Positions 1 through 64,000 are shown, counted from the first letter of the stretch. The stretch is 64,000 nt of DNA from Bacilli bacterium (GCA_051872635.1 JBJEEA010000009.1:7513-71512), one strand, 5' to 3'. Program-made: numbers and translations. Notes: generated by a model from the sequence alone, not told the origin.

Positions 1-1126
1 TAATAATTTGTATTTATATCATCGTTTTCAAAATCAGTAACCATAACAAATCTATATAATACATCTGGAATATACATTTTATTCTTAAAATAATTCTTTT
101 CAATTAATTTCATAAAAGATTTATATAAATTCATAATATCATTACTATTTTCAAATACATAATCAATATATTGCAAATACTTAGCATTTTTCAGTATTAA
201 ATTAGCACACTCTGTTATAGTAAAATCATTTAATAGATGAATTACTATTAAAACATTTGATTTTGGAACTGTATTTTTAATACTATAATGTTTTAAACTA
301 TCTAAATAATTTTCTAATATTTTACAAAAATCATTAATTTCTTCATTACTTTTATTTTTTTTATAAAATTTCGCAATCCATTTATAATCAGAATAAACAG
401 ATAATTCTTCATTTAATAATATTTTATCTATTTCTGATTGTAATATTTTATTTTTATAAAGTTCTTCTATTTTTCTTTTTTCTCTAACATTTAAAATTTC
501 TTTATCAAAATCATTGTAATCATAATTATAATAACCTGTTAACTCTTGAACTTTTTTATTTAATTTATCTAAAAGCAAAAAATCTTGACTACTATTTTGT
601 AAATATTTTTTATAATCTTTTTCTAAATATAATTCAAATGTTCTCTTTTCATTATTTTTAAGTTCCGTTAACAAACATTCTTTTAATTGGTCTATACTTA
701 AATCATCAACATACATTTCTAATACTACATCAAAAAATAATGGTTTTTCAAAATTAGAAGATTCCCTATAATCATAATAATAATCATCGTCATAATATCT
801 ATCATATTTGTAGTAATCGTCTTCTTCGTCTTCATCATAATCACTATTTAACCATGATTCATAATCATCTACTTCATCAGGAAACAGTTCAAAATATAAT
901 GCAGTCATATGTTTACAAGTAATATTTCCATTTGCATGAGGACAATCACAATATGATTTTTTAGGATGTTCTATATCTATTTTTACATAATAAGGATTTT
1001 TTAAACTTCCATCAACATACCCTTCAAATTCATAATCATTTAATTGTTTTACATTGCTAACTTTATTATGTTTGTAATAGTCATAACCTCTACTAACAGA
1101 AGAACTACTTGCACTTGTAAGAATAC
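1..1126 (-). CDS. SWIM-type zinc-finger protein, N-terminal part; the gene continues past the left window edge. TTG start preceded by a GAGGTGG RBS.
   Basis: Reverse-strand translation reads L/MSILTSASSSSVSRGYDYYKHNKVSNVKQLNDYEFEGYVDGSLKNPYYVKIDIEHPKKSYCDCPHANGNITCKHMTALYFELF. This contains the CxC-x(n)-CxH SWIM motif, followed by a D/E/Y-rich acidic low-complexity stretch. It is absent from the ORF track because no stop codon falls inside the window. GAGGTGG lies 7 nt upstream of TTG at 1124-1126. Confidence 0.55.
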
Positions 1127-1151
1127 TCAATTTGTACCACCTCAAGTTATA

Positions 1152-2723
1152 TTATACACTATTATTGTTAAAAGTAACCTTAATATTTATAGTTTTATCT
1201 TCAAATATTTCAATTTTATCAATTAAATTAATTATTAGCTCCCTACTAGGATTTTTCATAGATAAAAATTTATTAATATATTCATTAATGATTTTATTTT
1301 TAAATTCTTCATTTATAGTATCATTAATAGCATTATTTAAATCATTATATCTTTTTTGCTTAATGTTTAGTTCACTTTCTAATTTGACCTTTACTCTTTC
1401 AAATTGTTCTTCAGTTATTTTTTTATTTAATTTATCAATATAAATAATATCTAAATTATCATTTATTTGTCTAATATCATCGGTAAGTATTTTTAACTCT
1501 TTTTTGTTATTGATTTTGTTATCTTCAGTTAAATTATTCAATACATTATTTTTAATTTTATCTTTATTAATATAATTTAAACACATTTCAGTCAAACAAT
1601 TGATTATTACTTTCTCTAATTCATCATAATTATTTGAATGAGTTGTACAAAGTTTTTGTTTTATGTAAGTTCGATAATAGTTACAAATAGTATAGCATCT
1701 ATTATCTTTTTTTCTCCTTGCTTGAACTGATATTCTATGACCACAATCACCACAATACAATAGTCCATCTAGTAAATGATTTTCTTTCTTTTCATTTCTT
1801 CCTACATTTTTAGGTATTCTTTTTTGCACTTCATAAAAAGTTTCTTTATTAATAATAGGTTCATGAGTATTTTCTACAATTATATAATCTTTAGGATTAT
1901 TTCTAACAACTTTTTTAACTTTATAATTTACTTTACTTCTTCTATTTTGTACCATATCGCCTATGTACATTTGATTAGTTAAGATATCCCTTATTGTTTT
2001 TGAATGCCACTGTCCATATTTTAAATTATAATTACTTTTCCATTCAAAACTATAATACCCTGCAGGAGTTTTTATTCCTTCATTAGTTAATTGTTTTGCT
2101 ATTTTATAAAATGATAAACCATCTAAACACATATCAAATATTCTTTTTACAACACTTGCTTGTCCTGCATTTTTTACTAAATGATTTTTGTTATCTGGAT
2201 CTTGCATATATCCAAATGGAGTTCTACCACCAACAAACTTACCTTCTTTTTGTTTAGCTTTTAAACTGGATTTAATCTTTTTAGAAATATCTTTAGCATA
2301 CATATCATTCATAATCGCCTTAAATGGTGCTATATCATTATTTGAACTATCTAAAAATGTATCTATATTATCAGTAACAGCAATATATCTAACATTATGT
2401 TCTGGAAAATATTTTTCTATTAAATTTCCAGTACCAATATAGTCTCTTCCAAGTCTAGACATATCTTTAGTAATTACCATATTAACTCTTCCTAATTCAA
2501 TATCATTTAATAATCTATTGAAATCAGGTCTATCAAAATTAGTTCCACTATATCCATCATCAATATAAATATCATAAACTCTTAAATTATTTTCTTTTAC
2601 ATATTGAAGTAATAAACTTTTTTGATTTGTAATACTTTCGCTCTCATATACTTTATCATCATCTTCACGAGATAATCTTATATAAATACCAACATTATAT
2701 ATCTTATTTATACTCCCTAACAA
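1152..2723 (-). CDS. Large serine recombinase (resolvase/invertase N-domain plus large C-terminal recombinase domain).
   Basis: 523 aa. N-terminal GIYIRLSRED catalytic-serine motif, then a long recombinase/zinc-ribbon region with a C-terminal coiled coil. Layout typical of phiC31/SpoIVCA-type large serine recombinases. Confidence 0.9.
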   Translation of the reverse strand: MLGSINKIYNVGIYIRLSREDDDKVYESESITNQKSLLLQYVKENNLRVYDIYIDDGYSGTNFDRPDFNRLLNDIELGRVNMVITKDMSRLGRDYIGTGNLIEKYFPEHNVRYIAVTDNIDTFLDSSNNDIAPFKAIMNDMYAKDISKKIKSSLKAKQKEGKFVGGRTPFGYMQDPDNKNHLVKNAGQASVVKRIFDMCLDGLSFYKIAKQLTNEGIKTPAGYYSFEWKSNYNLKYGQWHSKTIRDILTNQMYIGDMVQNRRSKVNYKVKKVVRNNPKDYIIVENTHEPIINKETFYEVQKRIPKNVGRNEKKENHLLDGLLYCGDCGHRISVQARRKKDNRCYTICNYYRTYIKQKLCTTHSNNYDELEKVIINCLTEMCLNYINKDKIKNNVLNNLTEDNKINNKKELKILTDDIRQINDNLDIIYIDKLNKKITEEQFERVKVKLESELNIKQKRYNDLNNAINDTINEEFKNKIINEYINKFLSMKNPSRELIINLIDKIEIFEDKTINIKVTFNNNSV

Positions 2724-2911
2724 TTCTTACCTCCTTCTAGAGATAAATAAGTACATGATGATGTTACCTCTCTTTTATCATTTTTACAAATCATCTGAAT
2801 ATATTTTTTTAATTCTTTATTTAAAACATTTATTAAGATATCATTTATATCTTTTTCATTATTAAAAATAAAATTTATTTTATACTTATCCATAAATTTT
2901 GTACACCTCAC
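2717..2911 (-). CDS. Small protein upstream of and overlapping the recombinase start. Likely start at ATG 2893 (MDKYK...) with a GAGGTG RBS. Possible regulator or recombination directionality factor.
   Basis: Small ORF of 58-64 aa depending on start. Overlaps the recombinase gene start by 7 nt. RBS GAGGTG lies 10 nt before the internal ATG. Function unknown. Confidence 0.35.
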   Translation of the reverse strand: MRCTKFMDKYKINFIFNNEKDINDILINVLNKELKKYIQMICKNDKREVTSSCTYLSLEGGKNC

Positions 2912-2939
2912 TTAAACTTATGGATAAATAACTATTTTT

Positions 2940-2990
2940 AGTAATACTAAATCGTGTAAATATTAAATTACACATTAATTTAGTATTACT
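2940..2990. repeat. 51-bp compound palindrome. Perfect 13-bp inverted repeat AGTAATACTAAAT / ATTTAGTATTACT flanking a 25-bp core that holds a second inverted repeat, GTGTAA / TTACAC.
   Basis: Read directly from the sequence. It lies about 30 bp upstream of the small ORF and recombinase operon start. Its size and architecture fit a serine-recombinase att site or an operator. Confidence 0.6.
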
Positions 2991-3304
2991 TATATACATT
3001 CACCTCTTTATAAATTTTCTTTTTAAAAATCATATACATCAACTCCTTTCACGATGCATGCTAGCTCATTAATTAATATTTGTCAAATCATATTTTGCTA
3101 ATATATTTATTTAATTATCCTAACTTTCATTAATTTCTATTAATTCTACAAAAGCAGGATAAGATGATGACCACATAATATAAAAAGAACCCTTATACAA
3201 TAAAGATTCATTATGGTGTCATTCCTATTTTGCACTTGCAAAATTCATCCTACTTTGTAGGTTGATATAAAGGAAAAACTCTTATTTTATAATATATTTA
3301 GGCA

Positions 3305-3352
3305 TTAAAAAACATCCTAGATTTAATAAATCTATTATTTTAGTAGGATGTT
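3305..3352 (-). terminator. Rho-independent terminator downstream of the fic gene.
   Basis: AACATCCTA ... TAGGATGTT 9-bp stem, followed on the minus strand by a T-run. Confidence 0.5.
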
Positions 3353-3360
3353 TAATTTTT

Positions 3361-4131
3361 TTAGTTATTTTCTTCTATTTCAAAATTTAGTAACTCTTCA
3401 CAAGTTTTTTTATATAAATCTTGTTCATGTTTAATAGTATCGATTAAGAACATTTTATCATTTTCATATTCTTTTAAACCTCTCATATAATAAGGTTTAT
3501 CATCATCTAATACAATAAAAGGCATAATGTTATTTCTTAAACATTCTTTAAACATTATAATTCTACCTACACGCCCATTTCCATCACCAAATGGATGTAT
3601 TCTTTCAAATCTAAAATGAAAATCAACTATATCTTCTAAAGTAATATTAGTTTTAGAATTATATTCATTTAATAATACTTTTATTTCTTTTTCTACATCT
3701 TCTGGTGCAGTGGTATTAATAACATTAACTACACCTATTATATTAGGAACAACTTTAAATCCCCCAACATTATATCTAAGATTTTCTTCATCACTAGTAT
3801 TTCTCTTTAAAATTTTATTCATTTCAATTATCATATCTTTAGTTAATAACTCATCAACATTATCTAACATATAATCAAATAATTTAAAATGGTTTTTAGA
3901 CTCTATTAAATCATCTAATTTAATTAAATCATCACTTTTAGGAATAAATGAAGATGTATCAAATATTGCTTCAGTTTGATCACTAGTTAATCTACTTCCC
4001 TCTATCTTATTTGAATTATAAGCAAAATTAACTTGTGAATAATAATATATATTACCCTTAAAATTAGACTCTTTTTGTTTAATTAATTCATTTTTAATCT
4101 TATTTATTTCCATAATCCAACTCACTTTCAT
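3361..4131 (-). CDS. fic: Fic/Doc-family protein (class II; inhibitory SxxxEG helix in cis).
   Basis: HPFGDGNGRVGR matches the Fic active-site motif HPFx(D/E)GNGRxxR. N-terminal SNKIEG matches the (S/T)xxxE(G/N) inhibitory motif. Confidence 0.85.
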   Translation of the reverse strand: MKVSWIMEINKIKNELIKQKESNFKGNIYYYSQVNFAYNSNKIEGSRLTSDQTEAIFDTSSFIPKSDDLIKLDDLIESKNHFKLFDYMLDNVDELLTKDMIIEMNKILKRNTSDEENLRYNVGGFKVVPNIIGVVNVINTTAPEDVEKEIKVLLNEYNSKTNITLEDIVDFHFRFERIHPFGDGNGRVGRIIMFKECLRNNIMPFIVLDDDKPYYMRGLKEYENDKMFLIDTIKHEQDLYKKTCEELLNFEIEENN

Positions 4132-4613
4132 TATATATTATTTGATAAAGAAATTGCCCATTTTAATAATTTATCATTTGCATCTTTTATTTCTTTGTCT
4201 ATAACATTCGAATCTTTTCTTTTACCATTTTTATAATAATAAATTTCCTTTGAAATAACATAATCATCAATGTTATCATTATACACCTTGTTAAACCCTT
4301 CGGGTAAATTATCAAAATTATAATTACTCTCAAACTTTATATAAACTGATGTATATATAGATGGCATAATAATATCATAATTACTTTTTTCTTGATTTAC
4401 TATATAACCAAGATCTTTAAATTCAAAATCATCATTGTTTTTTACATTATATAATTCATATAATCTAGGATCCTTTGCATGTCCAGAACAGCAATATTTC
4501 GTATAATATCCTTTTTTATTTAATATTGATATTGTTTGAGATATATCTTCATCTACTTCAAATACATTATCAACTATTTCAAAAGTTTCCTTATTTATAT
4601 ATTTATGATTCAT
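4131..4613 (-). CDS. Hypothetical protein, 160 aa, translationally coupled upstream of fic.
   Basis: ORF stop overlaps the fic start (ATGA arrangement). No recognisable motif. Confidence 0.5.
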   Translation of the reverse strand: MNHKYINKETFEIVDNVFEVDEDISQTISILNKKGYYTKYCCSGHAKDPRLYELYNVKNNDDFEFKDLGYIVNQEKSNYDIIMPSIYTSVYIKFESNYNFDNLPEGFNKVYNDNIDDYVISKEIYYYKNGKRKDSNVIDKEIKDANDKLLKWAISLSNNI

Positions 4614-4727
4614 AATTATCTCCTTTAAACACTACATTAATATTATACCACACAAAAAGACATTTCTTATCAAAATGCCTTTATTTATACTTATTTTATC
4701 TCAAATATTTTGGTCTATCATAAATTA

Positions 4728-4955
4728 TCACTCTTGTGGTACAGTATGATAAATATTTCTATAAACAACTCTTTCTCTAGGAGTCTCTACAACTGGAGAA
4801 GTAACTCCCCCCATTATAGGCCCTCCCATCATTGGTACACCAACATTATTATAATTCATATTAGTATTATCATTAACATTTTGATTAGTATTAGTTATAT
4901 TAATATCAATATCACCATCATACATACTTTGGTTAAAACCATCACTATAATTCAT
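4728..4955 (-). CDS. Hypothetical small N/G-rich protein (75 aa).
   Basis: ORF carries low-complexity N-rich and GG-rich segments. An overlapping plus-strand ORF also exists, so the coding strand is uncertain. Confidence 0.3.
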   Translation of the reverse strand: MNYSDGFNQSMYDGDIDINITNTNQNVNDNTNMNYNNVGVPMMGGPIMGGVTSPVVETPRERVVYRNIYHTVPQE

Positions 4956-5034
4956 AAATTATCCTCCTATCTACAATTATAATATGTGATTATCAAACAT
5001 GTAGATAGTAAAGAAGTCTAATTTTAAAATAAAA

Positions 5035-5460
5035 TTAATTATTCATATCATAATTCCATAGTCCAAGTTTCCCCCTACAAGGTATTGTCTTTTCATACTT
5101 AATAACATTTTCAAATTTCCAAGCATAATTTCTAGTATGCCCACTTGTCTCATATACTATTGGATTAATTTCTGAAAGTTTTCTATTAAAATCATCATTA
5201 ACCAAAATACAATCAGTCAAAGTAGCCTCACCAATAATAGCACCACTAGAATATTTTAAATCATATTCCTTAAATCTAGGTACATACTCTTCTTCTAAGC
5301 TCATTCCTGCATGTATTAATATCTTCCCTCTATAATTTGTCTTCCAACTTCTAAATTCATACATCTTGTAACCACTAATAATTAAAGTAGCCCAAGGTTC
5401 CTTAATAGTTAATACTTTCATTTTAATAACAACCTCAAAATGGCATTTTAAACTTACCAC
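5035..5460 (-). CDS. ASCH-domain protein.
   Basis: The pattern KEPWATLIISGYKMYEFRSW resembles the ASCH/PUA-like beta-barrel signature. Its start overlaps the ffh stop by 26 nt. Confidence 0.55.
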   Translation of the reverse strand: MVSLKCHFEVVIKMKVLTIKEPWATLIISGYKMYEFRSWKTNYRGKILIHAGMSLEEEYVPRFKEYDLKYSSGAIIGEATLTDCILVNDDFNRKLSEINPIVYETSGHTRNYAWKFENVIKYEKTIPCRGKLGLWNYDMNN

Positions 5461-6742
5461 TAGTCATCATTTTCATCATCTTTTTCATTTCCTCAAACTG
5501 ATTCAAAAGTTTATTTACTTCAGTTACTGTCGTACCAGACCCATCTGCTATTCGCTTCTTTCTACTAGCCTTAAGAATCTCAGGATGTCTTCTTTCTTCT
5601 AAAGTCATTGACAAAACAATTGCCTCTGTTCTTTTCATAATCTTAGGATCAATTTCTATATTATTAAGTCCCATCTTTTTTGCCCCAGGTAAAAGCTTTA
5701 GAATATTTTCAAGTGGTCCTAATTTTTTTATTTGCTTAAGCTGATCTAAAAAATCCTCTAAATCAAAATTTCCCTTCATCATCTTTTTGGCAGTTTTTTC
5801 AGCTTCTTTCTCATCAATCTCATTTTGTACTTGTTCAACTATTGATAAAATATCTCCCATTCCAAGAATTCTCGAAGCCATTCTCTCTGGATAAAAAGGC
5901 GTAAGACCATCCATCTTTTCAGAAATACCAATAAACTTAATAGGTAAATTAGTTAAATGTTTAACAGAAAGAGCAACACCACCTCTCGTATCACCATCCA
6001 TCTTAGTAAGTATTACACCACTAAGCTTAATTTTATCATTAAATCCTATAATTACATTAATAGCATCTTGTCCCATCATTGCATCAATAACCAAAATAGA
6101 TTCTTGAGGATTAACCCTATTTTGAATATTGGCAAGTTCTTCCATTAAGCTTTCATCTATTTGAAGTCTTCCAGCAGTATCAATAAGAACATAATCAAAA
6201 CCATTATCTTTAGCATATAAAACAGCATTATAAGATATTTCTACAGGATCTTTCTTCCCTTCTGAATATACTTCAATTCCAAGCTCTTTACCTATCTGCT
6301 TAAGCTGATCAATAGCAGCAGGCCTATATACATCACAAGCCACTAGTAAAGGTTTTTTCTTATTATTCTTTCTAAGATAATTAGCAAGTTTTCCAATAGT
6401 AGTAGTCTTACCACTACCTTGAAGACCTACTAACATAAGAATAGCGGGTTCCCCCTTTACATTAAGTGGACTATTTTCACCACCAAGTAAATTAGTAAGT
6501 TCATCCTTTACAATTTTTACAAACACCTCTCCTGGCGTAAGGCTTTTATTAACCTCTTCTCCAAGAGCTTTCTCTTTTACATTATTTGTAAACTCTTTTA
6601 CAACTTTATAATTAACATCAGCTTCAAGTAAAGAAAGCCTAATCTCTCTCATCATTTCACTAATATTATCTTCAGTTATTTTTCCATAACCCTTAATCTT
6701 ATGAACAACATTCTGCAATCTATCACTTAAATTTTCAAACAT
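5435..6742 (-). CDS. ffh: Signal recognition particle protein Ffh (SRP54).
   Basis: GLQGSGKTTT P-loop, DTAGR and TKMDGD GTPase motifs, and a Met-rich C-terminal M domain. Confidence 0.95.
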   Translation of the reverse strand: MFENLSDRLQNVVHKIKGYGKITEDNISEMMREIRLSLLEADVNYKVVKEFTNNVKEKALGEEVNKSLTPGEVFVKIVKDELTNLLGGENSPLNVKGEPAILMLVGLQGSGKTTTIGKLANYLRKNNKKKPLLVACDVYRPAAIDQLKQIGKELGIEVYSEGKKDPVEISYNAVLYAKDNGFDYVLIDTAGRLQIDESLMEELANIQNRVNPQESILVIDAMMGQDAINVIIGFNDKIKLSGVILTKMDGDTRGGVALSVKHLTNLPIKFIGISEKMDGLTPFYPERMASRILGMGDILSIVEQVQNEIDEKEAEKTAKKMMKGNFDLEDFLDQLKQIKKLGPLENILKLLPGAKKMGLNNIEIDPKIMKRTEAIVLSMTLEERRHPEILKASRKKRIADGSGTTVTEVNKLLNQFEEMKKMMKMMTSGKFKMPF

Positions 6743-6799
6743 AATTTATCACCTATTACTTATTATACATTATTTTTTTACTTTTTTATTAAAAAGTAG

Positions 6800-6828
6800 T
6801 TGATTTTTCCAAATAATTTTAATATAAT
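6800..6828 (+). promoter_or_regulatory. Sigma-70-type promoter for the tRNA-like gene.
   Basis: TTGATT, then a 17-nt spacer, then TATAAT, about 15 nt before the tRNA 5' end. Confidence 0.35.
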
Positions 6829-6843
6829 ATGTATATATCTAAT

Positions 6844-6918
6844 GCAGATGTGGTTCAACGATTAGAATTCGGCCTTGCCAAGGCTGAGACGGGGGTTTGA
6901 CTCCCCTCATCTGCTCCA
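6844..6918 (+). tRNA. tRNA-like gene of 75 nt with a cloverleaf fold. Anticodon loop TTGCCAA gives anticodon GCC (Gly-type), 3' CCA is encoded. The D-loop and T-loop (TTTGACT) are non-canonical. It serves as the prophage attachment target.
   Basis: Acceptor stem GCAGATG/CATCTGC, D-stem GTTC/GAAT, anticodon stem CGGCC/GGCTG, T-stem GGGGG/CCCCT, discriminator T, then CCA. Its last 17 nt are duplicated at the distal prophage end. Confidence 0.5.
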
Positions 6919-6919
6919 T
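6902..6919. repeat. attL core, TCCCCTCATCTGCTCCAT.
   Basis: 18-bp exact direct repeat of 43765..43782. It overlaps the tRNA 3' end. Confidence 0.8.
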
Positions 6920-6928
6920 ATGTAATTA

Positions 6929-6953
6929 AAGCCTTGTAAATCAAGGCTTTTTA
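6929..6953 (+). terminator. Phage-borne terminator downstream of the reconstituted tRNA.
   Basis: AAGCCTTG, loop taaat, CAAGGCTT, then TTT. Confidence 0.45.
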
Positions 6954-6969
6954 TAATTTTATAGTGTGC

Positions 6970-6990
6970 TTAGGTACATTTTAGGTACAT
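6970..6990. repeat. Tandem TTAGGTACAT TTAGGTACAT. Putative integrase arm-type binding sites (P' arm).
   Basis: The same tandem motif, TTAGGTACAC x2, appears at 43639..43659 immediately after the integrase gene. Confidence 0.55.
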
Positions 6991-7038
6991 AATTTGTATT
7001 TAATATTTATTAATTTTCCAGAGAAAGGAAGATTAATA

Positions 7039-7584
7039 ATGAATAACTACTGTATACACTTAAAGAAGAGAAAAAACAAACCATTCTGTAAGTTACTAGA
7101 TAAAGAAATAACATTTTCCCTATGTAGGGAATGTGATAATAAAGAATATAAAAAAAGTGATATCAAGATATCAAAAAAGTCCGGTTTTCGTTCTAAAAGT
7201 CCGGTTAAAAGCGGGCAAATGAATAAAAATGCACAATCATTGACAGAAAAGCCAGTTAAAAAAGCAAAAATGCACAATAAATCAAAGAAATTGACAAAAC
7301 TAGAAAGAAATAGATTTTCAATATTCACAACTAATAAAGATAAATGTATGTTCTGTCCTGCTACTACTAATTTAACATGGCACGAGATATATCGTGGTAA
7401 GAACAGACTTAATTCTATGATATATGGTTTTTGTTTAAGAATGTGTTTAAATTGTCATGACAAATATCAAGAAGATATTGAATTTAATGATTATTGGCAC
7501 AAACAGGCCCAATTATACTGGGAAGATAATATTGGCTCTAGAGATGAATTTATTAAGGTGTTTAGGAAGAATTATTTAGAATAA
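7039..7584 (+). CDS. NinG/Rap-like recombination-promoting nuclease (Cys-rich, HNH-like).
   Basis: N-terminal Cys pairs (CKLL...CREC), then CMFCPATTNLTWHEIYRGKNRLNSMIYGFCLRMCLNCH, then a C-terminal helical region. Pattern resembles lambda NinG. Start reassigned to ATG 7039 (MNNYCIHL) after a GAGAAAGGAAG RBS. Confidence 0.45.
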   Translation: MNNYCIHLKKRKNKPFCKLLDKEITFSLCRECDNKEYKKSDIKISKKSGFRSKSPVKSGQMNKNAQSLTEKPVKKAKMHNKSKKLTKLERNRFSIFTTNKDKCMFCPATTNLTWHEIYRGKNRLNSMIYGFCLRMCLNCHDKYQEDIEFNDYWHKQAQLYWEDNIGSRDEFIKVFRKNYLE

Positions 7585-7585
7585 A

Positions 7586-7607
7586 GAACTAGTGAATACT
7601 AGTTCTA
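7586..7607. terminator. Bidirectional hairpin between convergent genes.
   Basis: AGAACTAGT, loop gaat, ACTAGTTCT. Perfect 9-bp stem. Confidence 0.5.
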
Positions 7608-8012
7608 TTATATTGTTTCCAACAAAACTCTATGAAATTGCTTAAATTTATGTGTTTTTTTTGTATACTTTTTTATTTCTTTGTATAATTTAGTTTTACC
7701 TATATATATGTATATATCTTTCAAACCTTCTTTTTTATATTTTTCTATAATCTTTAATAATATTTGTTGATGATTATCTGTTATTTGTTCTATTTTTATA
7801 ATGCCATAATGTGGTTGCTTTCTTAATTCTTTATAATCGATGTCATAGGTAATTATACATTGCTTATTATTAACAGCATATTCAAACACTTCTTTATCTT
7901 TTATTCCTTTTTTATTATCGTTTATATGTTCTACATCATATCCATTTTCTTTTAATAACTTTTTTAACGAAACTGGTATATTTTCATCAAGTAAAAACTT
8001 CACACCTATCAC
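7608..8012 (-). CDS. DUF5615-like protein (PIN/Mut7-C-like). Putative toxin of a DUF433/DUF5615 pair.
   Basis: N-terminal FLLDENIP...GYDV.H......G..D.E.....V....C.ITYD.D pattern is typical of DUF5615/COG4634. Confidence 0.55.
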   Translation of the reverse strand: MIGVKFLLDENIPVSLKKLLKENGYDVEHINDNKKGIKDKEVFEYAVNNKQCIITYDIDYKELRKQPHYGIIKIEQITDNHQQILLKIIEKYKKEGLKDIYIYIGKTKLYKEIKKYTKKTHKFKQFHRVLLETI

Positions 8013-8459
8013 CTATTTAAAAAGAGTAAATATTGATTTATTTCCAATATAGTACATTAAACCTTTAAGTATTGTTTTATTTTTTTTGTTTTTTAATGAT
8101 GGATATTCTTCTTTAATATCATATATAAAAGTTTCTGAATCAAAAATGTTTTTTTCACATTTTTCAACAAAAAAATCATAAACAACTTTAACTGGAACCC
8201 TAGTTCCTTTAAAAACCACTTTGCCATTCATAATTTCTTTATTTTTACTTATTGTGTCTCTATAATCCAATTTTTTTAGTTTCTTTTGTAACATCCAAAA
8301 ATTGAAAAAATAAATAAGTTCATCAATAAAATTTGTTTTTTTAACTCTTGTTTTTTTAGATTCATCTTGAATAATTTCATGACCCCATTCCATAACTAAA
8401 TCAGGCATCATAATCAAATCACCATTCCTATCCTTACAATATAATTTCACATATCTCAC
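8013..8459 (-). CDS. DUF433-like protein (COG2442). Putative antitoxin partner; carries an N-terminal extension.
   Basis: C-terminal FKGTRVPV matches the GTR(I/V)PV DUF433 signature. The stop abuts the downstream DUF5615 start with a 0-nt gap. Confidence 0.55.
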   Translation of the reverse strand: MRYVKLYCKDRNGDLIMMPDLVMEWGHEIIQDESKKTRVKKTNFIDELIYFFNFWMLQKKLKKLDYRDTISKNKEIMNGKVVFKGTRVPVKVVYDFFVEKCEKNIFDSETFIYDIKEEYPSLKNKKNKTILKGLMYYIGNKSIFTLFK

Positions 8460-8544
8460 CTTATTAATATTATGTAAGAAAGTGTTATTTATTATTCTCT
8501 ACTCTATATTTCAATTATAGCATAAGTAAAACACCTGTGCAATA

Positions 8545-8577
8545 ATAAATTGCTTACTATGATATACTTTTTCTTAC
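8545..8577 (-). promoter_or_regulatory. Promoter of the DUF433/DUF5615 moron.
   Basis: On the minus strand: TTGACT, 17 nt, TATCAT. It overlaps a CTTTTT..AAAAAG inverted repeat. Confidence 0.3.
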
Positions 8578-8611
8578 AAAAAGTCAATACATTTCTAAAA
8601 AAGAAAAAAGA

Positions 8612-8650
8612 AGTAGACTACTGCCTACTCCTTTACTGTTCACATCTGTT
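8612..8650 (-). terminator. Terminator after the endolysin gene.
   Basis: On the minus strand: AGTAG gcagtagt CTACT, followed by TCTTTTTTCTTTTTT. Confidence 0.4.
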
Positions 8651-8662
8651 TGGTGGTATTCG

Positions 8663-9589
8663 CTACTCAATTACTATCTGAAATTTAGTAGCAGGTACTC
8701 CCATTACTCCAGCATAACCATCTTGACCATTTGTTTTTTCATTATCGTATTGCCAATCATAATTATTAACTTTGTATTTGGCTTTCTTGTATGGTCTTAT
8801 ATCATCTGGCGTATAATAATAAACTTCTACTGCATCAATAATATCTTTACCATTGCCAGCAAAGCCACTATTAAAGTCATTAATGTTATATCCAGTTACA
8901 TAAGGAAGCCAATCCTTACCTTTTAAATGTACCCTATATTTAATAGATCCTTTGTCTACTCTAATTGCTAAACCAGTTATAGGACTATTCTCCCATCCTG
9001 CATAATCTTCTAGATTCTTAACTTCTGGAAGCCATCCGTGTTTTTGCGTTTTAACTCTGTAATAAACATTAACATTTTTATCTGAGACTTGATTTTGGGT
9101 ACCATTAAGTTTCGTTTCAATCATTTTAATAAATCTATCCCAGCCCATATCTAAAGTCCTGTGAGGGCAATATTTATTGGCATAGTCTTGATGTTTAGTT
9201 ACTCTGTCTATTCCCCAATTATATCTTTTTAGAATATCCACTATTAAATCAACTGCATTTTGTTCGGCTTTAATAAATCTATCTCCACCACTTTTAGAAT
9301 AACATATTTCTATTGCTATTCCTTCTCTGTTACCTTTACCGTTGCCATCTCCAGCATGCCAAGCATTACGATTTTCTTCAATACCTTGTACTATCTCTTT
9401 ATCATCAACAGCATAGTGAAAAGATACTTCATTATTGTTATTTGTCATATATGCTATTTCACTTCTTGCAGAAGCATCATTAGCTGTATTATGTACTACA
9501 ATCCTTGTAGGTTTCATGCTATAAGGGCACTTTATTCCAAATTTATTTTTTGGTACTATTTGTTTTACTATATTTACCATATTAATCAC
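8663..9589 (-). CDS. Endolysin: N-acetylmuramoyl-L-alanine amidase (PGRP/Amidase_2 type) with a C-terminal cell-wall-binding region.
   Basis: N-terminal PGRP-like amidase pattern (H..A...A.....H.....N..S.G.......YCP) and an aromatic-rich C-terminal domain. Positioned next to a holin gene. Confidence 0.8.
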   Translation of the reverse strand: MINMVNIVKQIVPKNKFGIKCPYSMKPTRIVVHNTANDASARSEIAYMTNNNNEVSFHYAVDDKEIVQGIEENRNAWHAGDGNGKGNREGIAIEICYSKSGGDRFIKAEQNAVDLIVDILKRYNWGIDRVTKHQDYANKYCPHRTLDMGWDRFIKMIETKLNGTQNQVSDKNVNVYYRVKTQKHGWLPEVKNLEDYAGWENSPITGLAIRVDKGSIKYRVHLKGKDWLPYVTGYNINDFNSGFAGNGKDIIDAVEVYYYTPDDIRPYKKAKYKVNNYDWQYDNEKTNGQDGYAGVMGVPATKFQIVIE

Positions 9590-9779
9590 TCTCTTTCTTA
9601 TTATTTAATGCAACAATTATTAAATTCATAACAGCACTTATACCACCTGATATTGCTCCTATTAACAATGATTTTATTACTGCTGGGCTACTAAAATCAC
9701 TTCCAGGTAGTGTTACTGCTAATGCACCCAAAAAACCTTGTAAAAAAGTTTTTCCAGCTCTAATTAATATATCTTTCAT
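9582..9779 (-). CDS. Holin.
   Basis: 65 aa with two hydrophobic helices and a charged C-terminus. Lies immediately upstream of the endolysin. Confidence 0.6.
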   Translation of the reverse strand: MKDILIRAGKTFLQGFLGALAVTLPGSDFSSPAVIKSLLIGAISGGISAVMNLIIVALNNKKESD

Positions 9780-9792
9780 TACTCATCACCTC

Positions 9793-10089
9793 TTACTTCA
9801 TTCCTAATTTCATAAATATAAATACTATTAAGCCACTTACTATAGCAGATACTATATATCCCCAAATTAAATCCATTTTTTTACTAGGCTTGTCCTCAAT
9901 AGCAAGAACTCTTTTATCAATCTTATTCATATCTTCTCTCATCATTTTCATTTCTGTCGCTATCTCACGAACCGATAAAGTTAAATTATGAATATCTTCC
10001 ACTTTATTTTCTAAATTATCAATTCTTTTAGTATTAGATTTACTTCTTTGCTCGACTTCGACTAGTTTTTCTAAATCTTCTCTTTCCAT
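9793..10089 (-). CDS. XhlA-like lysis-associated membrane protein.
   Basis: N-terminal coiled coil plus a single C-terminal transmembrane helix, about 98 aa. Lies upstream of the holin, as in PBSX xhlA. Confidence 0.5.
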   Translation of the reverse strand: MEREDLEKLVEVEQRSKSNTKRIDNLENKVEDIHNLTLSVREIATEMKMMREDMNKIDKRVLAIEDKPSKKMDLIWGYIVSAIVSGLIVFIFMKLGMK

Positions 10090-10109
10090 CTTATATTCCT
10101 TTCTAGTAC

Positions 10110-10382
10110 TTATTCTTGTATGTCATCTTGCCAATCTTTAAACAAGCCTTTTTTAGCCTCAAGATATATTTGTTCATATACTGATACATTTCTATCAATA
10201 GGACAACTTATATTTATCGTTTCTAATGGATCATATTCTTCTAAATCTTCTCTGGTTTTATGTATTTTCATTTCTGCTATTGCTAAATCGTTTTCTATTT
10301 CTATTCTGCCAACCATTGCATAAGCAGGAATAACATCTATATTTAATTTTTTACTTTTATAGCTATCTTTTTTTAATCCCAT
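10110..10382 (-). CDS. Hypothetical phage protein.
   Basis: ORF with coding-like periodicity. No recognisable motif. Confidence 0.4.
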   Translation of the reverse strand: MGLKKDSYKSKKLNIDVIPAYAMVGRIEIENDLAIAEMKIHKTREDLEEYDPLETINISCPIDRNVSVYEQIYLEAKKGLFKDWQDDIQE

Positions 10383-11407
10383 TATTCCTCAACTCCTTCT
10401 GTTACATGCCAAGCATTCCAAGTTATCTTTTTTGTACTGGTATTATATAAACCAAACCTTGAATAAATCTTCCACGGCTCGCTTATCGAATAATACTTTT
10501 GCGACCTTCGATATTGTGTAACTCCATTGACTGCGACATTATAATAGTATGAATTTAAAATATATAATTCTTTGTCAACATTACTTGTTATTCTGTAATC
10601 GCCATTTCCATTAAAACTATCTAAATAATTTCTTATTGTGTATGATGTAGTAATTGATGAATAATGAACATGATTTTTTAAAGCAAATAACGAATGACCT
10701 TGTGAAGATGTTAAAAACGATATCCAATCATTCCAACTATAAGTATCAGTATCTTCATCATAAAAGCCACTTCTGTAGTAAATATATTCGTATCCTTCTT
10801 CTGAACTGCAATAACTTTGACCTACTAAATAATCTCCGAGCCAAATTACATTAACATACCAAGTAAAATTATCGTAACTATCAACAAATCTATATTCCCC
10901 TTCTGAAGTCAAAGTTGATATAAATTCATTTACATCATCACTAAAATTAGATAAATCTATCTCTCCTAAGTCTCTTATAGCTCTCTTTGCTCCAATATTG
11001 GTTCTTGCTGTTGTTTTGTATATTTCATTTAAATTCTGATTTTGATTATACAATACGCAAGAGTTTGGTATTCCTATATTAGTTCTTGCTCGATTTTGTT
11101 GTGCTGTTGTCTTTGATTGTGTATTATAACTAACATAATTTGATAAATCATTATTAATATCTTCTATATCTTTAGAACTTGCAAAGCCAGTATGTCCCGA
11201 ATTTTCAAAATCAAGATTTTCTAGTTTTCTATGGTCTTTTTCAACAACTCTTAACACATCACTATCTATTTCTAAATCTTCAACCATACTTTCAAGTTCT
11301 ATATTAATTTTATTTATATCTATCTCGGCATTATTGTTATCAATATCTATACTTGTTGTAACATTATCTGCTTCAATATTTAATTCTTGACTATCAGTAT
11401 TTATCAT
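10382..11407 (-). CDS. Tail-fibre-associated protein with an internal repeated ARTNIG motif.
   Basis: 341 aa. Acidic N-terminal coiled segment and an aromatic/Tyr-rich C-terminal domain, as seen in receptor-binding tips. Sits in the tail-fibre block. Confidence 0.4.
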   Translation of the reverse strand: MINTDSQELNIEADNVTTSIDIDNNNAEIDINKINIELESMVEDLEIDSDVLRVVEKDHRKLENLDFENSGHTGFASSKDIEDINNDLSNYVSYNTQSKTTAQQNRARTNIGIPNSCVLYNQNQNLNEIYKTTARTNIGAKRAIRDLGEIDLSNFSDDVNEFISTLTSEGEYRFVDSYDNFTWYVNVIWLGDYLVGQSYCSSEEGYEYIYYRSGFYDEDTDTYSWNDWISFLTSSQGHSLFALKNHVHYSSITTSYTIRNYLDSFNGNGDYRITSNVDKELYILNSYYYNVAVNGVTQYRRSQKYYSISEPWKIYSRFGLYNTSTKKITWNAWHVTEGVEE

Positions 11408-11793
11408 TATAATTTATCCTCTACTTCAAATTCTTTTTCTTTTATGAGGTTTCCACAAAAAGTATCTTGTTTATACCAGTCAATAGCATATTTATATTTG
11501 CCTATTGGTAATCTGTCGCTTTCTTCTTTAGAAAAAGTTAAATTAATAGTATTGTTTTCTATATTTTCATAATTTTGGTCTACTATTTTTTCACTATTTC
11601 TATCTTTTTTTATATAAAAATTTAATTTATCATCTGCAGAAATTGTTATCCCATTAATTATTAATGGTAAAGTTAAACCATAATCTCCTTCAACCATTGA
11701 TAATTTATTACTTCCTTTATTTCTTAACATTTCTATCACTCTCCTTTTTAGTCTGTTGTTTTTGTATATTTTAAAACAATATTCTTTATCCAT
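11407..11793 (-). CDS. Hypothetical phage protein.
   Basis: ORF located in the tail-fibre block. Confidence 0.4.
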   Translation of the reverse strand: MDKEYCFKIYKNNRLKRRVIEMLRNKGSNKLSMVEGDYGLTLPLIINGITISADDKLNFYIKKDRNSEKIVDQNYENIENNTINLTFSKEESDRLPIGKYKYAIDWYKQDTFCGNLIKEKEFEVEDKL

Positions 11794-12194
11794 TGTTCAC
11801 CCCAACCAGTATCAGTCAAAAACATTATATTAGTATCATCTACTAAACAACATACTTTGTCCTCTCCTCCTCCATAAAGAATTATTGGTAAAGTATAAGT
11901 ATCATAATTAGTTGTTGCCCGAAAAAAAGAATTACTATAATCTATCCATATTTGGTCTATATCTTTTATGCCATGTTCTATAGTAACTTCGTTGCTTATA
12001 TTAGTTGTAAAAGTTAATCTTTTTGCATAAACTGTCTTGCCATTTATTTTTTCATTTGTTTTGATTTCTTGGCTATCTGCATAATCTACTATTATTTCGT
12101 CTAGTTTTTTCTTTAAAGTTTCACCATTATATTCAATATTTTCACTCTTTAGTATTAAATTGTTTTCTAAATCTACTAATGTTTTGTCTTGCAT
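11748..12194 (-). CDS. Tail-fibre-associated paralog A.
   Basis: N-terminal ~35 aa, including the LILKSENIEYNGETLKK segment, are shared with the neighbouring paralog. About 85 % nucleotide identity over roughly 100 bp. Confidence 0.5.
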   Translation of the reverse strand: MQDKTLVDLENNLILKSENIEYNGETLKKKLDEIIVDYADSQEIKTNEKINGKTVYAKRLTFTTNISNEVTIEHGIKDIDQIWIDYSNSFFRATTNYDTYTLPIILYGGGEDKVCCLVDDTNIMFLTDTGWGEQWIKNIVLKYTKTTD

Positions 12195-12219
12195 TAATTT
12201 TGTATTTAATTTATTTATT

Positions 12220-12693
12220 CTACTTCCATTTTCCTATTGCTAACAAATAAAAAAATCCTCCCGCCAAACTTGCGTTCCAATAAGTCATTATTCCTATCTT
12301 TTCAACATTGGTATTAGATATTTGTCCAGAACAGTATGACCATGTTCTTCTAGTAGAATTTTCACTCCTATTTGTAACTTGGACAAAAGGTGTAGAAATA
12401 AAAGGTTTTGGAAAAGTCCAGCCATCAAAATCTTTTAAAAACATGCTGCCATCATTTTCAAAATTTTCATCTACTGAATAGTCTCTGATTAAATAACAAA
12501 TCATAGTACCGTCAGCCCATTTAATCCAATTACCATTATCATTACTGCCACTTTCAATTACCTTATCTAAATAATTTTTTAAAGTTTCACCATTATATTC
12601 AACGTTCTCACTTTTTAATATTAAATTATCATTTAAATCTATTTTTGTTTTATTCATATTAATAGCATTATTTATTATGCTATTCTTCTCCAA
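12220..12693 (-). CDS. Tail-fibre-associated paralog B.
   Basis: Shares the N-terminal module (LILKSENVEYNGETLKN segment) with paralog A. Confidence 0.5.
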   Translation of the reverse strand: MEKNSIINNAINMNKTKIDLNDNLILKSENVEYNGETLKNYLDKVIESGSNDNGNWIKWADGTMICYLIRDYSVDENFENDGSMFLKDFDGWTFPKPFISTPFVQVTNRSENSTRRTWSYCSGQISNTNVEKIGIMTYWNASLAGGFFYLLAIGKWK

Positions 12694-13139
12694 CGGTAAA
12701 CAACTATTGATTTTTGTATGTTATTATGAGATTGTCCTCCACCAGTAGTGTCAGTTTGTAAATCACTAACTGTACTGCTTCCTGTTAAATTCCATTGTAT
12801 ATTATAACCTGTATTTCCGTTGCTTGAGAGTGAAACAGAAACCCCATTTTGATATTCTATTCCATTGTGTTTATGCTTGGGCATCTCATCAACAGTTAAT
12901 GTATGTGTACTTTCACCAATCTCCTTACCTATGGTATTGAAGTTAGAATCGTTAGAATCTATACAAACAGCAACTCTGCCTTGTCCATATAATTCCCATG
13001 TTCCAATATATCCATCATCACCTGGATTATTAGGATTAGTACTTTCTATTATGTCGCCTATTCTATAATAAGGTCTAGGATAAGCAGAATTACCATCTTT
13101 GTCATATAATTGAACTGGTATATCATTCATAGTAGTCAC
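12675..13139 (-). CDS. Phage tail collar domain protein.
   Basis: THTLTVDEMPKHKHNGIEY matches the tail-collar/MdpB motif. Confidence 0.6.
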   Translation of the reverse strand: MTTMNDIPVQLYDKDGNSAYPRPYYRIGDIIESTNPNNPGDDGYIGTWELYGQGRVAVCIDSNDSNFNTIGKEIGESTHTLTVDEMPKHKHNGIEYQNGVSVSLSSNGNTGYNIQWNLTGSSTVSDLQTDTTGGGQSHNNIQKSIVVYRWRRIA

Positions 13140-13263
13140 CTACCATTGAATCGAAAGAAGTAGAAGTATTATTTAAATTAAATACTTCCCTCCTTTCTTT
13201 GAGAAGAATTGCTAAATAATGCAACCCCCCCCCTCGTTAACCTACAATTTACTTTTTTCATTT
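13128..13263 (-). CDS. Possible 45-aa leader ORF spanning a G8 tract and overlapping the tail-collar gene start.
   Basis: ATG..(G)8..TGA ORF, MKKVNCRLTRGGLHYLAILLKERREVFNLNNTSTSFDSMVGDYYE, ending in ATGAATGA overlap with the collar gene start. Below the ORF-track size cut-off. Confidence 0.2.
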
Positions 13264-13281
13264 TATCAAATCCTTTCTTTT

Positions 13282-13485
13282 TTATGTATTACTTTCACTA
13301 TTATTTTCTGATACTTCTGTGTATGTTAAGGTTTTTGCTAATTTAGTATCAATACTATCTAGTTTCGTTTTAATTTCATTAAAATTAGTGATGATTTTAT
13401 CTTGAAATTCGTTCAACCATTCACTAGTAAATGGTGTTGTTGTATCTGGATAATCTTTAAATTCTTTTTTAGTTATTGTTTCCAC
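13282..13485 (-). CDS. Hypothetical phage protein.
   Basis: ORF between the tail spike and collar genes. Confidence 0.35.
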   Translation of the reverse strand: METITKKEFKDYPDTTTPFTSEWLNEFQDKIITNFNEIKTKLDSIDTKLAKTLTYTEVSENNSESNT

Positions 13486-16186
13486 TTATTTTCTCCTCCA
13501 ATTCTTTTATTTTACTTTCTAATTTTTCAATTATAATTTGTTGTTCTTTAATTGCTTGTAAGCATAATGATGTCATTGAATAATTATCGACACCTATTTC
13601 TTTACCATCATCATTTAAAGATGTAATTTCATGTGAATAATTATAATTATCTCCAATGATAAACCCTAAATGCTTTTTTCTTTCGTCCTTTTCTGATTTT
13701 AAATTATACCTATATATATCTGTCTTTTTAACCTCCTCAAGTGCATTTGTAAATTTTTCAAGATTTTTCTTATTGTTTTCCAAAGACGTTTGTGTTAAAG
13801 AACTACAAGAAACATTTCCATTACTATTTAAACTAATTACTTGTTCAATCCCATTTGAACCATCAGAACGAATGTCAAATTGCCCAGTTTTGTCATCTGG
13901 AAATGTTATTTCAAAGAAATTGGCATTATCATATGTTGCTGTTCTTATTTCAAAACCGCCATTATCTCGATTGTCAAAATCAAATTTTTCTGTTACATAT
14001 AATGAATTTAATACACTTCCATTTGTTCCAATTTTAACTAATATATTTCCTTGCTCGTTTTGAATATTTAGAAGTTTATCTATATAATTACTATTTATTT
14101 CAATTGTATATTCCTCGTTTGAATTATCGATTAAATTTTTTATAAGCATATAATCTACGGAACTGACTTTACCATCTTTGTTATAATCATAAAAAGTTTT
14201 TTCTTCATCTGTTAGAGTAGTCTCGCCCAGTATATATTTTCTTATCTTTTCTAAATCTTGCACTGTATATGAGATAACATTTTTCTTGTGTATTCCATAC
14301 AATTTATAATCTTGTATTTTAAATCCACCTATAGTACCACTTTTCGAAAAAATTTCTCCTTCTTTACTGACTGAAAAATTTGGACTTGTTATCTCTATTT
14401 GATCTGATTTTAAATTAAATTTTTTGTTTTTTATGTTTAATTTATCTGAGTCAATTTGAATTAAAGAACCATCTTCATTTTTTTCAGTACTCATGTTTAT
14501 TTGAGCTATAATGTTGTCTTTATCGGTTTTCTTTTCTAACTTTAAATCAATATTTTCTTCATTCATAACGATAGCAGAATTCATCTCTACTTTTGTTGTA
14601 AAAATATCAGTATATTCATTTTTTTTGGCATATTTCATTGTATAATTTAAATTAGGAAAGGACTTCATGTATATTTTGTTGTATCCTTCATTTAACTCAA
14701 TATTAACTAGTGAAAGGTTTTCTTTTGTTTCATCTTTTAAAGTGTATAAAGTTAAGTCATTATTGACTCCTATTCGTCGAATTATATAAGAACCGGTATC
14801 ATCAGTAATAAATTCATCATAAACATTATTTAAAGCATTTAATTTTCTTATGTTTGTTTCAATTTCTCTTTTGTTACCATCATTATCTTCAATAATCAAT
14901 TTAGAACTTTTGAAAAAAGTATTGCTTCCTAAAAAAGTCTTGCTAGAAGGCAAAAGTAATGATAAATCGCCTTTTATTGAGAAATAAATTGAGTTCCCTT
15001 TTACGGCATCTGTTATTTCTAAATAATTATTATTATTGATTGTGCTCGTTACATCTTTTAATACATTTACTTCGCCATTTAATTCGTTAATAGCAAGGCC
15101 AAGTTTTGTTGTTTCCTTTGATGTTTCGCTTGTTTGTTCTATTAAATCTATTATTGTTCCTTCTTGTTTATTAGCAGTTCTTTCTACTTTTAATAACCTA
15201 TTTTCTATACTAGCAGAATAAGAATACTCTGTTGATGTCTCATTAATTTCTTCTGAAGATAATGTAATTTCATAATTATCATCATCTGTAGGATCACCAC
15301 CTAAATAAGTAATTTTTTTACTCATTACATATGCAGTTAAATCATTTCCCCATATATCTTTATAGCTAACTTTTTGCCCTAATTTTATAGATAATTTATT
15401 TTCAACAGATTGTGTCCTCATATTGAATAATAAATAAGAAAAGCCTTTTACTCTGTCGTAAATTGGCTTTATAGTAGTATATCTTATATCATCACCAGAA
15501 ACTTGCGGATCTAATATATAATTATTATCAATTCTAAATTCAATAGGATTTGTTGGTAATGTTTCTGGCCATTTAACATTATCTTCTACATCTCCTCTAC
15601 CTAAAATAACTACATTAATTGAATTACTTAAATCTTTCTCTGTAGTAAGTTCAATCCAATCGTTAATTGTATGACTTGTACTTTCAAACCATTTGAAGTA
15701 AAAGATGTCGTCTTTATCAGTATATACAAAACTGCATCCAGCCTGTGCAATTTGGCTTATAACATTTCTATTACTAGGATTATCACCTACATATGGCTCC
15801 GAGTTTAAAGATAAATCACTATTTGGAAAATCTGAATTATCATATTCTACACCACAATTACTAAATATTGCATTTCGCCATTCTTTTAAAGTCATTGGCC
15901 ATGTATAAAGATTACTATCATATGGAGTATCCAATTTATATTTTATATCATAGCAAGAAAGTTTAATATTTACTTTTTCTTGTACTGGCTCAACATCATG
16001 AATATAAAAAGAACCATGAATTGTTTTAATCCATTGTCCCTTTAAAGAACTATATTCATTACTGTCATTTATCATTTGAATTGTAGCATTACCAAGTTCA
16101 CAAGTTCCAGCAATATTACCATCACTTATAGCTGTTGTTTCATATTCAAAATTCTGAATTACTTTATCATCATAATTTTCTATCAT
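13469..16186 (-). CDS. Tail spike / tail-associated protein (905 aa). Carries a dockerin-like Ca-binding motif and a C-terminal peptidase-S74-type intramolecular chaperone domain.
   Basis: Large protein following the tape measure protein. DYNKDGKVSSVDYMLIKNLI fits a dockerin/EF-hand-like repeat. The C-terminus (...GVDNYSMTSLCLQAIKEQQIIIEKLESKIKELE) resembles the self-cleaving chaperone of phage tail spikes. Confidence 0.65.
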   Translation of the reverse strand: MIENYDDKVIQNFEYETTAISDGNIAGTCELGNATIQMINDSNEYSSLKGQWIKTIHGSFYIHDVEPVQEKVNIKLSCYDIKYKLDTPYDSNLYTWPMTLKEWRNAIFSNCGVEYDNSDFPNSDLSLNSEPYVGDNPSNRNVISQIAQAGCSFVYTDKDDIFYFKWFESTSHTINDWIELTTEKDLSNSINVVILGRGDVEDNVKWPETLPTNPIEFRIDNNYILDPQVSGDDIRYTTIKPIYDRVKGFSYLLFNMRTQSVENKLSIKLGQKVSYKDIWGNDLTAYVMSKKITYLGGDPTDDDNYEITLSSEEINETSTEYSYSASIENRLLKVERTANKQEGTIIDLIEQTSETSKETTKLGLAINELNGEVNVLKDVTSTINNNNYLEITDAVKGNSIYFSIKGDLSLLLPSSKTFLGSNTFFKSSKLIIEDNDGNKREIETNIRKLNALNNVYDEFITDDTGSYIIRRIGVNNDLTLYTLKDETKENLSLVNIELNEGYNKIYMKSFPNLNYTMKYAKKNEYTDIFTTKVEMNSAIVMNEENIDLKLEKKTDKDNIIAQINMSTEKNEDGSLIQIDSDKLNIKNKKFNLKSDQIEITSPNFSVSKEGEIFSKSGTIGGFKIQDYKLYGIHKKNVISYTVQDLEKIRKYILGETTLTDEEKTFYDYNKDGKVSSVDYMLIKNLIDNSNEEYTIEINSNYIDKLLNIQNEQGNILVKIGTNGSVLNSLYVTEKFDFDNRDNGGFEIRTATYDNANFFEITFPDDKTGQFDIRSDGSNGIEQVISLNSNGNVSCSSLTQTSLENNKKNLEKFTNALEEVKKTDIYRYNLKSEKDERKKHLGFIIGDNYNYSHEITSLNDDGKEIGVDNYSMTSLCLQAIKEQQIIIEKLESKIKELEEKISGNNN

Positions 16187-16602
16187 GAATTAACATCCCC
16201 ATATCCGGAAAACTCAATAGTAAACTCATTATATATAATATTGTCTGTGTTATTATCTTTTGGAATAGTGTCTACTGTTGGATTAGGTTTCTTAGCATAA
16301 AACTCTCTAGTAACATAAGTATTTAAATATTTTTCAAAATAATAAATATTTATTTTTACAAGTCTTAATAATTTTAATAGTGGATATAATTCAGCCTGAG
16401 TAAGTTTTTTCTTTATTGGAAGTGTTGCAGCAGGTACTTCAGCACACCTAACACGACTTAAATACCCATTTAATTTTCCTCTTTCAGCACTTGCCTCTAA
16501 ATCGTTTAAAGAAGGAGCATAAGTCCCTTTTTCAAGCCATTCCCATGGAATTTCAAAATAATCTGTACTATCTTTAGGATTTATTATTTTAATTTTATTC
16601 AT
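16183..16602 (-). CDS. Tail component (possible distal tail protein).
   Basis: Sits between the tape measure protein and the large tail protein. Confidence 0.4.
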   Translation of the reverse strand: MNKIKIINPKDSTDYFEIPWEWLEKGTYAPSLNDLEASAERGKLNGYLSRVRCAEVPAATLPIKKKLTQAELYPLLKLLRLVKINIYYFEKYLNTYVTREFYAKKPNPTVDTIPKDNNTDNIIYNEFTIEFSGYGDVNS

Positions 16603-16614
16603 ATACTCACACTC

Positions 16615-18885
16615 CTAACTTACAAATAAAGGTTTTCCCATATTTTTTTCTGCAATTCTTACCCCTTTTACAACTGTCTTACTTACATCTGTATCGCCCA
16701 TTCTTGCAATAATGGTTAAGTTATCTATTATTACTTCACCTTTAGAATCGTTTCTATTATCTAATGCTTTGTTAAATGCTTCTACGATTGTATCAAGTGG
16801 TGCTTCAATATTTACGCCTCTTTTTTGGTCTCCCAATATAGCCATAAATTCACTTCTAGGAGGAATTACTGTTCCAGTTGCTAACTTAGGTATTTGTGGT
16901 ACAGGCGCTCTCCAAGTTATCCAGTTAAATGGTTTTATCCCAGCAATGCTAACTCCTTGAATCTTATCTAATATTTTATTCAAGCCATTAAATGGTAACG
17001 AAACGACTTTATTTATTCCTGTTATAATTGCATTTACAACTGTAGTAAAGGCACTTACTATTCCTTCTTTTATTCCATCAAATATTTTTCCGCCAGTAGA
17101 AAAAACTTTTTTTACCCCCTCCCATGCATTAGTGAAAATGTTCTTAAAAAAGTTAGCAACAGTGGAAAATATATTTTTGATTCCTTCCCATGCATTTTTA
17201 GCACCATTTTTTAATGTATTCCACATATTACTAAAAAAGTTAACAACGGGACTTATAACCTGTGTGTAAAACCAATTTCCAACAGAAGAAAAAATGTTTT
17301 TTATTCCATCCCATAATCCAACAAAAAAATCTCCTATTGGTTTTATGACATTATTATATATCCATTCTCCTGCTTTCGAAAGCCAAGCCATAATTTCATC
17401 TTTATATTTTATTATTATTGTGGCTAAAGCCGTTACAGCCGCAATTGCTAAAACAATCCAAGCAACAGGATTCGTTGCATTTACTGCCAACATTGCAATT
17501 GCAACTCCTGCTAGTATTAATGTTAATCCAGTCAATATAGTTCCAAAATTTTCCCAACTTGGGTCTTTAATAAAATCAATAATTCCTTGAATTAGAATAA
17601 CTATACCAGCAATTGCTATTCCTATTCCTAAACTCTTTATTGGTTTAAATCCTAATGTATTTAGTGCAATTAATGCACCTGTTATACCAGCAATCATTCC
17701 TATGACAAGTTCCTTATTTTCTACAACAAAGTTTTTAATATTATTTAATATATCTAATAATTTTTGACTATATTGTAATTCTCCACTATAATCAATACTA
17801 TTATCTGATGAAGTTCCTCCACCGCTACTATTGTTATCTGCTACTACCTCTAAGTTATCAAAACTAGCAAGTGAGCCGCTTGCCTTTTCTCCACTTTTTG
17901 CAGTGCTATCAAGTGATTTTGACAGTCCCTCTGCTTGTTTTTTTGCATCTTCTAAACTAGTTCCAAATAATCCTGATACGAACACTGCTATTGTTCCAGT
18001 TAATTTAGAAAGTGAATTCATTAGTGAGTTAATTGCAGGTAAACAAGCATTATAAATAGGAGCAAATGCAGTCATCAAGTTTGCCTTTATTTGATTTAAA
18101 CTAGATTTAAAAGTATCATTTTGCTTTAATAATGAAGTAAAACTATTTCTTAAACTAGTCAGACCACTTCTAATTAAACTAAATACTGCAACAGTACCTA
18201 TCAATCTAGTCATTCTAGTTTTTAGTTTATCCACTTTTTTACCAATACCATCAAACCCTTCAGTAATGCCGGATAGTTGTGCTTTAATTCCTAAATTCTT
18301 TTTTATAGACTTTCCTAATTCATTAGTTTGTTTTTTTGATTCTTCTAATTTACTAGTCATATTTTCTATTTTTTGTGTTAAATTTTGTGCTTCAAGAGAA
18401 TTATTAGGATTTAATTTAACTTCTTTAATCTTTGCCTCTAATTCAGCTGCCTTTTCATCTAAAGAAATCATTGTATTCTTTAGTTCTTCATTTTCTTTCA
18501 AAACACTTTGTATTTCATTGCCAATTCTGGTTGTTTCACCAATATTACCTAAATTTTGTTGAACTTGTTTTTCTCCTTTTTTCTGTTCAACAATTTCTTT
18601 ATTAGCTACTAGTTTTTTGTCAGCAATATCAAATTGCTTATTTAATTTATTTAATTCTGTTTCCATTGCTTTTACACTAGCAGGTGTCTTTTCAGAACTA
18701 ACTATAGAATCTAATTTTTTCTTTACATTTTCAAGTGCTATTTCTTGAGACTTAATACTATCAACAGATTTGTTATATCTATTAATCATATTTTTTGTTT
18801 GTTTATCTATTTTTTTAAAATCAGTGTCTATTTTTTCTGTATTTAGTCTTGTCTCAATTATAACAGCACCATCACTTCTTGCCAT
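16615..18885 (-). CDS. Tape measure protein.
   Basis: 756 aa. Long coiled-coil N-terminus, a central hydrophobic/GxxxG-rich segment, and a C-terminal repeated W/F-x-periodic region. Lies downstream of the two chaperone genes. Confidence 0.85.
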   Translation of the reverse strand: MARSDGAVIIETRLNTEKIDTDFKKIDKQTKNMINRYNKSVDSIKSQEIALENVKKKLDSIVSSEKTPASVKAMETELNKLNKQFDIADKKLVANKEIVEQKKGEKQVQQNLGNIGETTRIGNEIQSVLKENEELKNTMISLDEKAAELEAKIKEVKLNPNNSLEAQNLTQKIENMTSKLEESKKQTNELGKSIKKNLGIKAQLSGITEGFDGIGKKVDKLKTRMTRLIGTVAVFSLIRSGLTSLRNSFTSLLKQNDTFKSSLNQIKANLMTAFAPIYNACLPAINSLMNSLSKLTGTIAVFVSGLFGTSLEDAKKQAEGLSKSLDSTAKSGEKASGSLASFDNLEVVADNNSSGGGTSSDNSIDYSGELQYSQKLLDILNNIKNFVVENKELVIGMIAGITGALIALNTLGFKPIKSLGIGIAIAGIVILIQGIIDFIKDPSWENFGTILTGLTLILAGVAIAMLAVNATNPVAWIVLAIAAVTALATIIIKYKDEIMAWLSKAGEWIYNNVIKPIGDFFVGLWDGIKNIFSSVGNWFYTQVISPVVNFFSNMWNTLKNGAKNAWEGIKNIFSTVANFFKNIFTNAWEGVKKVFSTGGKIFDGIKEGIVSAFTTVVNAIITGINKVVSLPFNGLNKILDKIQGVSIAGIKPFNWITWRAPVPQIPKLATGTVIPPRSEFMAILGDQKRGVNIEAPLDTIVEAFNKALDNRNDSKGEVIIDNLTIIARMGDTDVSKTVVKGVRIAEKNMGKPLFVS

Positions 18886-18895
18886 ATTGCACCTC

Positions 18896-19456
18896 CTAAC
18901 TGTTTAATTTTTTCATAAATTCATCATCTTCTTCATCATCAACATAATCTAAATCTAATATTTTTCTCATTGACATGTATACTTTTTTCTCATCTTTAGT
19001 AAGTTTGCCTTCATTCTTTCTTTGTCTATAATAGATAAGTTGATTAAACATGCAATCTTGACCTATATCTAAAAAAAGATAGACAAAATTCCACCAATGC
19101 AAATATTCTATACTATTTAAATCTATATTATGTGATTGTCTGATACCTGTATAAATATAATTATCATCTTTTATAAATGAATAAAGTCTTTTACTAGTAC
19201 TTGAATCATTATCATTATTTTCTTCTCCTAAATCCAAAAATTTGATTCCTTTAATTATTGCTTCTTCTATATCTTCTGTATCTACTTCATCAATATAGAG
19301 TTTCTTAATAAGAATTAAATATTTTTCTTCATCAAACAAGTCATCATCTTCAAATGCCTGTATTATTTTTATACAATTTCTAAAATCAGAATTTATCTTT
19401 AAAATTTTATTATTTACTTTTATCTTTGTAGGAAATTTATCAGTTAGAACATTCAT
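18896..19456 (-). CDS. Tail assembly chaperone (second; acidic).
   Basis: Position between the major tail protein and the tape measure protein. Has its own RBS (GGAGTAGGA). Confidence 0.45.
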   Translation of the reverse strand: MNVLTDKFPTKIKVNNKILKINSDFRNCIKIIQAFEDDDLFDEEKYLILIKKLYIDEVDTEDIEEAIIKGIKFLDLGEENNDNDSSTSKRLYSFIKDDNYIYTGIRQSHNIDLNSIEYLHWWNFVYLFLDIGQDCMFNQLIYYRQRKNEGKLTKDEKKVYMSMRKILDLDYVDDEEDDEFMKKLNS

Positions 19457-19460
19457 ATTC

Positions 19461-19922
19461 CTACTCCATTACATCATTTTTATTATCTAAATATTTATTT
19501 ACTTTGTTTTGTCTTGTTTGTTTTACATAAGGCTCTATAAACTCGATTATAGGTAATAAACACTCAGCATCATTCGTTCCTTGTGTAAATAATTCAATAG
19601 TGTCTTTTCCAAATATTTCAGACAAGCCATTAATCATTTTATCTACTGCTTCAACTTCTATATCAAGTGCTTTATCAATTGTTTCAAAAGATTTACTTAC
19701 ATTTTCAAAATCCTCAATAGATTTCAAATCTTCTTTTTTTATTTCTTCGACTTTTTCTAGCTTATCAAGTTCTTTTATTCTATTAGAAAAATCTTTAACC
19801 AATTCAGATAATGTTTTCATTATTCTACTATCATTTGGATTAAATTTTAATTCTCCTAGTTTATTTCCTTTTTCGTCAACAATATCTTCTCTTACAAAAT
19901 TATTTTTTATCTTTAATGCCAT
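19461..19922 (-). CDS. Tail assembly chaperone (first).
   Basis: Position immediately after the major tail protein gene. Acidic helical protein. Confidence 0.45.
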   Translation of the reverse strand: MALKIKNNFVREDIVDEKGNKLGELKFNPNDSRIMKTLSELVKDFSNRIKELDKLEKVEEIKKEDLKSIEDFENVSKSFETIDKALDIEVEAVDKMINGLSEIFGKDTIELFTQGTNDAECLLPIIEFIEPYVKQTRQNKVNKYLDNKNDVME

Positions 19923-19940
19923 TTTTCAATCTCTCCTTTA

Positions 19941-19976
19941 TATAAAAAATAAGGGGGCTTTTATATTTGCCCCCTA
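19941..19976 (-). terminator. Rho-independent terminator after the major tail protein gene.
   Basis: AAGGGGGC ... GCCCCCT hairpin followed on the minus strand by a T-run. Confidence 0.5.
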
Positions 19977-19980
19977 GTTA

Positions 19981-20490
19981 TTATTCTGCTGGTGTAAATG
20001 TTTTTGTTGTAGGGTTAAATGTTCCATAAGTCTTCTCTCCTAGCCAGTTAATATCAAATGGACTATTGATACCAGTGGTATCTCCACCCCAAGATTTCAA
20101 GTCAATTGCACCAGTTTGCATAAATGCTTCATACTCATCATCTTTTCCACTTACTGGCATAGATGTATTAACTTCTACAAACTCCTTTTCAACATCTGAT
20201 AATTCACTATCGTTTTTGTAGATGTTATAAAGAATTTTACTTGCTTTAGAATCATCTCTAAATTTAACTGGATCGCAAGAAGTAACTTGATTTCCTTTTG
20301 TTACTTCAACTTCAGTTTCACCAAGAATATTAGTAAATGAATTAACTTCATTATTTAATTCTCTTGATAATTCTTCAATATCTTTACCTATAATTTCCCA
20401 TTCTTTAGAACTTGCACTTGCTTCAGCAACATTCATAAATATTTTATAAGTGTTTCTTTTAGCCTTTGCCATTTTATCATTCCTCCTCAT
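19981..20490 (-). CDS. Major tail protein.
   Basis: 169 aa. Sits between the head-tail joining genes and the chaperones, with a strong downstream terminator. Confidence 0.55.
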   Translation of the reverse strand: MRRNDKMAKAKRNTYKIFMNVAEASASSKEWEIIGKDIEELSRELNNEVNSFTNILGETEVEVTKGNQVTSCDPVKFRDDSKASKILYNIYKNDSELSDVEKEFVEVNTSMPVSGKDDEYEAFMQTGAIDLKSWGGDTTGINSPFDINWLGEKTYGTFNPTTKTFTPAE

Positions 20491-20911
20491 ATATTAATCG
20501 GCATTGAATCTGATATCTAGCATATTGACTACTATTATCAGTACCATATAAATAGCCACTAGATACTGCTTCTATACTAGTGGACGTTTGATTATTATTT
20601 AATTTAGGTAATACATTTTTTTCAGTATTTTCCTCTAACCAATTTGCTATTTTTTCAAAAAGATGAATATTTTCAATATTTTTCTTATTTTCTAGTGTCC
20701 CAAAGAAAACCCTACTAGCAAAAACGAATTGGCATTGTCTTTCACTGCTTCCATCTATATATTTGTGTAAAATGATAGAAGCTGGCACTTCTTCTATGGA
20801 ATAGCACTCAGCTTCATCATCTAAAAAATCTATATTTATGTCTAATAAAGAGTTTAAATAAGGACAATCTTCAAAGTATTCTTGAATACATTCTATAATT
20901 GATTTTTTCAT
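20477..20911 (-). CDS. Tail completion / head-tail joining protein.
   Basis: Synteny only. Confidence 0.4.
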   Translation of the reverse strand: MKKSIIECIQEYFEDCPYLNSLLDINIDFLDDEAECYSIEEVPASIILHKYIDGSSERQCQFVFASRVFFGTLENKKNIENIHLFEKIANWLEENTEKNVLPKLNNNQTSTSIEAVSSGYLYGTDNSSQYARYQIQCRLIYEEE

Positions 20912-21342
20912 TACTTACCTCCGTCTACTATTTTTTGACATCCTTCGATTAATTCTTCTTTCTTATCAATAATCATTCTGTCAAACCAGCGTTCTCTTCT
21001 GTTGTTATCTCCGCTATGATAATCAAGCGTCTTTGGCGGTTCAGCATAAATTTTTTCTTCATGCTTTTTAGCCCAAGAAGAACCAGTACTTGGAGAAATC
21101 ATTAACTTTCCTTCGTACATATAATGTGCATAAGGTGTATTCCAAATAACTTGTCCGTTACCTATCTTTGTAGATAATGAACCGCTAGCTATTAGTACAC
21201 CACTTTTATGTGGCATATATGGTTCTGATTGTTTAAGAACAAAATTATCAATATATTTTTGAACTTCTCCTCCCTCATTTAAACCACAATTTTTCATCAT
21301 TTTTTCAACACTTGGAAGAAACAGTCTTGCCGTTATTTTCAA
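20911..21342 (-). CDS. Head-tail joining protein (HK97 gp10-like position).
   Basis: Synteny only. Confidence 0.4.
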   Translation of the reverse strand: MKITARLFLPSVEKMMKNCGLNEGGEVQKYIDNFVLKQSEPYMPHKSGVLIASGSLSTKIGNGQVIWNTPYAHYMYEGKLMISPSTGSSWAKKHEEKIYAEPPKTLDYHSGDNNRRERWFDRMIIDKKEELIEGCQKIVDGGK

Positions 21343-21728
21343 TTTCTAACCTCTATGCTTTGCAAATCATTACTACCATATCTATTATCATTTATTGTTT
21401 TAATTGTAAAGTAGTCATAAGTAGATGATTGAAGTTCAGTAATACTATTTATACTTTCGCATTCTCCAAAAACAATAACATCTTTAGGAGCAAAAGTAAA
21501 TTTGTTTGTTTTGGGCTCTAAAGCATTAAATTTCTTTCTATCAACATAATTTGTTAATTGTTCTAATGGAATTATGCAGTGATATTGACTACTATTAACT
21601 ATCCCTTTTCCTTCATCTACTACCATATTACTTTTATAGAAAAAAACACCTGTTAAAAGTGTTCTATGATAATAAACTATATCCTTTTTCTTATAAACAT
21701 TAAATAGTGTCACTGTATGTGGAAACAT
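21339..21728 (-). CDS. Head-tail adaptor protein.
   Basis: Synteny only. Confidence 0.4.
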   Translation of the reverse strand: MFPHTVTLFNVYKKKDIVYYHRTLLTGVFFYKSNMVVDEGKGIVNSSQYHCIIPLEQLTNYVDRKKFNALEPKTNKFTFAPKDVIVFGECESINSITELQSSTYDYFTIKTINDNRYGSNDLQSIEVRN

Positions 21729-22138
21729 TATATCCCTCTATACATTAAACCAGTCCTAGATAAATGTTTTAAACATATAGAATATGTTTCTTTATCTAGT
21801 TCCTTTTTGCTTAATATTCTTTGAGATTGAAGATTTGATTTATTTACATAACTTACAGAACGAGGTCCCACTGTTTCACTGGCTACTGTTGATTTATCAT
21901 CATTTTGATTTTCTTTTAATTGGTTTTGTTCATACAACAGTTCAGCAATTTCGCAAGTAGCAAAAATTACTTTTATTAAAACATAATCTTCGATATTTTC
22001 TTTATCGATTTTATCAAATGTATAATAATTGACTATGCCACTTGCTTTCATTGCAAAACTATCAAAGGAATCTTTAGGTATGAGAATACCTTTATATTCT
22101 GATTTATAATCTGAATATTCTACAAATGCTTCAGTCAT
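21728..22138 (-). CDS. Head-tail connector / gp6-like protein.
   Basis: Synteny only. Confidence 0.4.
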   Translation of the reverse strand: MTEAFVEYSDYKSEYKGILIPKDSFDSFAMKASGIVNYYTFDKIDKENIEDYVLIKVIFATCEIAELLYEQNQLKENQNDDKSTVASETVGPRSVSYVNKSNLQSQRILSKKELDKETYSICLKHLSRTGLMYRGI

Positions 22139-22149
22139 ACCCTATCACT

Positions 22150-22290
22150 TCCTTTCCTATTCTTCAGTATTTTCTTGATTATTTTCAGCATCACCATTAT
22201 TTTCTGCTACTGGTTTATCTGTTTTCTTTTCATTTTTTTTAGTTGTTACTTTTTTAGGAATAAATCCTATAACAGTTGGTTTTTTCATTT
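22150..22290 (-). CDS. Possible small basic/acidic protein of about 46 aa.
   Basis: MKKPTVIGFIPKKVTTKKNEKKTDKPVAENNGDAENNQENTEE. An AGGATGA RBS precedes it. Below the ORF-track size cut-off. Confidence 0.3.
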
Positions 22291-22305
22291 ATATCATCCT
22301 TTCCA

Positions 22306-23163
22306 TTAAGCAACTGGTTTATAAGAAACATAAACTCCGGCAAGTTTATTTTCATAAACATGTCCATATAAGTTGTAATTTCTATATGGGAATACATGAG
22401 AATCACCATTTTGATCTTCATCTGGACTAAAGTATTTGATGAATTGATCCATAGCAGTTACTGCTGCACTTCTTTCAACAATCATAAAGTTAATATCAGC
22501 AGCACCCTCTGCCTTCTTGTAACCATAGTTTTCTTCACCTGTATTTAAAGTAATTGCAGTATACATTCTTGTTTGTGGTACCTCAATAACTTGACTAAAT
22601 CTAGACATAACTGATTTTGATTTATATGTCTCTAAATCATCAATCAAGGCTTTTCCAGTTGGTGTAATAAATAAGATTCTGTTTTCAGTTGATACTTCAT
22701 CTTCATCTTGTTTATTAGTTCCTGCTCTTAATGCCTTATACATTTCATCACCAGTAGTAATAGTTTCTTCTTTCTTAGAAACACCTTCCACACTAGCTAT
22801 TTTAGCAATTCTAGCTGCATCAGTTTCTGGAGCAACTTTAGTTCTTAAAAACTCACTAGACAATTTAGCAACAGCAATTCCTAGACTTTCATCATTATCT
22901 AATCTGTCTATTTTTAATTTTTGAGAACGCTCCTTATCATATTTGATAGTTTCCCAAGTTAATTTAGATGTTCCTTCTGTATATCCAGAATTTCTATCAA
23001 AATCTCCTAAACCATCCATATCTAATTTAGCAACTTTTATTTCACCATTTTGGCCTTTTTTAATTGTTGCTTGATCTCCATCTAATACAGATGTTTTTAC
23101 TTCATTTTTGTATACTTCATCAAGTAATGGTAAGTATACTGTACTTAATTCAATATTATTCAT
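22306..23163 (-). CDS. Major capsid protein.
   Basis: 285 aa. Lies immediately downstream of the scaffold gene. Confidence 0.6.
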   Translation of the reverse strand: MNNIELSTVYLPLLDEVYKNEVKTSVLDGDQATIKKGQNGEIKVAKLDMDGLGDFDRNSGYTEGTSKLTWETIKYDKERSQKLKIDRLDNDESLGIAVAKLSSEFLRTKVAPETDAARIAKIASVEGVSKKEETITTGDEMYKALRAGTNKQDEDEVSTENRILFITPTGKALIDDLETYKSKSVMSRFSQVIEVPQTRMYTAITLNTGEENYGYKKAEGAADINFMIVERSAAVTAMDQFIKYFSPDEDQNGDSHVFPYRNYNLYGHVYENKLAGVYVSYKPVA

Positions 23164-23183
23164 AAATTATCATTTCTCCTTCT

Positions 23184-23747
23184 TTATTTTTCTTTATTGG
23201 CTAAGCCCATAACTTGTCTAAGTTCATCGTTGGTCTTAGTATTTGTTGGTGCTGTTGGTAGTGTTGTAAATTTTGGATTTGCTACATCACTTAAAAAAGA
23301 ACCTTTATCAGATTCCTTTAAATTATTTAACCATTCTGTTGCACCTTGAAATGACTTACTTTCTTCATCATATTTAAAGTCTTTCTTATTAAACTCTGCT
23401 ATAACTCCATTTTTGGCCATTTCACTTGAGAACTTAGTATCTTTAAAGAATTCATTTACTCTTTCATTTCTGATACTTTGTTCTTTTTCTGCCTTTTGAT
23501 TTGCTACTAACTCATTATATTTAGTCTCCCAATCACTAGCAGATTTTTTAATGCTATCAATATCCATATCTTTGTATGATTGAATTTCCTTGTTCGCATT
23601 ATCAATTTGTGTTTTTAATGTTTCCACCTCATTTTTTGAATTTGTTAGGTCTGTGTTTAATTTTGAAATAGCAGTGCCATGTTCTTTCATGATAGCCTCT
23701 ACTTTTTCACTTTCCAATCCTAATCCTTCTAAAAATTCTCTTTTCAT
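23184..23747 (-). CDS. Scaffolding protein.
   Basis: Highly charged coiled-coil protein between the minor head protein and capsid genes. Confidence 0.6.
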   Translation of the reverse strand: MKREFLEGLGLESEKVEAIMKEHGTAISKLNTDLTNSKNEVETLKTQIDNANKEIQSYKDMDIDSIKKSASDWETKYNELVANQKAEKEQSIRNERVNEFFKDTKFSSEMAKNGVIAEFNKKDFKYDEESKSFQGATEWLNNLKESDKGSFLSDVANPKFTTLPTAPTNTKTNDELRQVMGLANKEK

Positions 23748-23964
23748 AATATTCTTTCCTCCTACACTTTTTATCGAGGTTGTGTCCCCGTAGATTTGAA
23801 ATATTTACTAGTCCTATCGTTGCTATGTCACACGAAAAAAATCGATAGAAATATCGATTTAAACCTAATTAATACTTATTGCTCTATTTTCTTGTTTTTT
23901 ATAAGCATATAAATATAACTCTTTTTTATCACTATTATAAGTTAATTCATAGTACATATTGGGT

Positions 23965-24120
23965 ACTAATCTTCATATTGTATGGGGTTTTCTTTTAAAT
24001 ATTCATCAATTTCCTTAGTTACTTGTTTTTGAAATTCTTCATCAATTTCTATTGGTTCATCAATGAACTCTTCTAATTCTCTATCATCAAACATCATTTC
24101 ATTTTCTTTCAATTCTTCCA
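23965..24120 (-). CDS. Possible small acidic protein of 51 aa.
   Basis: MEELKENEMMFDDRELEEFIDEPIEIDEEFQKQVTKEIDEYLKENPIQYED. Overlaps the 3' end of the minor head gene. Below the ORF-track size cut-off. Confidence 0.25.
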
Positions 24121-25718
24121 TAATTCCAACCAACTCTCTTACTAATTTCTTTATTAATCATATGAAGTGTTTCTTGCTTCTTTCCATACTTTTGAATATA
24201 TTTATTTCTTGTTATTTCATTGATTTTTTTTAAATCTTTGGACTTTACTTTATTTATACCATTTTTTTCTAAATAATACAAGTATTTATCAGTTTTTACT
24301 ATGATTGAGTTAATAGACTTATATTTATTGAATGTATCAATATCAGTAAATGAAAAACTTGAATTACTTGGATGATTATGAACCAACAATAAACTATTAT
24401 CTTTTGATTTAATTGACAACATAATAGGCTTAATGCCACCAACACTACTTTTTTTATTTTGATGAACTTCTAATAGTTTTTCTTTGGTATCTATATTATA
24501 TATAAATAAATGTTCTACTTCGTTATTCAAGTTTTTGAAATCTTTATCAATTATATTATCATTAAACATTTCAAAATTACTTTCATTACGAACTAAATCT
24601 TTCTCAATGTATTCTCTAGTATAATCTCTTTGAAGATTATTCTCTTCTAAAAATCTATTATAATTTTTGTTAAACATTTTTGTTTCAATACTTATCCTTT
24701 TTAATTCATCAGCATCATTTAATATTTTAGAAACTTCTCTTTGTCTTTTTAGACTACGAAGTTTTCTTTCATATTTCCTTTGTTCTTGAGATAATATATA
24801 GGTCTTTTCATTCTCTTCTTGGTCTACTCTTTCTGGGTGCTTTTCCCACTCAAAAGTAGGATAAAAAGTGTGCCTACAATTAACACCACAAAGCCCTAGC
24901 ATTTTACCATAGCCAGTTTTTTCATAAAAATTCTCATATTTATCACTTGAACCATTTAGCATATAAACTTTCCCTTGCCAATCAGCATGGACTTCAAAAT
25001 CTTCTTTAGTATATGGTGTTCGTATTCTGGCACCAAAATGTTGGGTAACATAAACTAAATTAGTTCCTAGTTGTTTAGCCTTTTCTATTTGTATATCTCC
25101 TGTTAGTTGATGAACTTTAGTAAGCACATCTCTTCTTACTGTGGATTCTAAGGATAATCTTTTACCATTTTTATATGTGGCACCAATAAATCCTTCTTTA
25201 GCCATCTTCTTTAAGCCTTGTTTTATAGCTTGGTCATATGAATAAACTCCACTAGATACCTTTATATATGCATCAGTTAATATTTTCATATAGCTTTCTT
25301 TCGCACTTTCTATCGCTTTTGTCTGTATTGTTTCCATCAAAGAGTTTGTTTCTTTTATGGAATTTTCTATAATATTCTGAACTGCTAAACTTTCATACAT
25401 TTGAGTTGGATTACTCAGCAATTGTTCATCATCAATGTAATCTTTATATTTGTCTAGCTTAGAAACATCATATCCTGCCAATTTTAGTATTCTTTTTACT
25501 TCGTTTTGAGATTTTCCAGCATACTTTGCTAATAATGCTAGATTTTCTTTATTAAATCCGCCTATTTCTTGTAACTTATCTAAATACCATTTCAATGAGC
25601 CTTCAATACCAGTATAGGTATTTAATCTAATTGCTATGTCTTTAATTAATTCTAATTCTAAATTATCATATATTTTTATTAAAGGTTTTATTAATACTTC
25701 AAGTTTGGCATCATCCAT
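24099..25718 (-). CDS. Minor head (head-morphogenesis) protein of the SPP1 gp7 / Mu F family, fused to a C-terminal RadC/JAB-like metallo-domain.
   Basis: The N-terminal ~300 aa carry the LGLCGVNCRHTFYP motif of the Mu F / gp7 family. The C-terminal ~200 aa contain LLLVHNHPSNSSFSFTD, which reads as a JAMM-like HxH-x6-S-xx-D motif close to RadC HNHPSGxxxPSxxD. Confidence 0.6.
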   Translation of the reverse strand: MDDAKLEVLIKPLIKIYDNLELELIKDIAIRLNTYTGIEGSLKWYLDKLQEIGGFNKENLALLAKYAGKSQNEVKRILKLAGYDVSKLDKYKDYIDDEQLLSNPTQMYESLAVQNIIENSIKETNSLMETIQTKAIESAKESYMKILTDAYIKVSSGVYSYDQAIKQGLKKMAKEGFIGATYKNGKRLSLESTVRRDVLTKVHQLTGDIQIEKAKQLGTNLVYVTQHFGARIRTPYTKEDFEVHADWQGKVYMLNGSSDKYENFYEKTGYGKMLGLCGVNCRHTFYPTFEWEKHPERVDQEENEKTYILSQEQRKYERKLRSLKRQREVSKILNDADELKRISIETKMFNKNYNRFLEENNLQRDYTREYIEKDLVRNESNFEMFNDNIIDKDFKNLNNEVEHLFIYNIDTKEKLLEVHQNKKSSVGGIKPIMLSIKSKDNSLLLVHNHPSNSSFSFTDIDTFNKYKSINSIIVKTDKYLYYLEKNGINKVKSKDLKKINEITRNKYIQKYGKKQETLHMINKEISKRVGWNYGRIERK

Positions 25719-25722
25719 TTAA

Positions 25723-27141
25723 CTACTCCTCTATAGGCTCATTATCTGTTTGCTGTTGATATTTTGTTTTTCTTCTCTGAATATTGTCATAGAAAGCAGT
25801 AGCTTCTTCTTCAGAATAATCTCTTGTTTCCATTATATATTGAATATCATCAATAATATCTGCATTTCTTTCCGTTAAGGATTGTCTTTGTAAAGATTCT
25901 TTATCAACAAGAATACTATCATCCCAATCAAATGTGACTTTGTAATTATTGCTTACTGGTATTTCATATAATTTACATAGTACATAAATACCGTAAATTA
26001 AGTCTTCAAATGCTTGTTGAAGTGATGTTTGAATATCACTTACGGTAACATAATAATCTTGCTTGCCTGTCTTTATTTCAGTAGCAGTCTTTTCTATCAA
26101 TTCCGGTTTACATAGTGTTCCCACTGCTAGTCCACATTGCAATTCTACCTGTCTTAACAATTCATTTAAACCATTAAATAAAGCAGTATCTCTTATCTCT
26201 GGACTAAATATATTCCACTTATTTTTATCATCATCACTTGCTATTAATTTACGATATAATCTTTGTTTCCCTTTTGGATAAATTGGATTGCCTTTTTTAT
26301 CTAAAGGCAACATTGTTTCATCTATATCAACAGCTAATTCAGAGCCTTCATATTCCCAAAGAGTTCTTGAAAACTGTTTGTCTATCTCTTTTAGTGTATC
26401 AATTGCATTATGAAACAACGAAACACCCAAAGGACTATTATTATCGACATTGTTAGTATTGTTCATAGTGAAGAACCCACCAATTAACCTATCAACACCT
26501 TCAATAGCTAAATTTTCATCTATTTCTTTCCATTTATTAACACTATGCAAGTCTATCTTATTTGCTAAAATAACACCATTTTTCTTTCCTTTATATGCTA
26601 TATTTTTAATAGTTAATATATTTTCATTTAATTCATCATATTCTAGCCTAGTGTAAATATCATTTCCATCAGTTATTTGATCTATAAATATAGCTCCTAA
26701 TAAATCTCCACTATCATCGAATTTAACAGGTATAAATTTATCTGCTTGTATAGTAGTTATATTTATTTTATTATTCTCATAGGATGGCTTAAAAAATATG
26801 CAACTTTTGCCAATTGCATATTCAGTATTTTTTCTTTTATTTTTTAAGAACTTCTGATAAACATTATTTATATATTCATCATCGCATTCACTTTTAAACT
26901 CTATTGTAACTGCTTTAGCAACTTTTTCACACATTGTCTTTGCTACATGGAGAGATATTGTATCTTTATCTATCCATGGTTCATTACCATTAAATATTCT
27001 GCTCCAATTTTGAATTGCATCTAGCATTTCTTTTGAAGTTTCTGTATCTAATCCAAAATCAGAAATTATTTTATTATAATCAAACATATTTTTCCACCAA
27101 CCTTTTATTTTATTTATAATTTTATCAAACACTACAATCAC
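25723..27141 (-). CDS. Portal protein.
   Basis: 472 aa, located between TerL and the minor head protein. Typical SPP1-like order. Confidence 0.75.
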   Translation of the reverse strand: MIVVFDKIINKIKGWWKNMFDYNKIISDFGLDTETSKEMLDAIQNWSRIFNGNEPWIDKDTISLHVAKTMCEKVAKAVTIEFKSECDDEYINNVYQKFLKNKRKNTEYAIGKSCIFFKPSYENNKINITTIQADKFIPVKFDDSGDLLGAIFIDQITDGNDIYTRLEYDELNENILTIKNIAYKGKKNGVILANKIDLHSVNKWKEIDENLAIEGVDRLIGGFFTMNNTNNVDNNSPLGVSLFHNAIDTLKEIDKQFSRTLWEYEGSELAVDIDETMLPLDKKGNPIYPKGKQRLYRKLIASDDDKNKWNIFSPEIRDTALFNGLNELLRQVELQCGLAVGTLCKPELIEKTATEIKTGKQDYYVTVSDIQTSLQQAFEDLIYGIYVLCKLYEIPVSNNYKVTFDWDDSILVDKESLQRQSLTERNADIIDDIQYIMETRDYSEEEATAFYDNIQRRKTKYQQQTDNEPIEE

Positions 27142-27142
27142 C

Positions 27143-28492
27143 TCATTTCTCTTCCAAATCTATAAATGGTAGTAATTGTTTAATATATTTCCAAACACCC
27201 ATTATTGCATATCTTTCAGCATCACAGCAGTGATCATATTCTTTTATGGGTTCCTCTCTACCTTTATCTAATAAATCCTCATTCCATTTATATTGATATC
27301 TTTCTTCGATTAGATGTTTTTGTTTAGGACTTAAAAATAATCTTTTAAATGACATCATCTTCTGCACTCTGTTTATTCCTAGCAAAACTGTGTTATTAGC
27401 ATTAAGTATTGATACTTCGGGACATATTCTTTTTATTTCTTCTGATAAACCTTTTGCAGAAGGATCTATAAAAACAAACTTTATTTGCTTGCTTGTTTCT
27501 TCTTCTATTCTATTTTTAAATATCTTAAAATCATTAGCATATTCTGATGGGCTTTTTTGCCTTCCACTTTCTCTACCGCTATGATAATATTCATCTATTC
27601 CTTGAACACATTTATTTATATAATCCAAACTAAAGCATTGAAAAGTAGTAGCATTCATCTGCCCATAGTCTACACCAATAAATAGCCAAGGAATACCTTT
27701 TAATATTTCTTCAGTTACCTCTCTTATATGTTTTTCTTTATCAAACATATAATAAATAACTTCATCTATTCCAGTACAAAGTCCTAACCAAATCCAGTTA
27801 TACATTTTTTCATCTAATTTTTTCAATAGTTCAGCTGTTTGAATCAGTTTTTTACCTAACCAATTAATTGGAACATCCCTATAATCTGTATGTATTCTTA
27901 TGCAATCTGGTCTTTGTACCATCTTTTCTACCCACTGCATTATAGGTGCTTTTGGATTCTGTGGCGGATTAAAATAATATTCCATACAGAATTCATCATC
28001 ATTTCCACGAACAAATGTTGCTTCTATATTGGTTAATTCATCTTCTCCATCACCTTTATCAAAAAATTCAGTTAATTCATCTAACTCTACTAACTTAATT
28101 GGTTTATTTTCATCAATCATACCTTTAGTATCATCTATACTATCATTACCAGTAAAATAGATAGTGTTGCCATTCTTTAAATACTTAATTTCCATTGGAC
28201 TAACAGTTATTTTAAAGTCTTTTTTATTAAGGCCTAATCTTGTAATAGCTCTTAAGCATTCTTTATATACAGTCTTCTTTAACTTATTATGAAACTTTCT
28301 CATAATAACAACAGAACAATTATCATCTTCTACTATCTTTTCAACAGCCTTTATTGCTCCTCTGCTAGATTTAGTTCCTGCTCTTCCAGAAGTAAATATT
28401 TTATGCATATACTTTGTATCATTAAAAGTAGAATGATATTTAGAAATTATCAAATCGCTTAATTTAATAATTTTTCTATTTTGGTAGATCAT
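27143..28492 (-). CDS. Terminase large subunit.
   Basis: N-terminal FTSGRAGTKSS Walker-A-like ATPase motif and a C-terminal nuclease-like acidic residue pattern. Lies adjacent to the small subunit. Confidence 0.8.
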   Translation of the reverse strand: MIYQNRKIIKLSDLIISKYHSTFNDTKYMHKIFTSGRAGTKSSRGAIKAVEKIVEDDNCSVVIMRKFHNKLKKTVYKECLRAITRLGLNKKDFKITVSPMEIKYLKNGNTIYFTGNDSIDDTKGMIDENKPIKLVELDELTEFFDKGDGEDELTNIEATFVRGNDDEFCMEYYFNPPQNPKAPIMQWVEKMVQRPDCIRIHTDYRDVPINWLGKKLIQTAELLKKLDEKMYNWIWLGLCTGIDEVIYYMFDKEKHIREVTEEILKGIPWLFIGVDYGQMNATTFQCFSLDYINKCVQGIDEYYHSGRESGRQKSPSEYANDFKIFKNRIEEETSKQIKFVFIDPSAKGLSEEIKRICPEVSILNANNTVLLGINRVQKMMSFKRLFLSPKQKHLIEERYQYKWNEDLLDKGREEPIKEYDHCCDAERYAIMGVWKYIKQLLPFIDLEEK

Positions 28493-28928
28493 TTACTATC
28501 ACTACCTTATCATCACTACCATTATCAGTTTTCTCTATTTTTTCTCGCCACTTATCAGGTTGTCTATTTTTTAGCCAAAATATTTGAGCAGTAGTGTCTG
28601 GAATAATTTGTTTAGTAACTTCTTTAGTAATCATCAATTCGTAATTACCTGTTTTAGGATTAACTCTCATTTCTTTAGTTACTTCTGTATACTCATATCC
28701 ATTTGCTCTTTTATATAATGAATTTTCCACATTAAAATCGGCAATATCTTTACTCTCTTTTAAGGCTGCCGAAAGTGCCAGGTTTTTGTCTCTCCACACT
28801 CTAAAAGTAGAATAAGCAATTTTCATATTTTCTGCTATTTCTTTATCAGTCAAGCCTGCTCTGGCCCATCCCTTAATTAAATTAAGTCCATCATCAGTTA
28901 ACCAATACTCTACTTTTTTACTAGCCAT
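28476..28928 (-). CDS. Terminase small subunit.
   Basis: 150 aa. N-terminal HTH-like segment (GLTDKEIAENMKIAYSTFRVWR). Lies immediately upstream of the large subunit. Confidence 0.7.
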   Translation of the reverse strand: MASKKVEYWLTDDGLNLIKGWARAGLTDKEIAENMKIAYSTFRVWRDKNLALSAALKESKDIADFNVENSLYKRANGYEYTEVTKEMRVNPKTGNYELMITKEVTKQIIPDTTAQIFWLKNRQPDKWREKIEKTDNGSDDKVVIVNDLPK

Positions 28929-29057
28929 TATTAATCACTTATTTCTTTGATTTCTTTTTTAGATTTTGGCTCTTTATATACTTCAACTATTCCTTTATTA
29001 ACTAATTCCTCAATTCTCTTTTCGTCAAAATCAACTATTTCATCTTTTTTATACCAT

Positions 29058-29270
29058 CTATTTGTAATTTTGTCTGGATAGTCTCTTAATACTCTTGCTT
29101 TCATTTTCTTTCATCTCCTTTTTCTTACCTTTTTTCTTGCACTTATTATTTTCAATAATATCATCCTTGCACCATAAATAATCACTGCAAGTTTTGCAAT
29201 TGTTATTTCTCATACATTTTTTGTAATTCACACATATCAACCCTTTTTTATATATAATAAAAAGACACAT
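29058..29270 (-). CDS. Small Cys-rich basic protein.
   Basis: 70 aa with multiple CxxC-like pairs and a K-rich tail. Confidence 0.35.
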   Translation of the reverse strand: MCLFIIYKKGLICVNYKKCMRNNNCKTCSDYLWCKDDIIENNKCKKKGKKKEMKENESKSIKRLSRQNYK

Positions 29271-29555
29271 CTGTGCCTTAAACTGATTGTACTATGAAAG
29301 GAGGTGTACAATCACGAATTAGTGAGTACTGTACTAATGATACAATGCCTATTTGGTTCGACCTACCAAATCTACCTTTCAGCCCTTTATATTGCATAGT
29401 CTTATATGTTCATCGTAGTAGGTCACTATACTTCACAAAGCTATACTTGGTTTCATATCATCAGTACACTACCCACTAAGGTAGTTTTTTACTCGGGGGT
29501 TAAATTGAATATAAAATAATCACTTTTTCGATTATTCCATAATACAAGTATAAAC

Positions 29556-30005
29556 CTAATTTTTTCCGATTTTTTCCGATTTTTTATTTTGATACAATTT
29601 TATTTTCATTTCATCTATATAATCATATGTCCTACTAAGAGAATAACCTATTAATTTATAAAAATATTTAGGTTTTCTTCCTTCAATCCATCTATAAATA
29701 TAAATCTTATCGTAGACATCTCCCTCTTCTCTCATTTTAATTAGTTTCTTCTTCAACTCATAATTTAACATATCTCGTGTATTTCTGCTTTGATTGATAA
29801 GATTATCTACTTGGTCAATTTCACTCGTGTAATCAATTAATTTTAAGTCTGATGAGGCATGTTCACCAAATACCATAACTTCCTTTGGTTTTGATGAACC
29901 AGGTAAAACTGCTAATATTAATTTACTTTTTTTCTCAAGTGCCTCATTATAGTTTCTTTCAGCTTCTTTACATTTTTTTAATAATTCATGATATTCTATA
30001 TACAT
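29556..30005 (-). CDS. Putative late-gene transcriptional activator (ArpU/RinA-like, sigma-region-4-like HTH at the C-terminus).
   Basis: Position immediately upstream of the packaging genes. The C-terminal segment IYIYRWIEGRKPKYFYKLIGYSLSRTYDYIDEM resembles sigma-like late activators. Confidence 0.3.
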   Translation of the reverse strand: MYIEYHELLKKCKEAERNYNEALEKKSKLILAVLPGSSKPKEVMVFGEHASSDLKLIDYTSEIDQVDNLINQSRNTRDMLNYELKKKLIKMREEGDVYDKIYIYRWIEGRKPKYFYKLIGYSLSRTYDYIDEMKIKLYQNKKSEKIGKN

Positions 30006-30007
30006 AT

Positions 30008-30391
30008 CTACACCCCTTTTAATATCTTCTGCATTTCTTCTTCGGTGTATTGTTTATTAGTATAATTTTTGCCTAATAATTTTTCTTTTTTATAAATCTC
30101 AGTCATTAAAAATTGTCTATTCTCTTTAGAAATTATTTTATTCTTATTTTCATTATATTTTGATAACAATTCCATATCATTTTTTATTTTTCTTCGTTCT
30201 TCTCTTAAAACTTTTATTTCTTTTATCATCCTATAACACCATAAAACATTTATTTTATTATTTTCTATATAGTGAAGTAAATCTTGCAGTTTACTATCAA
30301 CCACACTTAATTTATCACTTAATGAGTTACTATAATCATCTATTCTATCTAATTTATCTACTATATTTTTTATTTCCTCTATTACATCCAT
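30008..30391 (-). CDS. Hypothetical early protein (coiled coil).
   Basis: ORF in the early operon. Confidence 0.4.
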   Translation of the reverse strand: MDVIEEIKNIVDKLDRIDDYSNSLSDKLSVVDSKLQDLLHYIENNKINVLWCYRMIKEIKVLREERRKIKNDMELLSKYNENKNKIISKENRQFLMTEIYKKEKLLGKNYTNKQYTEEEMQKILKGV

Positions 30392-30703
30392 TTACTTCCC
30401 CTTTCTAACCAAAACCTATTTTTTATTTTCCAAATACTCTTTTAATTTCGGATCACTATTTGATAATATTTTTAGTGTTGTATTATAGTTATTTTTAAGT
30501 ATCTTATTTTCTCTTTTTGTTTGTATAATCTCATAAATTAATATAGCCATTACTAATACTGCTAATATAAATAACTCTTTCATTTGTTCCTCCAATCTAA
30601 TATTAAACCAATTATTGATGCTATAAGTAAAATACCTAGTACAATAAATGGCAAATATAATATAAACATTACTCCTCCTAACTAACCATAGCCCCTGAAG
30701 TAT

Positions 30704-31138
30704 TTAATTTTCTTTATTTAACCTTTCTATTATCTTCTTTTGATTTTTGATTAATTGATTTATTTCTTCTTCTAATTTTTCAAAATTATAATCACAATAG
30801 TCTTCTAACCTATCTGTTGTTACTGCTTGTCCTGTTCTTTCAAATGTTCTTAATATTAATGGTTCAATATCTTCAAATTCTTCTTCATCTTGTATTTCTG
30901 TTTCTTCATTATCTTCTAATATTAATACTTCATCATTTAAACATCTTGTTATATTAATTGAATTGTCTATATACATTTCCCAATCTCTTATATCGTGTGA
31001 ATTTTTTGAATAAACATAATTTTGTTCATCTTCTAACAAATAATAAACTTTATCATGTATTAATACTTTTTTTGGTGCTTTTTTATCTTTAACTAAACCT
31101 AATAATTCATATATTGTTATTGTCTTTTTCATTTGCAA
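30704..31138 (-). CDS. Hypothetical early protein with an acidic C-terminus.
   Basis: ORF in the early operon. Confidence 0.4.
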   Translation of the reverse strand: MQMKKTITIYELLGLVKDKKAPKKVLIHDKVYYLLEDEQNYVYSKNSHDIRDWEMYIDNSINITRCLNDEVLILEDNEETEIQDEEEFEDIEPLILRTFERTGQAVTTDRLEDYCDYNFEKLEEEINQLIKNQKKIIERLNKEN

Positions 31139-31400
31139 TCCTTTCTAATTGCCTATGTATCTTCTGATGCTTAATTTCTATAACATCTTTAATATCAATA
31201 TCATAGTAGTACATAAATTGTTCTACCATATTTAATACATCTGCTATTTCTTCTGCAATATGGTCAATATCTTGTACAGGCTCAAACTTATTTTCTGCTT
31301 TTATAATAGCCTCATTCAATTCAAATACTTCACTTTGAAAATATTTTAATTGTGGAAGTACACCATAGTTATTAATTATCTTTAATAAACCTTCTTTCAT
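31107..31400 (-). CDS. MazG-like nucleotide pyrophosphohydrolase (small all-alpha NTP-PPase).
   Basis: EIADVLNMVEQF and a preceding E..E pattern are typical of MazG/HisE-type small NTP pyrophosphatases found in phages. Confidence 0.45.
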   Translation of the reverse strand: MKEGLLKIINNYGVLPQLKYFQSEVFELNEAIIKAENKFEPVQDIDHIAEEIADVLNMVEQFMYYYDIDIKDVIEIKHQKIHRQLERIANEKDNNNI

Positions 31401-31597
31401 TATTTATCATCTCCTAAATCGCAAGTAACTTTATATGGTGGTGTTAATTCATTACCATTAGTTCCACGATAAGTTATTTTAGGGTAAGTAAAAGGTGTAT
31501 AATTGCTTTTTAATTCTTCATATTTACCTTTAATAATTAATAATTCTTTATATTCTTCTAATGTTATTGCTATTGTTCTTTCATCTGTCTTTTTCAT
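31400..31597 (-). CDS. Hypothetical early protein.
   Basis: Small ORF in an operon with tight coupling. Confidence 0.35.
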   Translation of the reverse strand: MKKTDERTIAITLEEYKELLIIKGKYEELKSNYTPFTYPKITYRGTNGNELTPPYKVTCDLGDDK

Positions 31598-31839
31598 TAT
31601 TTATCATCTACCTTTTCTACTAGCCCATCTTTTATTAAGTCATTAACTCTTTTGCTTTCTCCTAAATCTTTCATCATAAGAAATTTATAATCGGTGTCAA
31701 TATCTCTTATTTCTCTTGTTTCTTTTGTGATGTCAGTTACTATTCCATTACTATAAACTCTTGTATATTCTTTTTCATACTCTGCAAATCCATATTTTTT
31801 TAATTCTTTTAAATCTACATTAGCTTTTATCTTTAACAT
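31597..31839 (-). CDS. Hypothetical early protein.
   Basis: Small ORF in an operon. Confidence 0.35.
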   Translation of the reverse strand: MLKIKANVDLKELKKYGFAEYEKEYTRVYSNGIVTDITKETREIRDIDTDYKFLMMKDLGESKRVNDLIKDGLVEKVDDK

Positions 31840-31842
31840 TAT

Positions 31843-32262
31843 TTATTCATCTCCTAACCTATATTCTATACTTTCAAAGCATTCTTTTGTTACTATTGAT
31901 TTAATATCTTTATTGTGTAAATGTATAATTCCACCATAACTCGGTGCTTGTATAGTTATTTGTCTTTCTTTTCTTCGTATTGGCTTTTCATCAACATAAT
32001 GAGTTATCTCACCACTTTTCCATATTTTTGATACATAGTAACCATTAACATAATCTCCTACTTCTATTAGGTCTATTATATTATGACTGGCTTTTATTAC
32101 ATCTATTTCACTTATATATTCAGTATCATCATTTATTTCTAAATATTTATCAGTTACCCACATTTTAAAATAATAATTGTCTGGTTCTAATATTCTATCA
32201 ATTATTTTAGCAATTCCTTTTTTAGTTCTTACATACATTCCTACTTCTAATTTATCTTTCAT
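31843..32262 (-). CDS. Hypothetical early protein.
   Basis: ORF in an operon. Confidence 0.4.
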   Translation of the reverse strand: MKDKLEVGMYVRTKKGIAKIIDRILEPDNYYFKMWVTDKYLEINDDTEYISEIDVIKASHNIIDLIEVGDYVNGYYVSKIWKSGEITHYVDEKPIRRKERQITIQAPSYGGIIHLHNKDIKSIVTKECFESIEYRLGDE

Positions 32263-32471
32263 TATTTACCTCCATTGCTACCGACATTAATGTCGTTACC
32301 TATTATTTCTTTATAAGTTTCTCTTTTTAATCTACTTCTCATTTTCTTATTAAGTGTTCTATCTTTCCTTTTGCCGACAATATCTTCACTATAGCAATTA
32401 AGTGTTTTCTTTAATAATGAATTTTTTATTACTCTCCACCCTTTATTTCTATCTTTTCTAGTTCTGCTCAT
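32262..32471 (-). CDS. Small basic protein (R/K-rich).
   Basis: Small ORF in an operon. Confidence 0.35.
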   Translation of the reverse strand: MSRTRKDRNKGWRVIKNSLLKKTLNCYSEDIVGKRKDRTLNKKMRSRLKRETYKEIIGNDINVGSNGGK

Positions 32472-32850
32472 TATTACCTATTATTTCTTTGTGTTTTGAT
32501 AAAACTGCCATATAATTTCTATCTTTATCCACATAATCTTTATAATAATAATTTTTATCGTGCGGAGTTAAAGAATTATACCAATTTATATTTTTCTCCA
32601 TTTCTTCTTCTAAATACTCTATAAACTCTTTTTGTTGATTTTCTAATTTCCTAATCTTATCTTTTGCTTTTTCATTACAATACATAAACATTAAAGTTAA
32701 ATCTTCCGGATCTTCGTATGTTTTTACTTTTTCTTTTAATTCTTGATTTTCTTTTTCTAAACTATGTATTATGTCAAGTATATCTTTATCAACACCATAT
32801 ATAATCTTGTTTCCAATTTTTATTTCATCTTCTACTATGTCATATTTCAT
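32458..32850 (-). CDS. Hypothetical early protein (coiled coil).
   Basis: ORF in an operon. Confidence 0.4.
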   Translation of the reverse strand: MKYDIVEDEIKIGNKIIYGVDKDILDIIHSLEKENQELKEKVKTYEDPEDLTLMFMYCNEKAKDKIRKLENQQKEFIEYLEEEMEKNINWYNSLTPHDKNYYYKDYVDKDRNYMAVLSKHKEIIGNNEQN

Positions 32851-33068
32851 TTATTCCACCCCAATTCTTCTATTTGTTTATTTATGGCTTTTATTTCTTG
32901 TATTGATAATTCAACAATTTCTTCACTATCATCTGCTAGTATCATTTTCTTTTTATCTAATTGAAATTCTATTAGTTTACACTCTTTTTCAAAATTATTG
33001 TAAGATATTCTTAAACCATTATTAAAATATTCATACCCCAATTCTTCAAACATCTCTTTAGTGCTCAT
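32847..33068 (-). CDS. Hypothetical early protein.
   Basis: Small ORF in an operon. Confidence 0.35.
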   Translation of the reverse strand: MSTKEMFEELGYEYFNNGLRISYNNFEKECKLIEFQLDKKKMILADDSEEIVELSIQEIKAINKQIEELGWNK

Positions 33069-33311
33069 TTATTTCACCTCTTTTAGAATATCTAATAAAT
33101 CATCTCTTATAACTGTATTTATATTCAAATAATCATTTAATTCTTTTATTGCTTTATCAATTACTTCTTTGTATTTTTGGTTTTCTTGTTGTAATTTTGA
33201 TACTTGTTCAAATAATTTATAAAAAGATATTATTTCTCCATCCTTAGACATATAAGCATATTTATTATCCCTAAATTCTTTTAACCAATAATTTATTTCT
33301 TCTTTATTCAT
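33069..33311 (-). CDS. Hypothetical early protein.
   Basis: Small ORF in an operon. Confidence 0.35.
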   Translation of the reverse strand: MNKEEINYWLKEFRDNKYAYMSKDGEIISFYKLFEQVSKLQQENQKYKEVIDKAIKELNDYLNINTVIRDDLLDILKEVK

Positions 33312-33323
33312 TTTCTTAGCCTC

Positions 33324-33701
33324 CTAACTAATAATTCCTAACTTTCTTAATTTTTTTAAATCTTCTGCTAATTCTTTTTGAAAATCTTCCATATCTTTTG
33401 TAAACTCTGCTATATTCCAATTATCACACCACCAACTATCATAAGATGTTTTTATTTTTACATAAGGATATATTTCTTCCCCACAAAAACAACATCTTTC
33501 TAAATTTATACATAAGTCGAAAGTCCCTCCACAACAACTATAACTTTTATAAAAAGAAGTAATATTTATATTATCTATTGGTCTATATAAACTATCGTAA
33601 TATTTTCCAAAGTGCATATCATTTAATATCTTCATTTGCTCTTCATTTAAATGAGTTATTTTAGGCTTACTATTTCTCAACATTCTTACACCTCCTACCA
33701 T
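33324..33701 (-). CDS. Cys-rich (zinc-binding) early protein.
   Basis: CCGGTFDLCINLERCCFCGEEIYP and a later WWCDNW segment. Confidence 0.4.
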   Translation of the reverse strand: MVGGVRMLRNSKPKITHLNEEQMKILNDMHFGKYYDSLYRPIDNINITSFYKSYSCCGGTFDLCINLERCCFCGEEIYPYVKIKTSYDSWWCDNWNIAEFTKDMEDFQKELAEDLKKLRKLGIIS

Positions 33702-33907
33702 TTATAAGTTAGCATTAAGTAAAGCATATATATTGCTCCCACTAGCATTACTAGAAAGAACATTGTTATAAGGAAGTAACATACATTCTCTACTATCGCC
33801 TTTTTCTTTTCTTGTTTTAGTTGTATTTCTTCTTTAGTTAATTTTCTTTTTGGGAACTGCTTTTTAAGTTCCTTTTGATCCTTTTTTGTTAATTTATTTG
33901 GATACAT
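33695..33907 (-). CDS. Small membrane protein.
   Basis: C-terminal transmembrane helix and K-rich N-terminus. Confidence 0.35.
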   Translation of the reverse strand: MYPNKLTKKDQKELKKQFPKRKLTKEEIQLKQEKKKAIVENVCYFLITMFFLVMLVGAIYMLYLMLTYKW

Positions 33908-34085
33908 ATTTTCCTCCTACTAATCTAGTGCAACGACTACCCTGCAATTATTTCCTTTATTTCTCTTTAATTTTGTAGGTGTCATATAAAAAGTTATAGT
34001 TCTTTCTTTTACATTGAATTTTTCTGCCAATTCTTTTTTAGTTCCTATAGCTAGTAATTCTTCGCCTTTATAAAGAGCATATTCT

Positions 34086-34433
34086 TTATATTTCTTCATC
34101 TTCTACCTCTTTATTTAATAATTTTTCTTTTTCAGCTGTTAACATATCATTAATGTATTGCAGTTCCATTATTACCTCTTTTGGTGCATTATTTTCTTTG
34201 TATTTCTTTATTCTTTGAGGTAATGAATTTTCTAGTGCAGTTAATGTAGATTCTCTTTTTTTTAAACAAGTATTTTCTATACTGATTTTATCTAACTCTT
34301 TTTCAAGTCTCTTTTTCTCTAATTCAAACAAGTTTTTATCTCTCTTTAGTCTTTCTAGTTCTTTTTCATTTGATGACATATTATTTATTACATCCATAAC
34401 CAAATTATCATCTGTTTCATTTTTTAATTGCAT
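34086..34433 (-). CDS. Hypothetical coiled-coil protein.
   Basis: ORF in an operon. Confidence 0.35.
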   Translation of the reverse strand: MQLKNETDDNLVMDVINNMSSNEKELERLKRDKNLFELEKKRLEKELDKISIENTCLKKRESTLTALENSLPQRIKKYKENNAPKEVIMELQYINDMLTAEKEKLLNKEVEDEEI

Positions 34434-34636
34434 AGATCACAATACATTTCCTTATATTCTTTTAATTCTTCAATTCTTTCATCACGTTTATCTAATTCAA
34501 TTAATAAGTCTTTAATAATTGTCATCAAATTATCATTCGGAATAAAATCACCTAACATTTCATAATCAGTTAAAGCTTTTTCTTCTGCTTTTTTTATTGC
34601 ATTACAATCTTCAGAAGTTAATTTCTGAAATATCAT
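34424..34636 (-). CDS. Hypothetical small protein.
   Basis: ORF in an operon. Confidence 0.35.
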   Translation of the reverse strand: MIFQKLTSEDCNAIKKAEEKALTDYEMLGDFIPNDNLMTIIKDLLIELDKRDERIEELKEYKEMYCDLCN

Positions 34637-35084
34637 AGTTTATACCTCCCTTTAATAATTCTATAACCTTAGCTCCTGCATTTTCTTTGGTAGTAAATAT
34701 AAATTCAACATTATATCTTTCAGACATAGTTTTCATTATTTTCATCAAAGTTTCACCTTTTACTTTTGTTCTTTTAGAGTTCCAATTGGGAACTTCCTCT
34801 ATTGACTTTATTTTTTGTTCTTTAATTAGAAAAATAAATCTTTCACAGCCAATTTCTCTGGCTCTTTCTATTTCTTTTTTTATTCTTTCATGTTCCTTTA
34901 AACTGGTTAAATTTCCACACATTTCTAAAAGATCCTTTTTTAGATCAATTAAAACACTTGTGCTATTAAGTAATTTTATATCTGCGGCATAAAGTTTATT
35001 GCGTATCCACTTTATGCCCTGCTTGTCTAAATATTCAGTTACATATTCATCTTTTTGATTTCTAGTATCCATTTCTATTATCAT
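34611..35084 (-). CDS. Putative PD-(D/E)xK-type nuclease, possibly a Holliday-junction resolvase.
   Basis: Start reassigned to ATG 35084 (MIIEMDTRN) after a GAGGT RBS. The pattern ..AADIKLL..VLIDLKK.. fits a D...(D/E)xK nuclease core. Positioned directly after the helicase gene. Confidence 0.3.
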   Translation of the reverse strand: MIIEMDTRNQKDEYVTEYLDKQGIKWIRNKLYAADIKLLNSTSVLIDLKKDLLEMCGNLTSLKEHERIKKEIERAREIGCERFIFLIKEQKIKSIEEVPNWNSKRTKVKGETLMKIMKTMSERYNVEFIFTTKENAGAKVIELLKGGINYDISEINF

Positions 35085-36318
35085 AATTATTAACCTCGTT
35101 AAATATTTGTTTAGTTTTATCGTATTCCATTTCAACATAACCAGTAACACCATCACGATTTTTAACAATTTCAACATTCATTTGATTAACCGATGTGATA
35201 TTATTCTTATCTTTTTCATCGCGATATAGTAATATAACCTTACTAGCACTATTTTCTAATTCCCCACTATCTTTTAACATTGCTAAACTGGGTCTTTCAC
35301 TTTGGTAAGCTCCTCTATTTAATTGGCTTGCAGATATAATAGTACAATCATATTCTAGACACATCTGTCTTAATTGTTTTGCAACTTCTGTTGCTTGTTC
35401 GTATAAACTTTTTGTATTATCTGCTCTTGTTAATCCAAGATGGTCTATAAATAATATCGTATGTCTATTTTTATCTTTCATTTTAATTAGTAAATTTTTT
35501 ATTTGTTTTATATCATTTGCTTTATGCTCTATCACAATTCCAGCATTTTCTATTTTATCAATAGCCTTTTCTATTAATTGCCTTTGATATTCACTTTGCG
35601 GGTTCAAAATATCATCAATCTTAATATTTGCTTCTATTGAAATAAGTCTTTTGTAAATTGTACTCTTACTCATTTCCATATTGAAATATATACACTGATA
35701 TCTTTCCATTAAATCAATCATAAGATTTAACATAAATCCTGATTTACCAGCACCAGTTGTTGCACCTATTATTAAAAAATCTCCTTGTACTAGTTTTAAG
35801 AAATTATTTAATTTATTAAATTTATTTAGTCTAATTTCAATATTTTCTATATTAATATTGGTAAGTAGTTCTTCCTTATCAACAGTATTTGATCCTCTAA
35901 TCAATTCAATATCATCTAACTGTCTCATCTTCTGAATGAACCCATCATAACTTATCTGTTTTCTTTCTAGTTTTTCATTCATTACCTTAACTAAATCTTC
36001 TTTATAAAATCTGACTATACTTTCTTCGCACACTTTTAACTGTTCTTTCCAAGCATTGTTATAATAAAAAGTATTTATCATTAAATCCATCATCCATTCA
36101 AAATTAATATCTTTATGCTTTTCATATATCTTCATCGGACTAACTACCTTATACTCCTCATAACATTCTTTACAATACTCAAACAACTTCTGATTTTTTG
36201 AATTGCTTAAATACTGTGGTCTTATCTGTGTGACATCAAATAATTCATTTTTATTTAATAACAAAGCCATATACTCATTTTCTATTTCTTCTCTATTATC
36301 AAGAGTTATTGCTAACAT
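35062..36318 (-). CDS. Replicative DNA helicase (DnaB-like).
   Basis: FLIIGATTGAGKSGFMLNLMIDL Walker A motif, HLGLTRADN, and a RecA-like C-terminal fold typical of DnaB family helicases. Confidence 0.75.
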   Translation of the reverse strand: MLAITLDNREEIENEYMALLLNKNELFDVTQIRPQYLSNSKNQKLFEYCKECYEEYKVVSPMKIYEKHKDINFEWMMDLMINTFYYNNAWKEQLKVCEESIVRFYKEDLVKVMNEKLERKQISYDGFIQKMRQLDDIELIRGSNTVDKEELLTNINIENIEIRLNKFNKLNNFLKLVQGDFLIIGATTGAGKSGFMLNLMIDLMERYQCIYFNMEMSKSTIYKRLISIEANIKIDDILNPQSEYQRQLIEKAIDKIENAGIVIEHKANDIKQIKNLLIKMKDKNRHTILFIDHLGLTRADNTKSLYEQATEVAKQLRQMCLEYDCTIISASQLNRGAYQSERPSLAMLKDSGELENSASKVILLYRDEKDKNNITSVNQMNVEIVKNRDGVTGYVEMEYDKTKQIFNEVNNYDNRNGY

Positions 36319-36971
36319 CAGCCTAACCTCCTTCTATTATCGATTTTTATCTTTCCACTCTCTAAATCTTTTTTATACCAGTAATTTACTTTTGCTTTCC
36401 AATTCTTTATTTCTGTACCATTCTTATTTAACCAACCATTTGCTTCGTAATAGTTATAGAAATTTTCATAATCAAAGTTTCCCATATTATTGTCAAAACA
36501 ATAAGAACGAAGTTCAGAAAGTGTGGGTGCGAGTGATGGTGTATTCTCTACACACACACTTCTTTTATTCTTTATTTCTTTATATTCTTCTATTGTGGTT
36601 AGGTGTTGGTTAGCTGCTGGTTGGTTGTTGGTTAGATGCTGGTTAATTTCTTGGTTAGTCTCTTGATATTTTTCATAATTAACTATTGTAATTATTGAGA
36701 AATTTTTAGTTGTTTTGATGGTTATTTCGTTGGTTGATTTTAATCGTTTTAATGCAGTTCTTATTGATTGTTCTGAAATATTTAATTCTTGAGACAATTG
36801 TCTTCTCCCTGTAACAAAACTACCTCTCGGAATATCATAGCCTTGAAATCTTCCATCTTTCCAATTTGCCTTTAATAAACAATGTATAAATACATTTTTT
36901 GCATTTTCGTTTTTATACCATTCCCAATCTAACATCTTTCTGTATATTTTTATAAAGCCTTGATTGTCCAT
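36318..36971 (-). CDS. Replisome organizer / DnaD-like replication initiation protein.
   Basis: N-terminal MDNQGFIKIYRKMLDWEWY is the characteristic start of phage replisome-organizer N-domains. The gene contains the iteron repeats. Confidence 0.65.
   Translation of the reverse strand: MDNQGFIKIYRKMLDWEWYKNENAKNVFIHCLLKANWKDGRFQGYDIPRGSFVTGRRQLSQELNISEQSIRTALKRLKSTNEITIKTTKNFSIITIVNYEKYQETNQEINQHLTNNQPAANQHLTTIEEYKEIKNKRSVCVENTPSLAPTLSELRSYCFDNNMGNFDYENFYNYYEANGWLNKNGTEIKNWKAKVNYWYKKDLESGKIKIDNRRRLG
36596..36660. repeat. Six direct 11-bp iterons (TGGTTAGNTGN). Putative phage origin of replication embedded in the replisome-organizer gene.
   Basis: Reads TGGTTAGGTGT TGGTTAGCTGC TGGTTGGTTGT TGGTTAGATGC TGGTTAATTTCT TGGTTAG. 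GC-rich island in an AT-rich genome. Confidence 0.6.
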
Positions 36972-36984
36972 AAGGATTACCTCC

Positions 36985-37608
36985 TTATAAATTCAATCCA
37001 GCATTATCTAAAAACTTATCTAACTCCTCATCTGTTAATTGTCTAGCAATAGGGTTATTCTTGTTCTTCTGATAATCCTCATATTCAACCATTTCCCCAC
37101 TGATTAACTTAACTTTAGGTATTTTTACCTCATTTAACTTATCTAAACTTCTAAATTGAACTAATTTAGTAGTAGTTTTTATTTCTCCTTTATCATTCTG
37201 GTATTCCTCTAAGCCAAATACTCCAACAATTTTTAATCCTTTAAATTGTGTTAAATCTAACTCTTTTCCTTCTTCTACTTTTATCTTTATATTGTTAGAT
37301 TTTTCCACAGTAGTAATAAAACCTTTTAAATAAGACATTTGTTCTTCTTTGAGAGATAAATACTTAACTGCTCCTGTAGGCCACTTCTTTTCTGATAAAT
37401 TATTGTTATCATATTGCTTTTTAAAATAGTCTTTAAATTCATTATTTTCATCAATATCAATTGATACCTTTAGCGAAGTATTACCACTTGTTTCGCTTGT
37501 GTATTCTCTTACATCAAGTATTCTACAAACGTGTCCTCCTAATGTTAAACTTGTAAAATCACCTGCTTCTTTTGATTCTATTTCATTCCAATTTTTTGGT
37601 ATTATCAT
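36985..37608 (-). CDS. DUF669-like phage protein (possible ssDNA-binding partner of the Sak4-like ATPase).
   Basis: About 200 aa, positioned between the AAA_24 ATPase and replisome-organizer genes. This synteny is common in siphoviruses. Confidence 0.3.
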   Translation of the reverse strand: MIIPKNWNEIESKEAGDFTSLTLGGHVCRILDVREYTSETSGNTSLKVSIDIDENNEFKDYFKKQYDNNNLSEKKWPTGAVKYLSLKEEQMSYLKGFITTVEKSNNIKIKVEEGKELDLTQFKGLKIVGVFGLEEYQNDKGEIKTTTKLVQFRSLDKLNEVKIPKVKLISGEMVEYEDYQKNKNNPIARQLTDEELDKFLDNAGLNL

Positions 37609-37610
37609 AA

Positions 37611-37850
37611 TTATTTTTCCTCTCTTCCTTTATTTAGTTTTGAATTATCCCAATTAATATTAATTTTAACATCTTTATATCTGAGCTTTAAAATATTAAC
37701 TGCTTTATCAATCAATATTTTCGCTTCATTAATGTATAATCTTGTACTCAATATTAATTTTACTTCTCCAGATATTAAATTTTCATATAATACTGCTGTT
37801 CCGTCTATATCATAGTCATTGTAACTAAAACACACTTCTAAAGTTATCAT
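37611..37850 (-). CDS. Hypothetical protein.
   Basis: Small ORF, translationally coupled. Confidence 0.35.
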   Translation of the reverse strand: MITLEVCFSYNDYDIDGTAVLYENLISGEVKLILSTRLYINEAKILIDKAVNILKLRYKDVKININWDNSKLNKGREEK

Positions 37851-39259
37851 TATTGTTCTTCACTTCCTTGTTTATCCAATTCATAATAATCTCTTATTAT
37901 TTCGTCAACTTTTTTCAAATCATTTTCCATTTCTTCTATGTCAAACATTCCGATAGGTGTTTTAACGCAATCTTGTCCATTTGTTTTTAATCTAAAAATA
38001 TAATTACCATTTTCAAACATTGATCTGATACATACAGTAAACATACCTTGAATATTAACTTTATCATCTAGTAATTTACCAATCGTTTTAGGTTTAACAT
38101 TTCCATCATCATCTGAATCTTCGTGCATTATAAGAAAAACCGTCTTGCCACCCTTAATATTTTTAATACCTTGTATTAGATTCCAGAAATTGTTTGCTAA
38201 CTCATTATATTTATCAAAACCTTTAACACTTGATTTAGCCATAAATTCATTTGTGATTAAATAATTAGCATCATCAATTACTATTGTTTTTTTATCTGTT
38301 TTTTCAATAGCAGCTAGTATAGTTTTATAATCATCACACTTAGGTGCATTCAAATCATTTTTGAAAGGCAATGGTTTACCTAAAACATTAACTATTGCAA
38401 TTTCTTCTTTCTTAAAATTTCTCATTGAAGCAGATTTTCCACTTCCACTTTTACCAATCAATAATACTGGTACACTATTCATATTTTTCACTCTCCTATT
38501 TTCATATATTTCAATCACTTCTTTGCGAAGTTCTAGAGGCTCTATTACCTCATAATTATCTTTGTTACAATCAAAATAGATTAATAACTTGTCCTTTACT
38601 TTTAACCCTGTCATATACTCAATTTTATATGCATAGGCATTAAGCTGAAGTGAGTAATGTATATAATTACAATCTTCATATTTTTGTAAAGGAACCTTCA
38701 TTTTTTTGTGCCCGAAACTTTCATAATCAATCTTTTTATTACTTTTAAAATCAATTACTAAAAGTTCATTTGTAAACTTGTTTATAAGTAACATATCTGT
38801 AGCACCACATTCATCGTAATCAGGCACTCCAAGATATATCTCACAACCAATTAATTCATACATATCTTTGTAATCATTGTAGAAATTAATAGCTTGTCCA
38901 CTCATATTACATAATTCTTTTTGTAATCTTAGTAAGTTAATTTCTTTTGGTATATAATCATATTTAAATATATAATCTTTTCCTTCCCACAAGCTTTGTG
39001 CAAATTCATGTATCATTGCCCCTTTAATTGTTGAATGCAAATTCTCTATTCGCCATTCCTCTAAAACATCTAATTGACTTATTCCTCGTTTTGCAGCAAT
39101 GCTTGCAGATGTTATCCATTTATCAAATTCTTGCGAATATTCATGAATAAGTCCTGTTGTACTAATTCCTACTTTTTGTCCATTATAATAGTAAGTGTGT
39201 GACCCCTCAAAAAACTCATAATCTTTAAATGTTTCTAAAATTGTATTTTTAATATCCAT
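37850..39259 (-). CDS. Fusion of an N-terminal PD-(D/E)xK-like nuclease domain with a C-terminal AAA_24 (Sak4-like) ATPase.
   Basis: The N-terminal half carries a Cas4/RecB-like pattern. The C-terminal half has VLLIGKSGSGKSASMRNF (Walker A) and VIDDANYLI (Walker B). Confidence 0.5.
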   Translation of the reverse strand: MDIKNTILETFKDYEFFEGSHTYYYNGQKVGISTTGLIHEYSQEFDKWITSASIAAKRGISQLDVLEEWRIENLHSTIKGAMIHEFAQSLWEGKDYIFKYDYIPKEINLLRLQKELCNMSGQAINFYNDYKDMYELIGCEIYLGVPDYDECGATDMLLINKFTNELLVIDFKSNKKIDYESFGHKKMKVPLQKYEDCNYIHYSLQLNAYAYKIEYMTGLKVKDKLLIYFDCNKDNYEVIEPLELRKEVIEIYENRRVKNMNSVPVLLIGKSGSGKSASMRNFKKEEIAIVNVLGKPLPFKNDLNAPKCDDYKTILAAIEKTDKKTIVIDDANYLITNEFMAKSSVKGFDKYNELANNFWNLIQGIKNIKGGKTVFLIMHEDSDDDGNVKPKTIGKLLDDKVNIQGMFTVCIRSMFENGNYIFRLKTNGQDCVKTPIGMFDIEEMENDLKKVDEIIRDYYELDKQGSEEQ

Positions 39260-39322
39260 AAATTCCCATTTGATTTTTTATCTATACTATGTTAGAATTA
39301 TAGTGTAAATAATTTATCCAAA

Positions 39323-39556
39323 TTATTTATTTGTGTGTTTAACAGTTCCAGTGTTAGACACATTTTTTATTTGATTGTAAATGTCATAAGATACATAAAG
39401 AGACAATATAAAAGTTATAAATCCAAATAAGGTCCAACTTGTTAGTTTACCGGATATAATTGGATAAACCAACAATATATACAAGTCATAGATTACAATT
39501 CCTACACATATTACAAAGATTACTAATTTAAATACATTTTTCCAATTTAATTTCAC
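39323..39556 (-). CDS. Small membrane protein (two transmembrane helices). Possible superinfection-exclusion function.
   Basis: Two hydrophobic helices, 77 aa. Confidence 0.35.
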   Translation of the reverse strand: MKLNWKNVFKLVIFVICVGIVIYDLYILLVYPIISGKLTSWTLFGFITFILSLYVSYDIYNQIKNVSNTGTVKHTNK

Positions 39557-39557
39557 A

Positions 39558-39839
39558 TCACATCATACCCTTTCTCATCTTATTCGCTTCTCTTCTAATT
39601 AAAGATACATCTATATTTAGTCTTTCAACAACTTTTTTTGTTGGTACTAATATAGGTCTAGTCTTAAAATAAAACTCCCCTGTCTTGTCCATTTCATCTG
39701 TAAGGTTTTTCCTAAAATTATTAACAGCATTCTTACCAGTTGGTATAATTACCATTAAATCTTCTGTGGATAACCAGGGTTTATTTAATACCTTTTCTTG
39801 TTCTGTATAATCAGATACAGGTCTTTTTTTTCTTTTCAT
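39558..39839 (-). CDS. Putative excisionase/DNA-binding protein (Tn916 Xis-like HTH).
   Basis: WLSTEDLMVIIPTGKNAVNNFRKNL...GEFYFKTRPILVPTKKVVERL has a pattern similar to Xis-type winged HTH proteins. Confidence 0.3.
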   Translation of the reverse strand: MKRKKRPVSDYTEQEKVLNKPWLSTEDLMVIIPTGKNAVNNFRKNLTDEMDKTGEFYFKTRPILVPTKKVVERLNIDVSLIRREANKMRKGMM

Positions 39840-39879
39840 TTTTTCTCCTATCGTGATAGGCTATTGCAGTAGCCTTTTA

Positions 39880-40113
39880 TTATTCATTTTTCAAATCTTC
39901 GAATACGCTTTTAGCGTTATTTGGCGGTAAAAAAATAATATCATTATAATTCATACCTGTAGAAATTAATATATTATTGATTATAGGAACATCAGGAAAT
40001 GTTTTAAAATTTTCATAATTCTCTAATGTATACACGCTGATCCCATACTTTTCTGCCGTTTCTTCCTTTGTCCAGCCTTTATTAATTCTTATCGCTTTTA
40101 AGGTCATTTTCAT
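39880..40113 (-). CDS. Cro-like HTH early regulator.
   Basis: XRE-type HTH (WTKEETAEKYGISVYTLENYE). Divergent from the cI-like gene, with a shared operator. Confidence 0.6.
   Translation of the reverse strand: MKMTLKAIRINKGWTKEETAEKYGISVYTLENYENFKTFPDVPIINNILISTGMNYNDIIFLPPNNAKSVFEDLKNE
39904..39920. promoter_or_regulatory. Operator copy 1: TACGCTTTTAGCGTTAT (dyad ACGC-N5-GCGT).
   Basis: 17-bp exact repeat of 40145..40161. Confidence 0.45.
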
Positions 40114-40144
40114 ATTATCACCTCCAACCTTAATTACATTTTAC

Positions 40145-40161
40145 TACGCTTTTAGCGTTAT
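40145..40161. promoter_or_regulatory. Operator copy 2, inside the early-promoter spacer.
   Basis: On the minus strand: TTGACA, then a 17-nt spacer containing ACGCTAAAAGCGT, then TAAAAT. Confidence 0.5.
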
Positions 40162-40207
40162 GTCAATACTTTTTTACGCAAAAAACATATTTTTTTATAT
40201 TTTTTGT

Positions 40208-40238
40208 TGAAAAAAATACGCCTATAGTGTATAATATA
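40208..40238 (+). promoter_or_regulatory. Promoter of the cI-like repressor gene.
   Basis: TTGAAA, 17 nt, TATAAT, then a GAGGTGA RBS before the ATG at 40255. Confidence 0.45.
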
Positions 40239-40254
40239 CATGTGAGGTGATAAT

Positions 40255-40611
40255 ATGAGCGATTTAGGAAATAAAGAAATTTTTGCAAATAATTTAAAAT
40301 ATTACCTAAAATTATACGATATAGACAGAAATAAAGTTTGTGATAGCTTATCTATTCCCTACTCAACATTCGCCGATTGGATAAATGCAAAAAAATACCC
40401 TAGAATTGACAAGATAGAAATATTGGCAAATTACTTTGGAATTGAAAAGTCGGATTTAATCGAAGACAAAAATAAAAATATTCAAAATACAAGACAAGTT
40501 TTATTTGACAAAACTAAAGACTTATTGTCTGATGATGATTGGGCTACTATTGAGTTTATAATGAATAAAACAATTGCAAATTATGAAAAAAATAAAAATA
40601 ATATGGAATAA
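40255..40611 (+). CDS. XRE-family (cI/ImmR-like) phage repressor.
   Basis: N-terminal HTH_3 (FANNLKYYLKLYDIDRNKVCDSLSIPYSTFADWINAKKYP). Followed by a metallopeptidase gene, as in ImmR-ImmA modules. Confidence 0.75.
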   Translation: MSDLGNKEIFANNLKYYLKLYDIDRNKVCDSLSIPYSTFADWINAKKYPRIDKIEILANYFGIEKSDLIEDKNKNIQNTRQVLFDKTKDLLSDDDWATIEFIMNKTIANYEKNKNNME

Positions 40612-40643
40612 GTGCGCTAGTATAGGTACTTAATAAAGGAGTA

Positions 40644-40979
40644 TTGAGCATTATGAATATATTAAATTTATTATCTGGGGAAATTACGCAAAAAGAACTG
40701 TTAAATTATTATAATGCAACTATTATATATGAAGAATTACCAGTGCAAATAAATGGCTTAGTGTTTGACTATGATGATGTAAACTTCATTATAATAAACA
40801 AAAACTTATCTTATTACAAAAGAAAAAAAACAATTCTTCATGAATTGGCTCATATTGAATTAAATCAGTTAAATCAGATTGATAGAGATTTATTCTCATT
40901 TAAAATTGATAATTATGAAGATGCTGCTGATGTATATATTAAATTTTTAATTGAAAATGTGGTGAAATCAAATGAATGA
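40644..40979 (+). CDS. ImmA/IrrE-family zinc metallopeptidase (anti-repressor protease).
   Basis: HELAHIEL matches the HExxH motif. The small protein lies directly after the XRE repressor. Confidence 0.65.
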   Translation: MSIMNILNLLSGEITQKELLNYYNATIIYEELPVQINGLVFDYDDVNFIIINKNLSYYKRKKTILHELAHIELNQLNQIDRDLFSFKIDNYEDAADVYIKFLIENVVKSNE

Positions 40980-42132
40980 ATCAATATATAAAATCAAGTA
41001 CTTGTATTATAAAAAAATAGGAAATGTAAAATTAGCTGAGCATATGTTTAATTTTACTGATAGCGAAAAAAAATCAGAACAAGAATTTTTAAATTGGTTG
41101 CGTAGTAAATGTTCCGGAAGAATGGATTATTTCGATATAGCAATCAAATTATGTGGCAAGCCCATTACTAAACACAGGAGATTTTTGTTAGCAAAAATAT
41201 ATGCTTGGCATTCTGTTGTATATGCAGATAAAGCAATTTATTACATAAATCTTTACTTAAATAATGGACTATATGGTGGTGCATATAAACATATTAATTA
41301 TGGTAATGATACAATATCTAGCCGAAAAAACATTCATTTATCTGACATGTACATGTACTTAGGACAATCATATGAAAGATTAAAAGATTATGATAATGCT
41401 ATAAAATATTATAAAGAAGAAATAAAATATAGACCAGAAGTTCCAGTTGGATATGTGCACATTGCTAATGTCTATAAAAATAAAAAAGAATTACAACATG
41501 CAATCGACATTTTAGAACAAGCTAAAAATTCTAAATATTATGTAATTACAGAAGTTAAAGATTATTTTGGGAATTCTTATAACCCACCATTATATAATAA
41601 ATCATTTGTTGATGTAATTGATAGATATTTAAATGAATATAAAGATTTGAAATTAGGAATTAAAAAACATGAATTTTCTGGTTTTGACTATGTTGAAGGT
41701 ATAAATAATAAATATATACAATTACGATATAATGAATTAAAAAATGAATATAAAACAATATTTGATATTCATAGACAACATTTGAGAAAAAATGATGAAC
41801 TTTCTTTTAGAATAGAAAATGAAACAAATAGTACTTTATTTGAAGAATATACAGAAAATTGTTTGCAAGATATTGATGTATATAAATCCCTTGAAATTTT
41901 TTATTTCAAACTAAATAATTTTGGACTAAACAATCATTATAAATATCAGGATAGTTATTCCAATGGTTATCTATTACCAAAAAAATGTTGTATCTTTCTA
42001 GAAAAATATAAAAGATATGATGATGCTATATTAATTTGCAAAAAAGCAATTGAAAATGGTATCATCGATGATGGAACTAAGGGTAAAATGTATAAAAGAT
42101 TAGAAAAGTTAGAAAAGTTAGCAAAAAAATAA
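40972..42132 (+). CDS. TPR-repeat protein of 386 aa. Rap/RRNPP-like candidate signal receptor.
   Basis: The start overlaps the immA-like stop (ATGAATGA). Central TPR-like repeats include YERLKDYDNAIKYYKEEIK and VGYVHIANVYKNKKELQHAIDILEQA. Its size matches Rap/AimR-class regulators. Confidence 0.55.
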   Translation: MNESIYKIKYLYYKKIGNVKLAEHMFNFTDSEKKSEQEFLNWLRSKCSGRMDYFDIAIKLCGKPITKHRRFLLAKIYAWHSVVYADKAIYYINLYLNNGLYGGAYKHINYGNDTISSRKNIHLSDMYMYLGQSYERLKDYDNAIKYYKEEIKYRPEVPVGYVHIANVYKNKKELQHAIDILEQAKNSKYYVITEVKDYFGNSYNPPLYNKSFVDVIDRYLNEYKDLKLGIKKHEFSGFDYVEGINNKYIQLRYNELKNEYKTIFDIHRQHLRKNDELSFRIENETNSTLFEEYTENCLQDIDVYKSLEIFYFKLNNFGLNNHYKYQDSYSNGYLLPKKCCIFLEKYKRYDDAILICKKAIENGIIDDGTKGKMYKRLEKLEKLAKK

Positions 42133-42167
42133 AAAAAGACTAGCCTGCTGCAACAGAACTAGTCAGA

Positions 42168-42224
42168 ATGAAAAACAAATTTAGCGACAAAACTAAGATC
42201 AATTTTTATGAGGAGGAAATCTAA
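42168..42224 (+). CDS. Possible 18-aa peptide ORF (MKNKFSDKTKINFYEEEI).
   Basis: ATG..TAA ORF whose stop overlaps the next ATG (TAATG). Weak RBS. Hydrophilic, no signal peptide. Confidence 0.15.
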   Translation: MKNKFSDKTKINFYEEEI

Positions 42225-42346
42225 TGAAAGAAATAGATGAGAAAACAAAAGAGATTTTAGCGGATAGATTTATAAAAGCAATTATAGAAGTATTAGAAAT
42301 GAAATATGATGTTGAAATAAAATATACATTAAAAGATAAGAATTAA
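42224..42346 (+). CDS. Small protein of 40 aa (MKEIDEKTKEILADRFIKAIIEVLEMKYDVEIKYTLKDKN).
   Basis: Strong GAGGAGGA RBS 5 nt upstream. Lies between the TPR protein and integrase genes. Confidence 0.35.
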   Translation: MKEIDEKTKEILADRFIKAIIEVLEMKYDVEIKYTLKDKN

Positions 42347-42491
42347 AAAAAGAGCCAGTGCTGGAACACCGACTCAAACACTATAAAAGTGTATGTAAAA
42401 TTAAATTGTTCTTGCGACAGACAATTGGTTTTTTACATACTCTAATTATAGCAAATGCAAAGAAAAAAAGCAATAAGGAGAGTGATAATTT

Positions 42492-43625
42492 ATGCCAGTT
42501 TATAAGACAAAAACTGAAAAAACAAAAGATAATAAAATATGGTATTTTAAATGCAATTATAAAGATGTTTATGGAAACATAAAGCAAAAGAAAAGTAAAA
42601 AATATGCAACAAGAGACGAAGCGCTGAAAGAAGAAGCAAAATTTAAACTAAAACAAGATGAAGTTTCAGTTTTAAATACTACTATGTATGATTTATATAA
42701 TGCCTATTTCTTTTTAGACGACAGTATAATAAATAGAGAGTCAACATTATATACTAAAGAATATAGAGTTAGAAAATATATACTACCATTCTTTATAAAT
42801 AATAAAAATGGTAAGTACTCTGATTTATCCACAGTTAATGTTGATAAAATTAAAAAATGGAAAATATGGCTAAATGAAAAAAAATTGTCATTACAAACAA
42901 AGAAATCATTATTTAATACTTTCTCTTCTTTAATGAGTTATGCCGTAGAAAAGTATAGTTTAGAATATAATCCTTTAAAACTTGTTGAAAATTTTAGAGA
43001 AAAGAACGATAAGGTAGTTGAAGAAGAAAAAGTCAGATTTATGACTAATGAAGAATATAGAATATTTATTGATGAAGTAGATGATGATTTTAAAGTAGTG
43101 TTTCACTTCTTATATGAAATTGGATGCCGTAAAGGTGAAATGACATCTTTAAAATGGAAAAATGTTGATTTAAAAAACGAAAGAGTAAAATTAAATACAA
43201 CATTTTCTCGCAAAAGAGATGGTAGCCTTACTATTGCAAATACAAAAAATGGCAAAAACAAATATGTTGATATGTCTCCAAAGTTAGTTGAAGAACTAAC
43301 CGAATTATACAACAAGATGAAAAAACTGGATGGTTTCTCTGATGAATGGTTTGTGTTTGGTGGGATAAAATATCTTTCCTACACTACTCTAGGAAGAAAA
43401 AAAGATGAAGCATTTGAAAGATTAAAAGAAAAAGGTATAAATATAACTAATATAACAATACATGAATTTAGGCATAGTTCTGCTAGTTATATGATTAGTA
43501 ATAATATACCAATAGAAGTAATAGCATACAGATTAGGAGATACACCTGAAACTATCAGAAGAACTTATGCTCACCTATTTCCTGATGCTCAAAAAGATGT
43601 AAAAGGATTATTTAATAATTTATAA
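42492..43625 (+). CDS. int: Tyrosine integrase (phage integrase family).
   Basis: C-terminal catalytic motifs: R in GCRKGE, HEFRHSSASYM (H-x-x-R), ETIRRTYAHL (Y). Confidence 0.9.
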   Translation: MPVYKTKTEKTKDNKIWYFKCNYKDVYGNIKQKKSKKYATRDEALKEEAKFKLKQDEVSVLNTTMYDLYNAYFFLDDSIINRESTLYTKEYRVRKYILPFFINNKNGKYSDLSTVNVDKIKKWKIWLNEKKLSLQTKKSLFNTFSSLMSYAVEKYSLEYNPLKLVENFREKNDKVVEEEKVRFMTNEEYRIFIDEVDDDFKVVFHFLYEIGCRKGEMTSLKWKNVDLKNERVKLNTTFSRKRDGSLTIANTKNGKNKYVDMSPKLVEELTELYNKMKKLDGFSDEWFVFGGIKYLSYTTLGRKKDEAFERLKEKGINITNITIHEFRHSSASYMISNNIPIEVIAYRLGDTPETIRRTYAHLFPDAQKDVKGLFNNL

Positions 43626-43638
43626 AAATTAATAAATT

Positions 43639-43659
43639 TTAGGTACACTTTAGGTACAC
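43639..43659. repeat. Tandem TTAGGTACAC TTAGGTACAC. Putative integrase arm-type sites (P arm).
   Basis: Same tandem motif as 6970..6990, immediately after the int stop. Confidence 0.55.
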
Positions 43660-43764
43660 ATTTTTTAAAATAACATAAAAAAACACATAAAATTAACTAT
43701 ATTAAAATTAAACAAACACTTATTTTATAAGGCTTTTAGCAAATGATAAAATTAACTAATATTT

Positions 43765-43782
43765 TCCCCTCATCTGCTCCAT
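43765..43782. repeat. attR core, TCCCCTCATCTGCTCCAT (partial tRNA 3'-end copy).
   Basis: Exact 18-bp direct repeat of 6902..6919. Confidence 0.8.
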
Positions 43783-43794
43783 TGAGGTTAATAC

Positions 43795-43830
43795 TCGCAC
43801 ACTTATATAGTGATTGCGAGTTTTTTATTT
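43795..43830 (+). terminator. Original host terminator of the tRNA gene, displaced by phage integration.
   Basis: CTCGCA...TGCGAG hairpin followed by TTTTTTATTTT, about 12 nt after the attR tRNA-end copy. Confidence 0.55.
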
Positions 43831-43832
43831 TA

Positions 43833-43869
43833 AAACAAGTCCATATTATTTGATATTATGGACTTGTTT
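43833..43869. terminator. Perfect 13-bp stem hairpin (AAACAAGTCCATA / TATGGACTTGTTT). Likely terminator of the convergent 990-aa gene.
   Basis: Perfect inverted repeat lying between attR and the 990-aa ORF stop at 43938. Confidence 0.45.
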
Positions 43870-43937
43870 CATTATTTAAAGGAAGTATGAATTATTTATA
43901 AAAACAACCATAAAAACTTTGACTTTTCCTTTTGAAA

Positions 43938-46910
43938 TTAAAAACAAATCAAAGATTTTGTGATGTCGTATGCTTCGTAAAGCATTATAAATGCTGGATT
44001 TACTATGGTGTCATCAAAGTGTTTTTTTAATGTTTTCCCAATTTTTAATGTGACTGAATTTATTTCACTATTGACCCTTTCATCTTGTGAATTGTTAAAT
44101 GCTTCTTTATCTCCATTTTTATAACTTATAACATACCAGTCATCATTACAATAAACTTCTTTTAAATCCCCAACATCTATTGCTTTATATAATGCTAATG
44201 TGTTTTCTTTTTCTGATTTTATATATCTTAACGCATTAACTTTTTTGTTAATAAGTTTTATATAATCTTCATCATAAGAATCAGCTGCTAAATAATACAT
44301 AATCTCTTTTCTATCATCTTGGTAATTAAAATAGCATTGACCTAAATTAAATGTACCATTTCCTCTAATTAAATATTGGACATTTTTAGAATCAGAATAT
44401 TCTACCGCCTCAATCGGTTGTGGTAAAATGTCAACAAATTTTCTATTACTTCCTAATTTACTTCCAAAATCTTTATCTTTAAGATTACAAATTTTTGCAA
44501 TTAAACAAGGATATTTTTCTATACCTTTTATTTCTTTATCAAAATTAGTAAACCCAATTGTTACATTTTTAATGCAACTTTCTATTCCTTCAAATTCAAA
44601 TGAAATTCTTATTAATTCATCAATAGCTTGTAAATATACATCAAAGAAATCAACACAATCTATACTTTTTGAAATTTCAATATTATCAAAGCACAGTAAA
44701 TCTCCATTTCTCCAAACCCAACTATGTGCTAAAATATCATTATCTTTTTTTATAACAAATATTCTCCCATTAAAACTAGTTACAGCATGTTTTAAACATG
44801 AATATCCATTACCTAACACAGTAAAACAGCAATCAGTCTTATTACCAACACATAAAGCTTCCATATCATCTAATCTTAATATCTCATAAGAATATTTATC
44901 TTTTATTCCTGCAATTCTTGGTATTGTAGAAGATATTCTGTTCAAAATCTGATCATGTAATACTAAAGTTTCATTCACAATACTATTATCACAACCAATA
45001 AATTTAAATATTCCCTCTAAACGATAATATTTAGGTGGTAGTGTTATTTCATCACTTTTTAAAAATTCTATTATTGTCTTTAATGATTTATCCTTATTAT
45101 TCATCTCAATCATTTTCCATTCACTAAATATTCTAGGAAAATATTTATATAAATCACTATCTTTATTAGATAACATCCCTTTAATTCTAGAATAATTTTT
45201 ATCATTAAATAATAAATTAATTATCTTAGTATTTAGTATTGGACTTCCTTGTTCATCTAACATTACATTTTTAACATCAACATTACCTACTAAATGTTCT
45301 AATACAGGTAATGTATCATCAATTTCTAATAAAACTCTAGCGTTATTAAATCCAACCATTAACATTAATTTTAAAATTAACTGTTTATAACTTCTAATAG
45401 ACCATTTACCTTCTTCAAACTTTTTACATAACTGTTTATGTTGTTTAACATTATAATTTTCTAATTGTTCTACAGTAAAATCTTCTACTTTAAAGTCTAT
45501 ACTTCCTAATCTATTTAAGATTGTTATTTCTTCAATACTAGATAACTCATATAAAACAGTAATTGACTTACCCATAACAATTTTATAAAATAATTTTTCT
45601 ATTTCTTTAAAATTATTATTCTCAATATTGTTAACAATATTTTGATTTCTTAAGAACAATATAAAATTTGATAAGTGTTGTTTATAATTTTCATCACTTT
45701 TTGAAATAATATTACTTTTTAACATTTCTCTAAGTTCACTTAAATTCTTAAAATATTTTTCTGAAAAAACAGAAGTCATTTCATCAATTTCCTCTAATAT
45801 ACCATTAGTTTTAATATTACTTCTATATTTTGTTTCAACATATCTCAATGCTGATATAGATTCTTTATGCCAATAAGAAATATAAAAGTTTGTGTCAAAA
45901 AGCAATTCAATATTATCAATTTCAAAAGTATCCAATATTTCTTTAAATTTATCATTAAATACTCCAGATCTAGAACATGCTTTGATCCAATCATTTAAAG
46001 TTAATGAATTAAACACTTCTTTATCATCACTATATAAATTAATAATAATCTTTGGTCTGATACTATTATTAATTTTCTTGATATCATGGCCTTGTATTAT
46101 ATTTTCAAAAAAATTAGATATTAAAATCTCTTGCTTCGTTTCATCAGTTTCGTTCAAATACTCTTTTAAATCATATTCAGAAATATTACTAAATGCAGTA
46201 TTTAATTTATCATAATGATTACTTACAAATTGTCTATATACATCTACATTTTCAATATACCTTATAAATGTTAATAGTTCTCCTGGTTTAAATTCATTAA
46301 TTTTATCTATATATTTTTCTAATAAAAAATCCATAAATTCTTCATTATAAATTATTTGTAATTCAAAGATGTTATTTATATCATGCATATTAGCATTATC
46401 ATAACAACAGCTATTATGAAAATATAATCCATTGATAAATTCTCTATTTTCTACTTGAACTAATTCAGTATAAAATTCGGTATAAAAAGAATAATACTCT
46501 TCATGTGTAAATCCATGAAATAAATTCTCAGGATTTTGACTTATAACTTTTTTAAATATATCAGTATCAATATTTTTTAATTCTTTTAACACATTAAAAG
46601 AAAGAAAATAGGATAAAGATCTAGGGGCTATCATTGTGTATAAAAATATATCATTGTCATGTTCTTTAATGTATTTTATATTATCCTTCATAAATGTTAT
46701 TTGCTTATCTTCTGGTAATTTGCTAATAATATAATAAATAGAAAGAGGATTCATATCATTAATATTTTTATTACCAGTTTTAATATATTCATCACACTCT
46801 TTAAGCGCTTTTTCTTCATTTTGTTTACTTGCATTTAATGAAAGTGGTATAGATTTTTTCCCAAGTCCTTCTAACAACACTTGAATTTGTTCATCAGTTA
46901 ATTCTGGCAT
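43938..46910 (-). CDS. Large hypothetical protein (990 aa), operon partner of the ankyrin-AAA+ protein.
   Basis: Long uninterrupted ORF with a GGGGGA RBS. Cys-containing segments (SCCYDNANMHD, CVGNKTDCCFTVLGNGYSCLKH). No domain recognised. Confidence 0.8.
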   Translation of the reverse strand: MPELTDEQIQVLLEGLGKKSIPLSLNASKQNEEKALKECDEYIKTGNKNINDMNPLSIYYIISKLPEDKQITFMKDNIKYIKEHDNDIFLYTMIAPRSLSYFLSFNVLKELKNIDTDIFKKVISQNPENLFHGFTHEEYYSFYTEFYTELVQVENREFINGLYFHNSCCYDNANMHDINNIFELQIIYNEEFMDFLLEKYIDKINEFKPGELLTFIRYIENVDVYRQFVSNHYDKLNTAFSNISEYDLKEYLNETDETKQEILISNFFENIIQGHDIKKINNSIRPKIIINLYSDDKEVFNSLTLNDWIKACSRSGVFNDKFKEILDTFEIDNIELLFDTNFYISYWHKESISALRYVETKYRSNIKTNGILEEIDEMTSVFSEKYFKNLSELREMLKSNIISKSDENYKQHLSNFILFLRNQNIVNNIENNNFKEIEKLFYKIVMGKSITVLYELSSIEEITILNRLGSIDFKVEDFTVEQLENYNVKQHKQLCKKFEEGKWSIRSYKQLILKLMLMVGFNNARVLLEIDDTLPVLEHLVGNVDVKNVMLDEQGSPILNTKIINLLFNDKNYSRIKGMLSNKDSDLYKYFPRIFSEWKMIEMNNKDKSLKTIIEFLKSDEITLPPKYYRLEGIFKFIGCDNSIVNETLVLHDQILNRISSTIPRIAGIKDKYSYEILRLDDMEALCVGNKTDCCFTVLGNGYSCLKHAVTSFNGRIFVIKKDNDILAHSWVWRNGDLLCFDNIEISKSIDCVDFFDVYLQAIDELIRISFEFEGIESCIKNVTIGFTNFDKEIKGIEKYPCLIAKICNLKDKDFGSKLGSNRKFVDILPQPIEAVEYSDSKNVQYLIRGNGTFNLGQCYFNYQDDRKEIMYYLAADSYDEDYIKLINKKVNALRYIKSEKENTLALYKAIDVGDLKEVYCNDDWYVISYKNGDKEAFNNSQDERVNSEINSVTLKIGKTLKKHFDDTIVNPAFIMLYEAYDITKSLICF

Positions 46911-46932
46911 AATATAATCCCCCTTTCTTTTT

Positions 46933-48519
46933 TTATTTTATAAATTTATTAAAATCTATTTTTAAAACTCTTTGTACAGGTTTAGATATACTTGCATCTA
47001 AATTTCTTAATCTTGCTATTGCTTGTTCTCTTGTAGATTCATAAATTCTATCACAGTATTCAAAACTTTCAACAAAATGTTCTGCTGTTATAAACTCACT
47101 ATCATAAACTTTAGCAAATGCAAACACTTTATCAACAATAGATATTGATAAGTCAGGATTATTAACCATATCGTTATAAACTCTATGATTTTTTTCAGTA
47201 GCACTTACAATAATATCAACAACTTGATTTCTTATATTTTCATTTTCAAATTGTATTCCATTTTTTAAATAGTAATCACCAATTACTTTATCAATTATTT
47301 GACATAAAATATCTTCAGTAGGCTCTTTAACTATAATTTTTTCAAATCTTCTTTTTAATGTATCACCACTAAAAAATTCATTATACTCTTTTTCAGTTGT
47401 TGTTCCAATTACCTTTAAATTTGATCTATCTATATAGTGTTTTAACATAGATGCCATATCATTATCCTTACTTTTAGATGAACCAATACCATATATTGTA
47501 TGAATCTCATCAATGAAAACTATTACATCTAATTTTTCACATAACTTCATTAATTTAGTCATGTTATCTTCAAACATTCCAACATATTGACAACCTGCAA
47601 CAACATCACTAGGATTAACCTCTAAAATTATTTTCCCTTGTAAGAAACTAGGTACTTGTCCTATTTTAATTCTATATGCTAGTTCATCCACTAATGCAGT
47701 TTTTCCTACACCTGACTCTCCAACAATTAAAGGTCTCTTTTTATCTTGTGCCAAAGTAATCATAAGATTTTTTAATTCTTTTTCTCTTCCAATAGTTGGA
47801 GCAACTATATAATTTTTCTTATTTAATACTTTTCCATATTTTTCAAGTTCTGAAATATCATTATCAGATAATGTTTGTGTCACAGTAGCAAAGGGAACTT
47901 CTTGTTTTACTGGGGTATTACTAGCAACAACTGTTTTTATTTCTTTAGATTGATTATCCTTGTATAATTTTGAATATCTTTCTTGAAATTTCTTTTTAAA
48001 ACCTTCCATTTGCTCTCTAGAATATTGCTTTTGAAAAATCATAGCTTCAAGTAAATTTCTTGCATCTTGATCTTCTAATGAAGAATCAAATCCATTAGCA
48101 CACAATAAATCATAAATTCTTTCAACTTCACCTAAGTAATCATCACTATATATTGCAGTGTGCATAATAGTATCTTTATCACTATCAACATGATTAACAT
48201 TTAATTTGTATTTTAATGACTCAGTAATAATATTTAAAATAAACTCTTCACTATATCCAGCATATAAAGCGGTTTGAATAAAATTATAATTATAATCAGC
48301 TTCTAAATTCGGACTTAAACCAATTTGCAATAATGATTTAATAGCTAGAAAACACTTTGCTTCATCATACTTATTATCTACTAAAATATGTAATAAAGAT
48401 TGATTATCGTCATCAGTATAATCTAAATTTCCAAATGCACTCTTAATTTTTTTTACATTAGAATACATGTCGTCTGTCATTTCTGACAATAAAGTCCTTA
48501 TATTATTTTTATTTAACAT
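46933..48519 (-). CDS. Ankyrin-repeat protein fused to a single ClpA/ClpB-NBD1-like AAA+ ATPase domain.
   Basis: N-terminal ankyrin-like repeats (SLLHILVDN..., DKDTIMHTAIY..., DARNLLEAM...). Then PTIGREKELKNLMITLAQDKKRPLIVGESGVGKTALVDELAYRI, Walker B VIVFIDEIH, and Arg finger KRRFEKI. Nearly colinear with the ClpB D1 domain. Confidence 0.8.
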   Translation of the reverse strand: MLNKNNIRTLLSEMTDDMYSNVKKIKSAFGNLDYTDDDNQSLLHILVDNKYDEAKCFLAIKSLLQIGLSPNLEADYNYNFIQTALYAGYSEEFILNIITESLKYKLNVNHVDSDKDTIMHTAIYSDDYLGEVERIYDLLCANGFDSSLEDQDARNLLEAMIFQKQYSREQMEGFKKKFQERYSKLYKDNQSKEIKTVVASNTPVKQEVPFATVTQTLSDNDISELEKYGKVLNKKNYIVAPTIGREKELKNLMITLAQDKKRPLIVGESGVGKTALVDELAYRIKIGQVPSFLQGKIILEVNPSDVVAGCQYVGMFEDNMTKLMKLCEKLDVIVFIDEIHTIYGIGSSKSKDNDMASMLKHYIDRSNLKVIGTTTEKEYNEFFSGDTLKRRFEKIIVKEPTEDILCQIIDKVIGDYYLKNGIQFENENIRNQVVDIIVSATEKNHRVYNDMVNNPDLSISIVDKVFAFAKVYDSEFITAEHFVESFEYCDRIYESTREQAIARLRNLDASISKPVQRVLKIDFNKFIK

Positions 48520-48739
48520 ACATAATTTCCCCCCTTAAATAGTTGAGTGCTATTATAACATAAGATCTAAAAAATTACCATAAAAGCAATCAAATTTTCG
48601 ATTATATGGCTATATAATTAAAAAAAAGACAACACTTGAAAATATATTTTTTCAAATATACAATATAATTTAAAATTTCTAAATTATATTTATTTAAACA
48701 TATTACTCGTATAATTCAAGCATAATGTTATGAGGTGCA

Positions 48740-49181
48740 ATGATGGATCACTTTTGCTTTTTTCTTAGATTAATAATTTGTTTTGTTTTAAGCTTTATGA
48801 TTGATCTAGAAAAGAAATAAGAGGAAGAAGTGCCGGACTTAAAACAAACATTATTGTATGTTTAGGAGCTTTCTTGTTTGTATCTTGTTTGTATCGGCAT
48901 CATTTAACTCATATGATGATGACTTGATGTGTATCCCAGCACAAGTTGTTTCAGTAATAGTTTTTTTAGGAGCAGGTGCTTTTACTATTGATACTAATAA
49001 AACAAAAGGTTTAAATACCGAAGCAACAATATGGGGTGTTGCAGCAATTGGCATATTAGTAGGATTAAAGCTTATATTTGAAGCATGTATTGAAACAATT
49101 GCTATTATTTTTACTAATGTTTTCCTTCGAAAAATTAAAAAAACAATAGCACCAGATAGATATCTTGAAGATAACTTGTGA
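48740..49181 (+). pseudogene. MgtC/SapB-family membrane protein gene disrupted by frameshift(s).
   Basis: Frame 1 reads MMDHFCFFLRLII...LEKK-stop. A second frame reads ...GLKTNIIVCLGAF... A third frame reads GLNTEATIWGVAAIGILVG (MgtC signature). An 11-bp tandem duplication, CTTGTTTGTAT x2, lies at 48873..48894. Confidence 0.5.
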
Positions 49182-49530
49182 CTTCATAATTTTAATCTAA
49201 TCTTTATAATAATGAATTTTTTAGATATGATGAATCGTTTTTCATATAATACATTATTTACACAAATAATTACTTAATTTCAATAAATTCATTCATTGCT
49301 ACCTTACATCGTAATTCATTAACCATAGTATAATTTTATTTCAAATCTATTTATTAACTCGCTTAAAGCTCAATCTAAAATATTGACTTTGTGGCAACTC
49401 TTTAAAAAAAGAAGTTAAAAAACTTCCTTAGGCTGTATAATAAATAGTGTTGGTGTAATAAATCACTACACTATTTTTTAGTATTTAAAAAAGACATGTA
49501 ATCTGATACAATGTAATTGAACAAAAAACA

Positions 49531-50111
49531 TTGAAAGGTTGTGATCACATATCTCATAATAATTATATACTAAATTTGTTAAATATTAAAGATAAAAATA
49601 TATTTATTCTTACTAATTCTATTCAAGAAAGGATTATTAAAGAAAAAAAACATAAAATTATTGAAGGTATCCTTACTTATACTCCTGAATTTTGTCCAAA
49701 TTGTAGTTGTGTTAATGAATCAACTAACGATATTATAAAATGGGGTTTTAAAAAGAATTATAAAGTTAAAATACCGAATATATCTAATTGTAAAAGTTTA
49801 TTGGTTTTACATAAGCAAAGATTTTATTGTAAAAATTGTCATAATACTTTTATTGCTAAAACTACTTTAGTAGATAGAAACAATAATATTTCAAATAATA
49901 CTGAACTGCAAATTAGAATTAAACTTATGAAAAAGCAATTAAAATGAGTAAAGCACTAAAACTATATAAGGAAAATATAAAATATATTGAAAATTGATTC
50001 AAATACAACATAAACAATGGAATAATAGAAAGAAAGAATAATCTAATTAAATGTATAAGAATTGGCTTTGACTATAGAAAATATAGTCACTTCATATCCA
50101 GATATTTTTAA
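49531..50111 (+). pseudogene. ISL3-family transposase with a large internal deletion (N-terminal 138 aa plus a C-terminal ~24-aa tail).
   Basis: N-terminal zinc-finger/HTH region with CPNC...C..C pairs. Last residues NNLIKCIRIGFDYRKYSHFISRYF are typical of an ISL3 C-terminus. A 9-bp inverted repeat TGACAAAAG/CTTTTGTCA follows at 50121..50143. Confidence 0.55.
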
Positions 50112-50230
50112 TTTCTGATATGACAAAAGAATGACTTTTGTCATCCTCTCGCATTGTATATTATTCTTCACCTACACTATTTGACAAAAAACCACTACTT
50201 TCTTTAATATTTATACTATTCTGTTCTTTT

Positions 50231-51664
50231 TTAATTTGCTTTTACTTTACTTCTTTTTTTTAAATATATTATTACACCAAATAATCCAATTAATGATATA
50301 GTTCCCATTAGTATACTATTACCAATACCATCATAAGTTTTTGGATTTTCCTCACCAATTTCTGCTGCTTTTTCTGCTAAAATATAAGTGCTAAAGTGAT
50401 TAGTTTCAAATGATGCATATCCATCTTTTACTGTAACTTCGTGTTCTTCTGTAGTGCCTTCACTTGTAATATAGTACACTATTAAATCTTTTCCATTTAA
50501 TTCAGTTGGTACTGGTATCTTAACTAAAAATTTGCCATTTTCTAATTTTTCTATTTTTGCATTTTTTGCAGCTGAATATAAACTAATATCATAAGATCTA
50601 TAATTTTCAGTTCCTATTATGTCTTTAATTGAACTATCTTCGACATTATTAACTGTTAATGAAGTATCAAGTGGTATTGATGAATCTTCACTTGTTATTT
50701 CAATTTTAGAGTTCAAATCTAATCCATAATATGTTGGTTCTACTAACTCTTCATCAGTTCCTTTTACAATATAAAACTTGTAAGTTCTACTGCCAATTTT
50801 TATATTATAATAGTTCCCATCACTTCTTATTGGGCATCCGTCATCTTCAGAACCTTCAGGTAATGTGCTTAACAAACCACCATATGACACAATAACAGAT
50901 GAATTTCCTAAATAATCATTAATTCTCTTTTGTGCGGCAGCTATGTAAGATTCTTTTGTATCTTCAGTATCTTGTGGTATATAGATAACTCTTTTTAAAT
51001 ATAAACCTTCTGTTTTTGTACCATATGAATACCCATTATAAAATATACTCATTGGTCCAAAAGCTGATTCATACATTAAAGTTTCATCTTGCTCTCCAGC
51101 TCTAACGTCTATATAGTAAGTTATATTAGCTCCATTTGTAACATTATTTAATGTACTAAATTTTAATGCTCTACCAGGAGCTCCCGGATTCCATAATTCT
51201 GATTTTTCACTTGTTAGATAATAGTTTATTAAAGACAAATCTTCAACAAAATAATATGTATTTGGATTAGATTCAGAAAAATTATTTAGTTTACTAAAAT
51301 AATCATTAAGAACTGAATTAGATTTTGGTTCGTCATATGTAACATTAATAGTATATGAATGGCTCCATTCTGCTTCAGTATTTTGGATTTGAACTGTGCA
51401 ACTTGTATATGGTGCTTCATAGCATCCTGCATAAATTTCATATCCATCTTCTTGAAGTAAGTTATTTACATAACCGTTTATAAGAATATCTCCTTCGATA
51501 CCATTTGTAGGTTTCTTAACCTTAAATACCGCATTCTCTCCATCAGGTGCTATTTTTTTGATTAAATCTTCATGATTCTCCAATGCATTTACAATATTTG
51601 GAACTAAAAATAATGCACAAACCATAATAGCAAAAACCCCTAACTTTTTTTTCACATTTTTCAT
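50231..51664 (-). CDS. Secreted or surface-anchored protein (signal peptide plus C-terminal transmembrane anchor).
   Basis: Start reassigned to MKNVKKKLGVFAIMVCALFLVPNIVNA after a strong AGGAGG RBS. C-terminal hydrophobic helix followed by KKRSKVKAN. Confidence 0.65.
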   Translation of the reverse strand: MKNVKKKLGVFAIMVCALFLVPNIVNALENHEDLIKKIAPDGENAVFKVKKPTNGIEGDILINGYVNNLLQEDGYEIYAGCYEAPYTSCTVQIQNTEAEWSHSYTINVTYDEPKSNSVLNDYFSKLNNFSESNPNTYYFVEDLSLINYYLTSEKSELWNPGAPGRALKFSTLNNVTNGANITYYIDVRAGEQDETLMYESAFGPMSIFYNGYSYGTKTEGLYLKRVIYIPQDTEDTKESYIAAAQKRINDYLGNSSVIVSYGGLLSTLPEGSEDDGCPIRSDGNYYNIKIGSRTYKFYIVKGTDEELVEPTYYGLDLNSKIEITSEDSSIPLDTSLTVNNVEDSSIKDIIGTENYRSYDISLYSAAKNAKIEKLENGKFLVKIPVPTELNGKDLIVYYITSEGTTEEHEVTVKDGYASFETNHFSTYILAEKAAEIGEENPKTYDGIGNSILMGTISLIGLFGVIIYLKKRSKVKAN

Positions 51665-52463
51665 GTACACTCCTCCTATTATTAATGATACTATATTTTT
51701 TTTATATTTGAAATGCTTTTTTAACAATTTTAAATAATTTTGAAAATATACTAAGTGATTTAAACATTAAACATTCTTATAGTAATATCCTTATAATAAT
51801 ACTTCAAGTCCATATAAAAAAAGAAGAAGTAAATGTTAATATTTATGAAACATTTAATAAAGATAAACTAGATATAATTGGTATAATAATCAAAGAATTC
51901 ATGAAGCTATAGGATACACCAAGTAAAAAATATAATGACGATATAGCAATTTTAGCACCAGCATAGTATTTAATTTTATGACAAGAAAATATATCTGTAA
52001 TTGACAGACAAATTTCATTAGTTAGTAATAATCTCAAAAGATGATTGTAACTAATTAGGTCTAATTACAAATAGAGAATTTAAATAAATTTCAATACATT
52101 TAAATAATATTGTTTGAAAAAATGTGTCCAAAAAGTTAACATAAATTCACCTGGCGTTTCAAATTCACTCTTTAAAATCTTTTTAGCTGAACCATTTCTA
52201 TAATTAGTTTTTTCTTTCGCCCTAACATATTTAGAATAACCAATAGATTAATCAAATTCAAAATTAATCATCTCTAATAAAGCACTAGATAAGTTTTAAG
52301 TAGGCTTAATATCATAATTCTCTTGTATTAATTTTAACATTTCTTTTTCTTAATTAATTTCTTTCATAATAAAAATCCTTCCATTTCTTTAATTCATTAT
52401 ATCATGGAAAGATTTTCTATTTACACAAAATTATTTGCAGACCCAAATTTTATAAAAACACTT

Positions 52464-53066
52464 CTATTTCTTTCTCTCAAAAAGCTCACTAGATACTCCA
52501 CAAACAGGACAAACAAAATCTTTAGGAAGCTCTTCCCCATAATAAACATATCCACAAACAGTACATACATATGCTGTTTTTCCCTTTTCCGTTTCAACCT
52601 TTATAATATCATTCTTATTTTCTTGATAATAATTATATGTCATAGGCTTCTCATCACTAAATTTATCGGCTTCAATAAGTTTACCAATAAATATTGTATG
52701 CGTATCAGCATCTATTGTATCTACAACTTCACAAATCATATATCCAATTGAATCTTTAATAACCTCTATACCATCGACTGAGATAGTATTAACCTTTTCA
52801 AATTTATTAATATCCCTTGAAGAATTAAAACCAAAAGTCTTAATAAGCTCCCCTTTAACGCTCATTCCAAGAACAGATATACCAAATTTACCATTTTTAG
52901 CTACCATCTCATTAGTATAATTATTCTTATTAACTGCAACTGAAATAAGAGCAGGATCCCCAGAAGAAACTTGCATTACAGTATCAACCATACATCCAGC
53001 TCCATCAGTAGAAAGAACATACATTCCCGCACTAATACTACGTGTTATTTTTTTATTTTTTATCAT
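52464..53066 (-). CDS. hrb: High-molecular-weight rubredoxin: flavin-reductase-like domain fused to a C-terminal rubredoxin domain.
   Basis: N-terminal flavin reductase-like fold and a C-terminal [10 protein letters not shown]...CPVCG rubredoxin motif. Confidence 0.65.
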
Positions 53067-53155
53067 TCATATCACTTTCCCTTAACTAAATTTTAACACA
53101 AATAAAAATAATCTACAACAAAATTCAAAACAAACAAAATAACAATTTACAAAGT

Positions 53156-54721
53156 TTATTCTATATAAACTTGTTCTTCACTATCATTAGGAGAAGATAT
53201 TCCTTTTCCCTGATTAGGCTTAAATATCGAAAAACCTAAATCAATCATAATTACTACAACTAAAATTGAAGAAATGATAACTCTATATTTATATTTTATA
53301 TGATTAAATAATCTCTTCAGTAAGGGTGATAATATATATATCCCTACAGTACATCCAAATCCAAATACTAAAAGTCCTTCCAAACATATCCTACCATTAA
53401 TATTAAATAAATATCCGCTGTAATCCCACCATTTCATATTATACAAGACATCTAAATAAAGTGATGTAAAATATTCAATAATTCCACATAAAAACATTGA
53501 AAGAATAAAAGTAAGTCCAATATTTTTACTATATCTTTTTAATAGAAGCAACGACAAAACTCCACCAAAGCCATATATCGGAAGATAAGGGCCATATAAA
53601 GTACCACGATTTACAAAAGTACCATCACTAAATAAATGAAGAAGTACTTCCCAAGCATATCCAATAAAAGAATAAGCAAAAAAGAGCATTATTATATCAA
53701 TAAAAGAATACTTAATATTAACATCACTAATTTCTACTTTCGTTCTCAATGTAGGAAGAAAATATTTATCTATAGGATAACTATTATTACTAAATTTTAC
53801 ATCTAAATAATCATCACATAATAATTCATTATTAACTTTTTTACAATCAATATAATCTTCTCTCATATTCATATAAAGCTCAGCAAAAACACACTCTTTA
53901 AATGGATTAGTATAAAACAAATTAAATAGATTAAAACTCATAATACCAACTACATAATATAAAATAAAAGATAATTCCATCACAAATAGTTTCCATTTAT
54001 ATCCTCTTGCCATCTCTTTAGAAATTCTAAAAGCATCTTTTAAAGAAATATCAGGATTCTCTGCTAAAATGTATGGAATAAAGAAATACTCATATCTCTT
54101 TACAAAGCCAAATACAATAGTAAAAGACCAAAAAAAAGTATAAACCTCTCTTACAAACATTATCTTTGCAACATTCCATTCTTTCTTTAATCTATAAGGA
54201 AAGAGTATTCTTCTTATTTTTGTTTCACCATATCTTCTATTTTCTAAAAAAAATCTACACTGTCCAACTTTTATAACATTACCAACAAAAAAATAATAAA
54301 TAAATGTAATCATAGTACCTATTAAAATAACAATACCAGCACCAATTTTATCTTTAAAAATCATTTGATTAATAGCATTTAATGTTCCAAATAAAAACGA
54401 ATCTGATTTTGAAATATTGTTAGCAATATTAGCAAGTACTCCAGCATTAGCCCCCTCTAAATACTTATCAATTTTCACATTACTTTCTTCTTTTACTCCC
54501 TTAATAAAATCAATAACAATATCTGAATTACTTTTAATATCAAGTTGATTAAAATATTCACTATAATCATAATTTTTAACTTCTTTTTTTATTATACTAG
54601 TAGTAGTACCACCAATTAAAATAGTTACAATAAAACATACTGCTATACACTTCACAAAACTTTTATTAAATACTCGTCTTCCTTCTTTTTTTAGATTATT
54701 AATTTTTAATTTACTACTCAT
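53156..54721 (-). CDS. Polytopic integral membrane protein.
   Basis: Multiple hydrophobic helices in both halves. No catalytic motif recognised. Confidence 0.55.
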   Translation of the reverse strand: MSSKLKINNLKKEGRRVFNKSFVKCIAVCFIVTILIGGTTTSIIKKEVKNYDYSEYFNQLDIKSNSDIVIDFIKGVKEESNVKIDKYLEGANAGVLANIANNISKSDSFLFGTLNAINQMIFKDKIGAGIVILIGTMITFIYYFFVGNVIKVGQCRFFLENRRYGETKIRRILFPYRLKKEWNVAKIMFVREVYTFFWSFTIVFGFVKRYEYFFIPYILAENPDISLKDAFRISKEMARGYKWKLFVMELSFILYYVVGIMSFNLFNLFYTNPFKECVFAELYMNMREDYIDCKKVNNELLCDDYLDVKFSNNSYPIDKYFLPTLRTKVEISDVNIKYSFIDIIMLFFAYSFIGYAWEVLLHLFSDGTFVNRGTLYGPYLPIYGFGGVLSLLLLKRYSKNIGLTFILSMFLCGIIEYFTSLYLDVLYNMKWWDYSGYLFNINGRICLEGLLVFGFGCTVGIYILSPLLKRLFNHIKYKYRVIISSILVVVIMIDLGFSIFKPNQGKGISSPNDSEEQVYIE

Positions 54722-54824
54722 ACCTCAAACTCCAAACTACAATACATGATAATTATACTATAAACAAATATTACGGTCAATAACCAAAAATAAAAGACCT
54801 ATAAATATAAGTCTCTTATTAAAA

Positions 54825-55571
54825 TTACATCATAAGTCCGCCATCAACTTTAATAATAGTTCCAGTTGTAAATGACGATTTATCGCTAGCTAAATATAAA
54901 TAAGCACCAGCCAAATCATCCGGCGTAGCCATTTTTCTAAGTGGAGTCATTCCAATTAACATCTTCTTCATATCTTCACTTACAGAATCTCTCATCATAT
55001 CAGTACCAACAACACCAGGAGCTACAGCATTAACTCTTATATTATAACTTCCAAGTTCTTTGGCAAGTGAAATAGTAAGTCCATTAACCGCGGATTTAGA
55101 AGAAGCATAAGCGACTTGTCCTCTTCCACCATTAATTCCAACCATACTAGAAGTATTAATAATAGAACCACCACCATTTTCCTTCATATATTTGACAACT
55201 ACTCTTGTTAAGTCAACAACGCCAAAGAAATTAATTTTAAACATTTCCATAAATTCCTCACTTGTTGAATCAACAAAAGCAACATTTGAGGTTATTCCAG
55301 CATTATTGACTAAAATATCTATTTTGCCCCATTTATCAACAACTTCTTTAACAGCATTGTCAAAAGTATCAGGTCTACTAACATTAAGTTCTAAAGCCAT
55401 AACATTATCAGAGTATCCTTCTTTAGAAAGAGTATCGCAAGCCTTTAAAGCACTCTCTTTCTTAGAACCACATATCACAACTTTTGCTTTCTCTTCTAAA
55501 AATAATTTAGCTATTGCATAACCAATTCCTCTAGATGACCCAGTAATTAATGCAACTTTTCCATCTAACAT
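54825..55571 (-). CDS. fabG: Short-chain dehydrogenase/reductase (3-oxoacyl-ACP reductase-like).
   Basis: TGSSRGIGYAIA Rossmann motif and NNAG. The catalytic S...YxxxK (YASSKSA) is present. Confidence 0.8.
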   Translation of the reverse strand: MLDGKVALITGSSRGIGYAIAKLFLEEKAKVVICGSKKESALKACDTLSKEGYSDNVMALELNVSRPDTFDNAVKEVVDKWGKIDILVNNAGITSNVAFVDSTSEEFMEMFKINFFGVVDLTRVVVKYMKENGGGSIINTSSMVGINGGRGQVAYASSKSAVNGLTISLAKELGSYNIRVNAVAPGVVGTDMMRDSVSEDMKKMLIGMTPLRKMATPDDLAGAYLYLASDKSSFTTGTIIKVDGGLMM

Positions 55572-55580
55572 AATTATCTC

Positions 55581-56120
55581 CTAATAATTTTCTTTCTTTA
55601 TTTCAAAATAAGATTGTGGATGATTACATACAGGACAAACTTTAGGAGCTTCTTTTCCAATAACTATATGTCCACAGTTTCTACATTGCCAAATTTTATC
55701 TCCATCACGTGAAAATACTAAACCATCTTCAACATTAGTAAGAAGCTTTCTATATCTCTCTTCATGCTCCTTTTCAATTTTAGCAACTTCTTCAAATAAA
55801 TAAGCAATTCTAGTAAAACCTTCTTCTCTAGCTGTTTCAGCAAAACCTTTATACATATCAGTCCATTCATAGTTTTCACCCTCAGCAGCATCTAATAAAT
55901 TTTCACTAGTACCAGGAATTTCACCACCATGTAATTCCTTAAACCACATTTTAGCATGTTCTTTTTCATTATTTGCAGTTTCCTCAAATATTGCAGCTAT
56001 TTGCTCATAACCATCTTTCTTAGCCTTTGAAGCATAATAAGTATACTTATTTCTAGCTTGAGATTCTCCTGCAAAAGCAGTCATTAAGTTTTGTTCTGTT
56101 TTACTTCCTTTTAATTCCAT
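55581..56120 (-). CDS. rbr: Rubrerythrin.
   Basis: Ferritin-like di-iron E..H motifs ([16 protein letters not shown]) plus a C-terminal rubredoxin-like CRNCGH...CPVCNHP. Confidence 0.9.
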
Positions 56121-56488
56121 TAATAATCATTCCTTTCCATACATTCTCTACAAATGCCTTTATATTTTATTTCATAATCAGTTACTAAATTATCACCAAT
56201 ATACTTAATATTCGCATAATTATCATCAAAAATATCAATTATTTTATGACACTTATTGCAGATAAAATGACTATGTCTAGTATTCTTATCATATCTATAA
56301 GTATCAAATACCTTAAGCCTTACAATAAGTCCACTATCAACTAAATTACCTAAATTACGATATACCGTACCAAGACTAATATTTGGTATTACTTTTTTAC
56401 ATAAATCGTAAATTTGATAAGCATCTAAATGACTAGTACTATCTTCCACTATTGAAAGAATCAAATTTCTCTGCTTAGTATTACGCAT
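56120..56488 (-). CDS. perR: Fur-family regulator (PerR-like).
   Basis: N-terminal winged helix (TKQRNLIL), HSHFICNKC...CRECM metal-site cysteines. Lies upstream of the rubrerythrin gene. Confidence 0.8.
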
Positions 56489-56628
56489 ATTAGCTTCTCC
56501 TTATTAGTAATGATTACTACATATAAAATATACCACTTTTATTATTATTTTGTCAATAAAAGAATACACTTATTTTACATAAAATATACTTTTTAAAAAT
56601 AAAAAACATATAATAAATTGGTGATACA

Positions 56629-56895
56629 ATGTTTAACTTAAAAGATGCCATTTATGCTGCTAATAAATTAGGCGTAAAATTTGACAAATACTCCCCTGAA
56701 GAATTTCTAACAGGTATTAATATCGAATTAGAACATGGCAAAATAGATCCAACTACAAATGTAACAAACAATGACTTGATAACCACTGCTAAAATAGCCC
56801 TAGCTCATTTAAATGAATTTCCAAATTATTATAATCCCAAATATGGTCTAAAAGTATTTGAAGAATTTTTAAAAGCAAAAATGAATGAAAAGTAA
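56629..56895 (+). CDS. Hypothetical small protein.
   Basis: 88-aa ORF convergent with the mur ligase gene. Confidence 0.45.
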   Translation: MFNLKDAIYAANKLGVKFDKYSPEEFLTGINIELEHGKIDPTTNVTNNDLITTAKIALAHLNEFPNYYNPKYGLKVFEEFLKAKMNEK

Positions 56896-56896
56896 A

Positions 56897-59617
56897 TCAT
56901 TCATTTTTTTTAACTAACATATCAGCAAGTTTAGTAACATGACCAGCGCCTAGTGTTAAAATAAGATCTCCACTATTTACATATTCACTCAAATATAAAA
57001 CAATATCATCATAACTACTAATATGAAAAGCTTCTTTTCCATATTTCTTTATTTCTAAAACAATATCTTCTTCTGTAATACCATATATATTATCTTCTCT
57101 AGCAGCATATATATCTGTAATAATAATATGGTCAAAACTACTAAGAGCTTTTGCAAAATCACTTTTATGTTTAAATGCCCTCGAATAAGTATGTGGTTCA
57201 AATATTACCCATGATTCATTATATTTTTTACCATGAATAGCACTACTAGTAGCTTCAATCTCAGTAGGATGATGTCCATAATCATCATATACCTTAGCTC
57301 CTTTAAACTGCCCCTTATATTCAAGTCTTCTACTAGCTCCAGTATATTTCTTTAATCCATCTTGAGCCTTGTCAAAAGGAATATCATAAGAAAGAGCTAA
57401 AGCCGTAGCAGCAAGAGCATTAGATACATTGTGATACCCGGGAACAGAAAGTTCTATCTTACCAATTCTCTCTAAATTTTTATTAACGTAAAAACTTCCA
57501 TTACCATCTTCGTCATATTCAATATCCGTGGCCATATATAATGCCGAATTCTTAATACCATAACTAATAATTTTAGCTTTAGTATGTTCTTTTAACTCAC
57601 TACTATTCTCATCATCATTATTTACTACTAAAAAACCATTACTAGGTAAATGTTCTACGTATTTATAAAAAGACTTTTTAATATTATCGATATTCTTAAA
57701 ATAATCCAAATGATCAGCATCAATATTAAGTACAATCGAAGACTTCTCATGAAAATTAAGAAAACTATCACAGTACTCACATGCTTCAATTATAAAATTG
57801 TCACTCTTACCAACTCTATAATTACCCCCAATATTACTAAGAATACTACCAACCTGAATAGTAGGATCTAAATTAGCTTCTAGAAATATACAACTGACCA
57901 TTGATGTTGTACTAGTCTTACCATGTGTTCCGGCGACACCTATTGTATTAGAAAATAGCTTTGTAAGCTCTCCTAAAAACTCCCCTCGCTCCATCATCGG
58001 AATGCCTTTTTCTAACGCAACAACTCTCTCTAGATTATCTTCCTTTATTGCAGCGGTATATACAATAAAATCAATATCATTAGTAATATTCTCTTTTTTC
58101 TGAGGAAAATATACATCTATACCTTGTTCGATAAGTTTTTGGGTAATATTATTCTCTTCTCTATCACTACCACTTACTTTATATCCCATATTAAGAAGAA
58201 TATCTGCTATACCACTCATACTTATACCACCAATACCAATCATATAAATATGTTTCCCTTTTTCTAAAAATAACTCTTTTTTATATTTATTAATAGACTC
58301 TTTAAATACTCTTCCCCTTTCTTCAAAATCACTAAATTGATCCCAAGACGCACATGCTGGACTAAGTAAAATAACATCTCCAACATTAGAATTACCATAA
58401 GCCTCTTTTACTGCACTAACTAAATCATCACATACATTACACTTAATATTAATTTCATTACAAAAATCTTTAATTCTATTCTTAGTCTCACCATAAGATA
58501 CAACCAACTTAGTATTTTTCATATAACTTTCAAGTTCATCAAAAGAGTGTCCCCTATCAGTACCTCCCATGAGAAGTATTGTTGGAGAGTTAAAACTATT
58601 AAGAGCAATCTTGGTAGATTCAACATTCGTACTTTTAGAATCATTATAAACTATTCTACCATTTATGTTACCAACATATTCAAGACGATGTTCTACACCA
58701 CTAAAATTACTTACAACCTCTTTAATAATTTCATCACTAACACCATATACTTTAGTAGCTAAAATAGCACACATAATATTTTCATAATTATGTTCACCCT
58801 TGAGAATAATTTTACTAGTATCAATAATTTTCTTATTGTTATAATAAATAAAACCATCATCATAATAACAATCTGTTTTATCATTTTTAGAAAAATAATA
58901 TTTTGTACTATCAATATTTTTAGTAAGTTCTACTTCTTCATTATTATCGCTATTAATAATAGCAACATCTTTTTCTGTATGATTCATAAAAATTTTTTTC
59001 TTAGTCTCAACATATCTCACATGACTGTCATGAAAATCCGTATGACATTCATAAATATTTGTCATAACCGAAACATTAGTCTTAAAGTCATACATATCAC
59101 AAAGCTGATGATCAGATATTTCCATAACTAAATAACTATCTTTTTTAATATCACGTGCAAAATGAGAAAGAGGTATTCCCATATTACCCGCAAGAAAAAC
59201 TTTATCGCCAAAAGCTTCCTTCATAATCTCATATATAATACTAACAGTTGTCGTTTTACCATTAGATCCAGTTACGCCAATTATCTTAACAGATTTATCT
59301 ATATAATGATAAGCCACTTCTACCTCATTGATAACTGGAATTCCCATATTCTTAGCCTTAACTACGCATGGATGATTATATTTAATACCAGGATTCTTAA
59401 CCATAATGTCAAAAGAATCATCAAGTAAAGTATCCGGCTTATCACTAATAACAAAAGTAACACCTAAATTTTCAAGTTCACAAACCCTATCCTTATCTTG
59501 CTCTTTCATATCCGTAATAAATATCTCATTATCATCCGCTAATAACTTAGCCACTTCATACCCACTTCTAGCCATACCAAGAATAAATACCTTTTTATTT
59601 TTATACATACAAACCAC
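56897..59617 (-). CDS. In-frame fusion of MurD (UDP-MurNAc-L-Ala--D-Glu ligase) and MurC (UDP-MurNAc--L-Ala ligase), 906 aa.
   Basis: The N-terminal half has MurD features: KKVFILGMARSG, GVTGSNGKTTT, and C-terminal SPACASWDQFSDFEERGRVF. The second half starts with a canonical MurC N-terminus, KHIYMIGIGGISMSGIADILLNMGYKVSGSD, then GVAGTHGKTSTT. No stop lies between the halves. Confidence 0.7.
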   Translation of the reverse strand: MVCMYKNKKVFILGMARSGYEVAKLLADDNEIFITDMKEQDKDRVCELENLGVTFVISDKPDTLLDDSFDIMVKNPGIKYNHPCVVKAKNMGIPVINEVEVAYHYIDKSVKIIGVTGSNGKTTTVSIIYEIMKEAFGDKVFLAGNMGIPLSHFARDIKKDSYLVMEISDHQLCDMYDFKTNVSVMTNIYECHTDFHDSHVRYVETKKKIFMNHTEKDVAIINSDNNEEVELTKNIDSTKYYFSKNDKTDCYYDDGFIYYNNKKIIDTSKIILKGEHNYENIMCAILATKVYGVSDEIIKEVVSNFSGVEHRLEYVGNINGRIVYNDSKSTNVESTKIALNSFNSPTILLMGGTDRGHSFDELESYMKNTKLVVSYGETKNRIKDFCNEINIKCNVCDDLVSAVKEAYGNSNVGDVILLSPACASWDQFSDFEERGRVFKESINKYKKELFLEKGKHIYMIGIGGISMSGIADILLNMGYKVSGSDREENNITQKLIEQGIDVYFPQKKENITNDIDFIVYTAAIKEDNLERVVALEKGIPMMERGEFLGELTKLFSNTIGVAGTHGKTSTTSMVSCIFLEANLDPTIQVGSILSNIGGNYRVGKSDNFIIEACEYCDSFLNFHEKSSIVLNIDADHLDYFKNIDNIKKSFYKYVEHLPSNGFLVVNNDDENSSELKEHTKAKIISYGIKNSALYMATDIEYDEDGNGSFYVNKNLERIGKIELSVPGYHNVSNALAATALALSYDIPFDKAQDGLKKYTGASRRLEYKGQFKGAKVYDDYGHHPTEIEATSSAIHGKKYNESWVIFEPHTYSRAFKHKSDFAKALSSFDHIIITDIYAAREDNIYGITEEDIVLEIKKYGKEAFHISSYDDIVLYLSEYVNSGDLILTLGAGHVTKLADMLVKKNE

Positions 59618-60222
59618 TCCATAAACATTATATCACTTCATAATTAAGAAGTAAATTTATTTATCAAATGTTAATATAAATATGAAAATCCAAGTAATCA
59701 AACAGAAGAAAAAATAATCATAAATTTAAATGAAACTATTAATTATATATAAATTAATATAAGAATAAAATAGAATTTTTAAAAATTATAATCTTAAATA
59801 ATAAATATCAAAGAATTAACATATATTATAATTTCTAAAAAAATTTAAATACAATCACTATCTTTAGTAATAATGACGTTTTGATATATATTAGTACCGA
59901 TGATAATACTATATATATCAAAAGAATTATATAGCCACTATATTACAGGAAATGAATACAGTAATGAATTATTAGATTATTTTATCAAATTATAGAAGAC
60001 AATAACAGTATCAGAATATAATATATTAATAGTAAATAAAAGTAACTGAAGTAATAATACACTTAACTATGTTGCTTTAATATTCAATAAAAATCCATAT
60101 ATTTTGATAATATTGACAAATCGTAACTATATTGAATATGAGTACTTTTCACACATAATATTGGAATCAAAAAAAGAAAAAAATTTAAATTTAAATTAAA
60201 AGAAAGACATAAAATCTTTCTT

Positions 60223-60840
60223 TTAATTATTATCTATAACATATCGTTTGCTAATACACTCATACCCTAAAGATTTCATATAATTATAACTATCAGGAAT
60301 AATACAAAAATCAATAGAACTAGTATTACACTCCATAAAAAAATCATCTAATTTTTTAATAACATCCTCATCCTGAATATTTTGACTATATAAATTACAA
60401 TTAATACCATTTTTAGTATAAAAATATTTAATACTTCTCATATCAATTTCGGCATATTTTTCCTTAGAAATAGAACTACTTACTATTTCACCGTTTTTCT
60501 TGCTGACAAATATCATTTTTATTCTATATAATTCATCCATAATATCCATAAGCTTATTATCCCTAACTTGAATAATTAAATGTCCATTAAAAGATAAACT
60601 ATTGTTAAGAAAATTAATGCCTCTCTTAACTATATCATCATCTATTTTTTTATTACCAAAAGTAATACTAATTGAATCATCCTCTGGCAAAGAAATAAAA
60701 CCAAATAAAAACTTATCTTCTTCTTTTACCCCAAAGGTATTAGTATTAACAATACTTTTCTCATCATCTAAAGTAGCTTCTATTCCTAAATCCTTTATAT
60801 ATGTTTTAATATTCTCATTATCAATTTTTTCAATCTTCAT
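60223..60840 (-). CDS. Hypothetical protein.
   Basis: 205-aa ORF downstream of rpoC. Confidence 0.5.
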   Translation of the reverse strand: MKIEKIDNENIKTYIKDLGIEATLDDEKSIVNTNTFGVKEEDKFLFGFISLPEDDSISITFGNKKIDDDIVKRGINFLNNSLSFNGHLIIQVRDNKLMDIMDELYRIKMIFVSKKNGEIVSSSISKEKYAEIDMRSIKYFYTKNGINCNLYSQNIQDEDVIKKLDDFFMECNTSSIDFCIIPDSYNYMKSLGYECISKRYVIDNN

Positions 60841-60967
60841 AAAAAATCTCCTTGATAATATTATACACTATAATAAAATATATTTCAAACACTAGTTTTT
60901 TTATAATTAAAAAAGCCAGTAACATAAAATACTAGCCTTTTAAGTAAATACATCAGCTATCTTTATA

Positions 60968-61325
60968 CTAGCAACACTTGATTTTCTTTTTAGCATGTTC
61001 TTCTACCAATGAATTTTCTACTTCCAAATCACTCATAGCTAAACATACATTCCACCAAGCACCAACTAAAAGATCATCACAAAACATGACATTATAGTAT
61101 TGAATATCATCAGATACAGAAAGTAATGTATCATACAAAGAAACATTATCCAAAATAATATTGCTATCATTAGTAGCAAGAGCATAATCATTTTTAATCA
61201 TCATCTTCTTTAAATATAAAATAGCATTCTCTATATCATATTTAACAATGCCATTACTACTATCCTTACATATATTTAACTTACTTAAAGTATCAATAAT
61301 GCATTCTATAAAATCCTCTATATTC
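60968..61325 (-). CDS. Hypothetical protein. Start likely at the second Met (61325) after an AAGGTGGGA RBS.
   Basis: ORF. The annotated first ATG lies inside the rpoC terminator hairpin. Confidence 0.5.
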
Positions 61326-61346
61326 ATAATCAAATCCCACCTTTGT

Positions 61347-61380
61347 AAGATAGAAGTCATAGGAAACTATGACTTCTATC
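61347..61380 (-). terminator. Terminator after rpoC.
   Basis: Perfect 14-bp stem: GATAGAAGTCATAG, loop gaaa, CTATGACTTCTATC. Confidence 0.5.
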
Positions 61381-61382
61381 TT

Positions 61383-64000
61383 TTAATCCATAAATTCTTC
61401 TTCAAGTACTTCTGAAGCATCTTCATCAAAAAATTCCTTCTCTAATGAATAACCAATATCCATATATTCCTTAGCTCCCGTACCAGCAGGAATTAATTTA
61501 CCAATAATAACATTTTCTTTTAATCCCTGTAATTTATCAACTTTACCTTTAACTGAAGCTTCAGTAAGCATTCTTGTCGTCTCTTGGAATGAAGCCGCAG
61601 ATAAGAATGAATCATTCTCTAAAGATGCCTTGGTTATACCAAGTAGTATTGGTTGTCCAATTGCAGGTTTCTTGCCTTGAATAATAACATCTTTATTACC
61701 TTTAGTAAACTCTTGTAAAGATACCGTAGTAGTTGGAACAAATGTCGTATCACCAGCATCCATAATTTTTACTTTAGAAATCATTCTTCTAGCAATAATC
61801 TCAACATGTTTATCATTAATATCAACACCTTGTGATCTATATACCTTTTGAACTTCTTTTAAGATATACTGCTGAACTGTATTAGGATCAGTTACCGCAA
61901 GCAATTCTTTAGGAGAAATACTACCTTCCGTAATTCTCTCTCCAGCTTCAATAGCTTGACCCTTTTCAACCCTAAGTTTAGCTCCATATAAAGTTACGTG
62001 CTCACGAGTTTCATTATCATTCTTAATATATACTTTAAATTTACCACCAGCATCTTCAATTTTAGAAACAACACCACTTATTTCTGCTATAGTAGCTTTT
62101 CCTTTAGGTATTCTTGCTTCAAATAACTCTTCAACTCTAGGTAAACCTTGCGTAATATCAGCGCCAGCAACACCACCAGTATGGAAAGTTCTCATCGTAA
62201 GCTGTGTACCAGGTTCACCAATAGATTGAGCACCCATAACACCAACAGCCTCACCAATCTCAACTAAATTACCCGTTGCCAAATTCTTACCATAACATTT
62301 TTGACAAACACCATGATCTGTCTTACAAGTAAGAACTGTTCTAATTTCAACTTCTGTAATTCCAGCTTTAATAATTTTATCCGCTATTGCTTCCGTAATA
62401 TATTCATTTTTATCAATAATAACTTCCTTAGTCTCTGGATCAATTACTTTCTTATTTGTAAATCTGCCGACAATTCTATCATATAATGGCTCAATAATAC
62501 CATCTTTATCATCAGTAAATGCACTAACAAGAACACCTTGAATAGTTCCGCAATCTTCTTCTTTAACAATAATATCCTGTGCTACATCAACTAGTCTTCT
62601 CGTCATATATCCAGAGTCAGCAGTCTTTAAAGCCGTATCGGCACTACCCTTTCTAGCACTATGTGTTGATAAGAAGAATTCCGATACCGATAGACCATCA
62701 CTAAATGAAGATAGAATAGGTATTTCAATAGTTTCTCCATTAGGTTTAGCCATTAATCCTCTCATACCAGCAAGCTGTACAAAGTTCGATATTGATCCTC
62801 TGGCTTTTGAATTCATCATGATGAAGATAGGATTATCAACATAAGTTTTAGCATATCCTTGAAGTTCATCTTGAATTTCTTCCTTAGCCCTTGTCCAAAT
62901 ATCAATAACAAGCTCAAGTCTTTCTCTATCCGTAATAAGTCCTCTTTGGAACTGTTTATTAACTTTCTTAATTTCTTCATTAGACTTTTCAACAATGGCC
63001 TCTTTATTCTTACTTACAATAACATCCGAAGCTGCTATTGTAATACCAGAGTAAGTCGAATACTTAAATCCTAAATCTTTAAGTTTATCTAGGAATATAC
63101 TAGTCTCCGTCGTCTTATATCTCTTAAACATTTGAGCGATCATTTTCTCAAGTGCGCCTTTATTAAATGGCGTTGTAAGAGGCATTTCCTTAATTCTTTC
63201 AGGAATATTTTCCCCATACTCAATAAAGTATTTACTAGGAGTTATTCCACCAATATTTTCACTAGTAGGCTCGCATAAATATGGAAATGAATCTGGAAGA
63301 ATTTCATTAAAAATAATCTTACCAGGAGTAGTTACCAAATATTTATTTTTATCACTATCTAAAAATACTTTATACTTAAACGAATTAACAGGAACAGCAA
63401 TTCTCGTCTGAAGCGTAATTTCTCTTCTTTGATATGCCATTAAAGCTTCACTAGTATTTTTAAATATTCTTCCTTCACCAGGAAGTCCTGCCTTTTCCAT
63501 CGTAATATAATAGTTACCTAAAATCATATCTTGTGAAGGAGTAACAATCGGATCTCCATTCTTAGGGCTTAAAATATTATTAGAACCAAGCATAAGAATT
63601 CTAGCTTCAGCTTTTGCTTCTTCAGAAAGTGGTACGTGTACTGCCATCTGATCGCCATCAAAATCTGCATTAAATGCTGTACAAACAAGTGGATGAAGTC
63701 TTATAGCTTTACCACTTATAAGTTTTGGCTCAAACGCCTGAATACCAAGTCTATGTAAAGTAGGAGCACGATTTAGCATTACTGGATGTTCTTTAATTAC
63801 ATCCTCAACAACATCCCATACTTTTGGATCCTGATTTTCAATCATCTTTTTAGCAGATTTAATATTATTAGCAAGGCCTCTCTCCGTAAGTCCGTGTATA
63901 ACATGAGGTTTAAATAGTTCAAGTGCCATCTCTTTTGGAATACCACATTGATACATCTTTAAATCCGGTCCTACGACGATAACACTTCTACCAGAATAGT
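61383..64000 (-). CDS. rpoC: DNA-directed RNA polymerase beta' subunit, C-terminal part. The gene continues beyond the right window edge.
   Basis: [16 protein letters not shown] catalytic motif, trigger loop and clamp regions. The frame is open to the window end. Confidence 0.95.

What the first reader, a model, noticed from the sequence alone, without database searches (positions are those of the whole stretch)
43938..48519. Two-gene operon (ankyrin + single ClpB-NBD1-like AAA+ ATPase, then a 990-aa orphan protein) wedged between prophage attR and a decayed IS/pseudogene patch
The upstream gene joins three ankyrin-like repeats to one Clp-type D1 AAA+ module: Walker A GESGVGKT, Walker B FIDEIH, Arg finger KRRFEKI. 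It has no Clp N-domain, no D2 domain and no ClpP-docking loop. I do not recognise this architecture from any described family. Its 22-nt-downstream partner is a 990-aa protein with no recognisable domain, only Cys clusters such as DCCFTVLGNGYSCLKH. The pair abuts the prophage integration site on one side and transposase and pseudogene debris on the other. That is classic defense-island context, and ATPase-plus-large-effector is a recurrent defense-system layout. It could be an uncharacterised phage-defense or stress system.
Basis: partly seen in the sequence, partly recalled or inferred. Interest (0 to 1): 0.7.

Follow-up and report, generated by a model that had tools for sequence, protein, structure and literature searches.

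The report
Ankyrin-Clp ATPase with GNAT-like giant partner
Two real, co-transcribed genes in an uncultured gut bacterium encode an unusual ankyrin-plus-half-Clp motor and a 960-residue enzyme-like protein that belongs to a large, completely unannotated family; what they do is unknown, and the suggested phage-defence role is neither supported nor excluded.

The parts
48552..48580 (-). Promoter-like site (extended -10, TGTTATAAT, at 48552-48560) upstream of the ATPase gene. It lies inside the block that is conserved between species.
   Evidence: Sequence read. The colinear block with L007 ends at 48578 and with L038 at 48571. The promoter assignment is inference only; the consensus scan shows no excess of sites over shuffles.
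46933..48519 (-). Gene for the 528-aa ankyrin + single Clp-D1 AAA+ ATPase.
   Evidence: ORF. NCBIfam ClpA/ClpB/ClpV partial matches restricted to D1. PDB ClpB/ClpC/ClpA D1, E about 1e-34. Found directly upstream of the big gene in about 17 loci.
48010..48519 (-). Ankyrin-repeat N-domain (residues 1 to about 170, roughly 3.5 degenerate repeats).
   Evidence: Ortholog profile A4 matches DARPins and ANK proteins in the PDB at E 8e-10 to 1e-5. Weak Pfam Ank_5/Ank_4 hits. The same domain occurs as stand-alone genes next to the big gene in L025, L028 and L032.
47020..47877 (-). AAA+ D1 module (residues about 215-500): Walker A GESGVGKT, pore loop GCQYVG, Walker B FIDEIH, sensor-1 TTT, Arg fingers KRRF, and the D1 small domain.
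   Evidence: Walker A, sensor-1 and F335/D337/H340 of Walker B are invariant in all 14 orthologs. The pore-loop aromatic is Y or F in all. One ortholog (L022) has Walker B E->A and Arg finger R->G.
46911..46932 (-). 22-nt intergenic spacer with the ribosome-binding site AAAGGGGG for the second gene.
43938..46910 (-). Gene for the 990-aa partner protein (homologs typically 957-965 aa).
   Evidence: ORF. 163 homolog clusters at 59-88% identity. Alignments A1 and A2.
45531..46823 (-). N-terminal alpha-solenoid (residues about 30-460), ARM/HEAT-like. It is the less conserved part of the protein.
   Evidence: AF2 model with pLDDT mostly 80-95 in this region, all helical. Weak Foldseek matches to separase, karyopherins and designed ARM proteins. 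Conservation profile.
44991..45530 (-). Middle region (residues about 461-640). Highly conserved in sequence but poorly modelled.
   Evidence: pLDDT 33-50. Column conservation 0.81-0.84.
44511..44990 (-). GNAT-fold core domain (residues about 641-800). Residues invariant or nearly so across the family: R658, P664, Y675, C694-C695, R716, S730-W-x-W-R-N735, C740-F-D-N-I-E745.
44046..44393 (-). C-terminal helix plus three-stranded beta-sheet domain (residues about 840-955). Absent in the 877-891-aa variants.
   Evidence: Model secondary structure. Truncated natural variants L018-L021 and P0103-P0118.
43938..44015 (-). Strain-specific 25-codon tail plus stop codon, with no counterpart in any homolog. 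Colinearity with the closest relative ends at 44022.
   Evidence: Alignment A1, columns 966-995. blastn block boundary.
43830..43872 (-). Terminator-like hairpin about 65 nt after the stop codon of the second gene.
   Evidence: RNA fold -18.7 kcal/mol, z = -6.6 against shuffles. Inverted repeat I4.
43765..43782 (.). Context only: prophage attR copy of the 18-bp core. The other copy is at 6902-6919, in the 3' end of tRNA-Gly.
   Evidence: Prophage genes.

Best explanation
This is an accessory, horizontally exchanged two-gene cassette (promoter, two genes, terminator; about 4.6 kb) of uncultured gut Bacilli.

Gene 1 encodes a soluble ATPase that probably forms a ring. It consists of an ankyrin-repeat domain fused to one Clp/Hsp100 D1 module with a substrate-threading pore loop.

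Gene 2 encodes a soluble protein of about 960 aa. An alpha-solenoid scaffold precedes a GNAT-fold catalytic domain. That domain lacks the canonical acetyl-CoA pyrophosphate loop and carries a family-wide invariant Cys-Cys / Arg / Arg / Glu constellation.

Proposed mechanism (inferred, not shown):
- The ankyrin domain is the dedicated docking or adaptor element for the large protein.
- The D1 ring uses ATP either to unfold or remodel a protein substrate for the GNAT-like transferase, or to remodel and activate the enzyme itself.
- The GNAT-like domain transfers an acyl or aminoacyl group to a macromolecular target held by the solenoid.

The biological role is most likely in some conflict or niche-specific process rather than core housekeeping, but it is not established.
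For: **Shown**
- Operon anatomy.
- D1-only Clp module with conserved Walker A/B, sensor-1, Arg fingers and pore-loop aromatic.
- Ankyrin N-domain.
- Solenoid plus GNAT fold by two independent structure comparisons.
- No transmembrane segment in either protein; maximum KD19 is 1.34.
- The enzyme-like invariant motif is conserved across more than 130 distant family members.

**Pairing**
- The ATPase or an ankyrin gene is adjacent to the big gene in 25 of 26 loci, while the flanks are unrelated.
- In L025, L028 and L032, three tandem stand-alone genes of about 200 aa take the ATPase's place; two of them are clear ankyrin N-domain homologs.
- L027 has two tandem pairs. The ankyrin domain is therefore the constant partner.

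**Accessory nature**
- Cassette boundaries are shared between species.
- dS of the pair is 0.18-0.25 against 0.75 for the adjacent ffh; dN/dS is 0.35-0.38 against 0.11.
- The ATPase is a pseudogene in L001-L003, deleted in L021, and carries a Walker B E->A change in L022.
Against: - There is no biochemical or structural evidence that the two proteins interact. A complex could not be modelled here.
- The GNAT assignment is at fold level only (5-14% identity). The Q/R-x-x-G-x-G/A CoA motif is missing, and no Pfam GNAT model hits even at E<=1. Transferase chemistry is therefore a guess.
- More distant members of the big-protein family have no ankyrin or AAA+ neighbour, so the enzyme does not in general need such a partner.
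- The big gene stays intact where the ATPase has decayed, so the ATPase is not strictly required for whatever keeps the big gene under selection.
- The conserved middle region (residues 461-640) is unmodelled.
Confidence: 0.4

Rival explanations
1. Anti-phage defence system. The ankyrin-AAA+ protein senses or is triggered by a phage component. The large GNAT-like protein is the effector: for example, it acylates a host or phage macromolecule and aborts infection.
For: - ATPase plus large effector is a recurrent defence layout (general knowledge).
- The cassette shows mobility and recombination, and constraint on it is relaxed.
- Component decay is frequent.
- MGEs lie nearby in this strain and some others: a prophage, a serine recombinase, IS remnants, Mutator transposases and Mob_Pre.
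- One ThsB-like protein and one PDC-S05-like protein occur among 107 neighbours.
- There are weak PADLOC IetA/mad8 similarities, E about 7e-4.
- One family member carries a fused Bro-N domain.
Against: - Neither protein gives a meaningful PADLOC hit.
- Most neighbours across 22 species are housekeeping or unknown.
- The prophage adjacency is explained by the tRNA-Gly attB.
- The family is absent from 50,697 phage and 72,556 plasmid records. It appears in only one IMG/VR contig, and that contig looks like host flank next to a prophage-type integrase module.
- No phenotypic data exist.
Confidence: 0.25
2. Lineage-specific proteostasis or assembly pair. The ankyrin-D1 ATPase is a dedicated chaperone or disaggregase (a Skd3-like logic) for folding, assembling or recycling the large multi-domain enzyme. 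That enzyme itself has a metabolic or cell-biological role in these gut Bacilli.
For: - Ankyrin plus a single Hsp100-type NBD is the architecture of the disaggregase Skd3/CLPB (PMC7343390, PMC9934407).
- The proteins are well conserved, 59-88% identity across 24 species.
- Neighbours in several genomes are housekeeping genes.
- Both proteins are predicted to be cytosolic.
Against: - There is no conserved synteny.
- dS is lower than that of the flanking core gene, which indicates exchange between species.
- The ATPase is lost or inactivated in several lineages while the client stays intact.
- dN/dS is three times that of ffh.
Confidence: 0.2
3. Toxin plus immunity/antitoxin module. The large GNAT-like protein is a toxin (compare the GNAT toxins TacT and AtaT, or polymorphic toxins). 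The upstream ankyrin protein or proteins are its immunity or antitoxin, here fused to an unfoldase.
For: - The gene order, a small partner upstream of the enzyme with a short spacer, is the usual type II TA order.
- Tandem arrays of diverged ankyrin genes in L025 and L028 resemble immunity-gene arrays.
- Ankyrin-repeat immunity proteins are known in polymorphic toxin systems (general knowledge).
Against: - The ankyrin-ATPase gene is broken by early nonsense codons in L001-L003 and almost wholly deleted in L021, while the big gene remains intact and is seen on several contigs. This is hard to reconcile with an essential antitoxin.
- There is no secretion or delivery domain, signal peptide or variable C-terminal toxin tip. 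The most conserved part is the putative catalytic domain.
Confidence: 0.1

Closest known systems
Skd3 / human CLPB (mitochondrial disaggregase)
   Same: N-terminal ankyrin-repeat domain fused to a single Clp/Hsp100-type AAA+ module with a pore-loop tyrosine. No Clp N-domain and no second ring (PMC7343390, PMC9934407, compared).
   Different: The Skd3 module is of the NBD2 (D2) type and has a C-terminal domain. Here the module aligns to D1 of ClpA/B/C: ClpA positions 81-413 of 734 and ClpB positions 141-394 of 853. This protein is bacterial and cytosolic, and it is genetically coupled to a large partner gene. The resemblance probably arose by convergence.
Class I Clp/Hsp100 ATPases (ClpA, ClpB, ClpC), D1 ring
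   Same: 32-40% identical D1 large and small domains. Shares the LEKYG-type linker motif, Walker A/B, sensor-1, the double Arg finger and a KYRG-like pore loop (here QYVG).
   Different: Lacks the Clp_N domain, the M-domain and the whole D2 ring, and therefore any ClpP-docking loop. It scores far below every family cut-off: 165 bits against 993 for ClpA.
GNAT (Gcn5-related N-acetyltransferase) superfamily
   Different: 5-14% identity and no Pfam GNAT hit. The beta4-alpha3 loop reads DNIEISKSIDCVDF, with no Q/R-x-x-G-x-G/A motif. It has its own invariant Cys-Cys, Arg, Arg, Glu set. It is embedded in 900-1900-aa proteins.
ATPase + effector defence pairs, e.g. IetAS (AAA+ IetA with protease IetS)
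   Same: Two-gene layout of an AAA+ ATPase followed by a larger putative enzyme. Weak PADLOC similarity of the P-loop region to IetA (E 7e-4).
   Different: The similarity is generic to AAA+ proteins. The partner is not a subtilase. No PADLOC model is met.
T7SS EccA-type ATPases (repeat domain + AAA+)
   Same: A helical-repeat substrate-binding N-domain fused to one AAA+ module. Weak NCBIfam EccA hit, E 4.5e-5.
   Different: EccA has TPR repeats and a CbxX-type AAA+ module. No secretion genes lie near the pair in any locus examined.

Membership tests
Clp/Hsp100 class I (ClpA/ClpB/ClpC) | D1 AAA+ module with Walker A/B, Arg fingers and a pore-loop aromatic | tested here: met
Clp/Hsp100 class I (ClpA/ClpB/ClpC) | Second AAA+ module (D2) | tested here: not met
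   The protein ends after the D1 small domain at residue 528. Matches cover only the D1 part of the models and structures.
Clp/Hsp100 class I (ClpA/ClpB/ClpC) | Clp_N repeat N-domain | tested here: not met
   No Clp_N hit at E<=1. The N-domain profile matches ankyrin proteins instead.
Clp/Hsp100 class I (ClpA/ClpB/ClpC) | Score at or above the curated family cut-off | tested here: not met
   165 bits against 993 (ClpA); 145 bits against 1232 (ClpB).
Skd3/CLPB | Ankyrin-repeat domain N-terminal to a single AAA+ module | tested here: met
Skd3/CLPB | The AAA+ module is of the Hsp104/ClpB NBD2 type and has a C-terminal domain | tested here: not met
   The best matches are to D1 regions of ClpA/B/C models and structures.
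GNAT acetyltransferases | GNAT fold | tested here: met
GNAT acetyltransferases | Acetyl-CoA pyrophosphate-binding motif A (Q/R-x-x-G-x-G/A) in the beta4-alpha3 loop | tested here: not met
   The loop at residues 742-755 is DNIEISKSIDCVDF. No glycine motif appears in the window protein or in the distant members displayed. No Pfam Acetyltransf model hits at E<=1.
GNAT acetyltransferases | Acyl-transfer activity | not testable with these tools
   Needs biochemistry.
Known or candidate anti-phage defence systems (PADLOC-DB 2.0) | Significant match of the component proteins to a system model | tested here: not met
   ATPase best hit E 6.5e-4 (mad8, IetA; generic P-loop). The 990-aa protein has no hit.
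Known or candidate anti-phage defence systems (PADLOC-DB 2.0) | Enrichment of the locus next to known defence genes | tested here: inconclusive
   Among 107 neighbours from 22 species there is one ThsB-like and one PDC-S05-like protein, and a few HTH/control-protein hits. The rest are housekeeping or unknown. No genome-wide background was available.
Known or candidate anti-phage defence systems (PADLOC-DB 2.0) | Protection against phage | not testable with these tools
   Needs experiment.
Type II toxin-antitoxin (GNAT toxin type) | The antitoxin is indispensable while the toxin gene is intact | tested here: not met
   The upstream gene is pseudogenised (L001-L003) or deleted (L021) while the big gene is intact.

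The most novel reading that the evidence does not exclude
The pair may be a previously unrecognised kind of ATP-driven protein-modifying machine. A Clp-type unfoldase ring, tethered by its ankyrin domain, feeds or remodels protein substrates for a new branch of the GNAT fold. That branch is independent of acetyl-CoA and uses the invariant Cys-Cys/Arg/Arg/Glu site. The core domain would then define a large, unannotated enzyme superfamily of giant proteins in gut Firmicutes. The ankyrin-coupled subfamily could serve as a new abortive-infection or defence system.
Probability: 0.15. Interest if true: 0.85.

Novelty: new variant of a known kind. Interest (0 to 1): 0.55.

Why it matters
- It adds a bacterial ankyrin + single-ring Hsp100 architecture, D1-type and probably convergent with human Skd3/CLPB. 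This gives AAA+ researchers a minimal natural D1-only ring with a built-in adaptor and a genetically defined partner.
- It exposes a conserved, enzyme-like GNAT-fold domain present in at least 1413 protein clusters, many of 1000-1900 aa. None of the 46 members scanned has any Pfam coverage, and neither the window protein nor the 37 distant members scanned have NCBIfam coverage. This is a sizeable piece of gut-microbiome 'dark matter' that deserves a family definition and biochemical study.
- If the pair turns out to be a defence or conflict system, it would be a new type with an unusual effector chemistry.

Tried and rejected
- **Larger operon.** I asked whether the pair is part of a bigger cluster, as the same-strand unknown genes in L004 suggested. 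Only the two genes are shared with the window.
- **Prophage cargo.** Rejected. attR lies 156 nt beyond the stop codon, and the closest relative has the pair at the same site without the prophage.
- **C-terminal tail created by prophage integration.** Not supported. The att core is outside the gene, and the origin of the 25-aa tail remains unexplained.
- **Flanking terminal repeats of the cassette.** None found beyond AT-rich chance matches.
- **Sequence searches that found nothing.** The A1 profile against the PDB gave no hit. PHROGs, the phage records and the plasmid records gave nothing for the big protein.
- **Third homolog search.** Run with a 104-aa core alignment (A6), it was unproductive: only 6 short fragments.
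- **AFDB fold library.** Unavailable.
- **Strain-level presence/absence.** Exact-match look-ups of the ffh and flavin-reductase neighbours returned only short contigs from the same arrangement.
- **Literature.** Searches found only Skd3/CLPB as an architectural analogue and nothing on this pair.

Full report

Yes. The ORF listing gives a 528-aa ORF at 46933..48519 and a 990-aa ORF at 43938..46910, both on the minus strand. The spacer between them is 22 nt and carries the ribosome-binding site AAAGGGGG. The first gene has AAGGGGGGA before its ATG, and 30-60 nt further upstream there is an extended -10-like TGTTATAAT.

About 65 nt after the second stop codon there is a strong hairpin (-18.7 kcal/mol, z = -6.6 against shuffles). 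The window has about 25% G+C, where stop codons are frequent. ORFs this long that are also conserved in other genomes are therefore genes.

**2. The ATPase**

NCBIfam matches ClpA (1.7e-48), ClpB (2.1e-42) and ClpV (1.5e-40). These matches cover only the D1 part of those models, and the scores (165 bits) are far below the family cut-offs (993-1232). A search of PDB sequences gives ClpB, ClpC, ClpA and Hsp104 D1 at E about 1e-34, over residues 222-490. There is no Clp_N hit and no second AAA+ module.

In an alignment of 14 orthologs the following hold:
- Walker A (GESGVGKT), F335/D337/H340 of Walker B and sensor-1 (TTT) are invariant.
- The second Arg finger residue (R391) is invariant.
- The pore-loop aromatic (GCQ-Y/F-VG) is always Tyr or Phe.
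- One ortholog (L022) has Walker B E->A and the first Arg finger R->G.

The N-terminal 170 residues give only weak Ank hits as a single sequence. A profile of orthologs and stand-alone paralogs, however, matches DARPins and natural ankyrin proteins at E 8e-10 to 1e-5. The architecture "ankyrin + one D1 module" is therefore confirmed.

The nearest described architecture is eukaryotic Skd3/CLPB, which has ankyrin repeats plus a single NBD (PMC7343390, PMC9934407). Its NBD is of the D2 type, so the resemblance is probably convergent.

**3. The 990-aa protein**

No Pfam, NCBIfam, PADLOC or PHROGs model hits it. A profile of 15 homologs finds nothing among PDB sequences.

Structure prediction on a 20-sequence alignment gives three regions:
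- residues about 30-460: a confident all-helical solenoid;
- residues 468-640: poorly modelled, yet highly conserved in sequence;
- the C-terminal part: an alpha/beta region.

The loop between beta4 and alpha3 is where GNATs carry the Q/R-x-x-G-x-G/A motif for the CoA pyrophosphate. Here it reads DNIEISKSIDCVDF. My earlier idea of a Cys-His-Asp peptidase was dropped for this reason, and because H729 is Gln in most relatives.

**4. A large hidden family**

An exhaustive profile search of 1.84 billion cluster representatives found 1413 proteins at E<=1e-3 and 616 at E<=1e-10. Beyond the close orthologs, the shared part is residues about 655-750. This core usually lies near the C-terminus of proteins of 1000-1900 aa.

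Across more than 130 distant members the following are at least 90% conserved: R658, S661, I663-P664, Y675, D682, G689, C694-C695, R716, S730, W731, W733, R734, N735, C740, D742 and E745. N743 is conserved in 82%.

None of 45 such proteins has any Pfam hit, and none of the 37 of them that were also scanned has an NCBIfam hit. No source gives them a name. One contig carries three paralogs in tandem. These distant members have no ankyrin or AAA+ neighbour. tblastn finds the domain in none of 50,697 phage records or 72,556 plasmid records.

**5. The pair as a unit**

The big gene was found in 24 species-representative genomes. All are uncultured gut 'Bacilli/Tenericutes' MAGs, with two loosely labelled otherwise, at 36-88% identity.

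The partner upstream varies in an informative way:
- An intact ATPase gene lies directly upstream in about 17 loci.
- In L001-L003 the ATPase has two nonsense codons and a frameshift at the Walker A.
- In L021 it is internally deleted.
- In the most divergent branch (L025, L028, L032) three tandem genes of about 200 aa take the ATPase's place. Two are clear homologs of the ankyrin N-domain; the third groups separately and aligns only weakly.
- L027 has two tandem pairs.

The ankyrin domain is thus the constant partner and the motor is optional.

Clustering all flanking ORFs shows that, apart from very close relatives, no neighbour is shared between loci. The DNA block shared with two other species is just the promoter plus the two genes: 44022-48578 against L007 and 44314-48571 against L038.

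Between the window and its closest relative the numbers are:

| Gene(s) | dS | dN/dS |
|---|---|---|
| the pair | 0.18-0.25 | 0.35-0.38 |
| adjacent ffh | 0.75 | 0.11 |

This indicates a more recent common ancestry of the cassette than of its flank, that is, recombinational exchange. It also indicates weaker constraint than on a core gene.

**6. Context and the defence idea**

The prophage is real. It has an integrase and terminase, portal, head, tape-measure, fibre, endolysin and Sak4 genes. It is bounded by an 18-bp repeat at the 3' end of tRNA-Gly (6902-6919) and at 43765-43782.

In the closest relative the pair is followed directly by tRNA-Gly and ffh, with no prophage. The adjacency therefore reflects a tRNA attB and is not cargo. 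Upstream of the pair the window has an MgtC fragment and an ISL3 remnant. Beyond ffh lie a Fic gene and a large serine recombinase. This strain's neighbourhood is rich in MGEs.

Across species the picture is mixed:
- arc/DcuC/DUF2935 genes and ffh;
- Met gamma-lyase and EF-P;
- peptidases, NUDIX and Fic;
- transposases and Mob_Pre.

A census of 107 neighbours from 22 species gave mostly housekeeping or unknown proteins. It also gave four HTH proteins, three Mutator transposases, two ParB_N proteins, one RhuM, one ThsB-like TIR protein and one PDC-S05-like protein. Neither protein of the pair matches PADLOC meaningfully. Defence is therefore possible but not supported by context. The 'classic defence island' claim does not generalise.

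**7. Mechanism**

What is shown:
- a motor with all the hallmarks of an active, substrate-threading D1 module;
- an ankyrin domain that co-varies with the large protein;
- a large soluble protein with a scaffold and a GNAT-fold domain that carries a strongly conserved polar constellation;
- no transmembrane segment in either protein.

What is inferred:
- The ankyrin domain docks onto the large protein or onto its target.
- The ring remodels or unfolds a protein substrate, or the enzyme itself.
- The GNAT-like domain performs a non-canonical acyl or aminoacyl transfer.

I put about 0.4 on this reading. The rivals are:

| Reading | Confidence | Main point against |
|---|---|---|
| Phage defence | 0.25 | No PADLOC match; neighbours mostly housekeeping |
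| Dedicated chaperone-client pair | 0.2 | No synteny; ATPase lost in some lineages |
| Toxin-immunity | 0.1 | Big gene intact where the ankyrin-ATPase gene is broken |

**8. Novelty**

The components belong to known fold classes (ANK, AAA+ D1, GNAT). The ATPase architecture, the large protein's family and their pairing are not described in any library or paper I could search. I rate it a new variant of known kinds, of moderate-to-good interest. The main value lies in the D1-only ankyrin Hsp100 and in the large unannotated GNAT-like family.

Noticed in passing
window 6919-43782: An apparently complete prophage of about 36.9 kb, integrated at the 3' end of tRNA-Gly(GCC) (6844-6918), with 18-bp att cores CCCCTCATCTGCTCCAT. 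It has an integrase at 42492-43625, terminase, portal, major head, tape-measure and tail-fibre genes, an endolysin at 8663-9589 and a Sak4-like protein. At its left end it carries a DUF433 + PIN-like (DUF5615) pair at 7608-8459 (via L039).
   Followed up: partly
window 43938-44022: The last 25 codons of the 990-aa gene (DDTIVNPAF...LICF) have no counterpart in any of about 160 homologs, which end ...KTLKKVI. Colinearity with the closest relative stops at 44022, inside the gene and 240 nt before the att core. The origin of this replacement is unexplained.
   Followed up: partly
L001-L003 (8393-9978 in L001); L021; L022: The ATPase partner is decaying in some lineages. In L001-L003 it has two nonsense codons plus a frameshift at the Walker A. 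In L021 it is internally deleted. In L022 it has Walker B E->A and Arg finger R->G. In all of these the big gene is intact.
   Followed up: yes
L025, L028 and L032 (7964-9987); L027 (2440-12880): In the divergent branch, three tandem stand-alone genes of about 200 aa (two of them clear ankyrin N-domain homologs) replace the ATPase. L027 has two tandem pairs: a 919-aa Ank-Ank-AAA+ protein with an 872-aa paralog, then a 409-aa Ank-Ank protein with a 959-aa protein.
   Followed up: partly
window 5435-6742 against 43938-48519, compared with L007: Synonymous divergence of the pair (0.18-0.25) is 3-4 times lower than that of the adjacent ffh (0.75) between the same two genomes. This implies recent recombinational exchange of the cassette. 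Identities are also discordant: the ATPase is closest to L008 (87%) but the big protein to L007 (88%).
   Followed up: partly
L034 (10001-24892): An uncultured bacterium carries three tandem giant paralogs (1872, 1305 and 1222 aa) that all contain the core domain. They sit next to a 1096-aa RCC1/WD40-repeat protein and a further gene of more than 1600 aa.
   Followed up: no
P0125 (1079 aa, metagenomic): One family member has a fused Bro-N domain (PF02498), a DNA-binding module typical of phage and MGE regulators.
   Followed up: no
A7 consensus (distant family members, N-terminal regions): The giant family members show a repeated motif, roughly P.(L)F(I/L)...AP.ELK..FY, in their N-terminal halves. 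This suggests an unannotated repeat module.
   Followed up: no
window 48858-49181 and 49531-49947: A truncated MgtC-family ORF matching profile positions 36-120 of 121, and an N-terminal zinc-ribbon fragment of an ISL3-type transposase. These are remnants between the cassette and a 498-aa ORF with no Pfam hit (50231-51727) that looks like a signal-peptide/C-terminal-anchor surface protein.
   Followed up: partly
window 1152-2723 and 3361-4131: A large serine recombinase (Resolvase/Recombinase/Zn_ribbon_recom) and a Fic-domain protein lie on the far side of ffh. They indicate a second integrative element in this strain (annotations of the matching genes in L039).
   Followed up: no
L007 about 13095-13113: The closest relative, which lacks the prophage, keeps a degenerate att-like copy (TTCCCTCATTTGTTCCAT) beside its tRNA-Gly. 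This suggests an earlier integration and excision at the same hotspot. L038 has a related prophage-type integrase module about 4.6 kb downstream of its pair.
   Followed up: no
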